Assembly (NCBI GenBank): GCA_036785375.1
Contig: JAWMAR010000077.1
Span: 1,674,001-1,738,000, forward strand
Source of the DNA: Leucoraja ocellata
Lineage: Eukaryota
DNA length: 64,000 nt
Direction: 5' to 3'
Below the pieces are notes generated by a model that made no database searches, was not told where the DNA came from, and saw only the letters and a list, made by a program, of their open reading frames with translations. Positions 1-64,000 of this stretch are shown here, one piece after another. The translations under genes and the position numbers were made by a program. The first letter of the stretch is position 1, and each line of letters begins with the position of its first letter.

Positions 1-199
1 AGATTGTGATTGTGTTCTGCTGCGTCTTTGCCATATACGAGGATATCATCGACAATAATGGCACTAGGCAGGCCCTCGAATAGATGCTCCATGGCTCTCT
101 GGAAGACTTCACTTGCAGAGTTAATTCCAAACGGCATTCTCAGGAACTTATATCTGCGGAATGGGGTGGCAAATGTAGTGAGGCTTGATGACTTCTTGT

Positions 200-638
200 A
201 GAAACATAGAAACATAGAAATTTGGTGCAGGAGTAGGCCATTCGGCCCTTCGAGCCTGCACCGCCATTCAATATGATCATGGCTGATCATCCAACTCAGT
301 ATCCCATCCCTGCCTTCTCTCCATACCCCCTGATCCCCTTAGCCACAAGGGCCACATCTAACTCCCTCTTAAATATAGCCAATGAACTCGCCTCAACTAC
401 CCTCTGTGGCAGAGAGTTCCAGAGATTCACCACTCTCTGTGTGGAAAATGTTCTTCTCATCTCAGTTTTAAAGGATTTCCCCCTTATCCTTAAGCTGTGA
501 CCCCTTGTCCTGGACTTCCCTAACATCGGGAACAATCTTCCTGCATCTAGCCTGTCCAACCCCTTAAGAATTTTGTAAGTTTCTATAAGATCCCCTCTCA
601 ATCTCCTAAATTCTAGAGTATAAACCAAGTCTATCCAG
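200..638 (-). mobile_element. 5'-truncated CR1 LINE inserted in the Gypsy RT
   Basis: CR1 ORF2 C-terminus (LEFRRLRGDLIETYKIL...QRVVNLWNSLP), short tandem tail AGAAACAT repeats at 200-218, and target duplication TCTTGT at 194-199 and 639-644. Confidence 0.92.
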
Positions 639-1730
639 TCTTGTCCAGCGGTATCTGCCAGAAAGAGTTCTTAGCATCAAGAACAGAAAATAGGGTGGCC
701 ATTCCGACCTTTGTCGCAACATCCTCCACGGTCTTCATGGGATGGTGTGGGCGCTTAATGGCAGTATTCAGGTCTTTCGGGTTGATGCACAGACGGATTT
801 TGTTCTTTCCCTTCTTGAATGTGGCAATCATGGTCTCGACTCAGTCGGTGGGGTCGCTGACTGCTTCAATTACGCCCATGGAGGTCATGTCCTTCAGCAT
901 AGAGTGAACCCTGTCAGTCATGGCAAATGACAATCGGTGTGGGGCTCGGATGACGGGCGTCACATCGGGACCAGTAGTAATCCTGTAAATCACGGGCAAG
1001 CTGCCTCGGTTGTTGTCGAAGGGATCAGGAAATTCACTCAGCGGGTCAAACGAAATTTGTAATTAATGGACAGTTTTGTCAAAGGAAATCAGCCCCAGCT
1101 CTTGACAGGCACGATTACCAAGCAGGGTGGCTGAGTCAAAGTTCAGGATATAAAAGGTTAAAACCCTCGTGGATCTTTTCAGTACACATCTCAAGTTGGT
1201 TTTGCCCAGAGGAACCAATACCTTCCCTCCGAAAGCATGTAAAGTGGACCTGTCCTTGATAAGAGGCTCGTTAGTTCTAATTTTGTTGAAAAGATTGATT
1301 GACATTGTGTTTACCTTGGACCCCGTGTCTAATTTCGCGCCAAAGACCACATTGTTTACTGATATCATCACGGGCGGTTCTGGATTCCTCATGGCTAATT
1401 GCTGCAGAGAGTAGATGGGGTTAACAAAATCATCTTGAGAATTAATTGGGCTGTGGGCTGGAACAGCTGTGAGCTGGTAATTGTTGGGAGTAACAATGTT
1501 GCTGTCTAGTCGCAAAAAATTGAGATTAGACTTGGAGCTTGGCGAATCCCTCCCCCTAGCACGGATTGAGGCCCTACACACTGAAGCAAAGTGGGTTGGG
1601 TTTTTTTTGCAGTAATTGCATGTTTTCCCGAGGGTGGGGCAGGCTGATTGTCTGTTGTGTAAGTAATTGCAGTTAGGACATCTCTGCTGCGGACCGCTGC
1701 GAACCGCCTGACTAGCTTGGGTTGTAAATC

Positions 1731-1790
1731 GAATAGAATAGAATAGTTTCTTTACTGTCATTGTAACATGAACCATGTACAACGAAATTT
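1731..1790 (-). mobile_element. Very short retroposon 3' tail inserted in Gypsy gag
   Basis: (AATAG)n tail flanked by a duplicated AATCG; it interrupts the gag frame. Confidence 0.55.
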
Positions 1791-1985
1791 AATCGCCTGT
1801 TATCTGTGTTTGTTCGCTGCCTAGTGGAGCCCATCTCATTGATTGTTTTTGTTTCATGCGAGCCTTCTATGGGGTCGATGAATTCAGCAGTTCTGCATGC
1901 GTGCACAGCTTCATCAACCGTCAAATCTGTCCGTCTCAGAAGCTCTGATCTGAGCTTTAAATCGCTCATGCCATTCGCTAATATG

Positions 1986-3026
1986 TAGCAATGTTACAAA
2001 ATTTTGAGATTTAAAAAATCAAGTCTGTAATTTATCCCATCAGATAAAGCATAAAAAGAAGTTTAATTTGGCACCTAATTCACTTTCATATCTCAAGTAT
2101 TTAAAAGGTTATGGCCATTTTCATACTCGGAAATTAGCATCTTGTTCCCTATTGATTTTCTATGGACATAACAAAAAAGCTGTGATCGTGAACAGTCAAA
2201 AGCACATAACCTTCTTAAAAATTAAGAGAACTGAATGAAATTTTCAGTTATCATAGATTGAACCATTCTGAAACAAATATAAAATAATCTTACTTGGATG
2301 ACCTGAAATTAAAGCATATAATTAGTTAGTTACCCACTTGTAGCTAATTTCAAACTTCAATTACTAGATCTAAACATCTATCCATTTCTTAATAAATGAT
2401 TAACATTTTTAAATAGCCTAAGTGTCCAAATAATATTCACAAATAATTCACAATAAAACATGATTTTTAAATCTCATTTGCATTAATTTATAGGCCAAAT
2501 GGAACGAATTTAGTGTTCAATTGCTGTGAATTAAAGTCCATTTTAAATCAGCTTTCTAGTGGGATCCTGTGAACCCACTGATTTAGAACGTTCACATTGC
2601 GGTAGATTTGTGCCCTCAAATGCCCAGAAAAATACTGCGGGATATAATGGGCCCAAAATTAGCTACTCGCAATATTAAACTTTGTATAAAGTGATCTTAA
2701 GAAGCCCTTTTTAATGTAAAAATATACTGCTACTCTTCAGATTTCTGCTCTATAGACCCAGCTGGTTGCGAGCCGTCAGGGGTTTAGAGTTTAATTTTTA
2801 ATCTACTATAGCACTTAGGAAAAACTCGTAAAACTAATAATAGCTCATGTGAGGGAACCTACCAGCGAATTTTCGTTAATAATTAACTAGGCTGAACAAA
2901 CTCGATTTGAACAGCCTAGAGAAAATCGCGTTTTAAACCCGCCCCCCTCTAAACGGCGTCAAAATCGAGCACACGGGCTGGGGCAGATTTTCAACGACGC
3001 TTCAGGTACGCTTTGCAACGTACCTA
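1986..3026. mobile_element. Non-autonomous DNA transposon (~1.04 kb) inserted in Gypsy gag
   Basis: Duplicated TAATATG at 1979-1985 and 3027-3033. Imperfect TIRs TAGCAATGTTACAAAA versus TAGGTACGTTGCAAAG. Removing the insert restores the gag frame TRDILANGMSD. AT-rich with no ORF. Confidence 0.8.
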
Positions 3027-3571
3027 TAATATGTCCCTCGTTAGCTGATCAGTTAGCTGATCAATCGGAAATAGTTCTAACCGACCATGTTGGGCTATAC
3101 ACATCAAATCAGAAATAAACGAGTCTGCCCTTTCGCCAGGGAGCTGACGATGAGAGAAGAACCATGCCCTATCCAAAATGTGGTTAGAGGGCAGGTCACA
3201 GATCTGGCTCAGTTTACGTAGCAGGACATTGGGGTCGTCAGGAGATTCTGCTGGGGTTATTACCTGACCGTTGGCATCGCAGACCGCTGGAGCATAGCGG
3301 AATGTTCTTGACCGACGAAGGGCAGCTGGACCCGCAAGGTTGAGCAGGAGAGAAGCTTTGACAGCATCTGGTTCATTTCGGTGTGCAATGTTCATGTAGT
3401 GCTGGTAGTCGAGTTCAAACGTAGCCCAGCGTTCGCTGATATCTACATCAAAGACAAGAGGGTCAGGCTTTCGACGAGAGGAGGCCATCGTAAAGTAAGA
3501 CAAAACTCCCCAAAATGATTTAAAAAAAACCCATTATACAGAAAATGAGGGTCAGACCACTTCTGACGCCA

Positions 3572-3768
3572 TGTAAACAAGTGCCAAAGTTATTGCATGG
3601 TTTAAACACGTCTTTAATAATCACGTAGCAACACTAGGATAACTGGTCGTCAGTACACCCTAGCTGCTCGAACCCAAGTGCCCGGGGTGGGGCATTAGTA
3701 AGAGTGTTAGTATGGGTGTTGTGAAGGGGTGGAGTTAGTGGTGCTGGCTTTTGTGTGATTGGTTCACA
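3572..3768 (-). mobile_element. 5' LTR of the Gypsy element (~197 bp)
   Basis: Abuts the PBS. Termini TGTAAAC...GTTCACA form an imperfect inverted repeat with TG...CA ends. An ATTAAA signal lies on the - strand near 3613. Confidence 0.75.
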
Positions 3769-4470
3769 TGCACTCAATCTACAATTTCCACTCGCTGAAA
3801 GATTCTGGAACTGGAGTCATAGTGTCAGTATTTGAAATAAGTAATTTGGGACTGAGATGAGGAGAAATGTTTTCATCAGGTGTCTACCTACCTCCGTCTT
3901 AAAAATACACTCTCTCAGGAAGAAAGTTGCAAGGACTCACAAATCCATCTGGGAGAGGAAAAAAAATACACCTTACCTCTTCTTAACTGAGTGATATTTC
4001 TTAATAAACACTGATCCATGGCACTAGATTCTCCCATAAGAGGGAACAACCACCCTCGAAGATCTGACGTTTCAACCATCTAAGCTCCAGCAGATACAAG
4101 TCAAGCCTATGCAATCATTCCCCATAAGTCAATCTAACCACTCCATGCATTTGTAGTAAAACTAAACATAGTTATTTTTCCTTACTATTTGCTGTACACC
4201 ATTTGTGAATCGTGTTCTAGGAAACCCTGCATGCCAAGACTAAATCTCACCAGATTTTTTGGACAATTTCACATTTTTATTCATTACAGAGCAGAGATTC
4301 TGCTCCAGACTCAACCAGGGCAAGAGACTACCAGGAGGCCAAAGAAGGCACTTCAAATATATTCTCAGAGCTCCCAGGATGTCAATGAGCTCTTTGTGCC
4401 AAATAGAACAGCACGTTTGGGAGCAGCGGAGGGGAAGTGATCAAGTGAATTGAGGGAAAGTGTAAAGAGA

Positions 4471-4760
4471 GGTGGCACAGTAGTGAGCAGTACTGCATCA
4501 CAGCTCCAGGTGCCTGGGTCTGATTCTGACCAGTCTGTGTCAAACTCGCATGTTGTCCAAATGTGTTTCCCGTGTGCTCTGGTTTCCCTGTACATCCTGA
4601 GGACACACTGGTAGGCTAATTGGCTATTTGTATGCATTATATAGCAAAAGAAACAAAATTGTGTCATTTAGGGTATTTGATAGAGAATACATTGCACAGT
4701 ACAGGGGAATAAGGAGGAGGAAAATGGGACTGATGGGATTGCTTTGCAGGTAGCTGGGTG
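4471..4760 (+). mobile_element. Degenerate tRNA-derived SINE (HE1/V-SINE-like)
   Basis: tRNA-like head GGTGGCACAGTAGTGAGC...GGGTCTGATTCTGACC, followed by the GCTCTGGTTTCC core also seen in the 11785 copy. Confidence 0.6.
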
Positions 4761-5438
4761 GACTTAGTAGGGTGAATGGAATGCAATAAAAAGGCAGAAG
4801 AATGCAGAATTTTCAAAAATACCAACTCACCTTCCTTATTAAGCATTAACTGGCCTGTCCATGATAAAGTCTTCAGGACCCACAAGTCAACATAGTGAAA
4901 CCGATGGGCACACCTTGATTACTTCAATAAAGACTTATTATAGGTGGAGCAAATGAGCCGGGATCAGTGCATGGGACTATAAAGTTGTGGCCACTATGGA
5001 GACTTGGTTACGAGAGGGATAGGACTACCTGCTCAACGTTCTGTAGTTTCACTGTTTTAGACATGATTGAATGGGAGGAATTGCCTTTCTAATCAGAGAG
5101 TATGCAACAGTGGTACCCAGGGACAATATAACGAAAGGCTCAGCCACGTCACCAAATGGGTAGAGCTCAAAAATAAGTACGGTGTCGTGGTAGCCATTCA
5201 AGGGAGATAATAGGCAAGGCATGAAGGACAGAACTGGGCATGGGAATAATTGGGTGTGCTTTAACAAATGGACTAAATGGCAGTCACTCTTCAATGATTA
5301 TCTGGTTACAATAAATTAAAATCAGTCCCACGTTCTGCTCATCGTCGTGCCTCAGTGTGGCTTCCCATATCGGCATATAGTGTATATTGTGCACACAGTG
5401 CAACTGAACCTTTGGGCGTCCGATCAATGATGGAAGCT

Positions 5439-5506
5439 TCTTAATTTGAATTAGAAAATTTAATTGGATGCCTCTTAATTGGAATTAGAAAATTTAATTG
5501 GACGCC
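5439..5506. repeat. Tandem duplication, 2 x 34 bp
   Basis: TCTTAATTTGAATTAGAAAATTTAATTGGATGCC followed by TCTTAATTGGAATTAGAAAATTTAATTGGACGCC. Confidence 0.85.
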
Positions 5507-5529
5507 TCTTTGAAGCAATGCTCCATCCA

Positions 5530-6030
5530 AGACTGCAATAAATGCAGCGAATTGTGGACGTAGCCCAGGACAACCCATAAGCCAACCTCCCCTCTATTTA
5601 CTCCATTTAAACCTCACACTGCCTCGGCAAGGCAGCGGCATAATCAAGGACGAGTCGCACCCTGGTCACTACCTCTTCTCCCTTCTTCCATCAGGCAAAG
5701 TATATGGAAGTGTGAAAACGCACATCTCCAGATTCAGGGACAATTTCTTGCCAGTTGTTATCAGGCAAATGAATCATCCTACCACAAGCAGAGAGCAGTG
5801 CTGGACTACTCTGTACCTCTTTGATGCCCCTCGGACGTTGGGACTTTGCTGGCCTTACCTTGCACTAAACATCGTTCCCTTGAACGGCTTTGCAAATGCA
5901 CTGTAAAACTTGTAAATATGGCTCGATTGTGATCATGTATTGTCTTTTTACTGGCTGGATAGCACATAACAGGAACGTTTCACTGTACAACGGTACACGT
6001 GACAATACACCAAACTGAACTGGACTGAAT
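5530..6030 (+). mobile_element. LINE 3' fragment (L2/Rex-like family)
   Basis: Decayed IIKDxSHPGH..LPSG..Y.S.KTHISRFRDNF motif and short tandem tail. Related pieces at ~12030-12420, 18505-18880, 47440-47720, 48440-49020 and 60940-61750. Confidence 0.65.
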
Positions 6031-6173
6031 TAGAACTAGCAGGCATAGGTGTGATCGCCTGACAGACTCTTCTGATTCTCTGCTTGGGCAACTCTGGAAT
6101 TACTGTGTCAGGTCCTAGGTCATTCCGCTATATTCTGGGGATGTGAGATTGTGAGGTTAAACAATGAGCGATC

Positions 6174-6201
6174 AGTTATTATGAGCTGATTTAATGTTGT
6201 G
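6174..6201 (+). promoter_or_regulatory. 12-RSS of J-gamma 1 (degenerate)
   Basis: Nonamer AGTTATTAT (6174-6182), exactly 12-bp spacer, heptamer TGTTGTG (6195-6201) retaining the essential GTG next to the coding end. Confidence 0.6.
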
Positions 6202-6260
6202 GTATGTGAGCGATGGACAACCATGGTGTTTCGGATTTGGAATCAAACTGGCTGTAGCAG
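6202..6260 (+). CDS. TRGJ: TCR gamma J segment 1 (YVSDGQPWCFGFGIKLAVA)
   Basis: FGXG motif followed by KLAV, phase-1 donor AG|GTACAC at 6260/6261, upstream 12-RSS, and typical length (59 nt). Confidence 0.75.
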
Positions 6261-7296
6261 GTACACGTGATTCAACCTGCATCCCGACCCTCGCTTGAAC
6301 ATTTTACTAAGCACTTGTGAAAATGTAGTCATCATTGTGATGTAGAACCCGCAGCCTGGATCATGGTGAGGACCATTCATTCTTTATTTGTCACGTGTTT
6401 CAGGGGTAGCTATTGATGAGGAACGCCCATTGCTGCTCCTTCAAATAATGTTTGCGTGGAGTTTCACGTAAGGTTATAGAGCTGCTGCCTCCATATTCCA
6501 ATGAACCCGATCTCCAGTGCTGACTGTGTGGAGTTGTCACGTTCTCCCTGTGACCGCGAGATTTCTGACGGGTGCTCCGCTTTTCTCCCACATCGCGAAG
6601 ACGTGCGGGTGGTAGGGTGATAGCCCACTGCAGAAATTGCTCCGACTGTGAGGTGAATGAGAGAATCTGGTGGGAGTTGGTGGGAATGTGAGTCGAACAA
6701 GTGGGATCGATGTGGGATTTAGAATCAATGAGTGCTCGATGGATTGTTTGGACCAGGAGGGCATACGATGCTGTTCAAAGCTCTTTCCCACCACGACCAA
6801 GACAACGAGGAGACCGCTGTCGATGCCCCACACTCTTTGTCCGGCTCCGAATCTTTGTTCAATTTTTCTGGACTTGCCCATGAGACCGAGGGTTAACGGG
6901 TCGAGTTACGAGCTACGTGTTGCTGCAGATTGCAGCGTGGGAATTTCCATCCAATCAGGAAATCATCGGATCACCCAACTCTCACTGAGGACGTGGGTAT
7001 TTTACAGAAGATTGCTTGAATCTGGCTGACCCAGGTACGGGGATTTACCGAGATGAACTAGTTCGCTTAGCGTGTAAGAAGGAATGGCAGATGCTGGTTT
7101 TACCCGAAGATAGACACATTGAAAGACTTTGATAGACACATTGATAGACCCTTGAAAGGTCTCGACCCGAAACGTCATCCATTCCTTCTCTCCAGATATA
7201 CTGCCTGTCCCGCTGAGTTACTCCAGCTCTTTGTGTCTATCTCAGTTCAGTTAGTGACCGACAGGTGCCGGGGCCGGTGCCTGTGTTGGGGCGCGA

Positions 7297-7324
7297 TGTT
7301 CTTGACAGACGGTGTAACACCGTG
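7297..7324 (+). promoter_or_regulatory. 12-RSS of J-gamma 2
   Basis: Nonamer TGTTCTTGA (7297-7305), 12-bp spacer CAGACGGTGTAA, heptamer CACCGTG (7318-7324). Confidence 0.88.
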
Positions 7325-7381
7325 CGACCTCTAATGGGTATATAAAGATATTTGGCACTGGAACCAAACTCATCGTCACAG
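7325..7381 (+). CDS. TRGJ: TCR gamma J segment 2 (TSNGYIKIFGTGTKLIVT)
   Basis: Classic TRGJ signature YIKIFGxGTKLIVT, phase-1 donor AG|GTGAGT, 12-RSS. Confidence 0.95.
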
Positions 7382-7508
7382 GTGAGTCTTTGAACATGAC
7401 CGAACCCCCTGGGACACACGAGATAAACCGGATAACTAGCGAGGATTGTTGGGCGAAAGGTTTGGGAGAGGGGAGGGAGGTTCGCGCGGTGCAGATTCGG
7501 GGCCGGGA

Positions 7509-7536
7509 GGTTATTGTACATGCACTGAACACCGTG
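7509..7536 (+). promoter_or_regulatory. 12-RSS of J-gamma 3
   Basis: Nonamer GGTTATTGT (7509-7517), 12-bp spacer ACATGCACTGAA, heptamer CACCGTG (7530-7536). Confidence 0.93.
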
Positions 7537-7593
7537 CCACATCTGGTACATGGAGGAAAATATTCGGCAACGGGACTCGGCTTATCGTCACAG
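7537..7593 (+). CDS. TRGJ: TCR gamma J segment 3 (TSGTWRKIFGNGTRLIVT)
   Basis: WxKIFGxGTRLIVT TRGJ signature, phase-1 donor AG|GTAGGT, 12-RSS. Confidence 0.95.
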
Positions 7594-8029
7594 GTAGGTC
7601 TGGGGTGGGGGGCATCCAGGAGCAGGGGTAGACTGCAACTCTTCGAGAACTGTCGGGAAAGGTTGGAGGGAGGGTGGGAGAGGGTTGGGGGGGGGGGGTG
7701 GCAGCAGAGGGTACGTGGAGGGGGCATGAAGAACAGAGAGTGCGGGAGGGCTTGCAGCAAGGGGTTGTGTGCTCGCTTTCCACAAGAGAAAACTCCGTGC
7801 CCCCATCCGCAGACTTGTACATCGGTTCCCGGGTGCTATATTGATGCAATGGTTTGGGGGCGGAAAGTGACGGACTAGACTGACTGACACCAATTTTAAT
7901 CTCCTCACTGGGTATTTAGCGGCTCCTGTCATGAGATTTTCAGCATTCGGCGCCACTGAGAGGTATCCCTGCGGCGTGTCCCTATCATTTATTGTGAATC
8001 TTGTACGAAGCCAGATTTGCTCGAGAAGA

Positions 8030-8123
8030 TAGACACAAAGTGTTGGAGTAACTCAGCGGGTCAGGCAGTATCTATGAAGAAAAGGGATAGGTGACGTTTC
8101 GGGTCGGGGCCCTTCATCAGACT
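8030..8123 (-). mobile_element. Penelope-derived short repeat with hammerhead-like core
   Basis: Minus strand reads CTGATGA-AGGGCCCCGACCC-GAAACGTC-ACC. Same family as copies at ~7155, 15400, 31370, 36870-37110, 53423 and 61160. Confidence 0.7.
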
Positions 8124-10419
8124 CTGCTCGAGAACAGCTGAACGGGAGTGACCCGCGAGTATCTCCGCCATAAACATTAAAAATACGATGCAGGAAATTA
8201 AAATAGAAAATTCAGTAGCATTCCGAAAGTCAAACAGTAACTGTGGAAAGAGAAATAGAGTTAATGTTACAAATTGAGGATGCTTCTTCGAATTAAAAAG
8301 TTAACTCTGTTTCTCTATCCCGCCGTTTTGTATTTTAATGTCACAAAGCAGTCTGTGCACCATCAAGAATCAACCGGTTATGGAACGTCACAACTTGTTG
8401 CAGATTGTTATAGTAATCTGTAGTTTATTGATTCAGAATATCTGCTAAAGCTGGTTGTGTGGCTGCTGCTTGGATAGTATTTCTGGCCGCTGAATCACAC
8501 GGTGAGGCTGGGTTTTTGATAACGGCCCTGTTGTTGGAAGGGCACGCTACTGGTTGGTGCTAAGTGGCCGGGATATCGAGGTGTAGTTCAGATTTTGGCA
8601 GCGGTGGCGTTCCGCACGTCTTCAGATCCAACACCTGTTGTAGAGATCACACCCCGAACGATTTAACACCAGCTTCAAACATAACCGCTGTCGAAGTTCG
8701 TTATTAATTTGCATTGAAAATGGCAGAAGATTTAACCGACTTTACAAAATTGGGTTTCAGTGAGACTATCTGGGCTCTTTGACGGCGAACAACTGGTGAA
8801 TTGCGGATGTCGAATGTCTTGCGAATCCTTGTGATCGCCAAAAGTGCTCTTTATGTTCCGTAGCCGCTTGTACACAAGGTAGCCCGGGTATAATTTGACC
8901 AGGTTGTCAGTTTGAAGTCTGGGGTTGCAAACCCCAGAGAGATGGTTGAGAGGAAAGGAAAGAAAAAAAAAACAGGACCGGTCTTCAGGCAGAGGTTGTA
9001 TCGGGATTTCCAGCTGAGTAATTCGCCCGGTTCAGAAATTGATTCATTTCTTTTAGTGGAAAGTCCAGATTTGCTGCTACCCAAGATATTAAACCGTTAA
9101 TTCGACCGAGTTATAGCTTCTGTGAACTGCAATGGCACTAGTTCTAAATTGAAAATGCCGGACAGTAAAGATGTGGAGAAATGCCTCCCCTGGGATCCAG
9201 GGAAATACGGGAATTTGGACTAAATTGTGCTCGATAATATGAGGTATGGGCGGTAATGGAACGGTATTTATCAAATTGGAAGCCTGTGATTAGTGCCTGG
9301 ACCTTTGTTTTTTGGTGGATATGAATAGCGAGTTAGCTGCCGACACCAAGGTCGATAGTGTTCTGAATGGTGAGGATATTTCTACTGTTATACAACGACA
9401 TCCACCATTCATCAGATGTGCAAAGGAATGGCTAATGCAATTTAATACTGGATCAAAAATGAAATAATATATTCTGGGACTATTAAGGCTAGGACAAAGC
9501 CAACGATTGACGGGACCAGTGAATGTATTGAGGAATCGTAGGGTGGCCGTGCACATGTCTAGGGGCCCCTATAACCAGCAACGCGGGTTATTTGTAGTTA
9601 GGAAGACAAGTTGCCTTCATCAGCCGGGGTATAGAATATAAAAGCAGAGAGATAATGATACGTGTATATAAAAGACTAGTTAAGACACCGCTGGAATATT
9701 TGTGCATATTTCGGTCGCCGCGCATGGGAAAAACACGGTTGCTCATGAAGGATGCAGTAGAGGTGTAGCTTGGGACGAAACAGTTGAGTTAAGAGAGGAA
9801 AATGGAGAGGCTGGGTTCATTCCACTGGGAGTTGAGACAGATGATGCGGGACCTGTTTGACGTACACAAAATGTGGTGGTACATTGGCCGCGTAGGTAAA
9901 CCAGTGCCCACAATAGGAGTGCATTTATTAATAATAAAGTGTTGAAGGCGATATGAAGGAAAAAGTGTCACTCAAATGGTGGTTGAAATCTGGAATGCAC
10001 AGCCCGAGAAGGGTTCGTGGCGACAGGGCCTCTCGTTGTCAGGGAAGTTATTAGGTGAGCAATGAAAATGCGCGCCAAGTGCTGGCAAATCGGATTAGCA
10101 AAGATATCTAATGGCGGTCAAATTCGCGGTACTCACAAGTCCACTGTATGACTTTGAGGACAAGGACATTCAGGTGTTAAATCTCTTTCCACAGCCCTTT
10201 AAATCCACCCAATCTCCTGCGCTCCCAGAATTGGAAGCACTTGCCTGTTTAATCTGAACATTGCTATAATTTTAAATACTCTCATTATGTTTATTCTTTG
10301 CAAAGTGAATCCCCTCAGATTTGTCGGTGTTAAATTTCTAACTGTTTTCTCCAATCTGCAGCCGCTGATTTTCAGTGCGAATATTGGAATTTCTAATCAC
10401 ATTTATATTTTACATTCAG

Positions 10420-10737
10420 ATGTACCACCCAGAGCTCCGAAAATCCGTCTTTTCCCGCCGTCCGCCACTGAGCTGAAAGCCAATAGCAAGTCCGTTGCGG
10501 TCTGCCTGATTACCGACTTCTTCCCCGAGGTGATCAAGGTCGAGTGGAAAATCGATAAAGAGAAGCAGGAGGCGAAAGTCCAGACGGATTCGGTGACGAA
10601 AATGGGGACAAACACTTATTCGCTGATTAGCCGACTCGTTGTCACCAAGCTACAATGGGAGTCGAAAACAATTTCTTGCCACGCGAAACATGAAATCGAC
10701 GTCGCAGAATTATCGATTACAAGGCATTCCAAATACG
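10420..10737 (+). CDS. TRGC: TCR gamma constant region exon 1 (Ig C1-set domain)
   Basis: Polypyrimidine tract plus CAG acceptor at 10417-10419. Encodes DVPPRAPKIRLFPPS...AVCLITDFFPEVIKVEW...TYSLISRL...ISCHAKH with the canonical Cys, Trp and Cys. Donor G|GTACTA. The 318-nt exon is phase 1 to phase 1. Confidence 0.95.
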
Positions 10738-11016
10738 GTACTATCCTCCGCGCCGACGCCAATGTGGCAGAATATTTGCAAATCCACTTAATTCCCCAGC
10801 TCTCCCAAATTTAAATCTTAGACCAGCCACTTCCAAGTGCAGCCCTTTACCCCCCCCCCCCCCCCATCCCCCCCCCCCGCCCCCAATAAGCAGCGATAAT
10901 AACAATACATAGCTGCTCCCCAAATAATGCTCACGCTGGATCAACGGAATGAAGTTTCCCGCCAGACTCGCTCCTTTCCCTCCGACCCTCTTTCCCATTC
11001 GTACCGTGCGTCGGTC

Positions 11017-11400
11017 ATAATAATAATAATATAATAATAATAATAATGATAATAATAATAATAATAATAATAATATATTTTATTGTCATTGCACATAAGT
11101 GCAACGAGATTTGGTATGCAGTTTCCATCCGACGTCATAACATAAATAACTAATACAATTTGGATTTAGATACCCCGAGAAACATGGTTTGTAAAAAGAA
11201 CAGTAAAACAGTCAAAACAGTTCAACAGACTAAAGTGCAGATGTGTCTGTGCGACGTGGCCATCCGAGGGAGACGGTCCAGGGAGGATGGGGGGCACTCA
11301 GCAGGCCCGGTTCAGAGCCGCTATAGCTCTGGGAATGAAGCTGTTCCTGAGTCTGGAGGTTCGGGCGTAGAAGGCCTTGTAACGTCTGCTTACAAGGCCT
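11017..11400 (-). mobile_element. Truncated LINE 3' end with long (TTA)n microsatellite tail in C-gamma intron 1
   Basis: (TAA)n at 11017-11075, followed by TTTTATTGTCATT (polyA-signal-like end on - strand) and LINE-like sequence (FRNSFIP). Confidence 0.65.
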
Positions 11401-11784
11401 TGTAACCCAATACTCACAACATAATTCTGGTGGGGTTACACTCTTTTATTTCTAATTTTATATAACCACGACAATTACTTTCTATATAAATATATACCAA
11501 TACCATCTAACAATAATACTCTTTTTTTTGTAACTACGTCGCATCTGATATCGCCGACAACAGATGTACCTTCCTGTTTCATGCTATATATGTGAATTTA
11601 GATCCAGATCTAGGATTCGGTCTAGTGTTACAAATGCACCGAGAAATACCCTCACAAGTGAAATTCAGAGCGGAAATATGGCAACCTTTCACTGGAGAGT
11701 CATTTAATTTCGCAGTTCTCCCAATAGTAACAACGGCAGAATGGCCGGGGGGAAAGAGGAAACACAAAACCGTCTCACAAATAG

Positions 11785-12025
11785 GGCGGCAGGTGGTGGA
11801 ATTGCTGCCTTAGAGCGCCACAAACGCGGGTTCGATCCTGACTAGGGGAGTTGTCTGCACCGAGTTTGTACGTTCTCCTTGTGGGTTTTCTCCGGGTGCT
11901 CCGGTTTCCTCTCACACTCCAAAGACGTCCAGGTTTCTTGGTTAATTGGCTTCGGTAAAAACATGTACATTTCCCCTGGTGTATAGGATAATGTGATCGT
12001 TGGTCGGCGGGGACTCGGTCGGCCG
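11785..12025 (+). mobile_element. tRNA-derived SINE (HE1/V-SINE-like)
   Basis: B-box GGTTCGATCC and conserved core GGGTTTTCTCCGGGTGCTCCGGTTTCCTCTCACACTCCAAAGACGT. Other copies at ~6500-6700, 27160-27310 (-) and 52617-52760 (-). Confidence 0.8.
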
Positions 12026-12563
12026 AAAACTCCGATCAGCTGATAAGGTTATTGGCTGCAACCTTCCCACCATTGACAAACTGTACACTGCAAGGGTTAG
12101 GAGGCGAGCGGATAAGATCGTCGCTGACCCCTCTTGCCCTGGCCACAAACTCTTTGAATCACTTCCCTCTTGCAGGCGACTCCGGAGTCAAAGCTGCCAC
12201 AGCCACACATAAAAAACAGTTTTTTTTCCACGAGTAGTAGCTCTACTCAATAACCAAAAATCTGCAGCCTCCGTTTGCTCTGTATTTTATTTAATTCACA
12301 TGTTTCATCGATAATGTTTTATTATTAATGTGTAATGTTTTATATGTCATTCCTAACTGTCACTGTATGTCATGTTGTCACTTGCGGGGGAACCACCAAG
12401 GTAAATTCCTTGTATATGAATATCTATATGAATTCGAAAAGCCCATTTCTGCGGGGACGGGTTTTAAATATAATTCGTTTTAACTTTAAAGCGTAAATGC
12501 GAAAATCCTCTGAATTTGTCGATATTTCTAATGAATGTTTCTGTATTTCTTTAAACCACTTAG

Positions 12564-12641
12564 CTGGTGCCATTGCTGGTAAGTCAGTGGGTCCCACCTG
12601 CCCGCCGATCGTCCAGGAAAATCAGGAGAACACGGAAGAAG
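12564..12641 (+). CDS. TRGC: TCR gamma constant region exon 2 (connecting peptide with interchain Cys)
   Basis: TAG acceptor at 12561-12563; AGAIAGKSVGPTCPPIVQENQENTEE; donor AAG|GTAAAT; 78 nt, phase 1 to phase 1; lies between the Ig and TM exons. Confidence 0.85.
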
Positions 12642-13396
12642 GTAAATCCTGTTTTAAATCAAACCATGGTCCGCGTATTATGCGGCTCCTGGTCTGGTCA
12701 AATATCGTAGCCTCTCAAATGGTGACACTACAGCTTAATAAATCTGCCGATTACCAGCACAGGGAAATAATCAACTCTATCTTTACCTTGTGACGGGACG
12801 GGGCGGTTCATGTAATGTCCTTAGAAAGAGCAAGGTGAGGGCAAATGTCTCCAATCGGCTGACCCCCACTGTCAATTGAAGCGGCTTAGATAGGTATCCA
12901 GCAATATCCATTTGTGGACAGAAATGAAAGAAAGACCCACTTATTGTAACAGGTTGCCCAGAAAATCAGCATTAGAATGGAACGGACACAAATAAACTGG
13001 AATGTATTTTGACATTTTAAAATATAAATCCGCAGTGTAACACAGTTGAGGCAACAGTCAACACAGAAAGATACACAAGTTAAATGCAAGATCAAACTAT
13101 CCAGTACTTGTTGAAGAAATGAAGAAAATGAAAACTGAAGGAAATAGTTATATTCCGTGCACGTACAAGAGCGAGGACTATGAAAAGGAATAGAAATAGA
13201 TTAGCAAATATGTAGAGAGGGTCAATTGAAAAGGCAATTAGAAACGCCAACATTAAGTTAAACAGCAATGTAAAACAAATAAAGAAGTTTGCAGACACAT
13301 AAGAACGACCGAAGCTACCAAGACACTGGAGATAGTCATTGGGTCACAGAAACAAGCCATCACCCCGTCGATCACTGTCAATAAGGGGCACATCTT

Positions 13397-13458
13397 CAAG
13401 GTGTCAAGGTCAGTTTATTGTCACGTACCAATTAAGGTACAGTGAAATTCGAATGACC
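13397..13458 (-). mobile_element. 62-bp retroposon tail with perfect 16-bp target-site duplication
   Basis: ATAAGGGGCACATCTT at 13381-13396 and 13459-13474; internal TTTATTGTCAC end motif. Confidence 0.8.
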
Positions 13459-14171
13459 ATAAGGGGCACATCTTGATACACTCACCCAAGAAAACATCAA
13501 AGTAGAACAATATTTTTAACATCGCTTTGCCCACGTACTTACAAAAATGTAAATTGGTTGAAATAACACGAGAATAAATCACATAAGAAAATGAACACGT
13601 TTAAGAAATAAGTTATTAAATAATGAATTGGGAGTCTGTTGGCTCACGTGAATTATACCTGCGCATGTTAAAAGTTGGGGAAAGGATGGCAGACAAACCA
13701 TTACATACATGTAGACATGTATCATTAAAGGACATTTCTATTTTAAGACGTCCACGAAATTGTAATTTAAAAAAAGCAACACGAACACGAGCATGAACTA
13801 GTTGGGTATACGTTCCTGGTTATGTGCTGTACATAATACGTCCATATTCAGAAAACTCAACACCATCATTGAATATGTATGGTGACATTAATTTCGAGCA
13901 TGCTTTCGCCTCTTGTACCAGCAAAGCAGGTAAACATTACATTCATTCAACATTACATCCATCTTGAATAGAAAATATGCCAAATTGAGTCACTGGGAAG
14001 GTGACATTGCTGGAGACATTTGCCCACGCTTTGGCTAAGCTTATTTTTACAGTGGCGTTATCTGCGCATTCGCTTCGAAAAACACCAAAATATATCTGTA
14101 AATTCTTAGAATCATAATTTCTGCTAATAAACCGGAAGCTGACGATTTTTACATTTTCCAATTTCACCTAG

Positions 14172-14305
14172 GAATATCGGCGAGCTCACTGCAGGTCGCG
14201 ACGTTGACATATACCATTCTGTTGATGAAGAGTGTGTTATACTGCGGCATCATCTCGTGCATACTTTACAAGATGGAATACTGGGGCACGAAGAAGCCAT
14301 TGTAA
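14172..14305 (+). CDS. TRGC: TCR gamma constant region exon 3 (transmembrane and cytoplasmic tail)
   Basis: TAG acceptor; GISASSLQVATLTYTILLMKSVLYCGIISCILYKMEYWGTKKPL* contains the gamma/beta-type YxxLLxKSxxY TM motif with a single Lys; stop TAA at 14303-14305. Confidence 0.95.
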
Positions 14306-14638
14306 CTCGTATTTTGTACATTTTGTACATTGTACATTTTGATAAATGTCTTCCATGTCATTGTAAGCTTCAGTCTATGTCCTCGTTGCGTACAAAGGGA
14401 TTGTACATCCTGTTGCAAAATATGTGTTGGCTTGTAAGAGGCTAATGAAGGCCGCGTGTTGAAGCTTATATCCAGGTGATTACAGAGCAAAATACAGAGA
14501 ACGAGCAGCGTTAATCTAATGCCAGATAGACTGTTGTGGGGGTACCGGTTAGTTGTTCATCAAATCACTATTATTGCTGAATCCTTTTTGCTAGCATTTC
14601 AACGCCTTTGAAAAAATGTATCATTCTAGAAATCGAAC

Positions 14639-14644
14639 AATAAA
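14639..14644 (+). terminator. Candidate polyadenylation signal of TRGC (further AATAAA at ~14715 and ~14724)
   Basis: First AATAAA after the stop codon, about 335 nt downstream. Confidence 0.6.
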
Positions 14645-16700
14645 CGAGTTAGTAAGATTTACTTTAGCATTTTTTAATGCGTTGCTCTGTGACCGGTGAG
14701 TTGTTTATTTCCGAAATAAAACAAATAAAATACAGGAAGCACCAATTATTACATTGGGAATTAGCAGCTAACTTGTAGGATATACCCATGAAAACAGACT
14801 AGGTAATCAGCAGGTGGACACGTCTCTGATAATAGAGGCCCACGGCATAAAGATTCACTACACCGACACACTTCCCATAATGTAGCTCTCTGTTACCACA
14901 GATAAATGCGGAGCATGGTTATTCTGACTATAATCTCCGCCACCCAACACCACCACCGGCAACCTTTCACTCGCCTGCTCATAAATAGTCTATCTAACTC
15001 GACCTGAAATTATTCAAAAGCTATGCTTCCACCGCCACCTCGAGAGAAATACAAATCCCCTCATCTCTGACTTAATGTGCGACAAGCCATTTTTTAACCG
15101 GGGCCACCTAGTTCTAGATTTTCCCAAGAGAGAAAAAACCTCTTTACATCCACCCGGTTGTGGTTCCTCGGTTTCTTGTATATTTCAATCAAGTCTTCGC
15201 TCACTCTTCTAAAGTCCAGCGGATACCAGTAAACATTTTCTGAACTGCTTCAGACAACTTCCGCCAATTTGTGTTAAATTACGATCACATTGTGTTCGCT
15301 TGCCTGAAAACTAGCCTTTTAACAATCAAATATTTGAACACCCGGGTCCAGGACTGCATGGAAATACCGAGGCGCGGGGCAAGAGTAGAAAAAAAGCCAC
15401 AAGTGCTGGAGTAAATCAGTGGGTCACACAGCATCTCTGGAGAACTTCTCACCACTAAAGAATGGTCCCAACTCGAAACGCCACCTATCCATGCTCTCCA
15501 GAGATGCTGCCTGATCCGCTGAGTTGCTTCAGCATTTTGCTTTTTTTGTGTGCTGTAAACCAGCATCTGCAGTTCTTTGTTTCGTCAGACAAGTATCAAA
15601 ACTTGACCAGTAAATTCTAGGGGTCAAGGAAAGAGCGTTCAGGTCACGGCCCTGTTTCCACCAAACTTTCCACCACCACGCACACGACGCACAAAACGCG
15701 CAAGACGCAATGGCAGCAGATGCCGAGAGGTGTGTTCAGCAGTGGCTGTACAATTTCTAATCTTGCAATGTGGACTCGATGAGAAGAAGAAGAACATTCC
15801 CCATGACCATTAATTCCAATTTATCTCGAGTTTTCCAAAATAATAGCTATCCCCGCTCCAATAAATCTCTCTGGCCCCGGTTGGTTTGCAGACATTGTCA
15901 AAATTGCTAAAAACACATCAATGCCGAAGCAACCCTGTCACTTTAAATTGAAACCCAGGGAAATGCAACAGTTGGGAATGGAGCAAATCACAAAGTGCTG
16001 GAGTAACTCAGTGGGCCAGGTAGACCGGTTGAGTCAGTTACTTCGGCACTTTACACATGGAATCGAAAATGTTTTATTTGAAATGATTTATATTTAACTT
16101 CACGACATTATTGTTCCAACCATCCCTTTACATATATTACTTTAGCTTATTTGACATTGGCCTATTGTGAAGCGAGTATAGTGATATAACGATCCTTTTT
16201 TACAAATTGATAAATGGGATTCAATTGCAATTGGCTGAACCGAACGCAAAACACTCTCTCGGGAAGGGCAAGAAGTGAACGGATTAAGGTTATAATATTT
16301 ATATTTCATGGCCAGTGGCCGCACAAACAAACTCCTTGCAACATCTCAGAGCCGATCCCTTTAACCCCGGCACAGATATCAGTGAATAAATAAACCCTAA
16401 GTGCTGGAAGTCTGAAGTAAAAACAAAATGCTGGAAACAGAGCATCATTTTGCAAAGTTACACCAGACATTCCCTACATTAAGAGTTTGCTCGTCTCGGC
16501 ACCTTCCAATGTGCTGGCCATCGGCTAATCCAGAATGGGAAAACAAAGCTGATACACTCCCTTATTGTTCTTTTACGTTGCACCTAAATAAATCGACCAG
16601 GTTCCGAGAGAATTTGGGACGTTCGTCTTGGTTGTAGCTTGATGACTTTCAATAAGAGGGAACGCAGGGGTTGGTAATAAAAGCCTCTACATTTTCAACC

Positions 16701-16985
16701 TGAGGGATAGATTATAAGGCATTTGGACGTGCAGGGGCTGATTAGGGATAGTCGGCATGGTTTTGTACGTGGGAGGTCGTGTCTCACAAATCTGATTGAG
16801 TTTTTTGAAGACGTGACCAAAAAGATCGATGAGGGCAGAGCTGTAGATGTTGTGTACATGGATTTCAGTAAGGCATTTGACAAAGTTCCACATGGTAGGC
16901 TGCTCTGGAAGGTTAGATCTCATGGGATCCAATGAGAGATAGCTGAATGGATAGAAAATTGGCTCCAAGTAAGGAAGCAGATGGT
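16701..16985 (+). mobile_element. CR1 ORF2 RT fragment
   Basis: HGFVRGRSCLTNLIEFFE...VDVVYMDFSKAFDKVPH with an in-frame stop. Confidence 0.88.
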
Positions 16986-16986
16986 T

Positions 16987-18470
16987 ATAGAAACATAGAA
17001 AATAGGTGCAGGAGTAGGCCATTCGGCCCTTCGAGTCTGCACCGCCATTCAATATGGCTGATCATCCAACTCAGTATCCTGTACCTGCCTTCTCTCCATG
17101 CCCCCTGGTCCCTTTAGCCACAAGGGCCACATCTAACCCACTTAAATATAGCCAATGAACTGGCCTCAACTACCTTCTGTGGCAGAGAGTTCCAGAGATT
17201 CACCACTCTCTGTGTGAAAAATGTTTTTCTCATCTCGGTCCTAAAAGATTTTCCCCTTATCCTTAAACTGTGACCCCTTGAAGTTGGACTTCCCCAACAT
17301 CGGGAACAATCTTCCTGCATCTAGCCTGTCCAACCCCTTAAGAATTTTGTAAGTTTCTATAAAATTCCCCCTCAATCTTCTAAATTCTAGCGAGTACAAG
17401 CCGAGTCTATCCAGTGTTACTTCATATGAAAGTCCTGACATCCCAGGAATCAGTCTGGTGAACCTTCTCTGTATTCCCTCTATGGCAAGAATGTCTTTCC
17501 TCAGATTAGGAGACGAAAACTGTATGCAATACTCCAGGTGTGGTCTCACCAAGACCCTGTACAACTGCAGTAGAACCTCCCTGCTCCTATACTCAAATCC
17601 TTTTGCTATGAATGCTAACATACCATTCGCTTTCTTCACTGCCTGCTGCACCTGCATGCCTACTTTCAATGACTGGTGTACCATGACACCCAGGTCTCGT
17701 TGCATCTCCCATTTTCCTAATCGGCCACCATTCAGATAATAGTCTACTTTCCTGTTTTTGCCACCAAAGTGGATAACCTCACATATATTCACATTCTACT
17801 ACATCTGCCATGCATTTTCCCACTCACCCAACCTATCCAAGTCACCTTGCAGCCTCCCAGCATCCTCCTCACAGCTAACACTGCCCCCCCCCCCCCCCCC
17901 CCCCCCCAGCTTCGTGTCATCCAAACTTGGAGATGTTGCATTCAATTCCCTCATCCAAATCATTAATATATATTGTAAATAGCTGGGGTCCCAGCACTGA
18001 GCCTTAACCCTAACCCCACTAGTCACTGCCTGCCATTGTGAAAAGGACCCGTTTACTCCTACTCTTTGCTTCCTGTCTGCCAGCCAGTTCTCCATCCACA
18101 TCAATACTGAACCTCCAATACTGTGTGCTTTAAGTTTGTATACTAATCTCTTATATGGGACCTTGTCAAAAGCCTTCTGAAAGTCCAGATATAACACATC
18201 CACTGGTTCTCCCTTATCCACTCTACTAGTTACATCCTCGACAAATTCTATAAGATTCGTCAGACATGATTTACCTTTCATAAATTCATGCTGACTTTGT
18301 CCAATGATTTCACCATTTTCCAAATGTGCTGCTATCCCATCTTTAATTACTGACTCTAGCAGTTTCCTCACTACCGATGTTATACTAACTGGTCTGTAAT
18401 TCCCCGTTTTCTCTCATCCTCCCTTTTTAAAAAGTGGGGGTACATTAGCTACTCTCCAATCCTCAGGAAC
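16987..18470 (-). mobile_element. 5'-truncated CR1 LINE
   Basis: ORF2 RT pieces (17799-18371, 17241-17792) with frameshifts; 3' UTR and tail ATAGAAACATAGAAA as in the 200-638 copy. Confidence 0.92.
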
Positions 18471-20999
18471 ATTAGCTACCCTCCAATCCTCAGGAATTGG
18501 AGTGTGCACTGTACACTGCAGGGCTAGGAAGTGAGCGGGCAAGATCATCTCTGACCCCTCTCACCCTGGCCACAAACTCTTTGAATCACTTCCCTCTGGA
18601 AGGCGACTCCGGATTGTCAAAGCTGCCACAGCCAGACGTAAAAACAGTTTTTATCCACAAGTAGTTGCTCTACTCATCAGCCAAAAATATGTAGCCTCCC
18701 TTTGATCTGGTATTTTGTTGGTTCACACGCTTGCTTGATCAATCGTGTTTATCATTAATGTATTATTATTATTAATGTTTAGTGTTTTCGGAGTCATTCG
18801 TAACTGCCACTGTATATCATGTGGGCAGAGCACCAAGGCAAATTCTTTGTTTGTGAATACTTGCTTACTTACTTACAAACTTAATAAGACATGAAGATGT
18901 TTTAATCCATTAAACTTTGGATCTTCCCAATAGTTGCAATTTAGCACCCTCCGCCGTGAGTGTTTAATGCTTTTGTTTTGAGTTCGTGATAATTTTAACA
19001 CAAAGTACAGCTGCCTCTAAAGGAAACTAATAAAAACATTGAATTGCATATACGGTAAATCGGAAACAAAAGAAAAAACCCCATCAGAAGGCCATCTCCT
19101 CAATACATGAAAGAAACATAAATAACATTTAATTCCGAAGTGGCCTCAACTTGCAACGTTTACTGCTCTGTCCGCGGATGTTGCTTGGTAAAACCTAAGC
19201 GTGTAATAAGGTAAGTTTTAATAAATCGACACCGTTTTTATTAAGCGTGTGTTTTTTTATTAAGCATGCTTTTAATGAGAGATAGTTTCGTCGAGAAAAT
19301 ATACATAAAGGAACGTAAAACTCACAAATATCATAAATGATCTAGCAAGCGCAATGGAAAGCCTGGCTTTATCTCTTTGCTCTGGCATCTTTTCGAATCT
19401 CATCCAGGAATTGAAATCCTCTCAAAAAAGTGAATGTGGATTCTGTGCACAATAATTGTGAGGATCTGAGGCCATTTCAGAGAGCAAAATCCAGTGAGCA
19501 CCGCGCTGGCGTGATGCCAGGGGGCTGGGGGTGAATTGGGCCTCCTGTATCTCCTCAAAACAGGCGATAGCGTTTGTCTAGCTTTGGAATTTTAATATTT
19601 GGGTTCATTTATCCAACGGAATTCACCCGTGCTAAAAGATACAAGTCCTGTAATACAAAAAGTGTCCCGACATGAAATGTCGCCTATCATGTCCTCAAGA
19701 GATGCTGCCTGGCCCCCTGAGTTACTCCAGCACTCTGCGGTCTATGAAATACAAGTTCATACATTTATAAATTCAAGCAGCAGAAATAGGCCATTCGGCC
19801 CATCAATTCTACTCTGCCATTCAATAGCGGCTCATTTATCTTTCCCTCTCAATCCCATTTTACGCCGAAATACAAACCCATTGTGTATTGAAAATTTCCA
19901 GCATGGAATCGTACAACACGCTTTCCGGAATTCAATCCTCTCCTACTTGCCTTCTTCAGCATTTGGCTTTATCTAATTGCAGCCACGGCGTTAATCTCAT
20001 CCGGGACAGAGAAGTGTAACCGATTCCTAATCACAAAAAACCTCCAAATTACTGAAGTTATCTGTCTGAGTTTTGCGCAATAATTAAGATAAAGAAAATG
20101 TAATAAACACCGAATAACGCGGTTAATAGCGACATTTGAGGTTTTAGTTGGTGTGATCAGCTCCTCGAAATGTGTAGTAATATCATGCTTACGAGCTGCT
20201 GCTAAATCCACCCTGGAGCGCGCACATGACTTGCTGTTAACACGATTACAGTGTGTGCCGTTGACATGCCTCATTTACAAATACTGGAATGGTGATAGCT
20301 GTGAAGTGGTACATTTTGCTAGGAAGAATATGGAGACAAGGTATTACCTGGTGGGTAGAGGCATAAAGGGATCACATATATATTTCTCAGCTCTAAAGAT
20401 TGCACTTAATGTTTATTTTCTGATGGATAAAATAGGGAAATTATTTTTAACCTGCTGCATCCAGCCTATCCCACTCAGTACAGCACACCGTCCATGTGGA
20501 ACATGATGTCCTAATCTCCGTCTGTTTATGATCCACATCCATCCATTCCCTGCATATCCATGTGCCAGTTGAAAGCCTCTTAAATGCCACTATCGTATCT
20601 ACCTCGGGGAGAAAAATCTAGATATTAGGGGAATCGAGGGATATTGGGGTAGGACAAGAAAATGATGCTGGGATTTCAAAAAAAAAATCATGAACCATAA
20701 TCTTGTTAAATCATACAGCGGCCTTGATTGGTCAATACTCCTGCCTCCATTCTGTTGATAAGTATATAAGGGAGACCAGGCAACTGTACTAGAGAGGCAG
20801 GAATAACGACTTAGAGAGATTTAGATGCGAAGGAATGAGTTCAGGCTCATGTCGAGCATTGATAAGGACTGGTTGTAAAGAACGGCTACTTGTTGACCTT
20901 ATGTTCACTTACTTGTTGAGCTTAATCCTGTTAACCAAATACGTTTACATACAGAAAATAGTGGTTTGGCTCAAGTGGAATATTGTTTCCAGTCTCGGC

Positions 21000-21830
21000 A
21001 CCGTACGCTAGGAAGGATGTCAAGGCCTGCGAAGCGTATAGGAATCACAAGGGCAACATGAGGGAAAGAAGTCTTAAATCACGTGCATAGTCCGGAAATG
21101 CTGAGCAGCTCTTTTCGAATGGAAAATGTAGTACAACTGTTCAAAGGTTGAAAGTTAGAAAGTTTGGGTTTAGTGAGCCATTCTTTTAAATAGTTTTGAT
21201 GCCCACAGCGAAGGAGGAATTAGTTTGCTTCTAAGTTAATGTGGTGCAGATTTTCTACATTGATATTGGGAAAGGAAAGAATGTCCCACGGGCCGAGATT
21301 AAGACAGTCCAATACACACTGGAGTTGGGAATATGGGGGGTGATCTCATAGAGGTAGGTTTTGAGGGAGAGGGTGGTTGGCAGAGTGGACATTACAAGGC
21401 TGTTTCCTCGGAGTGGAGAGTTTGCATCCAGGTGCAGAATCGCAGAAAAGGGGTGAGCATTTAGGGTGCACACGATGAGACATTTCTCCATACAAACAGT
21501 TACACGTATTCGGACATTATCTAAGAGTGCTGTGCATGCTCAGTTATCTTCTGTATTCTAACTTAAGAATAAGGGCTAGGCCATTTAGAACTGAGACGAG
21601 GAAAAACGTTTTCACACAGAGAGTTGTGAATTTGTGGAAATATCTGCCTCAGAAAGCAGTGGAGGCCGATTCATTGAATGCATTCAAAAGAGAGTTAGAT
21701 GGAGCTCTTATGGCTAGGGGAATCAAGTGGTATGGGGAGAAGGCAGGAACGGGGTATTAATTGTGAATGATCAGCCATGATCACATTGAATCGCGGTGCT
21801 ACTCCTGCACCTATTGCCAATGTATGTAAC
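21000..21830 (+). mobile_element. Decayed CR1 3' fragments
   Basis: FTQRVVNLWKYLPQKAVEA motif at 21560-21760 plus older degenerate CR1-like sequence. Confidence 0.65.
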
Positions 21831-22876
21831 TGGGGTTCATGGGTTTTTGGACAATAATGGAATTGGAAGAAATAGAGATGGGTAGAGAAAATGCAGATAC
21901 AGTAGTGCATCAGCCATGGTCCTAATGTATTTTGGAGCAGGAATGACCCATTCTTTCTTATTTCTACGTTCCTACATTCTGGGGGAATTAGTCGGGGTAC
22001 ATTAAAATAATATAATTTCACTTTAAACAATGAGTTGAAGTGGTGTGGAATTCATTAGTTGAAATCAAATGGGAGTGTATTCGATCGTGAAAAGGGAATT
22101 AGATAAGCATAGGAAAGAAAAGTAGTACGTGCTGCGACGATATCTGTGTAAGTGTTTAGAAGTGCCATGTGGAACAAATATTTTACACAACGGCAAACGG
22201 TTATTTTAACTGTTCACAGCATGCCACTTCCTCTGCATTAGCAGATATCTGATTAACCGTCCGCGAAGTTGACAAAACAGGAAATAATGTTCATTTAATC
22301 GTAAACTTTAATCTTCAGCTCTTAGCCTAGTTATCAGATAGGCCATGGTTGAACCTATAGTCTCGCCCATCTTTGTTGTTGTTACTTGAGACTTGACATC
22401 TTTCTGCCACGAATACCTAACACATTTGTTTATTCTTCTCCTACTTCCTCCCTGCCTCACTCACCCTCCCTTAAAACATGTTAAAACATGGGGACATTAG
22501 CGCCATGTCAATATACACTTTTATCTTTAGGCTTTAGTAGGTTATGTTCCAACACCATTGCAGAGACTTGAGTCCCTTTATCCAGGCTGACAATCTGGGA
22601 TGGTGCTCATGTGCTACAAGCGACGTCGTCTTTCTGAGCCCCTTTGGTCCACACGTGAACTTAAATAGAGTTCATACTACTACAACCTTTGAGGAGAGGG
22701 AAGTTATTTCGCGTATCGCAGCTAATATTTCAGTATTTATCCCCGTCAACATTCCGAAACAGAACATTTAGTCTGCATCATAATATTGTTTGCGAGAACT
22801 TGCAAAATGGGCGTTGTGCTTTATTTGAAGTGTGACTTCAATAAACATTTAATTCTTCTGTTATATTCTGTATATG

Positions 22877-24192
22877 ATAAACAGGGTCTGATTAGGAACA
22901 GACAACATGGATTTGTGCCTGGAAGGTCATGTTTGACTCATCTTCTTGAATTATTTGAAGAGGTTACTCGGGAAATTGATGAGGGTAAAGCAGTGGATGT
23001 TGTATATATGGACTTCAGTAAGGCCTTTGACAAGGTTCCTCATGGAAGGTTGGTTAAGAAGGTTCAATGGTTGGGTATTAATGGTGGAGTAGCAAGATGG
23101 ATTCAACAGTGGCTGAATGGGAGATGCCAGAGAGTAATGGTGGATGGTTGTTTGTCAGGTTGGAGGCCAATGAGTAGTGGGGTGCCACAGGGATCTGTGT
23201 TGGGTCCACTGTTGTTTGTCATATACATCAATGATCTGGATGATGGTGTGGTAAATTGGATTAGTAAGTATGCAGATGATACTGAGATAGGTGGGGTTGT
23301 GGATAATGAAGTAGATTTTCAAAGTCTACAGAGAGATTTATGCCAGTTGGAAGAGTGGGTTGAGGGATGGCAGATGGAGTTTAATACTGATAAGTGTGAG
23401 GTGCTACATCTTGGCAGGCCAAATCAAAATAGGACGTACATGGTAAATGGTAGGGAATTGAAGAATGCAGGTGAACAGAGGGATCTGGGAATAACTATGC
23501 ACAGTTCCCTGAAAGTGGAATCTCATGTAGATAGGGTGGTAAAGAAAGCTTTTGGTGTGCTGGCCTTTATAAATCAGAGCATTGAGTATAGAAGTTGGGA
23601 TGTAATGTTAACATTGTACAAGGCATTGGTGAGGCCGATTCTGGAGTATAGTGTACAATTTTGGTCGCCTAATTATAGGAAGGATGTCAACAAAATAGAG
23701 AGTACAGAGGAGATTTATTAGATTGTTGCCTGGGTTTCAGCAACTAAGTTACAGAGAAATGTTGAACAAGTTAGGGCTTTATTCTTTGGAGCGCAGAAGG
23801 TTAAAGGGGGGACATGATAGAGGTCTTTAAAATGATGAGAGGGATAGACAGAGTTGACGTGGATAAGCTTTTCCCACTGAGAGTAGGGAAGATTCAAACA
23901 AGGGGACATGACTTGAGAATTAAGGGACTGAAGTTTAGGGGTAACATGAGGGGGAACTTCTTTATTCAGAGAGTGGTGGCTGTGTGGAATGAGCTTCCAC
24001 TGAAGGTGGTGGAGGCAGGTTCGTTATTATCATTTAAAAGTGGATTGGATGGTTATATGGACGGGAAAGGAATGGAGGGTTTTGGTCTGAGCGCAGGTAT
24101 ATGGGACCAGGGGAGAATACGTGTTCGGCACGGACCAGAAGGGTCGAGATGGCCTGTTTCCGTGCTGTAATTGTTATATGGTTATATGGTAT
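22877..24192 (+). mobile_element. 5'-truncated CR1 LINE (second subfamily)
   Basis: RT with QHGFVPGRSCLT, GVPQGSVLGP and KYADD motifs; frameshifts near 23700; (GGTTATAT)n tail. Confidence 0.93.
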
Positions 24193-26389
24193 TACATAAC
24201 ACACTGGGTGCCCTAAGATTACGGGATCAACTATAAATAGAGTATAACGTTCACAAATTAAAGCAAACGCGGTGGGGCAGAAGCGTGAGGGAGAGATGAG
24301 ACTGATTAAATTATCCATCTGCCAGTCTCGAGAATTGAGCTCAAATCCCACTATGGCCGACGTGGAACTTTAATGCAGCTTACAAACTGTACTTACAGAA
24401 AGAACAAAAATGTTAGCCTTGCCGATAATGGCACATTTAAAACAAAACGAGCACATAACAACAGCAAGGGAACTAAAAAAACTATTTCCTTCGCTCCATA
24501 GATGCTGCTGCACCCGCTGAGTTTCTCCAGCTTTTTTGTGTAACTAAAAAAGCAATTTGCTTTCACCATCCTCAAATGCTGGGGGTTTTGAAGAACTGCT
24601 GAAAACATTAGCGCTCAACAGAAAGGAAACAGGTTAATGATTATGGTCCGGGACCATTGATTTTTTGTACCGATATCAAGTAATTTTCAAGTGCACAATA
24701 AAATGTGCAACATTTTGGCCAAATATTTCTGTTAGTTTATTTGCAGAATATGGATTGGGTGAACTAAAGCGAAAGGTATGTTTGAGAAAGCAGTTTGTCC
24801 TTCGAGTTCCACATGAATGAGCAAATTCTAAAGGGTCCATGTTTGGATTTTGTTGATCCGCACAAGTAGGTAATTGAGAGGCGTGGGGTGAGATTTGTGT
24901 TGAATCAATGATTTCATAGCTTATTGTTAGTTGTTGCGGCTTTAAGATGATTTAAGAGGCCCAGGCTGCAGCTGAAATCAAACGAATGTATAACAATCCC
25001 AAAGTAAAATTACCCTTTCTCGGAAGCTGACGGCAGTTTGGAAATGGGTTTGCGGCTGCTTTGTTGTGGAGTAAGGTAAAGCTGCAGAGAGCACTAACAT
25101 GGAGAAATAACCAATTGCAGGTGCTGGTTAACAGATAAAAAGACATAGTGCTGGAGTAACACAGCAGGAGAAAGAAAATGTCCCTAAACAGTACCCACTA
25201 AACAAGTGAACCACTTTCGTTATAATCCACCGGCCTGGTCTCCCTTGTTTCTCGTGTCCTTGCGCCTCGCTGTCACTTTGGACATGCATGCCCTTTCCGC
25301 GCGTTTTAATCCCACAGGCAAATCGCCAAATGGCGTTTCAATATCTGGGAGAGTTTTCATTAAATCACCATTTTGACTTTAGATTCATACCAGATTAAAG
25401 GCGCACCTATAGATCACTTTTTTTTTAAAGAGCGAGTGCGTCTTTTTGCTGTGATTAATTTGTGTGTAGCATGCAGCTCACGTCAGGGGCGAGTTTCTTG
25501 TGAATGCGACAACTAGTTCCATCCCCGAGTTAACTACATTATAGGAAATATTACATCTCATCGGTGATCGTGGCCCTGGTTATCGTGAAATAACGTGGAT
25601 AATATGTGTTTAGTGAGATTTTATTATTTTTTAAATTATATCATATTTTATAACGTTTTGAAATGGGTTGCTTTCTACTTATTTACTCAACGCTTCTATT
25701 GATTGTAATGAATTCACTTATTTCTTCGTTATAGCAATTTCTATGAGTGCTGTATATCAATGGAGTTCAGAAGACACCGTGGATATTCAACTATAGTTAA
25801 AATGTAGACCAACTGCGGATTATTACTCTATCATTGAGGATGACCTTTACACTGCCCATCCCCGTCCCAATACATACACACACAGCGACCAACAGCAACT
25901 ATACATGAATGCGACAAAATGTAGGCCGTTGATTTTGTTCCTCGTATTTACTTTAGAACCCTTTAATGCATTGGGCAACAAGGCCATTAAAGATTTGATG
26001 GGGGGGGTGGGGGGAAATATGATATGCATGTGTAGTTACAATCAAGTGAGTCATTTGAGAAATAACAATGGTGCAGGAGAGTAGCACAAAATAAATTAGG
26101 GGCACAAAAAGGCCACGCAATATCCTTGGCAGATACAAACAAGGAGAATCCTAAATCACTCTATGCTTATTAAGACAATGTGATCACCTGCGCTGCGTTG
26201 GACAGATACATCTACAACAGGTAGTTAGGCAGACAGATTCCCATCAGCACCTTTCCCTGATGGTTAGCTCACAATTTGGCTCAGCTCAAGTCCAAGCCAG
26301 AGATACACGGCTGTGAAGCTTACCGGTCGGTTATCCTTGGTTCTGAAAACTACTGCTTACGTTTTATTCCCCCAATGAGCCAATGAAAT

Positions 26390-26655
26390 TCACTGGTCAG
26401 CACCGGCTACAACCTACGAGAACCTTCAACTCCTGGCAATCCACTTGCACCCCTTGGCGACCCACCTACGGCACGAGAATTCTCGCTACTCTCGATGGCG
26501 GCTTTATTCTAGTCGCCACTAATTTTTCGACATGTTCCCAGAATGCGGGAACTCCTCACGACCATGAAGGCGACTCCCCGGCAACCACCGCGAACATGTG
26601 GTGACTGCATAGTCTCCTGCAGTCGCCTAAAAAGACGCCTAAGTGGGACAGGCCC
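26390..26655. mobile_element. Partial Harbinger/Tourist-like MITE
   Basis: Ends in AAGTGGGACAGGCCC, the same terminus as the 63391-63601 element. Confidence 0.5.
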
Positions 26656-27448
26656 ATAATTCTCAATTCCCCAATCTGTGTGCATTCACCCGATGCCCCT
26701 TATGATTTTATACACCTCTATAAGATCAGCCCTCAGTTTTGTATACTTTGAGGAATAAAGTCCTAGCCTATAACTCAGTCCACTGAGCCCTAACAACATG
26801 TTTGGAAATCTTTTCTGCATTCTTCAACAAAATGGTATGTTTCCCACAACTGGGTGACTAAAACTAGACACAATACTCCAAGTGAGGTCTTGGTAATGTC
26901 TTATACAACTGCTGTACTTCTGTAACTTCTGTACTCAATGCCCTTACTGATGAAGGCCAGCATGCCAAAAGCCCTTTTGTGATGTTTTACGTACTGTTCT
27001 TCTAGGTCCCTCTGTTTCACAACAATTTCCAGACCGTATTGTTCACTGTAAAAGTCCTATCCTGGTTTGACTCCCAAAGTGCAACATCTTGCACTTATCT
27101 GAATGAAATTCTATTTGTCATTCTTCAGCCCACTTACCCAATTTAGTTTAGAGATACACCGGGTCCGCGCCGACCAGCAATTCCCTCACAATACACTATC
27201 CTGCACCCACTAGGGACAATTTTTACATTTACCAAGCCAATTAACCTACAAACCTGTACGTCTTTGGAGTGTGGGAGGAAACCAAAGATCTCGGAGAAAA
27301 CCCACGCAGATCTGTAGTGCATGTAAATAAATAAAGATAATCCATTTACTTCATGAATAAAACAAGCCATAACTTTAGATGCAGGTATTACATACAGCAG
27401 CTGAGAACAGATTCTGCATTTGTTGATCGTTTTTAATTCCAACAATTA

Positions 27449-29647
27449 TTTATTAACTAATCTTAAGTGGTCAAACTGTGAGTTTGAAATAGGTGACAGT
27501 AATTGTATTTGTGTAGAATTTGTCCTGGCATCAATTTTTATCAATACTCAATCTTGTTCCCACAGTACAATGCCTATTTGAAAGGCAGCTGACAGGTTAG
27601 AAAAATTAAATTAATAGGTAGAGAGACTAAAAGAATAATCACTGGGCCATGACTTACTGTTAGTTCTGCAAAGGAAGGGATACATTCACAATATTAACAG
27701 AGTTGGAACTTTACCTTAAAAATATAATTAGAATACAAAACAGTCTGAGGCTGCAGACAGAAAGAGCACGTCAGTTACTAATTAAACAATTACTCAATCA
27801 TGTTGAACAAAGAGCCTGCTCTTGAAGTAATTTGAGATAAAACAATTAATGTTCCAATAATCTGAATTAAATTGAAAACAATTCTCAATTGTAATTAAAA
27901 ATGGATGTTAAAATATGAAATATGATGCCAATTCAAAACTATTGGAATAGCCACAAACCAATTTAGTGTGAGTGCAGGAGGCATGAATTGCAACACATTA
28001 ATATCTCACTGAATCCATTCACATTAAATTAGTGATTCACATAATTACACTAGAGCTTTACTGAAAACATTAAACTACGTTAATAAAGTAAAATTATGCA
28101 TAAATTCACTTCAAATTTTAAATGCATTACATTATTTTCTCAATTTTGGACAGACCATTAATTTCATGCAAATACTCTTTAAATGCTTTATATTATCTGC
28201 CCACTGTTCTTCTCCAATAATAGACTTGCCCCATGATAAGCTATGCTGCAAATTAACACAAACACAATTATCTAGTAAATAGCAATGTTACTAGTTCACT
28301 TTCATTGTCTCTTGTGGCCCTGGAAAAGAATGTGTATCGTTACGAGGTCTTATTTCTAATCAAACTTTTTCAACTATCACAGAGTCTCAAATAGCTAAAA
28401 TCTGATGTGAAGTAAAAACCAGGCTTTACTCCCATCACCGGCAATAGGCAGCACTCTTAGTGAGTGGTGGTTTGGAATTTGAAGACCTGAATGCTGGATA
28501 CAGATTGTATAGGATCGTAGGAGGAGATCTAGGTTAAGCCATTTATCTACAGGTCAAAGACAAGCAGGCTTCCTTGGAGTGGGATAGCATGCTCTCTTTG
28601 GGCAAGGGAAGTTGGAAAAGCAGCTGCCTTGCTTGGTGTAGAGGTCAGACAACTTTGGTACAACATCACTGCAACATCTGCAATTAAAAACATTTTCTAC
28701 AGGTCCAGAATCCTGAGTGAGGAGCGAGCAACTGCTGCAGGTGCCAAGATGTTTTTTTTTAAATTAGAGAACTATTTAACACTTATAACTGCAAATAATT
28801 AAAATGCTATAGAGTTATTTAAAAAACAAAACTTCTACAGCTTCAACTATTAAAAAGCAAGAAATTCTCTAAACTGAGGACGGGAATTTTGCACTCTCTT
28901 AATCACAAGAGGAGCAGGGTCACTGAGTGCTCTGTAGAGAGGGCAGTCAGTTAACAGTCTTGTGATAAGTTTCTGTAGAGAATTTGGTGCTATTGACACA
29001 TGATTAAAAAATAATAATCTCCTCACGATGCCTGAAGTTATGACATTCATTAACGCTCTGGGGACATGGGCTGACACACACATGCAGCAGCACTCATGCA
29101 ATGCTCCTTTTCATACATACCTTTACAAATAAGGCAAAATCTGAAAATAGTTTAGAACACATTATAATTAATATGGTTTTCTGTGTTTGGTCCATTTCAT
29201 TTAAAATAATGAAAGACCAAACAAACATAATCAAGAATCATAGTGCAACACAATGCATAGTGAACGGGCCCTATCTCAGCGGGCAGGTAATTTGATCACA
29301 CCCTTCAGTAATCTATGAATGGTATTTTAAGTAGATTAACACTGAAATTGTTGATTCCAAACAAAAAAGTATATATTGAGAGATAATCTTGTGCAGAATG
29401 GATTGCACGATTGATACCATTGGTTTAGTAAAGGCAGGATAAAGAAGCCATTTCAGAGATGGCAGACGGGCGGCACAGTAATGAACTCCCAACAGCTGAA
29501 GGGTTCTTGAGCACAGTGAATCACAGACTTCATTCTACAACAAATCTTGCCCAGGAATAATTCAATTGCCAGGCGAATCTTCAAACTCTACTATGTCAGA
29601 GATTTCCATTGTTTCTTTCAATCTGAACTTCATCCATGTGTCCACTG
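27449..29647 (-). other. STARD3NL: Putative terminal non-coding (3' UTR) exon of STARD3NL
   Basis: Strong acceptor TCTCTTTCTACATTCTCCCTCAG at ~29670-29648, a donor CAG|GTGTGG just after the stop codon (32739/32738), a repeat-poor AT-rich stretch, and AATAAA on - at 27454-27449. Confidence 0.45.
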
Positions 29648-31367
29648 CTGAGGGAGAATGTAGAAAGAGAATAGAAGAAATCACTTTAGAACAACTTCTA
29701 CTTGGTTACAAAACACCAAAGAGCAACATATATAATCAATGCACTGGGGGGTTGAACTTATATCACCACTGATGCATACAAATGCAAAGTATAATAGTTT
29801 CCTTCAGCACCAGAGGGATTACAATTCTGAATTGCAATATTATGTCTAATACAATGGAGGAGTTATTGGACAATTCAGCATACAGAACCTGCAAACCAGG
29901 GTCAAAGGAAAGCATATATACTGGACAATAACCACACTAGATTGCAACACTTGCACTGGAAGAGTAGAAGCTAAGGCAGGCAGCAAACACCAAAAGAAAT
30001 CCCAAAATATTCAACAGGCAGACACGTCAACTGTAAAAAGCCCTTGCCATGAATTTCCCATGCAATTGTGACACATGTCCCTGCACGTTCTCTTTAACTT
30101 CCATCCAGGGCCCTTGCATCGCCAATGCAGTTGTTGATGTATTGGAAAAAGAACTGAGGGTGTGGGTCCCGAAACAAGACTGCTCCACCAATCCCACAAA
30201 GGACAGACAAAGCTGGAGGTTCACAGGACTAATTCCTGGGATGGTAGAGATAGACACAAAATGCTGGAGTAACTCAACTGGTCAGGCAGCATCTCTGGAG
30301 AAAATGGATAGTAATATTTTAGTTTCTTGAGACCTAGTGTTGAAGAGGGTGGGGGGGGAAGAGAGAGGGAGAGCGAAGGACTGGAGGCAAAAGACCAAGC
30401 CAAATCAGGGCTGGCACCAAATAGCCTCAGGAAGGGAGGTTCCCTGATAGGCCAATTGTTGGCTCGAGTAAAGAGGTATACATTGTTGCGAACTTCTAGG
30501 GGCAGTGCGATCCTACAAGGGATACATTTTAGGATCCCAAGAGGGATACTGCATTTTGTGTCTTTACTTTTTGGTATAAACTACCATCTGCAATTCCTAT
30601 TTATTGCATTCTGGGATGGCAGAACTGGCTTTTGAGGACAGATCAAGTGGCTGAGCTTTGTATTCATCAATGAGAATGAGGGGATATAATGGAAACATAA
30701 CAAATTCTGACAGGATGCATGGAGGCCGATTCCCCTGGTGGGATATCAAACACGAGTCACACTCTCTGGTTTATTTGACAAGGAATATAGGACTGAAATA
30801 AGGAAAAACGTATTCACTCGATGGTGATTAACTTCTGGAATATGCCACCACAGATTATATGGAGGCCTAGTTACTAAATATTTCCAGAAACAGGTAGCTT
30901 TACAGGCATAAAAAACACATATGGAGGGGTATGGGAAGTGCAGGAATATGGAATATGATCAGCCATAATCATACTGAAGAGATCAGGCTTGACGGACCAA
31001 ATGGCCTATTTCTGCACTTCAAAGAATATTCAAAGAATCTTCCAATGCCCTTTGAGGAAATATGTTTGAAAGGCTATTCAAAATCCATAAGATGTGGTGG
31101 AATTTCTTCTCTCAGAGTGTCAAGAACTTTTGGAATTCTCTGCTGCAGAGAGCTGATAAGTGGAGTTATTAAATATACTCAAGGTCCATGGAGAAAGAGC
31201 AGGACATAGCACCGAGGCTGAAACTGGATTAGCCATGACCTTACTGAACATCAGAGCAGATTCAAGGCATGGATTGGCCTGGTCCTGTTTAAGTCGTTAT
31301 GATTTCACAAATTATTGCCTCACCCGTATAAATGGGAGACCCCTAGGTTTTAAAGTGATCCCTTGTT

Positions 31368-31500
31368 CAGTCTGAAGAAGGGTCTCGACCCGAAACGTCG
31401 CCTATTTCCTTTGCTCCATAGATGCTGCCTCACCCACTGAGTTTCTCCAGCATTTTTGTCTACCTTCTGTTTTCCAGCATCTGCAGTTCCTTCTTAAACA
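31368..31500 (+). mobile_element. Penelope-derived short repeat with hammerhead-like core
   Basis: CTGAAGA-A-GGGTC-TC-GACCC-GAAACGTC at 31372-31399. Confidence 0.75.
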
Positions 31501-32741
31501 AACATTGTTCTAGATTAATTGATATGGGATTCTAGTCCAGAATGGGATTCTAGTCAAGGGATATGTGAAGAAGGCAGGAACAGGGTACTGATTGTGGATG
31601 ATCAACCACGGTCACAGTGAATGGCGGTGCTGGCTCGAAGGGCCGAAAGGGCTTCTCCTGCACCTATTGTCTATCTCTAGAGAAAATCATGTTTCCCTCA
31701 AGAAATTGTGCTTCAATTACATCTCATCTCTCACTTCTAAATTCAGCAGATACAAGTCCATAATCTCCAATGAGGTTTCACACTTAGAGTACATTAAATA
31801 CCAGTCATTGCAGTAATCATTAAGTTCATCCCTGAAGGCATTTTTTAGTTGTGAATCTAAAGCAATAAGATGCGTGGGCTGTGGACCACAACAGGAAATA
31901 AAGACAGTTTGTACATTTCGACTAGAACACAACCTAGCAGTCTGGTGTCAGGGGCTTTCAATTCTTTGAAGATATTTGCATACATTCATGGCAACAGTCT
32001 ATTACCAGGTGCAAACAGTCACATGGAAAACATCTGGTCTGTATTAGGAACTTCTGTATTAGGAACTATTGAAACACACATATTCTACTCAGCCCAGTTG
32101 AAGTATTAAATTAACTTTCGTGGCGGCCAGCAGCTGATTTGCTGCTCACCTTAGATAATCCCAGTGGATCAAGGGATTCACCATAAAATTTCATAGAAAA
32201 ACGACAAAATTGAGGAAAAACAGAAAACGCCAGAAAAAAACTTAAGTCTGGCAGTGTCGGTGGATGAGATTCCCCTGACCTGAAACATCCACTCTGTTTT
32301 ACTATGCAAGTTGCTGCCTGACCTGTTGAATGTTCTTTGGTACTTTCTGCATTAGTTTCAGATTTCCACATTTGGAGGAGTTTTTGCTTCAAAAACGAAT
32401 TGAAATGTTCAGCATTATTTCATTCCAAGAAAATCAATGCATGTGGTCTTGGATGCAGAATTAAAATATCATGCTTGTATATAAGACAGTCAGAATGTCG
32501 TAAGGTGGGCCAGAAAGGAGAAAGAAAAAATATAAATTGGTGGTGGGAAAGCAATAAATAGTGCTTGCAAATAAGAGACCCCTTCAATTCCATCCCAAGA
32601 TAGATGTGAGGAATATTTCAGGAAGACATCGGTCCCACTGAATAATTGTGAAACCATGCTGCTCTCAATCATTGTAATCACGCACGGGCCTGTAGTTGAG
32701 CAAAGCAAACAGGAGTCAACAGATGCACCATTCCACACCTG

Positions 32742-32782
32742 CTAATGCACTGGATACTCAGAATCATCTTCTTCTTCAGAAT
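32742..32782 (-). CDS. STARD3NL: STARD3NL coding exon 7 (DSEEEDDSEYPVH*)
   Basis: Acceptor TTTGTAG, phase compatible with the preceding exon, acidic tail following the FFAT-like motif, TAG stop. Confidence 0.82.
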
Positions 32783-35705
32783 CTACAAATTAAGAACAGA
32801 TTAACATCAGTTTCCAGATCATAGAAATCTGTGGCATAAAAATGGTTGTTTGGCAATTTGTATTCATGCCAGCAAAAACTGCCTTTGGTCCCGGACAGCA
32901 GTCATATAACTGAGTCTGGAGTCACAGATTGGACAAAAGCACCAGGTTTCCTTTCCTAAAGACAAATATTTTTAAAACAATCGAATAATCTCAAGGCCAT
33001 CAGTACCCCTGCTATCTTTTTATTCCAGGATTCTTTAAATAACTAAATGTCATTTTGCCAGCTGCTTTAGTGGAAATAGGTCATCTCTCCAACTTATCAG
33101 TTCAGCTTTCTATTTTCCTGTTGTATGCAAAGTTCATAGGCACAACATAAATCTACTTTTCATCAACATTCTGTGCTGTATCATTTTATGACTATGACTA
33201 TGTTGCCAATGAAAATATGCTCAAAAATATGTTTTCTTACATTTCTTCACAGGAGACACCAATCTAGAGAATCAATGGTGTATCCTATGTTGCATTAACA
33301 TCTTTTCTGTAGCAGAGACCAAAACAGGCCTCCTGCCCACCCCCTCCCCTTTTACATTCATGCCGGATATTGAAAAGTTGTATCTTTACTGATCATGCTG
33401 CGGTGGGCAGGAAGGAAGGCGTGAGGGCCGCATTGACAGCAGGCACAAAAGCAGTAGGAACATACAAATTGGGAAAGAAGCAAATAGAAGAGGAATAGGC
33501 AGAGAAAAAAAGTTAAATGTTAATATGTTGGACCCAAGCTTGGTGAAGTGGCTGTTGTGTGTAAAAACAGTTACATTCCCTTGTACTCAGCACCTGTAAA
33601 ATGAAACCTCAGCGTCGGCAGCAGAGTCAAGAGTCCTAACACATAGGAAAGACTGCTGTGGTTTAACCACAAATGCAGAAATTGGCTCATTAGGGAAACA
33701 AGGCCCTGTATCAGAGGATCAGTATCAATAGAAGTTTCAACCAATTTCTGCACAAAATATTTGCAAGTCAGGGGATGTGGTTATCAGACCTATCTAATTG
33801 CAGCACATCTCAAATTCAAGGGCAGTCAAGTTTTGTTTTTGTGCCATGCACAAGGGCAATGAGGTAGAGGTACAATGAAAATGTTGCTTGCAGCAGCATT
33901 ACATAAACATAGACGCAGACAGCACACAAAACACACCATACACAAATTGTGCAAGACAGTGGAAGAAAAAAAATGCAAAAAAATAATCAGGATATCAGTG
34001 GAAAAATACAAAGTCAAATTCAGCGAAGAGTCAAATGCTAGTTCAAACTCACCCTTCAGACAGCATTAAACTGTGCACCTTAACACTGCAGTCTAAAGTG
34101 GGAAGGTGATTGGCCAAATATCTGACAGACATCCGCTTGAATATGCTGAAGGTCCATTCATTTCTCAGCACATATTTATAATTCTACAATGACACTTCTG
34201 AGAATCACCATCAGTTTTCCTTGAGGTGACAAGAACGGGATTTATACGAAAAACTCACCACCAGAAAGCAAAAGTGCCGATTTTAGCTGATATGTTTGAT
34301 TGATTCAACAAATGCTTACAAAATAAATTTTAAACACTGTTTAAAGATTACAGTTATAGGGATGAACACTATTTCTCGAAATTCCTTGGTTACTTAGGGA
34401 AATAATAGATTTCCTATTATTGATTAGAAATAATAAATTCCTATTATTGCAGAAAATAAATAATGATCAAAAAAATAGCTGAATATTGTGTATAATGTTT
34501 TGTATAAGGAGGCTATTGCTTATTGACTGTGCATACGCTCTCATCACAGATAGAGATCTGATAGCTACACTAGAGCAAACGCCAAAATATTCAACTTCCA
34601 ACATTACCACCCTGCTTAGATTTCAAGAATGTTGAGGAGTGATCATATTTCTAACCCCAAAAAATGTTAGAAAGTTCCAACCTTGTCCATAACGCAGGGA
34701 AATATCCCGTTCCCATGAATGGGCAAGCCAGGAAAGTGATAATGGGATAATAATTAAGTCCTTGGGAAGGAGTAAGTGGCAGACAGACAGGCAAGTGGAT
34801 GGAAATCTGGGTGAAGGGAAAAGCAAGAAATCCAGAAACTGCTTGTGCAAATACAGAGATGTGCTGTCATCAGGAATCTTAGGAGACGATTGGTGGTGCC
34901 AGATAAGTGTCAGGTTATCGTAATTTTTTACAGATGACAGCGATACTGCGTGGGTGTCAAACAGAATAGGCCCAATAGCACCAGTTGGATGTCATACCGG
35001 CAGCAAGAATCATTAAAGCAATAATCTGTTGATTATATTAAAACTTACACTCTTTAGAATTAAGAAAGAGTAAAAATGTTTCACTGGTCACTTCTTGAAC
35101 ATGTTCTGCCATAAAAAATGATGTAAACTAAGCAAGGAAATAGGTTCCAGGAGATAATTAGATTGCAAGTGTTTTATACGGAGATGAAAACCATAAAACA
35201 TGTTAGGAGTGAAAGGTACAGAGTTTGAGACATTCTGTATCATATCATGCAACAAAGAGAGAAAAACCTGTACAGTAAAGAGGTGTGAAATGTTGTCAGA
35301 TAATTGGAGTGGCTTTGTAATTTCCTAGCAGTGAACTTTATTTCGGCATTGAGACACCGTGGGGACCACTAGCAATGAGAAAGGCACAGGGGGTAAAGGG
35401 CATTGCTACTACATTTCTGCTGAATGTTCCTGGTTGTTCCACGTGTGTAGTTGCAGCAATAACTGGCTTGGATCAACAGCTCATGCGCCTTTTGCTCCAT
35501 GTTGTCAATTCGTGTAGGCGCACAAATGTATATTTCAAAATGAATTAATCAAATCCTCCATATTCTTCTTGTTATTGTCGCACAATAAACACAAGCTACG
35601 GGAAATTAATGGCCAACATTTCCCATGAAAAGCTGTTATTAGCTCAACGAAACTAAACAGTTAGAGATGAGGATACAATTTCCAGCATTCTTCAGCAATA
35701 CTCAC

Positions 35706-35804
35706 CCACAATAGATTCAGGAGGAGAATAAAACTGGCCATCTGAGATAGGGCCAGGTAGAATAAGAGGTGCTTGTTCTGAAAAGTCAGATATAGTAAAG
35801 ATAC
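35706..35804 (-). CDS. STARD3NL: STARD3NL coding exon 6 (FFAT-like motif)
   Basis: SIFTISDFSEQAPLILPGPISDGQFYSPPESIV; AG and GTGAGT borders; 99 nt. Confidence 0.95.
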
Positions 35805-36513
35805 CTGGAATAAAAAGGGTAACATTGAGATGAAAGACACTAGCTGAATTATTACATTACATAGAAACTATACACACTCCCTGTCCTTAGTAAGGGTTAT
35901 GTTCTGTAAATCCTTACGCAAGTCAGATTTTATGCAAGACAGAATCACCTTAAAACTAGATAGAAACAAAAAACTGCAGTTTCTAGTTCATAAGTTCATT
36001 GGAGGAGAATTAGGCCATTCGGCCCATTGAGTCTACACCGCCATTCAAGCATGGCTGATCTTTCTTTCCCTCTCTACTGCCATGTTCCTGTAACCTTTGA
36101 TACCTTTTACTAATCAAGAACATGTCAATCTCCCCTTTAAAACTACTCAAAGACGGCCTCCACAACAATGAATTCCACAGATTCACCATCTGCTGGCTTA
36201 AGTAATTCCTCCTCCTTTCCTCTCAAGGCACATTCTATCATTCTGAGGTTTTGCCCTCTAGTCCTGGACTCTCCCACTGGTGGAAACATCCTCTCCACAT
36301 CCACTCGATCTAGGTCTTTCAGTGTTTGGTAAGTTTCAATGAGATCTACTCCCTCATCCTTCTAAACATCAGTGAGAACAGGCCCAGAGACATCAAATGC
36401 TTATCATATGTTAATCCAATCATCCCTGGGAACATTCTCGTAAACCTCCTCTGGGCCCCCTCCAATCCAGCACATCTCTCCTGAGGTATGGGGCCAAAAA
36501 CTGCTCACAATCA

Positions 36514-38128
36514 AGGTTGAACACCTATTTTCCAGCAACTGATGGTCTGCCCACACCTATAACCCGGACACAATTATGAGAGCTCAGCTGAAATTCCCTG
36601 AGCGTCCAGATGGCATTGCGAGTGGGGAACCCTCTTTCCGGTCATGTCCCTACATCGTGAAAGAATTAACTAGTAAGTAAGTATGTTTTATTTATATAGC
36701 ATGTTTTAAGTCAACTCGCATTGACACCAAAGTGCTTTACATAAAATAGATAATAAGTTTCCATACAAACCAGAGAAAAAGGTTAAAAAAAATTAAGAAA
36801 ATGGACACAACACATTATAGAGTTCAACACAAACATCCCCTATGTTCAACTATGTTCAACTATGTTCAAGAAGGAACTGCAGATGCTGGAAAATCGAAGG
36901 TAGACAAAAGTGCTGGTGAAACTCAGCGGGTGCGGCAGCATCTATGGAGCGAAGGAAATAGGCAACGTTTCGGGCCGAAACCCTTCTTCAGACCGAGGCA
37001 AGTTTGAAGAAACCCAGTCTGAAGAAGGGTTTCGGCCCGAAACGTTGCCTATTTCCTTCGATCCATAAATGCTGCCTCACCCGCTGAGTTTCTCCAGCAC
37101 TTTTGTCTACCAAAGAATGCTCTCAATCTTCTCTCCTAAGCCCCCTTCTAACAAATGTTGAATGTAGTGGATGGACCAGCCTACCCATGCTTAGCTCACA
37201 CTGTCTCCCCGCCCATTTAGAGCCTCGGCCTCTGATGCCACTCCAGCCTAGCAAGGTGCATCAGCGACCCTTTCTTCACCTACTGAGAGGACACAAAGTG
37301 CTAGAGTAATTCAGCGGGTCAGGATCCCTAGAGAACATAGATAGGTGACATCAGGACTCTTCCTCAGATTCATTCAGTCGGATGAATTACTCCAGCACTT
37401 TGTGTTTCAGTGTGCCCCCTCAGTCACCGTGAGGCTCCCTCTCCTCTCACCCGCTGTTGCTTCCAAGGTGGAGTATATCTGCGACTCCTGGGGAGGATGA
37501 GATGGCAGTGGTGGTGGAGGGGAGGGGGCGGAGGGGTGGAGAAGAAAGTGGCTACCTAAAGGTCAGTAGGTGTGGCCTAACCCCCCCCCCCCCCCACCCC
37601 CACCTCATCCTTCTCCCCCAGAGTCACCGATATACTCCACCTTAGAAACGACAACAGGTGAGAGGGGAGGGAGCCCCATGGTGACCGATGGAGCATAATG
37701 AAACACAAAGTGCTGGAGTAACGCAGCCGACTGAATCAGTCTGAGGAAGGGTCCCGATGTTGTCTATTCATGTTCTCCAGAGATTATGACCTGCTGAATT
37801 ACTCCAGCACTTTGTATCCTTTCGGTGGGTGAAGAAGGGCTCGCTAGTGCGAGTTAGGAGTGGTATCGGAGACTCTAAACGGCCATGTAGACGGTGCGAG
37901 TTGGGATAGGTTGGCAGGTCCTTCCATTGACATTCAGTTTACATTTTATATTTGTTTTATTTTAAGTTTCTGGCACACCATGATGCTTTAGAAACACAGG
38001 AGGACAGTTATTAGCAAGCCAGATGTGTATTGTCGATTCATTGTCACATGACCCCTGTTAGTCCAGAAAAACAGATAATCCAGAAAGGCTTTGGAACCGA
38101 GGGTGTCGGAAAATTCGGTGTTCAACCT
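36514..38128. mobile_element. Tc1/mariner (Tigger/pogo-like) non-autonomous element carrying further nested repeats
   Basis: TIRs AGGTTGAACACC (36514) and GGTGTTCAACCT (38117-38128), inserted at the TA of the CR1 sequence. Confidence 0.6.
37159..37936. repeat. ~780-bp imperfect foldback (inverted repeat)
   Basis: Arms align throughout, e.g. TGAATGTAGTGGATGGACC versus GGTCCTTCCATTGACATTCA, and AAGGTGGAGTATATC versus GATATACTCCACCTT; short central spacer at ~37535-37580. Confidence 0.85.
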
Positions 38129-39101
38129 ATACTCCAAATGTAGTTTGACCTAATGTAGTGCCTTATAAAACCTCAGCATCACCTCCCTGCATTTGTGTTC
38201 TAGTCCTCTCAAAATGAATGGTAACATTGGATTTGTCTTCTTCACTATAGATTCAAACTGTAAATGTTTTGGGAATCCTGCACCAGCACTCCCAAGTCCC
38301 TTTGCGCCTCTGATTTCTGAATTCTCGCCCCATTTAGAAAGTAGTCCACACTTGTATTCCTAAAACCAAAGTGCATAACTGCACATTTTGCTGTACTGCA
38401 GTCTATCTGCCACTTTGCCCACTTTCCCAACTTGCCCAAGTCCTCTTGCAGACTCACTGCTTCCCCTACACTACCTGCCACTCCACATATCTTCGTATCA
38501 TCTGCAGACTTGGCCACAAAGTCATCAATTCCATCATTCAAATCATTAACATAAAACGTGAAAAGTAGTGGACACACACCAACCCCTGCAGAACGTCACT
38601 ATCCACTGGCAGCCCACCAGAAAAAGCCACCTTTATTCACACTCTTTGCCTTCTGCCATTAAGCCAATCTTCTAGCCATGCTGGTATCTTCCCTCTAATA
38701 CCATGGGCTCTCATCTTGTTTAGCAGCCTCTTGGTTATAACACAAAACGACGCAAAGTGCTCCAGTAACTCAGCAGGTCAGCCTGACCCACTGAGGTAGT
38801 CTAGTACTTTGTGTCGTTTTATCTTAAAACTAGCACCAATACTGCTGGTCTGCACCAGTGAACCCATCTTCAGCAGCTGCCACACCGACTGGTTCTGGTT
38901 TGAATTTGTTTCTCATTCAAAAGATGGTACTGTAAGTTGAATATAGGTTGTAGATAAATCAAAAGACCAGACAGGCAACATTGAAAAGTGTAGACTTCAA
39001 TACTCGTGATTCATCTTTTATCAGGGCTTTGTATATCATCTGCTCTACCCAGTGTACTGAGGGATAGTACATTTAAAAGTAAATAGAGTAACTTTACTAA
39101 C

Positions 39102-39222
39102 TGTTTTCATCCTTTGCCTCTTGTGGCAAAACTTTAAAATCCAGAAACCACGTCTCGATCCAGGCCAGTATGAAGGAGATTATTGGCAGCAAATAGGCAA
39201 AGGCTGTACCTTCCATCAAGAG
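39102..39222 (-). CDS. STARD3NL: STARD3NL coding exon 5
   Basis: LLMEGTAFAYLLPIISFILAWIETWFLDFKVLPQEAKDEN; AG and GTTAGT borders; 121 nt. Confidence 0.95.
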
Positions 39223-39324
39223 CTAAAGTGAAATCAGACATGTTTAGGTCAAAGAAATTAGCTGCAGGTATATCTCAGCATAAATCTTTTGGACAGAACG
39301 CAAGTTTCAATGATTACTTCATAC

Positions 39325-39378
39325 CTTGGAAATGATGACCTTTGCAATTAGAAAGGCACTGGTAACAGCAGTTGTAAC
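39325..39378 (-). CDS. STARD3NL: STARD3NL coding exon 4
   Basis: VTTAVTSAFLIAKVIISK; 54 nt; AG and GTATGA borders. Confidence 0.95.
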
Positions 39379-39539
39379 CTGGAACAGAAGAAGCATTCTC
39401 TGTTACAGCAGAGTTCGGGCTATGAAAACTTTTACACCTAATCGCAAATGTTATTTGAATGAAGGCATATTTACAGTGAAAAGGGAACTCAAGGAAAATA
39501 AACCATAAAGAGTAAGCTACCACAATGTGATAAGTTTTA

Positions 39540-42490
39540 ATCTGCAATTTGAAGGAGAGAAGGCGATATTGGATGTGTCAGTATCGCAGCTGGCCAAAAG
39601 GGGACTACAGAGGCATGAGGGAGGAGCTGGCCATAGTTGACTGGAAAAGGACCCTAGCAGGGATGACAGTGGAACAGCAATGGCACGGATTTATAACCAT
39701 ATAATAATATAACAATTACAGCACGGAAACAGGCCATCTCGACCCTTCTGCCGAACACATAATCTCCCCTAGTCCCATATACCTGCGCTCAGACCATAAC
39801 CCTCCATTCCCTTCCCATCCATATAACTATCCAATTTATTTTTAAATGATAAAAACGAACCTGCCTCCACCACCTTCACTGGAAGCTCATTCCACACAGC
39901 CACCACTCTCCGAGTAAAGAAGTTCCCCCTCATGTTACCCCTAAACTTCAGTCCCTTAATTCTCATGTCATGTCCCCTTGTTTGAATCTTCCCTACTCTC
40001 AGTGGGAAAAGCTTTTCCACGTCAACTCTGTCTATCCCTCTCATCATTTTAAAAACCTCTATCAAGTCCCCCCTTAACCTTCTGCGCTCCAAAGAATAAA
40101 GCCCTAACTTGTTCAACCTTTCTCTGTAACTTAGTTGCTGAAACCCAGGCAACATTCTAGTAAATCTCCTCTGTACTCTCTCTACTTTGTTGACATCCTT
40201 CCTATAATTAGGCGACCAAAATTGTACACCATACTCCAGAATTGGCCTCACCAATGTCTTGTACAATTTTAACATTACATCCCAACTTCTATACTCAATG
40301 CTCTGATTTATAAAGGCCAGCACACCAAAAGCTTTCTTTACCACCCTATCTACATGAGATTCCACTTTCAGGGAACTGTGCACAGTTATTCCCAGATCCC
40401 TCTGTTCACCTACATTCTTCAATTCCCTACCATTTACCATGTACTCCATGGATTTCTGGGAATAATCCGGAAGATGCAGGATCTTTTCATTCCAAAGAGG
40501 AAGAAAGATTCTAGGGGGAGAAAGAGGAAACCGTGGCTGACAAGGGAAGTCACAGACAGAATAAAACTAAAAGAGAAGGCGTATAACATAGCAAAGTTTA
40601 GTGGGAAGCCAGAGGATTGGGAAGCTTTTAAATAACAGAGGGTAACTAAAAAGACAATAAGGGGAGAAATTAAGAAATACAGATGTAAGCTAGCCAATAA
40701 TATAAAATAGGATAGCAAGAGTTTCTTCAGTTATATAAAGAGCAAGAAAGAGGCAAGAGTGTCCATTGGACCGCTGGAGAATGATGCAGGAGAAGTGATA
40801 ATGGGGAATAAAGTAATGGCAGAGGAGTTGAATAACTTTTTTTGCATCAGTCTTCACAGTGGAAGACACCAGCAATATGCCTGAAATTCAAGAGAGGCAG
40901 GGAGTCAAAGTTAGTGGTGGCTATTTCTAGGGAGAGGATGCTTGGGAAGCTGAAAGGGCTGAAGGTGGATAGGTTACTTGGGCCGGATGGACTGCACCCT
41001 AGGGTTCTGAAAGAGGTGGCTTTAGAGATTGTGGAGGCATTGATAGTGATATTCCAGGAATCACTAGAATCAGGAGGGGTCGCAGATGACTGGAAAATTG
41101 CCAATATTACCCCGCAGCACAAAAAGGGAGCAAGACAGAATAGTGGGAACTTTAGGACAGTTAGTCTGACTTTGGTGGTTGGTAAGATTTTAGAGTCCAT
41201 TATAAAGGATGAGGTTACGGAGTTATGAGAAGTTCACGATAAAATAGCCCAAAGTCAGCATGGCTTTGTGAAGGGGAAGTCTTGCTTGACATATTTGCTG
41301 GAATTCTTTGAAAAAGTAAATAGCAGCTCAGACAAAGGAGAGTCAGTAGATGTTGTTTACTTAGATAAGGTGCCACACGTTAGGCTGCCCACGGTATCAA
41401 AGGGCAGATACAAGCATGGATAGCAGGTTGGCTGGATGACAGAAGACAAAGAGTGGCAATAAAGGGGGCTTTTTCTGGTTGGCTGCCAGTGACTAGTGGA
41501 GGTTCGCAAGGGTCAGTGCTGGGGCCGCTACTCTTCACATTTTATATTAATGATTTGGACGAAGGGATTGAAGACTCTGTGACCAAGTTTGCGGATGATA
41601 CGAAAATAGGTGGCGAGGCAGTTAGTGCAGAGAAAGCAGGGACTCTGCAGAAGGACTTGGACAGGTTGGGAGTGGGCAGAGAATTGGCAGATGGAGTATT
41701 GTGAAGCAAAGTGTGCAGTCATGCATTTTGGTACTAGGAACAATGGCGTAGACAATTTTCTAAATGGGGTGAGAATCCTGAAATCAGAGGTGCACAGGGG
41801 CTTGGGAATGCTAGTGCAGGATTCTCAAAAAGTTACTCTGTAAGTCGAATCGGTAGCAAAGAAAGCAAACACAATGCGAACGGCATTCATTTCAAGAGGG
41901 CTTATATACAAAAACAGGGAAAAACAGAGGCTCTATAAAGCGCTGGTAAGGCTGCCTTTGGAATATTGCGAGCAATTTTGGGCACCATATCTGACGAAGG
42001 ATATACTGGCTCTGGAGAGGGTCCAGAGGAGGTTTACAAGAATAATCCAGGAATTAGTAGGTTAACCAATGATGCGCATTTGTCGGCACTGGGCCTGTAC
42101 TCGCTGGAGTTCAGAAGAATGAGGGGGGGACCTCATTGAAACATACAGAATAGTGAAAGGCTTGGATAGAGTGGATGTGGAGAGGAGTTTCCACCAGTGG
42201 GAGAGACTGCGACTAGAGGTGATAACCTCAGAATTAAAGGACGTTCTTTTAGGAAGATGAGGAGAAATGTATTTTGTCAGAGGGTGGTGAATCTGTGGAA
42301 TTCTTTGCCAAGTCAAGTCAGTGAATATTTTTAAGGCAGAGATAGATTCTTGATTAGTAAAGGTGTCAGAGGTTATGGGGAGAAGGAAGGAGAATGGGGT
42401 GAGGAGGGAGAGATAGCTCAGCCATAATTGAATGTCACAGTAGACTTGATGGGCCAAATAGCCAAATTCTACTCCTATTCCTTATGAGCT
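39540..42490 (+). mobile_element. Long decayed CR1 LINE
   Basis: ORF2 remnants KPWLTREV, GPDGLHPRVLKE, QGSVLGPLLF and KFADDTK with many stops; interrupted by a younger CR1. Confidence 0.9.
39693..40445 (-). mobile_element. Young 5'-truncated CR1 nested in the older CR1
   Basis: Open 226-aa ORF2 C-terminus, very similar to the 22877-24192 copy. Confidence 0.92.
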
Positions 42491-42933
42491 TATATAAAAA
42501 CAACCTGGTGCTCTACCATTTCTAATACGCCCGCTGTCTCCAACATGTTCAGGCTGCTCTGTTGTCTATACAGTGGGAAAACAACATTTGGAGGAAATTG
42601 CTAATGTTCTCATCCAACAGATCATTGTTATTGATAATTAGTTGTCAGGATACAACGTCTATAATCACCTTGTATTAGACTTGCCTTTGTAACCAGGCAA
42701 AAGGCAAGTTTATTGCTCAAGTGATTGTAGAGAATATATCCTTTTGGACAGTTGTCAATGTGGACAGTTAGCACTAAGACCTTGATTCTTTTCCCTGCAA
42801 GATAGTGCCATAACCTAAAAATCAGATGTGTACAATATTTTTCAAATTTTTGCCTGATTTGAAAAGAGTCGTGTTTCTGGGCTACATTTAATAGGTCAAT
42901 TTCCTATCATAACAGCCGAGAAGAGTCACTCAC

Positions 42934-43011
42934 CGCGATCACCCACCAATGGCGTAACCTACACAGTGCGTATGCAAAAATTAGCATAAAGAATCGAAAT
43001 ACTGCCAGTAA
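42934..43011 (-). CDS. STARD3NL: STARD3NL coding exon 3
   Basis: LLAVFRFFMLIFAYALCRLRHWWVIA; 78 nt; AG and GTGAGT borders. Confidence 0.95.
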
Positions 43012-43104
43012 CTGCAAAAACAAAGAGAGATAGATAAAACTCACACCAGATTTAGAATGGAGCATTTAGCAAGTTCTTCAAGGGAAATGAGAACATTTAC
43101 TCAC

Positions 43105-43182
43105 AAATATATCGAAGTAAGAGTGTTGGAAATTATAATTAATAACTTCATTCTTTAAACTATTAATTATGCCTCCATCTAC
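43105..43182 (-). CDS. STARD3NL: STARD3NL coding exon 2
   Basis: VDGGIINSLKNEVINYNFQHSYFDIF; 78 nt; AG and GTGAGT borders. Confidence 0.95.
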
Positions 43183-45335
43183 CTAGAAAACGTAAAAAGA
43201 AAGATAAGTAGAATCACTTTGTCAACAGTTGTTCTTGAAACTGAGTGAAATAATGTTACATCTAGAAATGTTTGGTAACTATTTTTAAATTTAAAATGTG
43301 GATCAAATACACATAACAATTTTTACCACTCAAAGTGACACCACTTTATTAATAATTATTTCAACAAAATTAATGTGTTCTGTTTGTGAAATTCTAAACA
43401 GTGCTGTGATTCACAGCAAGAAAACAGGCCCTTCAGCCCAAGTCGTCCATGCTGATCACGATGCTCCATCTAAGCTAGTCCCCATGTCTGTGTTTGGCCC
43501 ATATCTCTCTAAACCTTTCCTCTCCATACCTGTCCAAGTGTGTGTTTAAATGCTGTTATAGAACTTGTCTCAACTGCTGAACCTGAAGGGCTACTTTTCC
43601 AATCAGAGGGTGGTTCTCCATATACCCACCACCCTCTGATTGAAAAAGTTGCCCCTCAGGTTCATATTAAATATTGCCCATCGCGTCCAAATGCAATACA
43701 TCTCAGTTATTTGCATTAAGCCCCATAAGCCCCATTCCGCAGCCCTCTTGGTGAGATGATGAAGAGCCTGCTGTAATTTTTAATAACCTTTTGCATTATC
43801 TACGATACCACCTACTTTAATGTCAGCTGTAAACTTACTAAATCTTGCTTTGTACATTCTCATCCAAATCGCTGTCACACCTCTCGCCACAGGTCTCTAG
43901 TCCGAAAAACAGTCTTTTACTGCCACCGTTGCCTTCCTTCCATTAAGCAAATTCTGTGTCCAGTTTGCTAGATCTCCATGGATCTCATTGATAATATTGG
44001 CCAAATAAATATGTCACAAAATGGAGGATCTCTGCATTTGCAAAGCCTGCTTGTTCTCCTTCTGTAAAAAGCTGCAGGGCCATAAGTCATGGCTCCAGGG
44101 TGTCTGGACCCTGGGAGGAAGTAAGTACAAGATGATGTCCAGATGTTCTCCCTATTGTTAATATGTATGAGGGTTTTGCAGAAAGAGCTGGGCAGGGTTG
44201 CAAATGCATGATCAAGATTGGTTATAGATTGGGGTGTTGTAAAGTATTGTTAATTATGTTGTAGAGTGTTTGTGCTGTTATCTTATGATTGGTCAACGTA
44301 TGGAGCCTTGTTCAAATTGTTTATACTACCTGGGGAAATGTTTCTTTACTTTGGTGAACTGTCTTCTATGGAAATAATGTAATGGGATACTTTGTGATTG
44401 GGTTAGGGAACTGTCAATAAATGTATTATATGATCTTTATTTGTGATTAGCTTTTAGAGGTCCCCCCCCCCATATAGTTTTGCACCACAGGGAAAACTAC
44501 AGTCATAGGATTGAACTTGGGTCTCTGGCGTAGTTCGGCAGCAAGTCTACCACTGCGTCACCATGTCACCCAGTACAAAAAAATGAAAGTAGGAAATCGG
44601 CTCAACTGCAAAATTGAAAGCAAAGGTTCCCGGAATATTATAAAAGAAAATAAATCAGATCCACAAAAAAAATCATGTTGTGCAATTCTGGTCAACTAAC
44701 TACTGAAATAAAGTTGCTGGCTGAAGATCATAGGGAAAACAGAATTTACTGTCAGGAGAAACAGAGATAAAACTGCAAAAGTCTTCAGTCACAGACCAGC
44801 AGAAGAATTTACACATAATTCGGTTTACAACTCTTTCTCAACAAAGAGCAAGGATGCTAATGGTGTGGAACCAGGATAGAAAAGGGAACAGGGGTAGAAA
44901 TATCAACACAAAGCTGATAAATACAGAAGTTATCTATAGTTTACTGTGACTTCCCAACAAAGTTACCATCATTAGATGAATAAAAACATGACCCGATTGT
45001 TATATCTGATTTTGCAATAACAAACTTTCTGACCAAATCATAGCTGACATTTAAAATATAAAATGAATATTCCTGACAAAGGCAGAAAACATAACCATAA
45101 ACTGTAGGCCTTGATCCCATCTGTTCCGAAGGAAAGCTTGTGTACAACTACTCTCCATCCATTTTTGGTGAGATCCTGCCCTCTATGCTTTCGCCACAAG
45201 CCAAGCCTCCCACTGACTCCTTCTCCCAGCTGTTACTTAACCCCACAATTAAATCCACAAGGTCATTTCAATAAACAACAGAATTATTAAAACCTGTTCA
45301 TCAGAATGCAAATCAATAAAAAGTTTAGTACTTAC

Positions 45336-45560
45336 ATTCAATTCGATTATCCACAACAAACCAACAAATAGTAGATCAAACGTAACAAATAAACAGAAAG
45401 TCCTCCTGACATCAGAAATATTTCTTTTACCAATTGGTTTATACGAGTCTAACCTAGCTGCAACTTGGGCTGCGGTGATGGATTGCATAGTACTGATGGA
45501 GGCACTGTGACCAAAGGAATTGACTCCAGCATTTTCCGGGCCAGTCGGCAATTTGCTCAT
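45336..45560 (-). CDS. STARD3NL: STARD3NL first coding exon (start of MENTAL domain); exon extends to 45609 with 5' UTR
   Basis: MSKLPTGPENAG...ISDVRRTFCLFVTFDLLFVGLLWIIELN|GTAAGT; acceptor TTTCGCAG at 45610. The spliced CDS totals 696 nt (231 aa) and has no START domain, so it is STARD3NL rather than STARD3. Confidence 0.95.
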
Positions 45561-46114
45561 CCTGCAAGGGCCTGGCGCCAATCATTAACAGATTCAGCAT
45601 CACCACAAGCTGCGAAAGAACATAAACGTAAACGTAAGATCTCAGGAGTGCAGAGTTAAAACAATTTAATAAAACTAACTAGACTTGAATAAATATAAAA
45701 GTTAACAACTTATTGGTGGAAATAAGCAACTACAAATTATCATATAGTAAAAGAGAAATAAACTGTTCTCTTCTTTCTCCCCCTGGCATTTATCCCAGTA
45801 AATAATGTGTCCTCAGAGAACAGTACACGTTTACAATTGTAAGCTTGATAATAATTATGCTGGAGAGCAACTTTAAAATAGAACAACACTCCAGGCACTT
45901 CAAGTCAAGAGAGTTTATTGTCATGTGTCCCAGATAGGACAATAACATTCTTGCTTGCTGCAGCACAACAGAATATAGTAACATGCACTTCCCAAGAAAA
46001 TTAACAGCATTTGACAAAAACACATCAGAAAATAGTAGCTGATCAGCCAGAAACATGATAAGCATGATAGATAGGCATGATAAGCAGGAAAAGAAGGAAG
46101 TAGAGGAACAATCT

Positions 46115-46290
46115 GAGTGTAACTATCTCCCAGTTGCCAAACATTTCAACTCTCCTTTCCACTCCCATACCGACTTTTCTGCCATGAGTTTCCTCCACTG
46201 TCAGAGTCACACACAAATTGGAGCAACAGCACCTCATATTTCACTTGGGCAGCTTACAACCCAGCCAACTGATTTCCTAACTTCAAAGGT
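46115..46290 (+). mobile_element. Penelope-like element GIY-YIG C-terminal fragment
   Basis: LPVAKHFNSPFHSHTD and, after a frameshift, EQQHLIFHLGSLQP. Confidence 0.75.
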
Positions 46291-49025
46291 ACACAAAAAT
46301 GCTGGAGAAACTCAGCGGGTGCAGCAGCATCTATGGAGCGAAGGAAATAATATTTGTGTGTACCTTCGATCTTCCAGCATCTGCAGTTCCTTCTTGAACA
46401 CTCCTAACTTCGAGCTGTCTGACCCAGAGTTACTCCAGCATGTTGCGTCTATCTTTAGTAGCTGAAGACTTGGTCACAGATGATGGAGTGATCATAATCA
46501 AGACCCAATGTCCAGAAATAGAGGAATACAAAGATTTCAAGGATCAGAGAGCACTGTGGATTATAGAACTTGGCCATGGAGGAACATGGAAAACCAGAAT
46601 GAGGATCTTATAATTGCAGCATTGCTTACCAAAAAGGCCCACTTCAAAATGTAATCACTACTCTACTCACTCCAACCTGCGCGAGATAACCACTGATGAG
46701 GTGTTTGCGCAGTAATCAACCAGAACCAGAACTGTCAGTCAGCAAGCTCAGAGGTGATGGGTGAAACGGATGTAGTGCAGGTAAAGAAGATCAGCAACGT
46801 ACTGTATGAGCTGTTGCTCACAGATCAGCTCTTTCCTCTCCACCTGTGTCATTAGTCACATAAGTACTGTGGTTATCACAGCAGGTCAGAAGCTGGGTAT
46901 CCTGTAGCGAGCGACTCACCTCCCAACACTCAAGGCTTTCCACCCGCTATGCAAGTAAAACTCAGCGATATGGCAGAATGCTCTCCACTCACCTACATGA
47001 ATGTAGCTGCAACAACACAAACAGCACACTATTCGGAAATAAATAGCCTGCTTGATTAGCATCCCAACTGAGATACTAACCACTCAATTCAACTATCGTT
47101 GTTGCAGCACCATGTGCCGCCTTCAAAATTTCAGGCCGCTCCAATAGCACATCAGAAGGACGAGGGGACTATGGGCATGGGAACACCACCACCTGCAGTT
47201 TCTCCTTAAAGTTACACGTAATTGTGTCTTGAAAATATATTGTTGTCCTTTTTGCAGAATTGACTTGATGGGCCGAATGACCCAATTCTGCTCCTATCAC
47301 GTTACCTTATGAGTACAAAAAAAGGGAAGTAATGTTGAACCTGAATAAAATGCCACTTAGGTCATAAATATAGTTTTGCTTCCCATTTTATATCACTAAA
47401 GAGTGGTGAAAGGCATGAAAGCCATAAAGAGTGAAGAGCAAAACACGAACCACCAGATTCAGGAGCAGCTACTTCCTCGTTGTTATCAGTCTACTGAATG
47501 GACATCTCGTAAACTAAGGGTGTAGTCCCAACCTACTTCTTTTTGCACTATTTTTAATCTGCACTTTCCTGCGTATATGTAACACGATATTCTGCACTCT
47601 AGTTCTTTTTCTCTTTGCGCTACACATTGTGTCTGTGTACGGCTTGATTATACTCACATACAATACAACTTGACTGGATAGCACTCAATACATCTCTGTA
47701 CAAGTGACGATAATAAATCAATACGAATATATACTAGAATGGTTTCAGCAATGATACATTTCAGCCAAAAGGTTTATTGATTATACATTAATAATGAATT
47801 TGTCAAACTTGAAACCCATGGAATTAAAAGGGATGCAGTAGCATGGGTACAATATTGATTAAGAAATTGAGTTTTTAAAGTTTGTTTTTGGACTATGGGA
47901 TATTTACGGGAAGGTTTCCCGAGAGTCAACACCAAGACCACTTTTCTTAATATATATTAATGATCTGCACTTGGGAAAATGGTACTTAATTTAAGTTTTC
48001 CTTTTAAGTTTAAATTATTCATTAAATCTGCAAGGAATGTACCAACAATGGATAGAACCAAAAATAAATTAACTATATATAACTATAATAAATAAACAAG
48101 AACTGATGGAATAATGGGAGAATTAGAGCAAGGACATTTGTGGCAAAGTCTGATAAGATTATCACATCAAAGTTAGGTACAAGAACAGGACTGATAAACA
48201 AAATAATGATGTCTATGGAGCAAAGAGATAGTCTGGGAGACTTATTTCAGATCAAAGCAAACAAAATAACAGGGTCTAAGAGGTCAGCGGGCAGTCTAGA
48301 AGAAAAGAAGCTGCAAACAAGTGAACACAACAAGAAATGACCTTGCTACAGCCTCTCAAAGAGGAAGTCACTGAGGTACTGAGGAACAGAGTGACTCTGT
48401 TAAGCATTGCTTCTTTGTACTAGATGCAACTTACTTAACTAATTTGTTGTCCTTTCTGACAACACCACTGTTGTTGGTTGTATCGCTGGTGATGGTGTGT
48501 CAGCATAAAGGAGAGAGATAAGACATGTGGTTGAGAGGTTTCACAATAACAACTTCTCGCTCAACATGACTGGCCTTGGGTCCAGCACACAGATGTCATT
48601 ATGAAAAAGGCACACCAGTGCCTACTGAGTTACTCCAGCTTTGTGTGTCTATCCTCTACTTTCTTATGCTTGAAGAGATTTAACATGTTTCTGAATACAC
48701 TAATAAACTTTGAAACATTTTACCGTAGAAAGTATATTCACAGGTTGCAAGACATCATGGCCTGGTACGGCAATTCCAACGGATAGTAACGCAAGAAGCT
48801 GCAGAGAGCAGTAGACTTAGTCCCGTCTATCATGGGAACAGCTTTCATCTCCATTGAAATCTCCATCTCCATTTCTATCTCTAACTCTATACGAGGTGCT
48901 GCCTCAAGAATCTATCATCAAGGATCCCCAACAAAGGGCCCTTACCCTCTTGTCACTCATATGATCCCACACCATCAGGTTCAGGTATAGCCACTTTCTT
49001 ACAACTATCAGGTTTGTGAACTAAC

Positions 49026-51044
49026 CAGGGCTCTCACTTAACTTTTTTTCCCTGTTGCCAGCCGGGCAACCTAGGCAGCTTTTTAGGTTGCCAAATGACG
49101 GTTTAGGTGGTCATTTAAGACGGCTTGCATTTACGCGTGTGATAATGTGCTCGGACGAAGTGCGCAGTTACAAGTTGGAATTATGCTCAATGTTCATTCA
49201 CATATTATTTCTGCTTCAAATAAAGCCAAACTAAACATATTCACCAATCAAGACATGAAAAATACCACAATGACATGCAGCAAAACTATAATACAGTATC
49301 TCAACTCTTTTTACATGTTGCAATGAATACAATCTATATTACTAAATTTCTGTTCTTGACCGCTTTTGGCCTTCTCTGCTGCGATTTCCGAGTGAACGCC
49401 GCCACCTACGACCGTCATTTTTGGCCGCCACCTTGCTCAGAACCCCCCTCCGCCGCATGTGTGCCGAGGATTTTTCCCGTCGATGGAAAATGATGGAGAT
49501 ATTAATGTTTTTACAAAATTCCCCATTCTCTCTGCTGTCCCTGCTGGAGGGAGGGGGAGGGACTATAAAACCAGGAAGTGCTGTGCCTCAATCAGTCTCT
49601 CATCAAGATGCTCTGTCAATTAGTCTCTGTCACTCTGAATGACACTGAACAAATTTCTTCACACCTGTAAGTACCCTTAATGTGGTTTGAAAATGAAAAT
49701 ATGGTGAGTTTGAAATAAAAAAGCACTGCCTGCAAATGGTTGTTTGGGGGGTTTGGGTTGAAGTAAAAAGGCACTCTCTTNNNNNNNNNNNNNNNNNNNN
49801 NNNNNNNNNNNNNNNNNNNNNNNNNNNNNNNNNNNNNNNNNNNNNNNNNNNNNNNNNNNNNNNNNNNNNNNNNNNNNNNNNNNNNNNNNNNNNNNNNNNN
49901 NNNNNNNNCCCTCCCCACTCTCCTCTCCTCCTCTCTCCCCCCTCCCCTCCCCCCTCTCTCTCTCCCTCCTCCTCCCCTCCCCCTCTCCCCCGTCTCCTCT
50001 CCCCCCTCCCTCTCCTCTTATTCTCCATCCCCTCCCCCACCGTCCCTCCCCTAAACCCCCCTCCACTCCACACACCCCTACCCCCTTCCCTCCACCCTCC
50101 CCCCCTTCCTGCTCCCCACCTCTCCCCTTCCCCTCACCTCACCTCACCCCCCTCAGCACACCCTCTCTCTCCCCCTCTCCTCTCTCCCCTCCCCCCTCCC
50201 CCTCTCTCCTCCCCCCTCCCCCCTCCCTCGCCATTGGCACCCAGGCAACCGCTAATTTCGAGCCCTGTACAAACTGGGCATCTTCATTGCTGTTCACAAC
50301 ACATGCGTCTAAAATGAATGTCCGGTAATGTGGCATTTCGACACCTTTAAACATATTGTGAAATGAACATTTGCTGCAGTTATATCCTTTGACCATCTCT
50401 TGTCAGTTAGTGTAATGTTTAACCTGTCAGATGGGTATAGTCGGTTTTAACAGCTATTATCATAAAATGCCTTTAGAAATTTCCTTGCAACCTGTATATT
50501 TTGTTGTGGATAAATTATGTGGGAAGTGAGAGTGTTTATGTACCAATAGCAATAATAACCCATGCTTTGGCCATGTTATGATAATTTTCAGTCCTTCACA
50601 GAAAACATGCATCAATCTGTAGTGTGCATGGTTAAGCATATATGTTACCATAGTCCAGGATTTATTGACACAGGTTGATCACACGCTGAATAATCCAACC
50701 ACATTTTTGTTTGGAAGTGGAAAGAAATAATAGAAATTGCATTCATTGCAACGTGTAAAAATAGTTGAAATACCGTATTATAGTTTTGCTGCATGTCATT
50801 GTGGTATATATAATGTCTTGATTGGTGAATATGTTTAGTTTGTGACTTTATTTGAAGCAGAAATAATATGAGAATGCTTCATGGAGCATAATTCCGACTG
50901 GTAACTGCGCACTTCGTCCGAGCACATTATCGCAAGCGTCATGCAAGCCATCTTAAATGACCACCTAAACTGTCATTTGGCAACCTAAAACGCTGCCTAG
51001 GTTGCCAAATGGCAACATGGAAAAAATGTTAAGTGAGAGCCCTG
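49026..51044. mobile_element. hAT-like non-autonomous DNA transposon with ~300-bp inverted arms; spans the gap
   Basis: Perfect terminal CAGGGCTCTCACTTAAC / GTTAAGTGAGAGCCCTG. Inverted similarity continues from 49026-49330 to ~50735-51044. No 8-bp TSD visible. Confidence 0.8.
49781..49908. other. Assembly gap (128 N) next to a C/T-rich low-complexity tract (49909-50230)
   Basis: Run of N. Confidence 1.
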
Positions 51045-52049
51045 TTGTTCGCACCAGTTTTAAATAAAACTATTGATAAACGCTGTTTCCATCATTCTAA
51101 CTTCAGAATTAATGTTAAAATTTCAACTGAAATATCTCCTGACCAAATTCGTGATGTATATGACCGACTCTAGAAGTAAAACCTGGATAAATCCAACGTA
51201 TAGTTGTGAATGCTGCTCATTAAATAACTACAGTACCAATACTCCATATTAAGAGCACTGATTTGCCGTTAACCCCCCCCCCACACCTATCTCTCTAGGG
51301 ATTGAAGAGGGAAGGTGAAGAGGAGGAGGAGGGAGTGCTGGGCGATGAGGAGAAATGAGCCGCTCCGGCGCAATTTGGGGCTATGCGTGAGTGATGCAAT
51401 ATCGCGTTTGAGGAACGGCTTGAGTTGGGGGAACGGGTGAGTGGTGGAATCTTGCATTGGAGGAGCAAACCCAACGTTTGACCAGTTAATGGAGTCCTTT
51501 GAAGAAGTCATATGTGGATAAAGAGGTGCAAGAGGATCTACTATACACAGATTTCTAGAAAACATTCCAAAACTTCCCACATGAAAAGTTATTGTAGAAA
51601 AGAATGGTAATTAAGAAAGCTAGCTAAATGTTATTGTCTCCTGCTATAAGAATCACATTCAAAAGAGTATCAAATATTTAGATATTTTGATCAATTATTT
51701 CAACATTTGAGAGACCATATCTGGAGTACTGTATATAGGCTGATGTAGGCAGAGCTGTAGATGTTATGTACGTGGACTTCAGTAATGTGTTCGACAATGT
51801 CCCACACAGTAGGCTGCTCTGGAAGGTTAGATTGCATCGGATCCAAGGAGAGATAGCTGAATGGATAGCATATTGGCTCCACGGAAGGAATCAGAGGGTG
51901 ATGGTGGAAGGTTGCTTCTCGGGCTGGAGGCCTGTGACTAGTGGTGTGCCTCAGGGTTGGTGCTGGGCCCGTTATTGTTTGTCATCAACATCAATTATTT
52001 GGATGAGAACATACAGGGCAAGATTAGCAAGTTTGCTGATGATACAAAA

Positions 52050-53789
52050 GTCCAAGTGTGTTTTAAATGCTGTTATAGAACTTGCCTCAACTGCCTGAAA
52101 CTGAAGGGCAACTTTTTCCCATTCAGAGGGTGGTTGTCCATATACCCACCACCGTCTGATTGAAAACGTTGCTCCTCAGGTTCATATTAAATATTGCCCA
52201 TCTCATCCAAATGCAATACATCTCACTTATCTGCATTAAGCCCTATAAGCCATTCCGCAGCCCTCTTGGTGAGATGATGAAGAGCCTGCTGTAATTTTTG
52301 ATAACCTTCTGCATTATCTATGATAACGCCCACTTTAATGTCAGCTGTAAACTTGCTAAATCTTGCCTTGTACATTCTCATCCTAATCCCTAAGGCACTC
52401 GTCATAGGCCTCCAGTCCGAAAAACAGCCTTTCACAACCGTTGTTGCCTCCCTTCCAGGAAGCCAATTCTGTATCCAGTTTGCTAGATCTCCATGGATCT
52501 CCACAGCAGCTACTATGCAGAACCTTATCAGAGGCTATGCTGACGTCCATATAACCAATGTCTACAGCAATGCCCTTATCAACCTTTTTGGTTATCTCTT
52601 CAAAAAACATATTTCGACTGTGGGAGGTAACTGCAACACATGGGGAAAACTCACACAGTCACAGGAAGAACATACAAACTGTACAGATAGCACCCATAGT
52701 TAGGATTGAACTTGGGTCTCTGGCGCCGTCAGGCAGCAAGTCTACCACTGCGTCACCCTGTCACCCAGTTCAAAAAAAATGAAAATAGGAGATTGGCTCA
52801 ACTGCAAAATTAAAAGGAAAGGTTCCCTGAATATTACAAAACAAAATAAATCAGATCCACAAAAAAAAAATCATGTTGTGCAATTCTGGTCAACTAACTA
52901 CTGAAATAAAGTTGCTGGCTAAAGATCATAGGGAAAACAGAATTTACTGTCAGGAGAAACAGAGATAAAACTGCAAAAGTCTTCAGTCACAGACCAGCAG
53001 AAGAATTTACACATAATTTGGTTTACAACTCTTTCTTGACAAAGAGCAAGGATGCTAATGGTGTGGAACCAGGATAGAAAAGGGAATAGGGTAGAAATAT
53101 CAACACAAAGCTGATAAATACAGAAGTTATCTATAGTTTACTGTGACTTCCCAAAAAAGTCATCATCATTAGATAAGTACAAAAAAAATGACCCGACTGT
53201 TAAGTTTGATTTTGCAATAACAAACTTTCTGACCAAATCATTGGTGACATCTAAAATATAAAATGAATATTCCTGACAAAGGCAGAAAACATAACCACAA
53301 ACTGCAGGCCTTGATCCCATCTGTCCATCCATTTTTGGTGAGATCCTGCCCTCTATGCTTTCGCCACAAGTCAAGCCTCCCACCGACTCCTTCTCTCAGC
53401 TATTACTTAACCCATCAATTAAAGAAGGGTCTCGACCCGAAACGTCGCCTATTTCCTTTGCTCCATAGATGCTGCCTCACCCGCTGAGTTTCTCCAGCAT
53501 TTTTGTCTACCGTAAAAATTAAATCCACATGGTCATTTCAATAAACAACTGAATTATTAAAACCTGTTCATCAGAATGCAAATCAATAAAAGGTTTCATA
53601 CTTATCTTCAATTCGATTATCCACAACAAACTAACAAATAGTTGATCAAACGCAACAAATAAACAGAAAGTCCTCCTGACATCATAAATATTTATTTTAA
53701 CAATTAGTTAATATGAGTCTAACCCAGCTACGAGTTGGGCTGTGGTGATGGCTTGCATAGTACTGATGGGAGGCACTGTGACCAAAGGA
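52050..53789 (-). pseudogene. Intragenic duplication of STARD3NL (copy of ~43533-45519) containing a dead partial copy of the first coding exon (~53606-53789)
   Basis: Near-identical sequence to 43533-43985 and 44495-45519. In the exon copy the donor is lost (CTTAC becomes CTTAT), it has a +1 G and in-frame stops, and its 5' part including the ATG is replaced by a CR1. Confidence 0.9.
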
Positions 53790-55150
53790 CGTATAGGTCG
53801 GTGAGCTTAACATCTGTAGTTGGTAAGTTACTGGAGAGTATTCTGAGGGATAGGTTATATGGGCATTTGGATGAACAAGGGCTGATTAGGGATAGTCAGC
53901 ATGGTTTTATACTTGGAAGGTCATGTCTCATAAATCTGATTTTTTTTAAAGGCGTGACTAAAAAGGTTGATGAGGGCAGAGCTGTAGATGTTGTGTACAT
54001 GGACTTCAGTAAGGCGTTCGACAAGATTCCGCATGGTGGGCTGCTCTGGAAGGTTAGATCGCATGGGATCCAAGGAGAGATAGCTGAATGGAAAGCAAAT
54101 TGGCTCCATGGAAGGAAGCAGAGGGTGATGGTGGAAGGTTGCTTCTCAGACTACAGGCCTGTGACTAGTGGGGTGCCTCAGGGTTCGGTGTTGTGCCCGA
54201 TACTGATTGTCATTTACATCAATGGTTTGGATGAGAACATACAGGGTAAGATTAGCAAGTTTGCTGATGATACAAAAGATAGTGGTTTTGCAGATAGTGA
54301 AGATAGTTGGGAAAGATTGCAGCAGGATCTGGATCGATTGGCCAGGTTGGCGGAGGAATGATCGATGGAATTTAATACAGAAAAGTGCATTTTGGGACAT
54401 CGAACAAGTGCAGGACCTATGCAATATATGGTGGGTCCCTGGGTAGTGTTATAGAGCAGAGGGATCCAGGAGTACAGGTGTATGGTTTCTTGCAGGTAGA
54501 GTCGCAGGTAGATAAGGTGGTCAAAAAGGCTTTTGGTACTTTGGCCTTCATTAGTCAGAGTATTGAGTATAGAAATTGGGCAATCATGTTGCAGTTGTAT
54601 AAGACGTTGGTGAGCGCATTTAGAATATTGTGCTCAGTTCTGGCACCATGTTATTGGAAAGATATTGTCAAGCTTGAAAGGGTTCAGAAAAAATTTACAA
54701 GGATGTTGCCAGGACTAGAGGAGGTGAGCTATAGGGAGAGATTGTGTAGGCTGGGTCTCTATTCCATGGAGCGCAGGAGGATAAGGGGAGATCTTATAGA
54801 GTTATACAAAATCATGAGAGGAATAGATCAGGTAGAGTCTTTTGCCCAGAGAAGGGGAATCGAGGACAAGAGGACATAGGTTCAAGGTGACGGGGAAAAG
54901 ATTTAATGGGAATCCGAGGGGTAACCTTTTCACACAAAGGGTGGTGGGTGTATGGCACAAGCAGCCAGATGAGGTAGTTGGGGCTGGGATCATCTCATCG
55001 TTTGATAAACAGTTAGACAGGTACATGGATAAGCCAAGTCTGGAGGGATATGGACCAACGCAGGCAAGTAGGACTAGTGTCGCTAGGACATTGTTGGCGA
55101 CTTGGGCTGAAGGGTCTGTTTCCACACTGTATCACTCAATTAGTCTATGA
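53790..55150 (+). mobile_element. 5'-truncated CR1 LINE
   Basis: YRSVSLTSVVGKLLE...DFSKAFDK...GVPQGSVL...KFADDTK, plus C-terminus and 3' UTR. Confidence 0.92.
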
Positions 55151-55367
55151 CTTGAACCAAACACAAGATACCAAGGGCTGAATGTGGAGAGGGTATTTTT
55201 GCGTAGGTAAATTAACTTTCTGCATTGGGTTCAGAGCGCCCCAGCACAAATTGAGTGATAAAGGCTGTGCAAGAGTATGCCAAGAGAATGTGAATTAACA
55301 CAACAATAATTTATATTTATAAAGTGTAGAAACATATCCCAGATCACCACTCAAACATTAAAATTTG

Positions 55368-56452
55368 ATACATAGAAAATAGGTGCAGGCGTAGGCCATT
55401 CAGCCCTTCGAGCCAGCACCGCCATTCAATATGATCATGGTTGATCATCCAAAATCAGTACCCCGTCCCGGCTTTTCCCCCATATACCTTGACTACCTTA
55501 GCCCTAAGAGCTAAATTTAATTATCTCTTGAAAACATCCAGTGAATTGGCCTCCACTGCCTTCTGTGGCAGAGAATTCCACAGATTCACTACTCTCTGGG
55601 TAAAAAAGGTTTACCCTCATCTCAGTCCTAAATGGCCTACCCCTTATTCTTAAACTGTGACCCCTGCACTGACCCCAACATCGGGAACATTTTTCCTGTC
55701 CAATCCTCTAAGGATTTTATGTGTTTCTATAAGATCCCCTCGCATCCTTCTAAATTCCAGCAAATACAATCCCTGTCAACCCATTCTTTCATCATATGTC
55801 AGTCCCGCCATCCTGGGAATTAACCTGGTGAACCTACGCTGTACTCCCTCAATAGCAATAATGTCCTTCCTCAAATTAGGAGACCAAAATTGCACACAAT
55901 ACTCCAGGTGCGGTCTCACCAGGACCCTGTACAACTGCAGTAGGACCTCCTTGCTCCAAAGCACAAATCCTCTCGCAATGAAGGCCAACATGCCATTAGC
56001 TTTCTTCACTGCCTGCTGTAACTGCATGCTTACTTTCAGTGACTGATGCACAAGCCCACCCAGGTCTCGTTGCACCTCCCCGTCTCCTAATCTGACACCA
56101 TTCCGATAATAAACTGCCTTCCTATTCTTGCCACTACATTGGATAACGTCACATTTATCCACATTGTACTGCATCGGCCATGCTTCTGCCCACTCACCCA
56201 ATCTATCCAAGTCACCCTGCAGCCTCGTAGCATCCTCCTTGCAGCTCACACAGCCACCCAGCTTTGTGTCATTCGCAAACTTAGAGATGTTACATTTAAT
56301 TCCCTCATCTAAATCGTTAATATATATTGCAAACAACTGGAGTCCCAACACCGAGCCTAGTCACTGCCTGCCATTCTGAAAAGGACCCGTTAATTCCAAC
56401 TCTTTGCTTCCTGTCTGCCAACCAGTTCTCCGTCCATGTCAATACCCTACCC
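55368..56452 (-). mobile_element. 5'-truncated CR1 LINE
   Basis: ORF 55776-56351 is CR1 RT; 3' UTR matches the 200-638 type. Confidence 0.9.
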
Positions 56453-58579
56453 CCTTTTAATTAACCCCTTTGTCCTCTGTTGAGTTCTAAATTTCTCCGG
56501 TCCCCTGGTTTGCCGCTTCTTCTGGCCAATTTATATGCCTCTTTTGTTGACGCGACGATGTTACTCCCATAGCCAGCGGCGGGCCTTCCTCTTCAGGGCG
56601 ATCAAGCTCCTGCTTCGGTGGAGGGAATCTCAGTTCCCTTCGCCCTGGGCGATCTACCCTGGGTCGGGGCTAGTCAAACGTTGTGCAGCTTACGGAACTT
56701 CCCGACATCGATCTCTACCCAAGACTGCGAGCTCCTCGATGTTGATATCCGCAGGCCATGGTTGGAGCATCGATCTCAGGCAAGGGATCAGCTCCGATGC
56801 AAAATCCACATCCCCGCTGTGGGGCTCAATGTCAGTCCCGAGCAAGGCCTCCAGCTCCACGATGTTAGGGCAAAGAGTGACCAGAGATACGATCCAGAAA
56901 ACAATCGCATCTAAAGCAAGGTAACAGATTGACCCCGCCCACCACGCCCACCCCCCACATAAAACAAACCAGAGAACATTAACACATACTTTTAAAACAC
57001 ACTAAAAATAGTGCGTTTAAAAGACAGACCGTAGGCGAGGCTGCCATCGAAGCGCCACCCGGTGGAAATATAACCCTTTAAGTATAGTTTGCCAGTCTAT
57101 CCAAGTCAATTCCCGTCTCATACCTTCAAAGTCTCCTATACGTTCAGGACCCTAGACTCCGAATTAACTATGTCACGCTCCATCCTAATGTAGAATTCCA
57201 CCATATTATGGTCACTGTTGCTCAAAGGGGTGTTTGAAGAAGTAGGATTAAAGATGCATCTTAAGAGGTAGAAAAACTAATTCGAACATAGAACAATACA
57301 GCACAAGGCCCTTCAGCCCATAATGTCTTTGCCAAACACGATGCCAAGTTAAACTCCTCTGCTTGTTTGTGATCCATATCCCAGCATCCACACGGGCCTA
57401 CCTAAAAACTACATACACCACTATAGTTTCTGCTTCCATCCTGGCTCATTCCAGTTACTCACAACTCACCACTCTGTGTAAAAACCTATCCCCAACAATC
57501 TCTTTTAAACTTTACTCCACTGACTGTAAAGCTAGGACGTCTCTTTTTTGATATTTTCACCCCGTGAAAAAAGCCCCAAATGTCTATCCTATCTATGCGT
57601 TCAAAATTTTATAAACTTCTACCCCTCACCCTCCAATGCTCCAGAGAAAGTAGGTTCAATTTGTCCAACCTCACCATATAGCTAATACTTTATAATCCAG
57701 GCAGTATCCAGGTAAACCTGTTCTGCGTCCTCTCCAAAGCCTACACATTATTCCTGTAATGGGGACAATCAGAACTGCACACAATACTACAAATGCAATT
57801 TAACCAAAATGTTACCAAAATAACCATATATAACAATTACAGCGGAAACAGGCCAACTCGGCCCTTCTAGTCCGTGCCGAACACTTATTCTCCCCTAGTC
57901 CCATCTACCTGCACTCAGACCATAACCCTCCATTCCTTTCCCGTCCATATACCTATCAAAATGAGAAAGAAATGTATAGATCTTGGCAGCTGAATACACA
58001 TTTGTATCTCTAACAAGCAAGCTTAAGAACAGTCAATAACAGGAGCATAGAGAGCTTGGAAAGTTATAGGGCCAGAAAAGGATTAGGAAAAAATAAGCAA
58101 TTTTAAAATGAGGTATTGCTCGGTGAACAAAATCTGTTTTAAAACGGTCAGCAAAACAGCCTCAGGTTCACGACATGTAGACAAGGATTTCCAACCTAGG
58201 CAATTGTCTACATATATAAGAGAAATGGACAAGGGAGGATGAGAAGAGACAGATATGGAAACAAGTAGTCAAATCAATGGAGCCGATTAGCGGTTTAAAC
58301 CCATCTTTGTGTCAAATGTAAGTCATGGAAAATCTGGTTCAAATTCTGATAGTTACCAGAGCTGGAACTTTTGCTCAGAACGCAATTTATAATATGAATT
58401 CTAGTTTATAACTAACTGTCAGAAATGCACGGATAATGTTCTAGAATAGTAGCATCAATTCACAACAAAAGGCGCATGAAGAGAGGATGCCAATTGTGCA
58501 GATAAATCTCAGGCTGGGAATAGGAAGTGGGAGATTTCGCCAATACCTGTCAATTCTTGCAAATCGGCAAAGAGCGAAA

Positions 58580-59070
58580 TGTAAACAGCGGCCAAGCTCC
58601 GCCCCCGCACCAGGTAAACGACTGGCATCGCATCAAGAGATACTAGAGCGGAGTGTCTTTGTATTGTAGTATCTTTGATCGCATCTGCAGCCCGGATACA
58701 GCAAACACGAAGCAAAGGCCCAGCCAGGAACCCACCATCCCCGAGGAGAAGTGAAGGTGGGAGCCGGCTCGGGGAGACTGTCCGCCCCGGGGTCCAGGGA
58801 GGATGCGCCTGGGCCTCCAGCGGCTCCATCAGCAAGTCTGGGACCGAGCGAGGGAGGGAGGGAGAGAGGCCGACAACAACCTGCCCGAGAGCCCCGAGCC
58901 CCAGCGGCCTTACCTGCGCACCTGAAGCGCTTGCCTTGCGTTGCGTTGCGTTGCGAGCGCAGCGGCCCTGCTGCCCGGCGGAAGAGTTTACAGAAGGACC
59001 GCACGTCCCGTGATGGATCCCAGCTGTTGCCGCCCCCGTTAAAGGCGGAAGTGAATGGAGGGGGAAGAGA
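58580..59070 (-). promoter_or_regulatory. STARD3NL: CpG-island promoter and non-coding exon 1 of STARD3NL (donor at 58914/58913)
   Basis: GC/CpG-rich non-repeat island, consensus donor CAG|GTAAGG on - strand, ETS-type CGGAAG sites (~58978, ~59046) and a GC box (~59029). Confidence 0.72.
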
Positions 59071-59099
59071 AACCAAAGGGAAGAAAGATTTGTTTTAAT

Positions 59100-60780
59100 G
59101 TTTTTAAATTTCAAAATAGACTTTATTCGAGAAATAAATATATACAATGCATGATCCATACAAAACCCCATCCGACATTCTGGGAGGCAGTTTCCCCAAA
59201 TCACAATTTGACCCCACACACTCATGTGGCCCACTGGCGTGGAATCCCTGCCCTTATTTTCAGGGACGTCTCCATCACACCCTGCCCCCCAATGTCCAGC
59301 AGCGGAAGGAACCTAGACTGTGGCCCTCCCCCACCGATCCTTGGCGTTGGCTGCACCGAGCTTCAGCGAGTCCCTCAGCACGTACTCCTGCAGTCTGCAG
59401 CGGGCCAGTCGGCAACATTCCCCGACGGACATCTCGCTCCACTGGGTGGTGAACAACGCTCGGGCAGACAAACGAGCGTCTTTCACCGAGTTGATGACCT
59501 TCCAACAGCACTCGATGTCAGTCTCTGAATGTGTCCCTGGGAACAGTAAATCACGGTCCTCTGTGACGGAGCTGTTTGGAATAAACCGTGACAGGGACCC
59601 TTGCAGACCTCTCCAGACTCTCTTTGCGAATCCACACTCTGCAAAGAGGTGGGCAACCGTCTCCTCTTCATAGCAGCCGTCCCGAGGGCAACGTGTGCTG
59701 GTAGGTTCCGACAGTGCAGGAAGGATCTAACTGGGAGGGCTCCCCTCACCGCCAGCCAAGCCAGGTCTTGGTGCTTGTTGGTGAGTTCTGGCGATGAGGC
59801 ATTTTGCCAGACAAGCTGGGCAGTCTGCTCTGGGAACCACGCCACAGGATCCTTGGAGTCATTTCCCTGCAGTGTCTGCAGGATGTTCCATGCTGACCAC
59901 TGCCCGATGGACTGGTGGTCAAAAGTGTTGGTCCGGAAGAACCTTTCCACGAACGACAGATGGTGCGGCAATGTCCAGCTGACTGGCTCATTGCGTGGCA
60001 TCTGCGCCAGGCCCATCCTTCACAACACTGGGGACAGGTAGAACCTCAGCAGGTAGTGACACTTAGTGCCCACGTGCCTTGGCTCTACGCTACGCCTGAT
60101 CCAGCCACACATGAAGGTGGCCATCAGGGTAAGGGCAACATTGGGCACGCTTTTCCCCCATTGTCTGCCGATGTGCATTGTGGCCCGTCGCACCCAGTCC
60201 ATCCTCGACCCCCAGATGAACTGGAAAATGGCCTGGGTGATCCCTGTGGCGTGGGAGGGAGGGACAGGCCACACTTGTGCCAAGTACAGCAGCCCCGAGA
60301 GCACCTCACACCTGATGACCAAATTTTTTCCCGTTATGGTGAGGGAACGTTGCTTCCACAGCTCCAGTTTCTACCCACCTTGGCTATCTGCTCCAGCCAA
60401 TTCTTGTCACACGCCTCAGCCCCACCGAACCAGATCCCCAGCACCTTCAAGAAGTCAGGCTTAATGGTGAAGGGGACAGAAGATCGGTTGGGCCAGTTGC
60501 CAAAGAGCATGGCCTCGCTCTTCCTGCGGTTCACCCTGGCTCCCGTGGCCGACTCAAACTGGTCGCAGACGCTAATCAATCTGCGGACCGACCCTGCATC
60601 CGAGCAGAAGACGGTGACATCGTCCATGTACAGGGAGGTTTTTACCTGAGTGCCCCCACTGCCTGGCAATGTCACTCCTCTTATGCTCGCATCCTTCCTG
60701 ATGGACTCGGCAAAAGGTTCAAATCAACAGACAAACAAGTCAGGGGAAAGAGGGCAACCCTGCCTGACTCCAAACCTGAC
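59100..60780 (-). mobile_element. 5'-truncated Tx1/L1-clade LINE
   Basis: GVRQGCPL (~60750-60775), SLYMDDVTVF, FESATGARVNRRKS, KVLGIWF, and QDLAWLAVRGALPVR followed by a Cys-rich region; AATAAA on - at ~59122-59127 near the 3' end. Confidence 0.88.
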
Positions 60781-61157
60781 GTCGGTACATGTGACAATAA
60801 TAAATTAAACTAATACCATGGTAGCTTTTAAATAGGTACATGGATATGCAGGAAATGGAGGAATATAGATCACGTGCGGGAAGAGATTAATTTAACGTGG
60901 CATGTTCGGCATTGTAGGCATTTTCCACAAAATTCAACTGGTCTTCATCAATGGATCAATGGTGGTGAGGGTCAACAACCTCAAGTTCCTGGGTGTGCAT
61001 ATCTCTGAAGATCTGTTCTGAACCTAGCACATCGATTCAATCATAAAGAAATCCCATCAACATCTTGGCTTTCTAAGAAGATTGAGATTAAGTATGTTGA
61101 TTAAAACTCTCTTGAACCTCAACAGATGCACGATAAAGAGCATATTAACTGGTTGTT

Positions 61158-61458
61158 TAAGAAAAAACTGCAGATGCTGGAAAAATCAAAGGTAGACAAA
61201 CTCAGCGGGTGAGTCAGCATCTATGGAGCAAAGGAATAGGTGACGTTTCGGCTCGAGACCCTTCTTCAGACTGATGTGGGGGTGGTGGGGGGGGGGCAGG
61301 AAGAGGAAAGGAAGAGCTGTAAGCAGTAGGCTGTGGGAGAGCTGAGAAGGTGAGGGGAAGGAGGGAGAAAGCAAGGACTTCCTGAAATTGGAGAAGTAAA
61401 TGTTCATACCGCTGGGGTGTAAACTACCCAAGCGAAATATGATGTGCTGCTTCTCCAA
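61158..61458 (-). mobile_element. Penelope-like element 3' end (GIY-YIG tail plus pLTR with hammerhead-like core)
   Basis: EKQHIIFRLGSLHPSGMNIYFSNFR followed by CTGAAGAAGGGTCTCGAGCCGAAACGTCACC (61270-61239). Confidence 0.8.
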
Positions 61459-61922
61459 TTATTAACTGGTTGGATCACAGCCTAGTTCAGCAACTCGAAT
61501 GTTCAGGAACAACGGAGATTACAAAAAGTGGTGAACACTGCCCTGTCCATAAAGGTACTGACCTCCCAACCATCTACAGGAGGTGCTGTTTCAAAAAGGC
61601 AGCCAGCATTATCAAGGATCCACGCCATCTCCGCCACGGTCTAATTTCACTCCTGCCCTCGGGAAGGTGGTATAGGAGTTTGAAAACTGTAATGTCCAGG
61701 TTCAAGAACAGCTTTGCCCCAAGAACCATCAGGATATTGAACACTACAAAACCCTAATTAAACTACAAACTACAAAATGCAGTGGTCCCATTAGGAACTT
61801 TGGGGTTTGTTTTGTTTTATGCACTATATTGTTTTTTTTATTCAAAGTTTTTTTTGTTTGTTATTATATTATCTATTGAGTACTGTTTTTATAACTTTAT
61901 CCTGCTGCAAGTAGGAAAATCA

Positions 61923-62040
61923 TCTCTCTCTCTCTCCCTCTCCCTCTCCCTCTCCCTCTCTCCCTCTCTCCCTCTCTCCCTCTCTCCCTCTCTCCCTCTC
62001 TCCCTCTCTCCTCCCCCTCTCCTCCCCCCCTTCTCCCCCC
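61923..62040. repeat. (CT/CCCTCT)n low-complexity tract
   Basis: Direct inspection. Confidence 0.9.
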
Positions 62041-62754
62041 AGAGTTTGATAGGTACACTAATGTGTAAATGGGTTAAAACATTTTCACAATTAAGAGTGT
62101 CTTCGTTTTTTAATTTCCTTAGAGACTCGTTCCAAACCAGCTCAAGGGCTTAGAGAAATTCAGATTGATTTCAAGGAATTGTTTAAAAGAAAAAAAACAC
62201 TAGATTGGCCATGGTTGAATGGCAGAGTAGACACAATGGGCCGAATGGCCTAATTCTGCTCCTATGACATGAGATTTATATCATAGGCAACCCCATAGTC
62301 ATATTACTGATGGCACACTTGCATTAAGTATTTCGGACCAGAACATGCATGGCAGGCAAGATTGGGTGACCGCTCAGAAGCCGTTAATATTGGGGAAGTT
62401 AAACACTTGCTATTACAATCCGATTACATCTTTATGTAATTTGTCTATATATTTCCTGCTGACTGTTAGACCAATAGTACACCCTCAGCAAAGTGATTGC
62501 TTCTTTTTGATTATAAGTTCCACACATCTGGCCTCATGTCAAGACTTTTATCTATTATCTTCCCTCATTACTAGTCTAATGAACTTCTGATTCAAAATGT
62601 CACTGGGTCACCTCCACTTTTGCCCCTCTCAATTCAAACCACTCGCAAACAGAAAAATAAACGTTCTCATAAGGAACAGCAAACAAAGTGCTGGAGGAAC
62701 TCAGTGAGTTCCACTGTATCCACTATATCCAAATATCCACTAACTTTCCACCAC

Positions 62755-64000
62755 AGCCATCTGTGGCAATGAATTCCACAGATTCACCACCCTCTGACTA
62801 AAGAAATTCCTCTTCATCTCCTTTCAAAAGATATCCTGAGGCTATGGCCTCTGGTCCTAGACTCTCCCACTAGTGGAAACATCTTCTCCATATTCACTCT
62901 ATCCATGCCTTTCACTATTCGTCAAGTTTCAATGAGGTCCCACACATCCTTCTAAACTCCAGCGATTACTTGCTCAGTGCCTTCAAATGCTTATCATTTT
63001 TTTTACCCCAATCATTCCTGGAATAATTCTCGTAAACCTACTCTGGTCCCTCTCCAATGCCAGCACATCCTTCCTCACAAAACCGCTCACACTACTCCAA
63101 ATGCAGTCTGACCAGTGGTTTATAGAGCCTCAGCATTACACGCCTGTTTTTGTATTCTAGCCCTCTCTAAATAAATGCTGGCATAGCATTTGCCTTCCTT
63201 ACCACCAATTCGACTTGCAAATTACCTTATTGGGAATCTTGCACCAGCCCTCCTAAGATCCTTTGCACCTCAAATTTCTGAATTCTTTCCCCATTTAAAA
63301 AATAGTCTACGCCTATTTGCATGACTCCACACTTTGCTACTTTGTATTCCATCTGCCACTTCTCAGCGCACCCTCCCAATCTGCCTAAACGGCCTGTTCC
63401 ATTTTCACGACCAAATTCACGACCTCTGCTGAGTTTGCCCCGACTCATACTCGCAGCATGGTCGTCACAAGGTCGTAGCAGGTCATGATGCTAGTCGTAG
63501 GTACTCGTGGCTTCAAGTAGGTCGGGGTGTTTTTTCAACATGATGAAAAATGTCCACGAATAAAAATGGTTGTGAATTAGGTCGTGAAAGTGGGACAGGT
63601 CTTTCTGCAGAGTCCCTGCTTTCTCTACACTACCTGCACCTATCTTTGTATCATCTGAAAACTTGGCCACAAAGCTTTCAATTCCCTCATCCAAATCATT
63701 GATATATATTGAGAAGAGTAGTGACTCCAGCACTGACCCCCTGTGGAACACTGCTAGTCACTGGCAGCCAACCAGAAAAAGCCCCCTTTTTTGCCACCCT
63801 TTGTATTCTGCCACCCAGCCAACCTGCTAACCATGCTTGTATCTTCCCTCTGATACCACGGGCTCTCATCTTTAGCTGCCTCGCGTGTGGCACCTTATCA
63901 AAGGCCTTCTGAAAATCCAGGTGAACCACATCCACTGACTCTCCTTTATCTATTCTGCTATTTACTTCTTCAAAGAATTACAAAAGATTGGTCAAGCAAG
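62755..64000 (-). mobile_element. Decayed CR1 LINE running off the window
   Basis: VDVVHLDFQKAFDKVPH, KFSDDTK and W.MEYKVAKC motifs. Confidence 0.88.
63391..63601. mobile_element. Harbinger/Tourist-like MITE inside the CR1
   Basis: TIRs GGCCTGTTCCATTTTCACGACC / GGTCGTGAAAGTGGGACAGGTC; CR1 sequence resumes on both sides. Confidence 0.72.

Follow-up and report, generated by a model that had tools for sequence, protein, structure and literature searches.

A TCR gamma (TRG) locus, recognized by its anatomy, has its J-C end in the window, a 64,000-nt stretch of DNA from the skate Leucoraja ocellata. A second assembled copy of this locus most likely represents the other haplotype, and therefore one locus with two alleles is very probably present in the animal. 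The two alleles are 8 C-domain residues apart, with 7 of these in one connecting segment, and this diversity has probably been kept by selection.

Table 1. Features mapped in the window, numbered from its first nucleotide
Feature	Position	Strand	Description
Broken Ty3/Gypsy-type retroelement	1..3533	-	between the last V and J1; in both copies
TRGJ1 12-bp RSS	6174..6201	+	weak: 3 heptamer and 3 nonamer mismatches; CAC kept
TRGJ1	6202..6260	+	59 nt, FGFG, Cys just before Phe, phase-1 GT donor; atypical
TRGJ2 12-bp RSS	7297..7324	+	1 heptamer and 3 nonamer mismatches
TRGJ2	7325..7381	+	57 nt, FGxG, phase-1 GT donor
TRGJ3 12-bp RSS	7509..7536	+	1 heptamer and 1 nonamer mismatch
TRGJ3	7537..7593	+	57 nt, FGxG, phase-1 GT donor
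TRGC exon 1	10420..10737	+	C1-set Ig domain, Pfam C1-set E 1e-18
Hypervariable patch	10555..10581	+	copies A and B differ by 10 SNVs, which alter 7 residues within positions 45-54
TRGC exon 2	12564..12641	+	connecting peptide/hinge, one Cys
TRGC exon 3	14172..14644	+	TM helix with single Lys, short tail, 3' UTR
STARD3NL-like gene, MENTAL-domain exons	39097..45416	-	opposite to TRG; conserved 3' neighbour

Results

The three FGXG J segments with phase-1 donors described in the initial annotation were all found in place (Table 1). Across 658 kb searched on both strands, the FGxG..[LVI].V motif with a correctly placed GT donor occurred 6 times, and every occurrence was one of the three TRG J segments or its duplicate. 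The RSS order at all three J segments is nonamer-12-heptamer. The combination of a 12-bp RSS, FGxG, and a phase-1 donor is clear for J2 and J3, and the 12-RSS that had been assigned to each J segment stands for these two; J1 has the motif and the donor, with an RSS at chance level. In flanking DNA, each strand has 0.32 RSS-like signals per kb that are as good as that of J1, so the J1 RSS alone is no better than chance, and J1 is doubtful as a usable J. A further candidate, FGSG at 8594, was dropped, as it has neither an RSS nor a donor.

The C gene consists of three exons bounded by AG/GT, which join in frame with all three J segments. As had been proposed, the Ig, hinge, and transmembrane (TM) exons also join in frame with one another (10420-10737, 12564-12641, and 14172-14305), and exon 3 contains the TM motif YxxLLxKSxxY. 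Exon 1 has an Ig fold in the predicted structure (pLDDT 86). The coding part of exon 3 (14172-14305) ends in a stop at 14303-14305, and an AATAAA is found at 14639-14644. Gamma C genes have three exons with the TM segment and tail in the third (PMC6491686), and this is the arrangement seen here. In run X20, a 450-nt RNA-type contig covers exon 1, passes into a perfect match to the initial 30 nt of exon 2, and finishes within exon 3; exons 1, 2, and 3 are thus spliced together in this run, whose contigs also cover 14170-14543. Exon 1 coverage of this contig stops at 10517, and it contains no J-C joint. No V-J joint was seen in the runs, with a raw-read depth on the C exons of ~1 to 4, and depth over the TRGC exons was nearly zero in runs X7 and X13. 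The locus had been called functional, with RNA mapping as the proposed check; of this, C-C splicing was observed and the J-C joint was not, so that functional status is established for C-exon splicing only.

The whole TRG locus is present twice in the assembly, ~240 kb apart on one scaffold and in the same orientation (copies A and B). The codons of exon 2 are the same in both copies. In exon 1, 11 SNVs separate them, 11/11 are replacements, and 8 C-domain codons differ, all by replacement. Ten of the 11 SNVs fall within 27 nt, in a patch that the predicted structure places after the Trp of the C strand and before the D strand. This clustering could be produced by one conversion or repair, and loops are tolerant of change; an origin in one mutational event, or in weakened constraint on such a loop, rather than in selection for diversity, is a substantial possibility that we place somewhat below an even chance. 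The excess of replacements is itself modest (~0.04 if three-quarters of random changes replace, by our estimate), and the comparison comprises two full haplotypes only. However, four versions of the patch were found, in copy A, copy B, X20, and X5 (a related organism), with the changes shared in different combinations among them, a pattern that indicates recombination or change in steps rather than a single event. A neutral patch is also at odds with the X5 sequence, in which the exon-holding stretch differs at 29/450 nt versus 80/2250 in the intron, and with the density of the cluster, the highest found: no other place in the 196,274 windows compared reaches 9 SNVs in 27 nt. We tentatively suggest, at only slightly less than even confidence, that C-gamma is under diversifying selection at the exposed segment 45-54, in which case several alleles would be segregating and the segment would be changing fast between species.

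The final base of copy A directly precedes a 200-N gap at C77:1,588,636-1,588,835, and copy B begins directly behind that gap. Since the copies meet exactly at this gap and DNA run X2 carries only copy-A letters (15/15 A/B sites covered by its contigs), the upstream copy, 240 kb away, most likely represents the second haplotype, which the assembly failed to collapse. The share of words in X2 was 0.81, against 0.80 predicted for pure copy A. Run X1 is a mosaic, with the B loop and A letters at 10665 and 10756, and could be a collapsed mixture. Both runs show presence, not absence, because Logan contigs drop variants. A true tandem duplication, in which the C domains of two V-J-C gamma cassettes are diverging and STARD3NL and EPDR1 each have an extra copy, would account for the shared scaffold and orientation, for the 8 residue differences in C exon 1, and for a divergence (1.4-1.7% SNVs and many indels) that is high for alleles; multi-cassette TRG loci exist in salmon, catfish, and mammals (PMC7349638, PMC8656973). 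We nevertheless consider it very unlikely. The repeat has a boundary with the DNA outside it at C77:1,823,623 of the scaffold. Both of its ends meet exactly at an assembly gap, and a second gap within copy A takes out V5. Ordinary neighbour genes are doubled together with the TRG locus, and comparable doubled genes are common in the assembly, differing by 1.2, 1.4, and 3.0%. This range comes from three duplicates among five control pairs, one non-aligning pair and one light-chain-like cluster pair (6.7%) having been left out. In addition, ~82/140 SH3 matches, counted by eye, fall in equal-score pairs. With a multi-cassette locus, every individual would carry the two cassettes on the same chromosome, which is not what X2 and the gap-edged repeat indicate. 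The pattern is that of heterotype false duplication in vertebrate assemblies, in which diverged haplotype contigs are set end to end, mimicking a segmental duplication (PMC8081667), as copies A and B most likely are in this scaffold.

As predicted in the initial annotation, V segments with 23-bp RSS lie upstream of the window; the scan found seven, 17 to 75 kb upstream of J1. In copy B, all seven combine an open V exon with a 23-RSS and are oriented like J and C. They fall into five similarity groups with 30-66% identity, spread across 83 kb. No further V was found in C77:1,080,001-1,348,000 or up to 1,938,000, and a 23-RSS-like site at C77:1609536 was rejected, as no V precedes it. Over the 21,281 nt that separate V7 from C1, no D segment candidate was found with any 12/23 pairing and relaxed thresholds, in a scan of unproven sensitivity that also returned none in 15 kb before the C exon of the beta-like locus on contig C59. 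The strict CTCF-core pattern was absent within 120 nt behind all seven V RSS. The Gypsy element that had been placed between V and J is present, with gag-, protease-, and RT-like pieces interrupted by frameshifts and a LINE-like piece (read by eye); its open reading frames gave no Pfam match.

On the 3' side, TRG is followed by the inverted STARD3NL-like gene expected of a TRG locus, and by EPDR1. None of the 12 START domain matches was on contig C77. In gap-free DNA 5' of V1, exons of a Link-domain gene (presumably SUSD5-like), CRTAP, and a multi-FKBP gene were found 22 to 65 kb away. AMPH was not located anywhere as judged by BAR and SH3 matches, none of which lay on C77. The BAR matches used as AMPH probes look like endophilins, and YAE1-family matches are on other contigs.

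The gamma identity of the locus, with 3 J and 1 C as initially annotated, is supported by the three-exon C gene, the STARD3NL-like and EPDR1 3' neighbours, the TM and V matches to human TRG, and the presence of a separate, beta-like locus. The latter, on C59, has a J with a 12-RSS and a near-identical TM motif, and for this reason the features on which the initial annotation relied cannot separate gamma from beta; exon count, the missing D, synteny, and the V and TM matches do so. Its C domain is 34% identical and a donor follows its TM exon, whereas the gamma locus stops in exon 3, with no fourth exon. Among PDB matches of the gamma TM exon, 11/14 are TCR-complex chains, 9 named gamma and 0 named beta, and the best are to TRGC1, at E-values that are individually weak (0.08-2.7). 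The single-Lys TM segment thus has a gamma-like sequence, with a similar motif also at C59, whose own TM exon gave 0 PDB matches. For V6, 10/18 matches include a gamma chain or gamma-delta construct, the best single-domain matches being TRGV9; the best matches of V7 are mostly antibody fragments. Sequence and fold searches of PDB with the C Ig domain returned antibodies, IgNAR, and TCR beta, with a gamma-delta TCR first at rank 33, a mixture of C1 domains in which isotypes are not separated. The C exon of C59 gave a similar result, antibodies plus assorted C1 domains, and a single TCR beta was among the 60 matches listed. A protein database search with the C domain, covering longer proteins only, gave 197 candidates, none of them scored, and returned no relative.

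A TCR-beta or alpha locus on C77 is extremely improbable: the 12-RSS at J, 23-RSS at V, and single-Lys TM motif are common to beta, and the C fold fits TCR beta chains no worse than any other match, but the locus has only three J, no D was found, C has three exons where TRB has a D segment and a four-exon C, a separate locus of the four-exon type is present on C59, the STARD3NL-like neighbour and the TM and V matches indicate gamma, and the TM segment has one basic residue where that of alpha chains has two. An Ig light chain cluster would be a single V-J-C that stops after C, without a TM exon, whereas here hinge and TM exons are spliced on. Light-chain-like V-J-C clusters on contig C6 stop directly after C. 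The dispersed clusters of this kind in the genome fit a cartilaginous fish.

Discussion

From known TRG biology, RAG would excise the stretch separating a V 23-RSS from a J 12-RSS, and the J donor would then be spliced to C exon 1. The resulting gamma chain would be expected to pair with a delta chain via the hinge Cys and to bind CD3 through the TM Lys.

If C-gamma diversity is selected, the unexplained constant-domain polymorphism of teleost TCRs would extend to gamma chains and to the oldest TCR-bearing lineage, and selection at 45-54 would point to a C-gamma binding site for a pathogen protein or host ligand. With the differences at a single hot segment, the question of why constant domains of fish TCRs vary gains a specific site at which it can be tested. 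The polymorphism described by Criscitiello and colleagues reportedly concerns teleost alpha and beta chains. What looks like a second TRG locus probably arose in assembly and would mislead gene counts. The 7V-3J-1C germline map can serve studies of repertoire and somatic hypermutation in a batoid, and the 5' neighbours are relevant to where TRG lay ancestrally.

In bony vertebrates, TRG is flanked by AMPH and STARD3NL (PMC7349638, PMC8656973, PMC12698447). The skate locus resembles these in its three-exon C and in the STARD3NL-like gene lying 3' in opposite orientation, whereas 5' it has a Link-domain gene, CRTAP, and a multi-FKBP gene instead of AMPH. The TRG locus of the sandbar shark (Carcharhinus plumbeus) is 5 V - 3 J - 1 C (Chen et al. 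2009, as summarised in PMC7349638). Because the J-C layout repeats this published one, it is an annotation gain rather than a discovery. As far as that summary describes it, the shark locus is, like that of the skate, a single translocon with three J, one C, few divergent V, and no D; the skate differs in having seven V (five groups, 83 kb) and a weak J1 RSS. Gamma chains were already known from the clearnose skate (AAB51498.1; PMC12227049) and from the nurse shark, where 9 V genes were inferred from cDNA (PMC5931798), and, by these descriptions of expressed sequences, V number is in a similar range. Allelic polymorphism of TCR constant domains has been described in fishes (Criscitiello et al. 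2004a, b, cited in PMC5931798); as far as it is outlined there, the skate locus likewise has an allele-variable constant domain, here in a gamma chain, in a cartilaginous fish, and in one segment.

Organization of the TRG locus

The initial annotation had described the J-C end of a chondrichthyan TCR-gamma (TRG) locus in the window. All the J segments and C exons that it named, three of each, were where it placed them, and all donors are phase 1. Each J was in frame with the C exons through to the stop, and a poly(A) signal was found. The J motif with its donor occurred six times in 658 kb, and all six occurrences were J1 to J3 and their duplicates. Because the J1 recombination signal sequence (RSS) carries 3+3 mismatches, a quality that flanking DNA reaches 0.32 times per kb per strand, and because its coding sequence is also atypical, use of J1 is doubtful. 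RSS-like heptamer and nonamer pieces without an attached J, at 8476-8519 in the J-C intron, are probably due to chance.

Features of the TRG locus and its surroundings (plain coordinates, window; C77, contig JAWMAR010000077.1)
Feature	Position	Remarks
J1	6202-6260	Phase 1 donor; atypical sequence
J2	7325-7381	Phase 1 donor; good RSS
J3	7537-7593	Phase 1 donor; good RSS
C exon 1	10420-10737	C1-set Ig domain; predicted model, mean pLDDT 86
C exon 2	12564-12641	Hinge
C exon 3	14172-14305	Transmembrane (TM) exon with stop
AATAAA poly(A) signal	14639	3' of C exon 3
V exons V1-V7 (starts)	C77:1605332, 1615108, 1631399, 1632192, 1637350, 1651371, 1662858	5' of J, same strand as J/C
Copy A	C77:1,348,713-1,588,635	
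Copy B	C77:1,588,836-1,823,623	Contains the window
FKBP, CRTAP and Link-domain exons	C77:1,303,113-1,344,968	5' neighbors of TRG

V segments with 23-bp RSSs had been predicted to the left of the window, beyond a Gypsy element, and an upstream scan recovered seven. All seven exons are open and followed by a 23-bp RSS; their leader exons were noticed by eye only. Mutual identity ranges from 30 to 66%, and the segments form five groups. The locus, taken as V1 through the poly(A) signal, measures 83 kb, with 17 kb between the V7 and J1 RSSs, a gap that holds a broken Gypsy-type element (window 1-3533, minus strand, read by eye). No D segment candidate was found between V7 and C exon 1. Reverse-transcriptase remnants lie downstream of the C gene (17802-18413, 22726-23718, and 53723-56360), and positions 49781-49908 are a run of 128 N.

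On the 3' side, the opposite strand carries a MENTAL-domain gene 25 to 31 kb beyond the C gene, and an ependymin-family gene (EPDR1) comes next. No START-domain match was found on C77, and the MENTAL-domain gene is termed STARD3NL-like here. In fish, amphibians, reptiles, and mammals, TRG is reported to have STARD3NL as its 3' neighbor (accessible portions of PMC7349638, PMC12698447, and PMC8656973). A diverged second copy of the first MENTAL exon (53579-53683, minus strand), with a stop just upstream, lies 8 kb past the intact exon in both assembled copies of the locus and is probably a decayed local duplicate. Gap-free DNA 5' of the copy A V1 includes, at a distance of 22 kb, an exon of a Link-domain gene, as well as CRTAP exons (matching cartilage-associated protein, E 2e-17) and two FKBP exons; the Link-domain gene is probably SUSD5 and the FKBP gene probably FKBP9. 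AMPH, the usual TRG neighbor, was not found on C77 in searches that are weak for short exons and located no AMPH elsewhere either.

Gamma identity

The marks on which the gamma assignment had rested, 12-RSS J segments and the TM motif, were both present, but they also fit a separate TCR-beta-like locus on contig C59 (7,225,930-7,241,790; J, C Ig exon, TM exon, then donor). There, the 15 kb preceding C yielded only one J and no D. The two C domains share 34% identity. On C59 a splice donor directly follows the TM exon, as in the four-exon beta layout, whereas the window C gene stops in exon 3; a fourth exon distinguishes TRBC from the three-exon TRGC (PMC6491686, in the part available). Of the 14 PDB matches to the TM exon, 11 were TCR-complex chains, nine named gamma and none beta, at weak E-values of 0.08 to 2.7. 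V6 matched a gamma chain or gamma-delta construct in 10 of 18 cases, and V7 matched mostly antibody fragments. Used by itself in PDB sequence and fold searches, the C Ig domain did not discriminate between isotypes. Elsewhere in the assembly, C6 (6.73-6.77 Mb) carries two inverted light-chain-like clusters with 12-RSS, J, and a C with a stop right after the Ig domain. Contigs C384 and C531 carry dozens of C1-set exons at 10- to 14-kb spacing, mirrored between the two; these probably represent Ig light-chain clusters together with a haplotig of them.

The locus is assembled twice

The C exon has a twin of 92% identity 244 kb upstream. The repeat is tandem, spans about 240 kb, and takes in the whole TRG locus with the STARD3NL-like and EPDR1 genes. 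A 200-N gap separates the copies exactly, the final base of A lying just before it and the first base of B just after. The copies differ by 1.7% across 226,167 aligned nt (1.4% in a stricter 210,636-nt set), compared with 1.2, 1.4, and 3.0% for three other doubled gene stretches; the assembly has many more doubled genes, and about 82 of 140 SH3 matches, counted by eye, fell in equal-score pairs. Within 8135-10830, contigs of sequencing run X2 carried copy A letters at all 15 A/B sites that they covered, and the run's share of window words was 0.81 (0.80 expected for pure A). One unbroken contig of run X1 combined A letters at 10665 and 10756 with B letters in the loop. Such contigs drop variants. 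Taken together, these lines fit heterotype false duplication, as described in the accessible part of PMC8081667, although they fall short of proof; a true 240-kb duplication is very improbable. A second gap, inside copy A, removes V5. Two 1-nt indels in base runs, first a deletion and further on an insertion, occur in copy A V4 (C77:1,393,868-1,394,161); they reflect either an error of assembly or a null allele.

A variable segment in the constant domain

Comparison of copies A and B gave 11 SNVs in C exon 1, which change eight codons, all replacements. In exon 2 the copies are without SNVs, and in exon 3 they differ by one silent change. Ten SNVs fall within 10555-10581, compared with four in the preceding 2.7 kb of intron, and this is the sole site with at least nine SNVs per 27 nt among 196,274 gap-free A/B windows. 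Five V exons compared without indels had zero to five SNVs. In the predicted structure, as we read its strands, residues 45-54 would lie between the C-strand Trp and the D strand and are presumably exposed. The X20 contig shows a third mix of A/B letters and a seeming 24-nt repeat at this segment, which may be an error (one contig, depth 4.8). X5, from a related organism, carries a fourth version, in which 3 nt are deleted; here 29 of 450 nt differ in the stretch around the exon, versus 80 of 2,250 in the intron. We prefer selection as the explanation of this segment, but one conversion event, or a loop that tolerates change, may instead account for it.

Splicing and receptor assembly

C-C splicing is observed. 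No RNA data set was listed as containing this sequence. However, a 450-nt X20 contig matches 10517-10737, then the opening 30 nt of exon 2 without a difference, and at its end 14170-14298; both C introns are therefore removed. X20 is labelled as another organism, and its RNA status is a guess. Of the transcript check proposed initially, the C-C junctions were thus seen, but the J-C junction lies outside the reach of this contig, which begins at 10517, short of any J. Raw-read depth on the C exons was about 1 to 4 in X9 and almost nil in X7 and X13. By established TRG biology, a V would be joined to a J through RAG-mediated deletion in accordance with the 12/23 rule, and the transcript would be spliced as leader-VJ-C1-C2-C3. 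The gamma chain would use its hinge Cys to pair with delta and its TM Lys to assemble with CD3. Since germline V-J pairs are so few (7 x 3, or 7 x 2 without J1), most receptor diversity probably comes from junctional diversity and somatic hypermutation, reported for shark gamma chains in the available text of PMC5931798 and PMC7349638.

Comparison with known systems

Two 2004 papers on fish constant domains reportedly concern teleost alpha and beta chains. They are cited for allelic polymorphism of constant domains in fishes in an excerpt of PMC5931798. According to the excerpts available, TCR translocons occur generally across cartilaginous fish (PMC6795676), and the databases already include a gamma chain from a skate (PMC12227049); those of PMC3485050 and PMC10322711 held nothing further on the TRG locus. 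Our literature search, made across listings drawn largely from non-subscription papers, found no map of TRG in a batoid, no study of C-gamma alleles for cartilaginous fish, and no report of a TRG 5' flank other than AMPH. The shark TRG map is in the supplements of PMC7349638, according to its accessible text, which gives the sandbar shark three J and one C, the same layout as here. That layout is thus already published, and the C-gamma variable segment is the single lead worth following.
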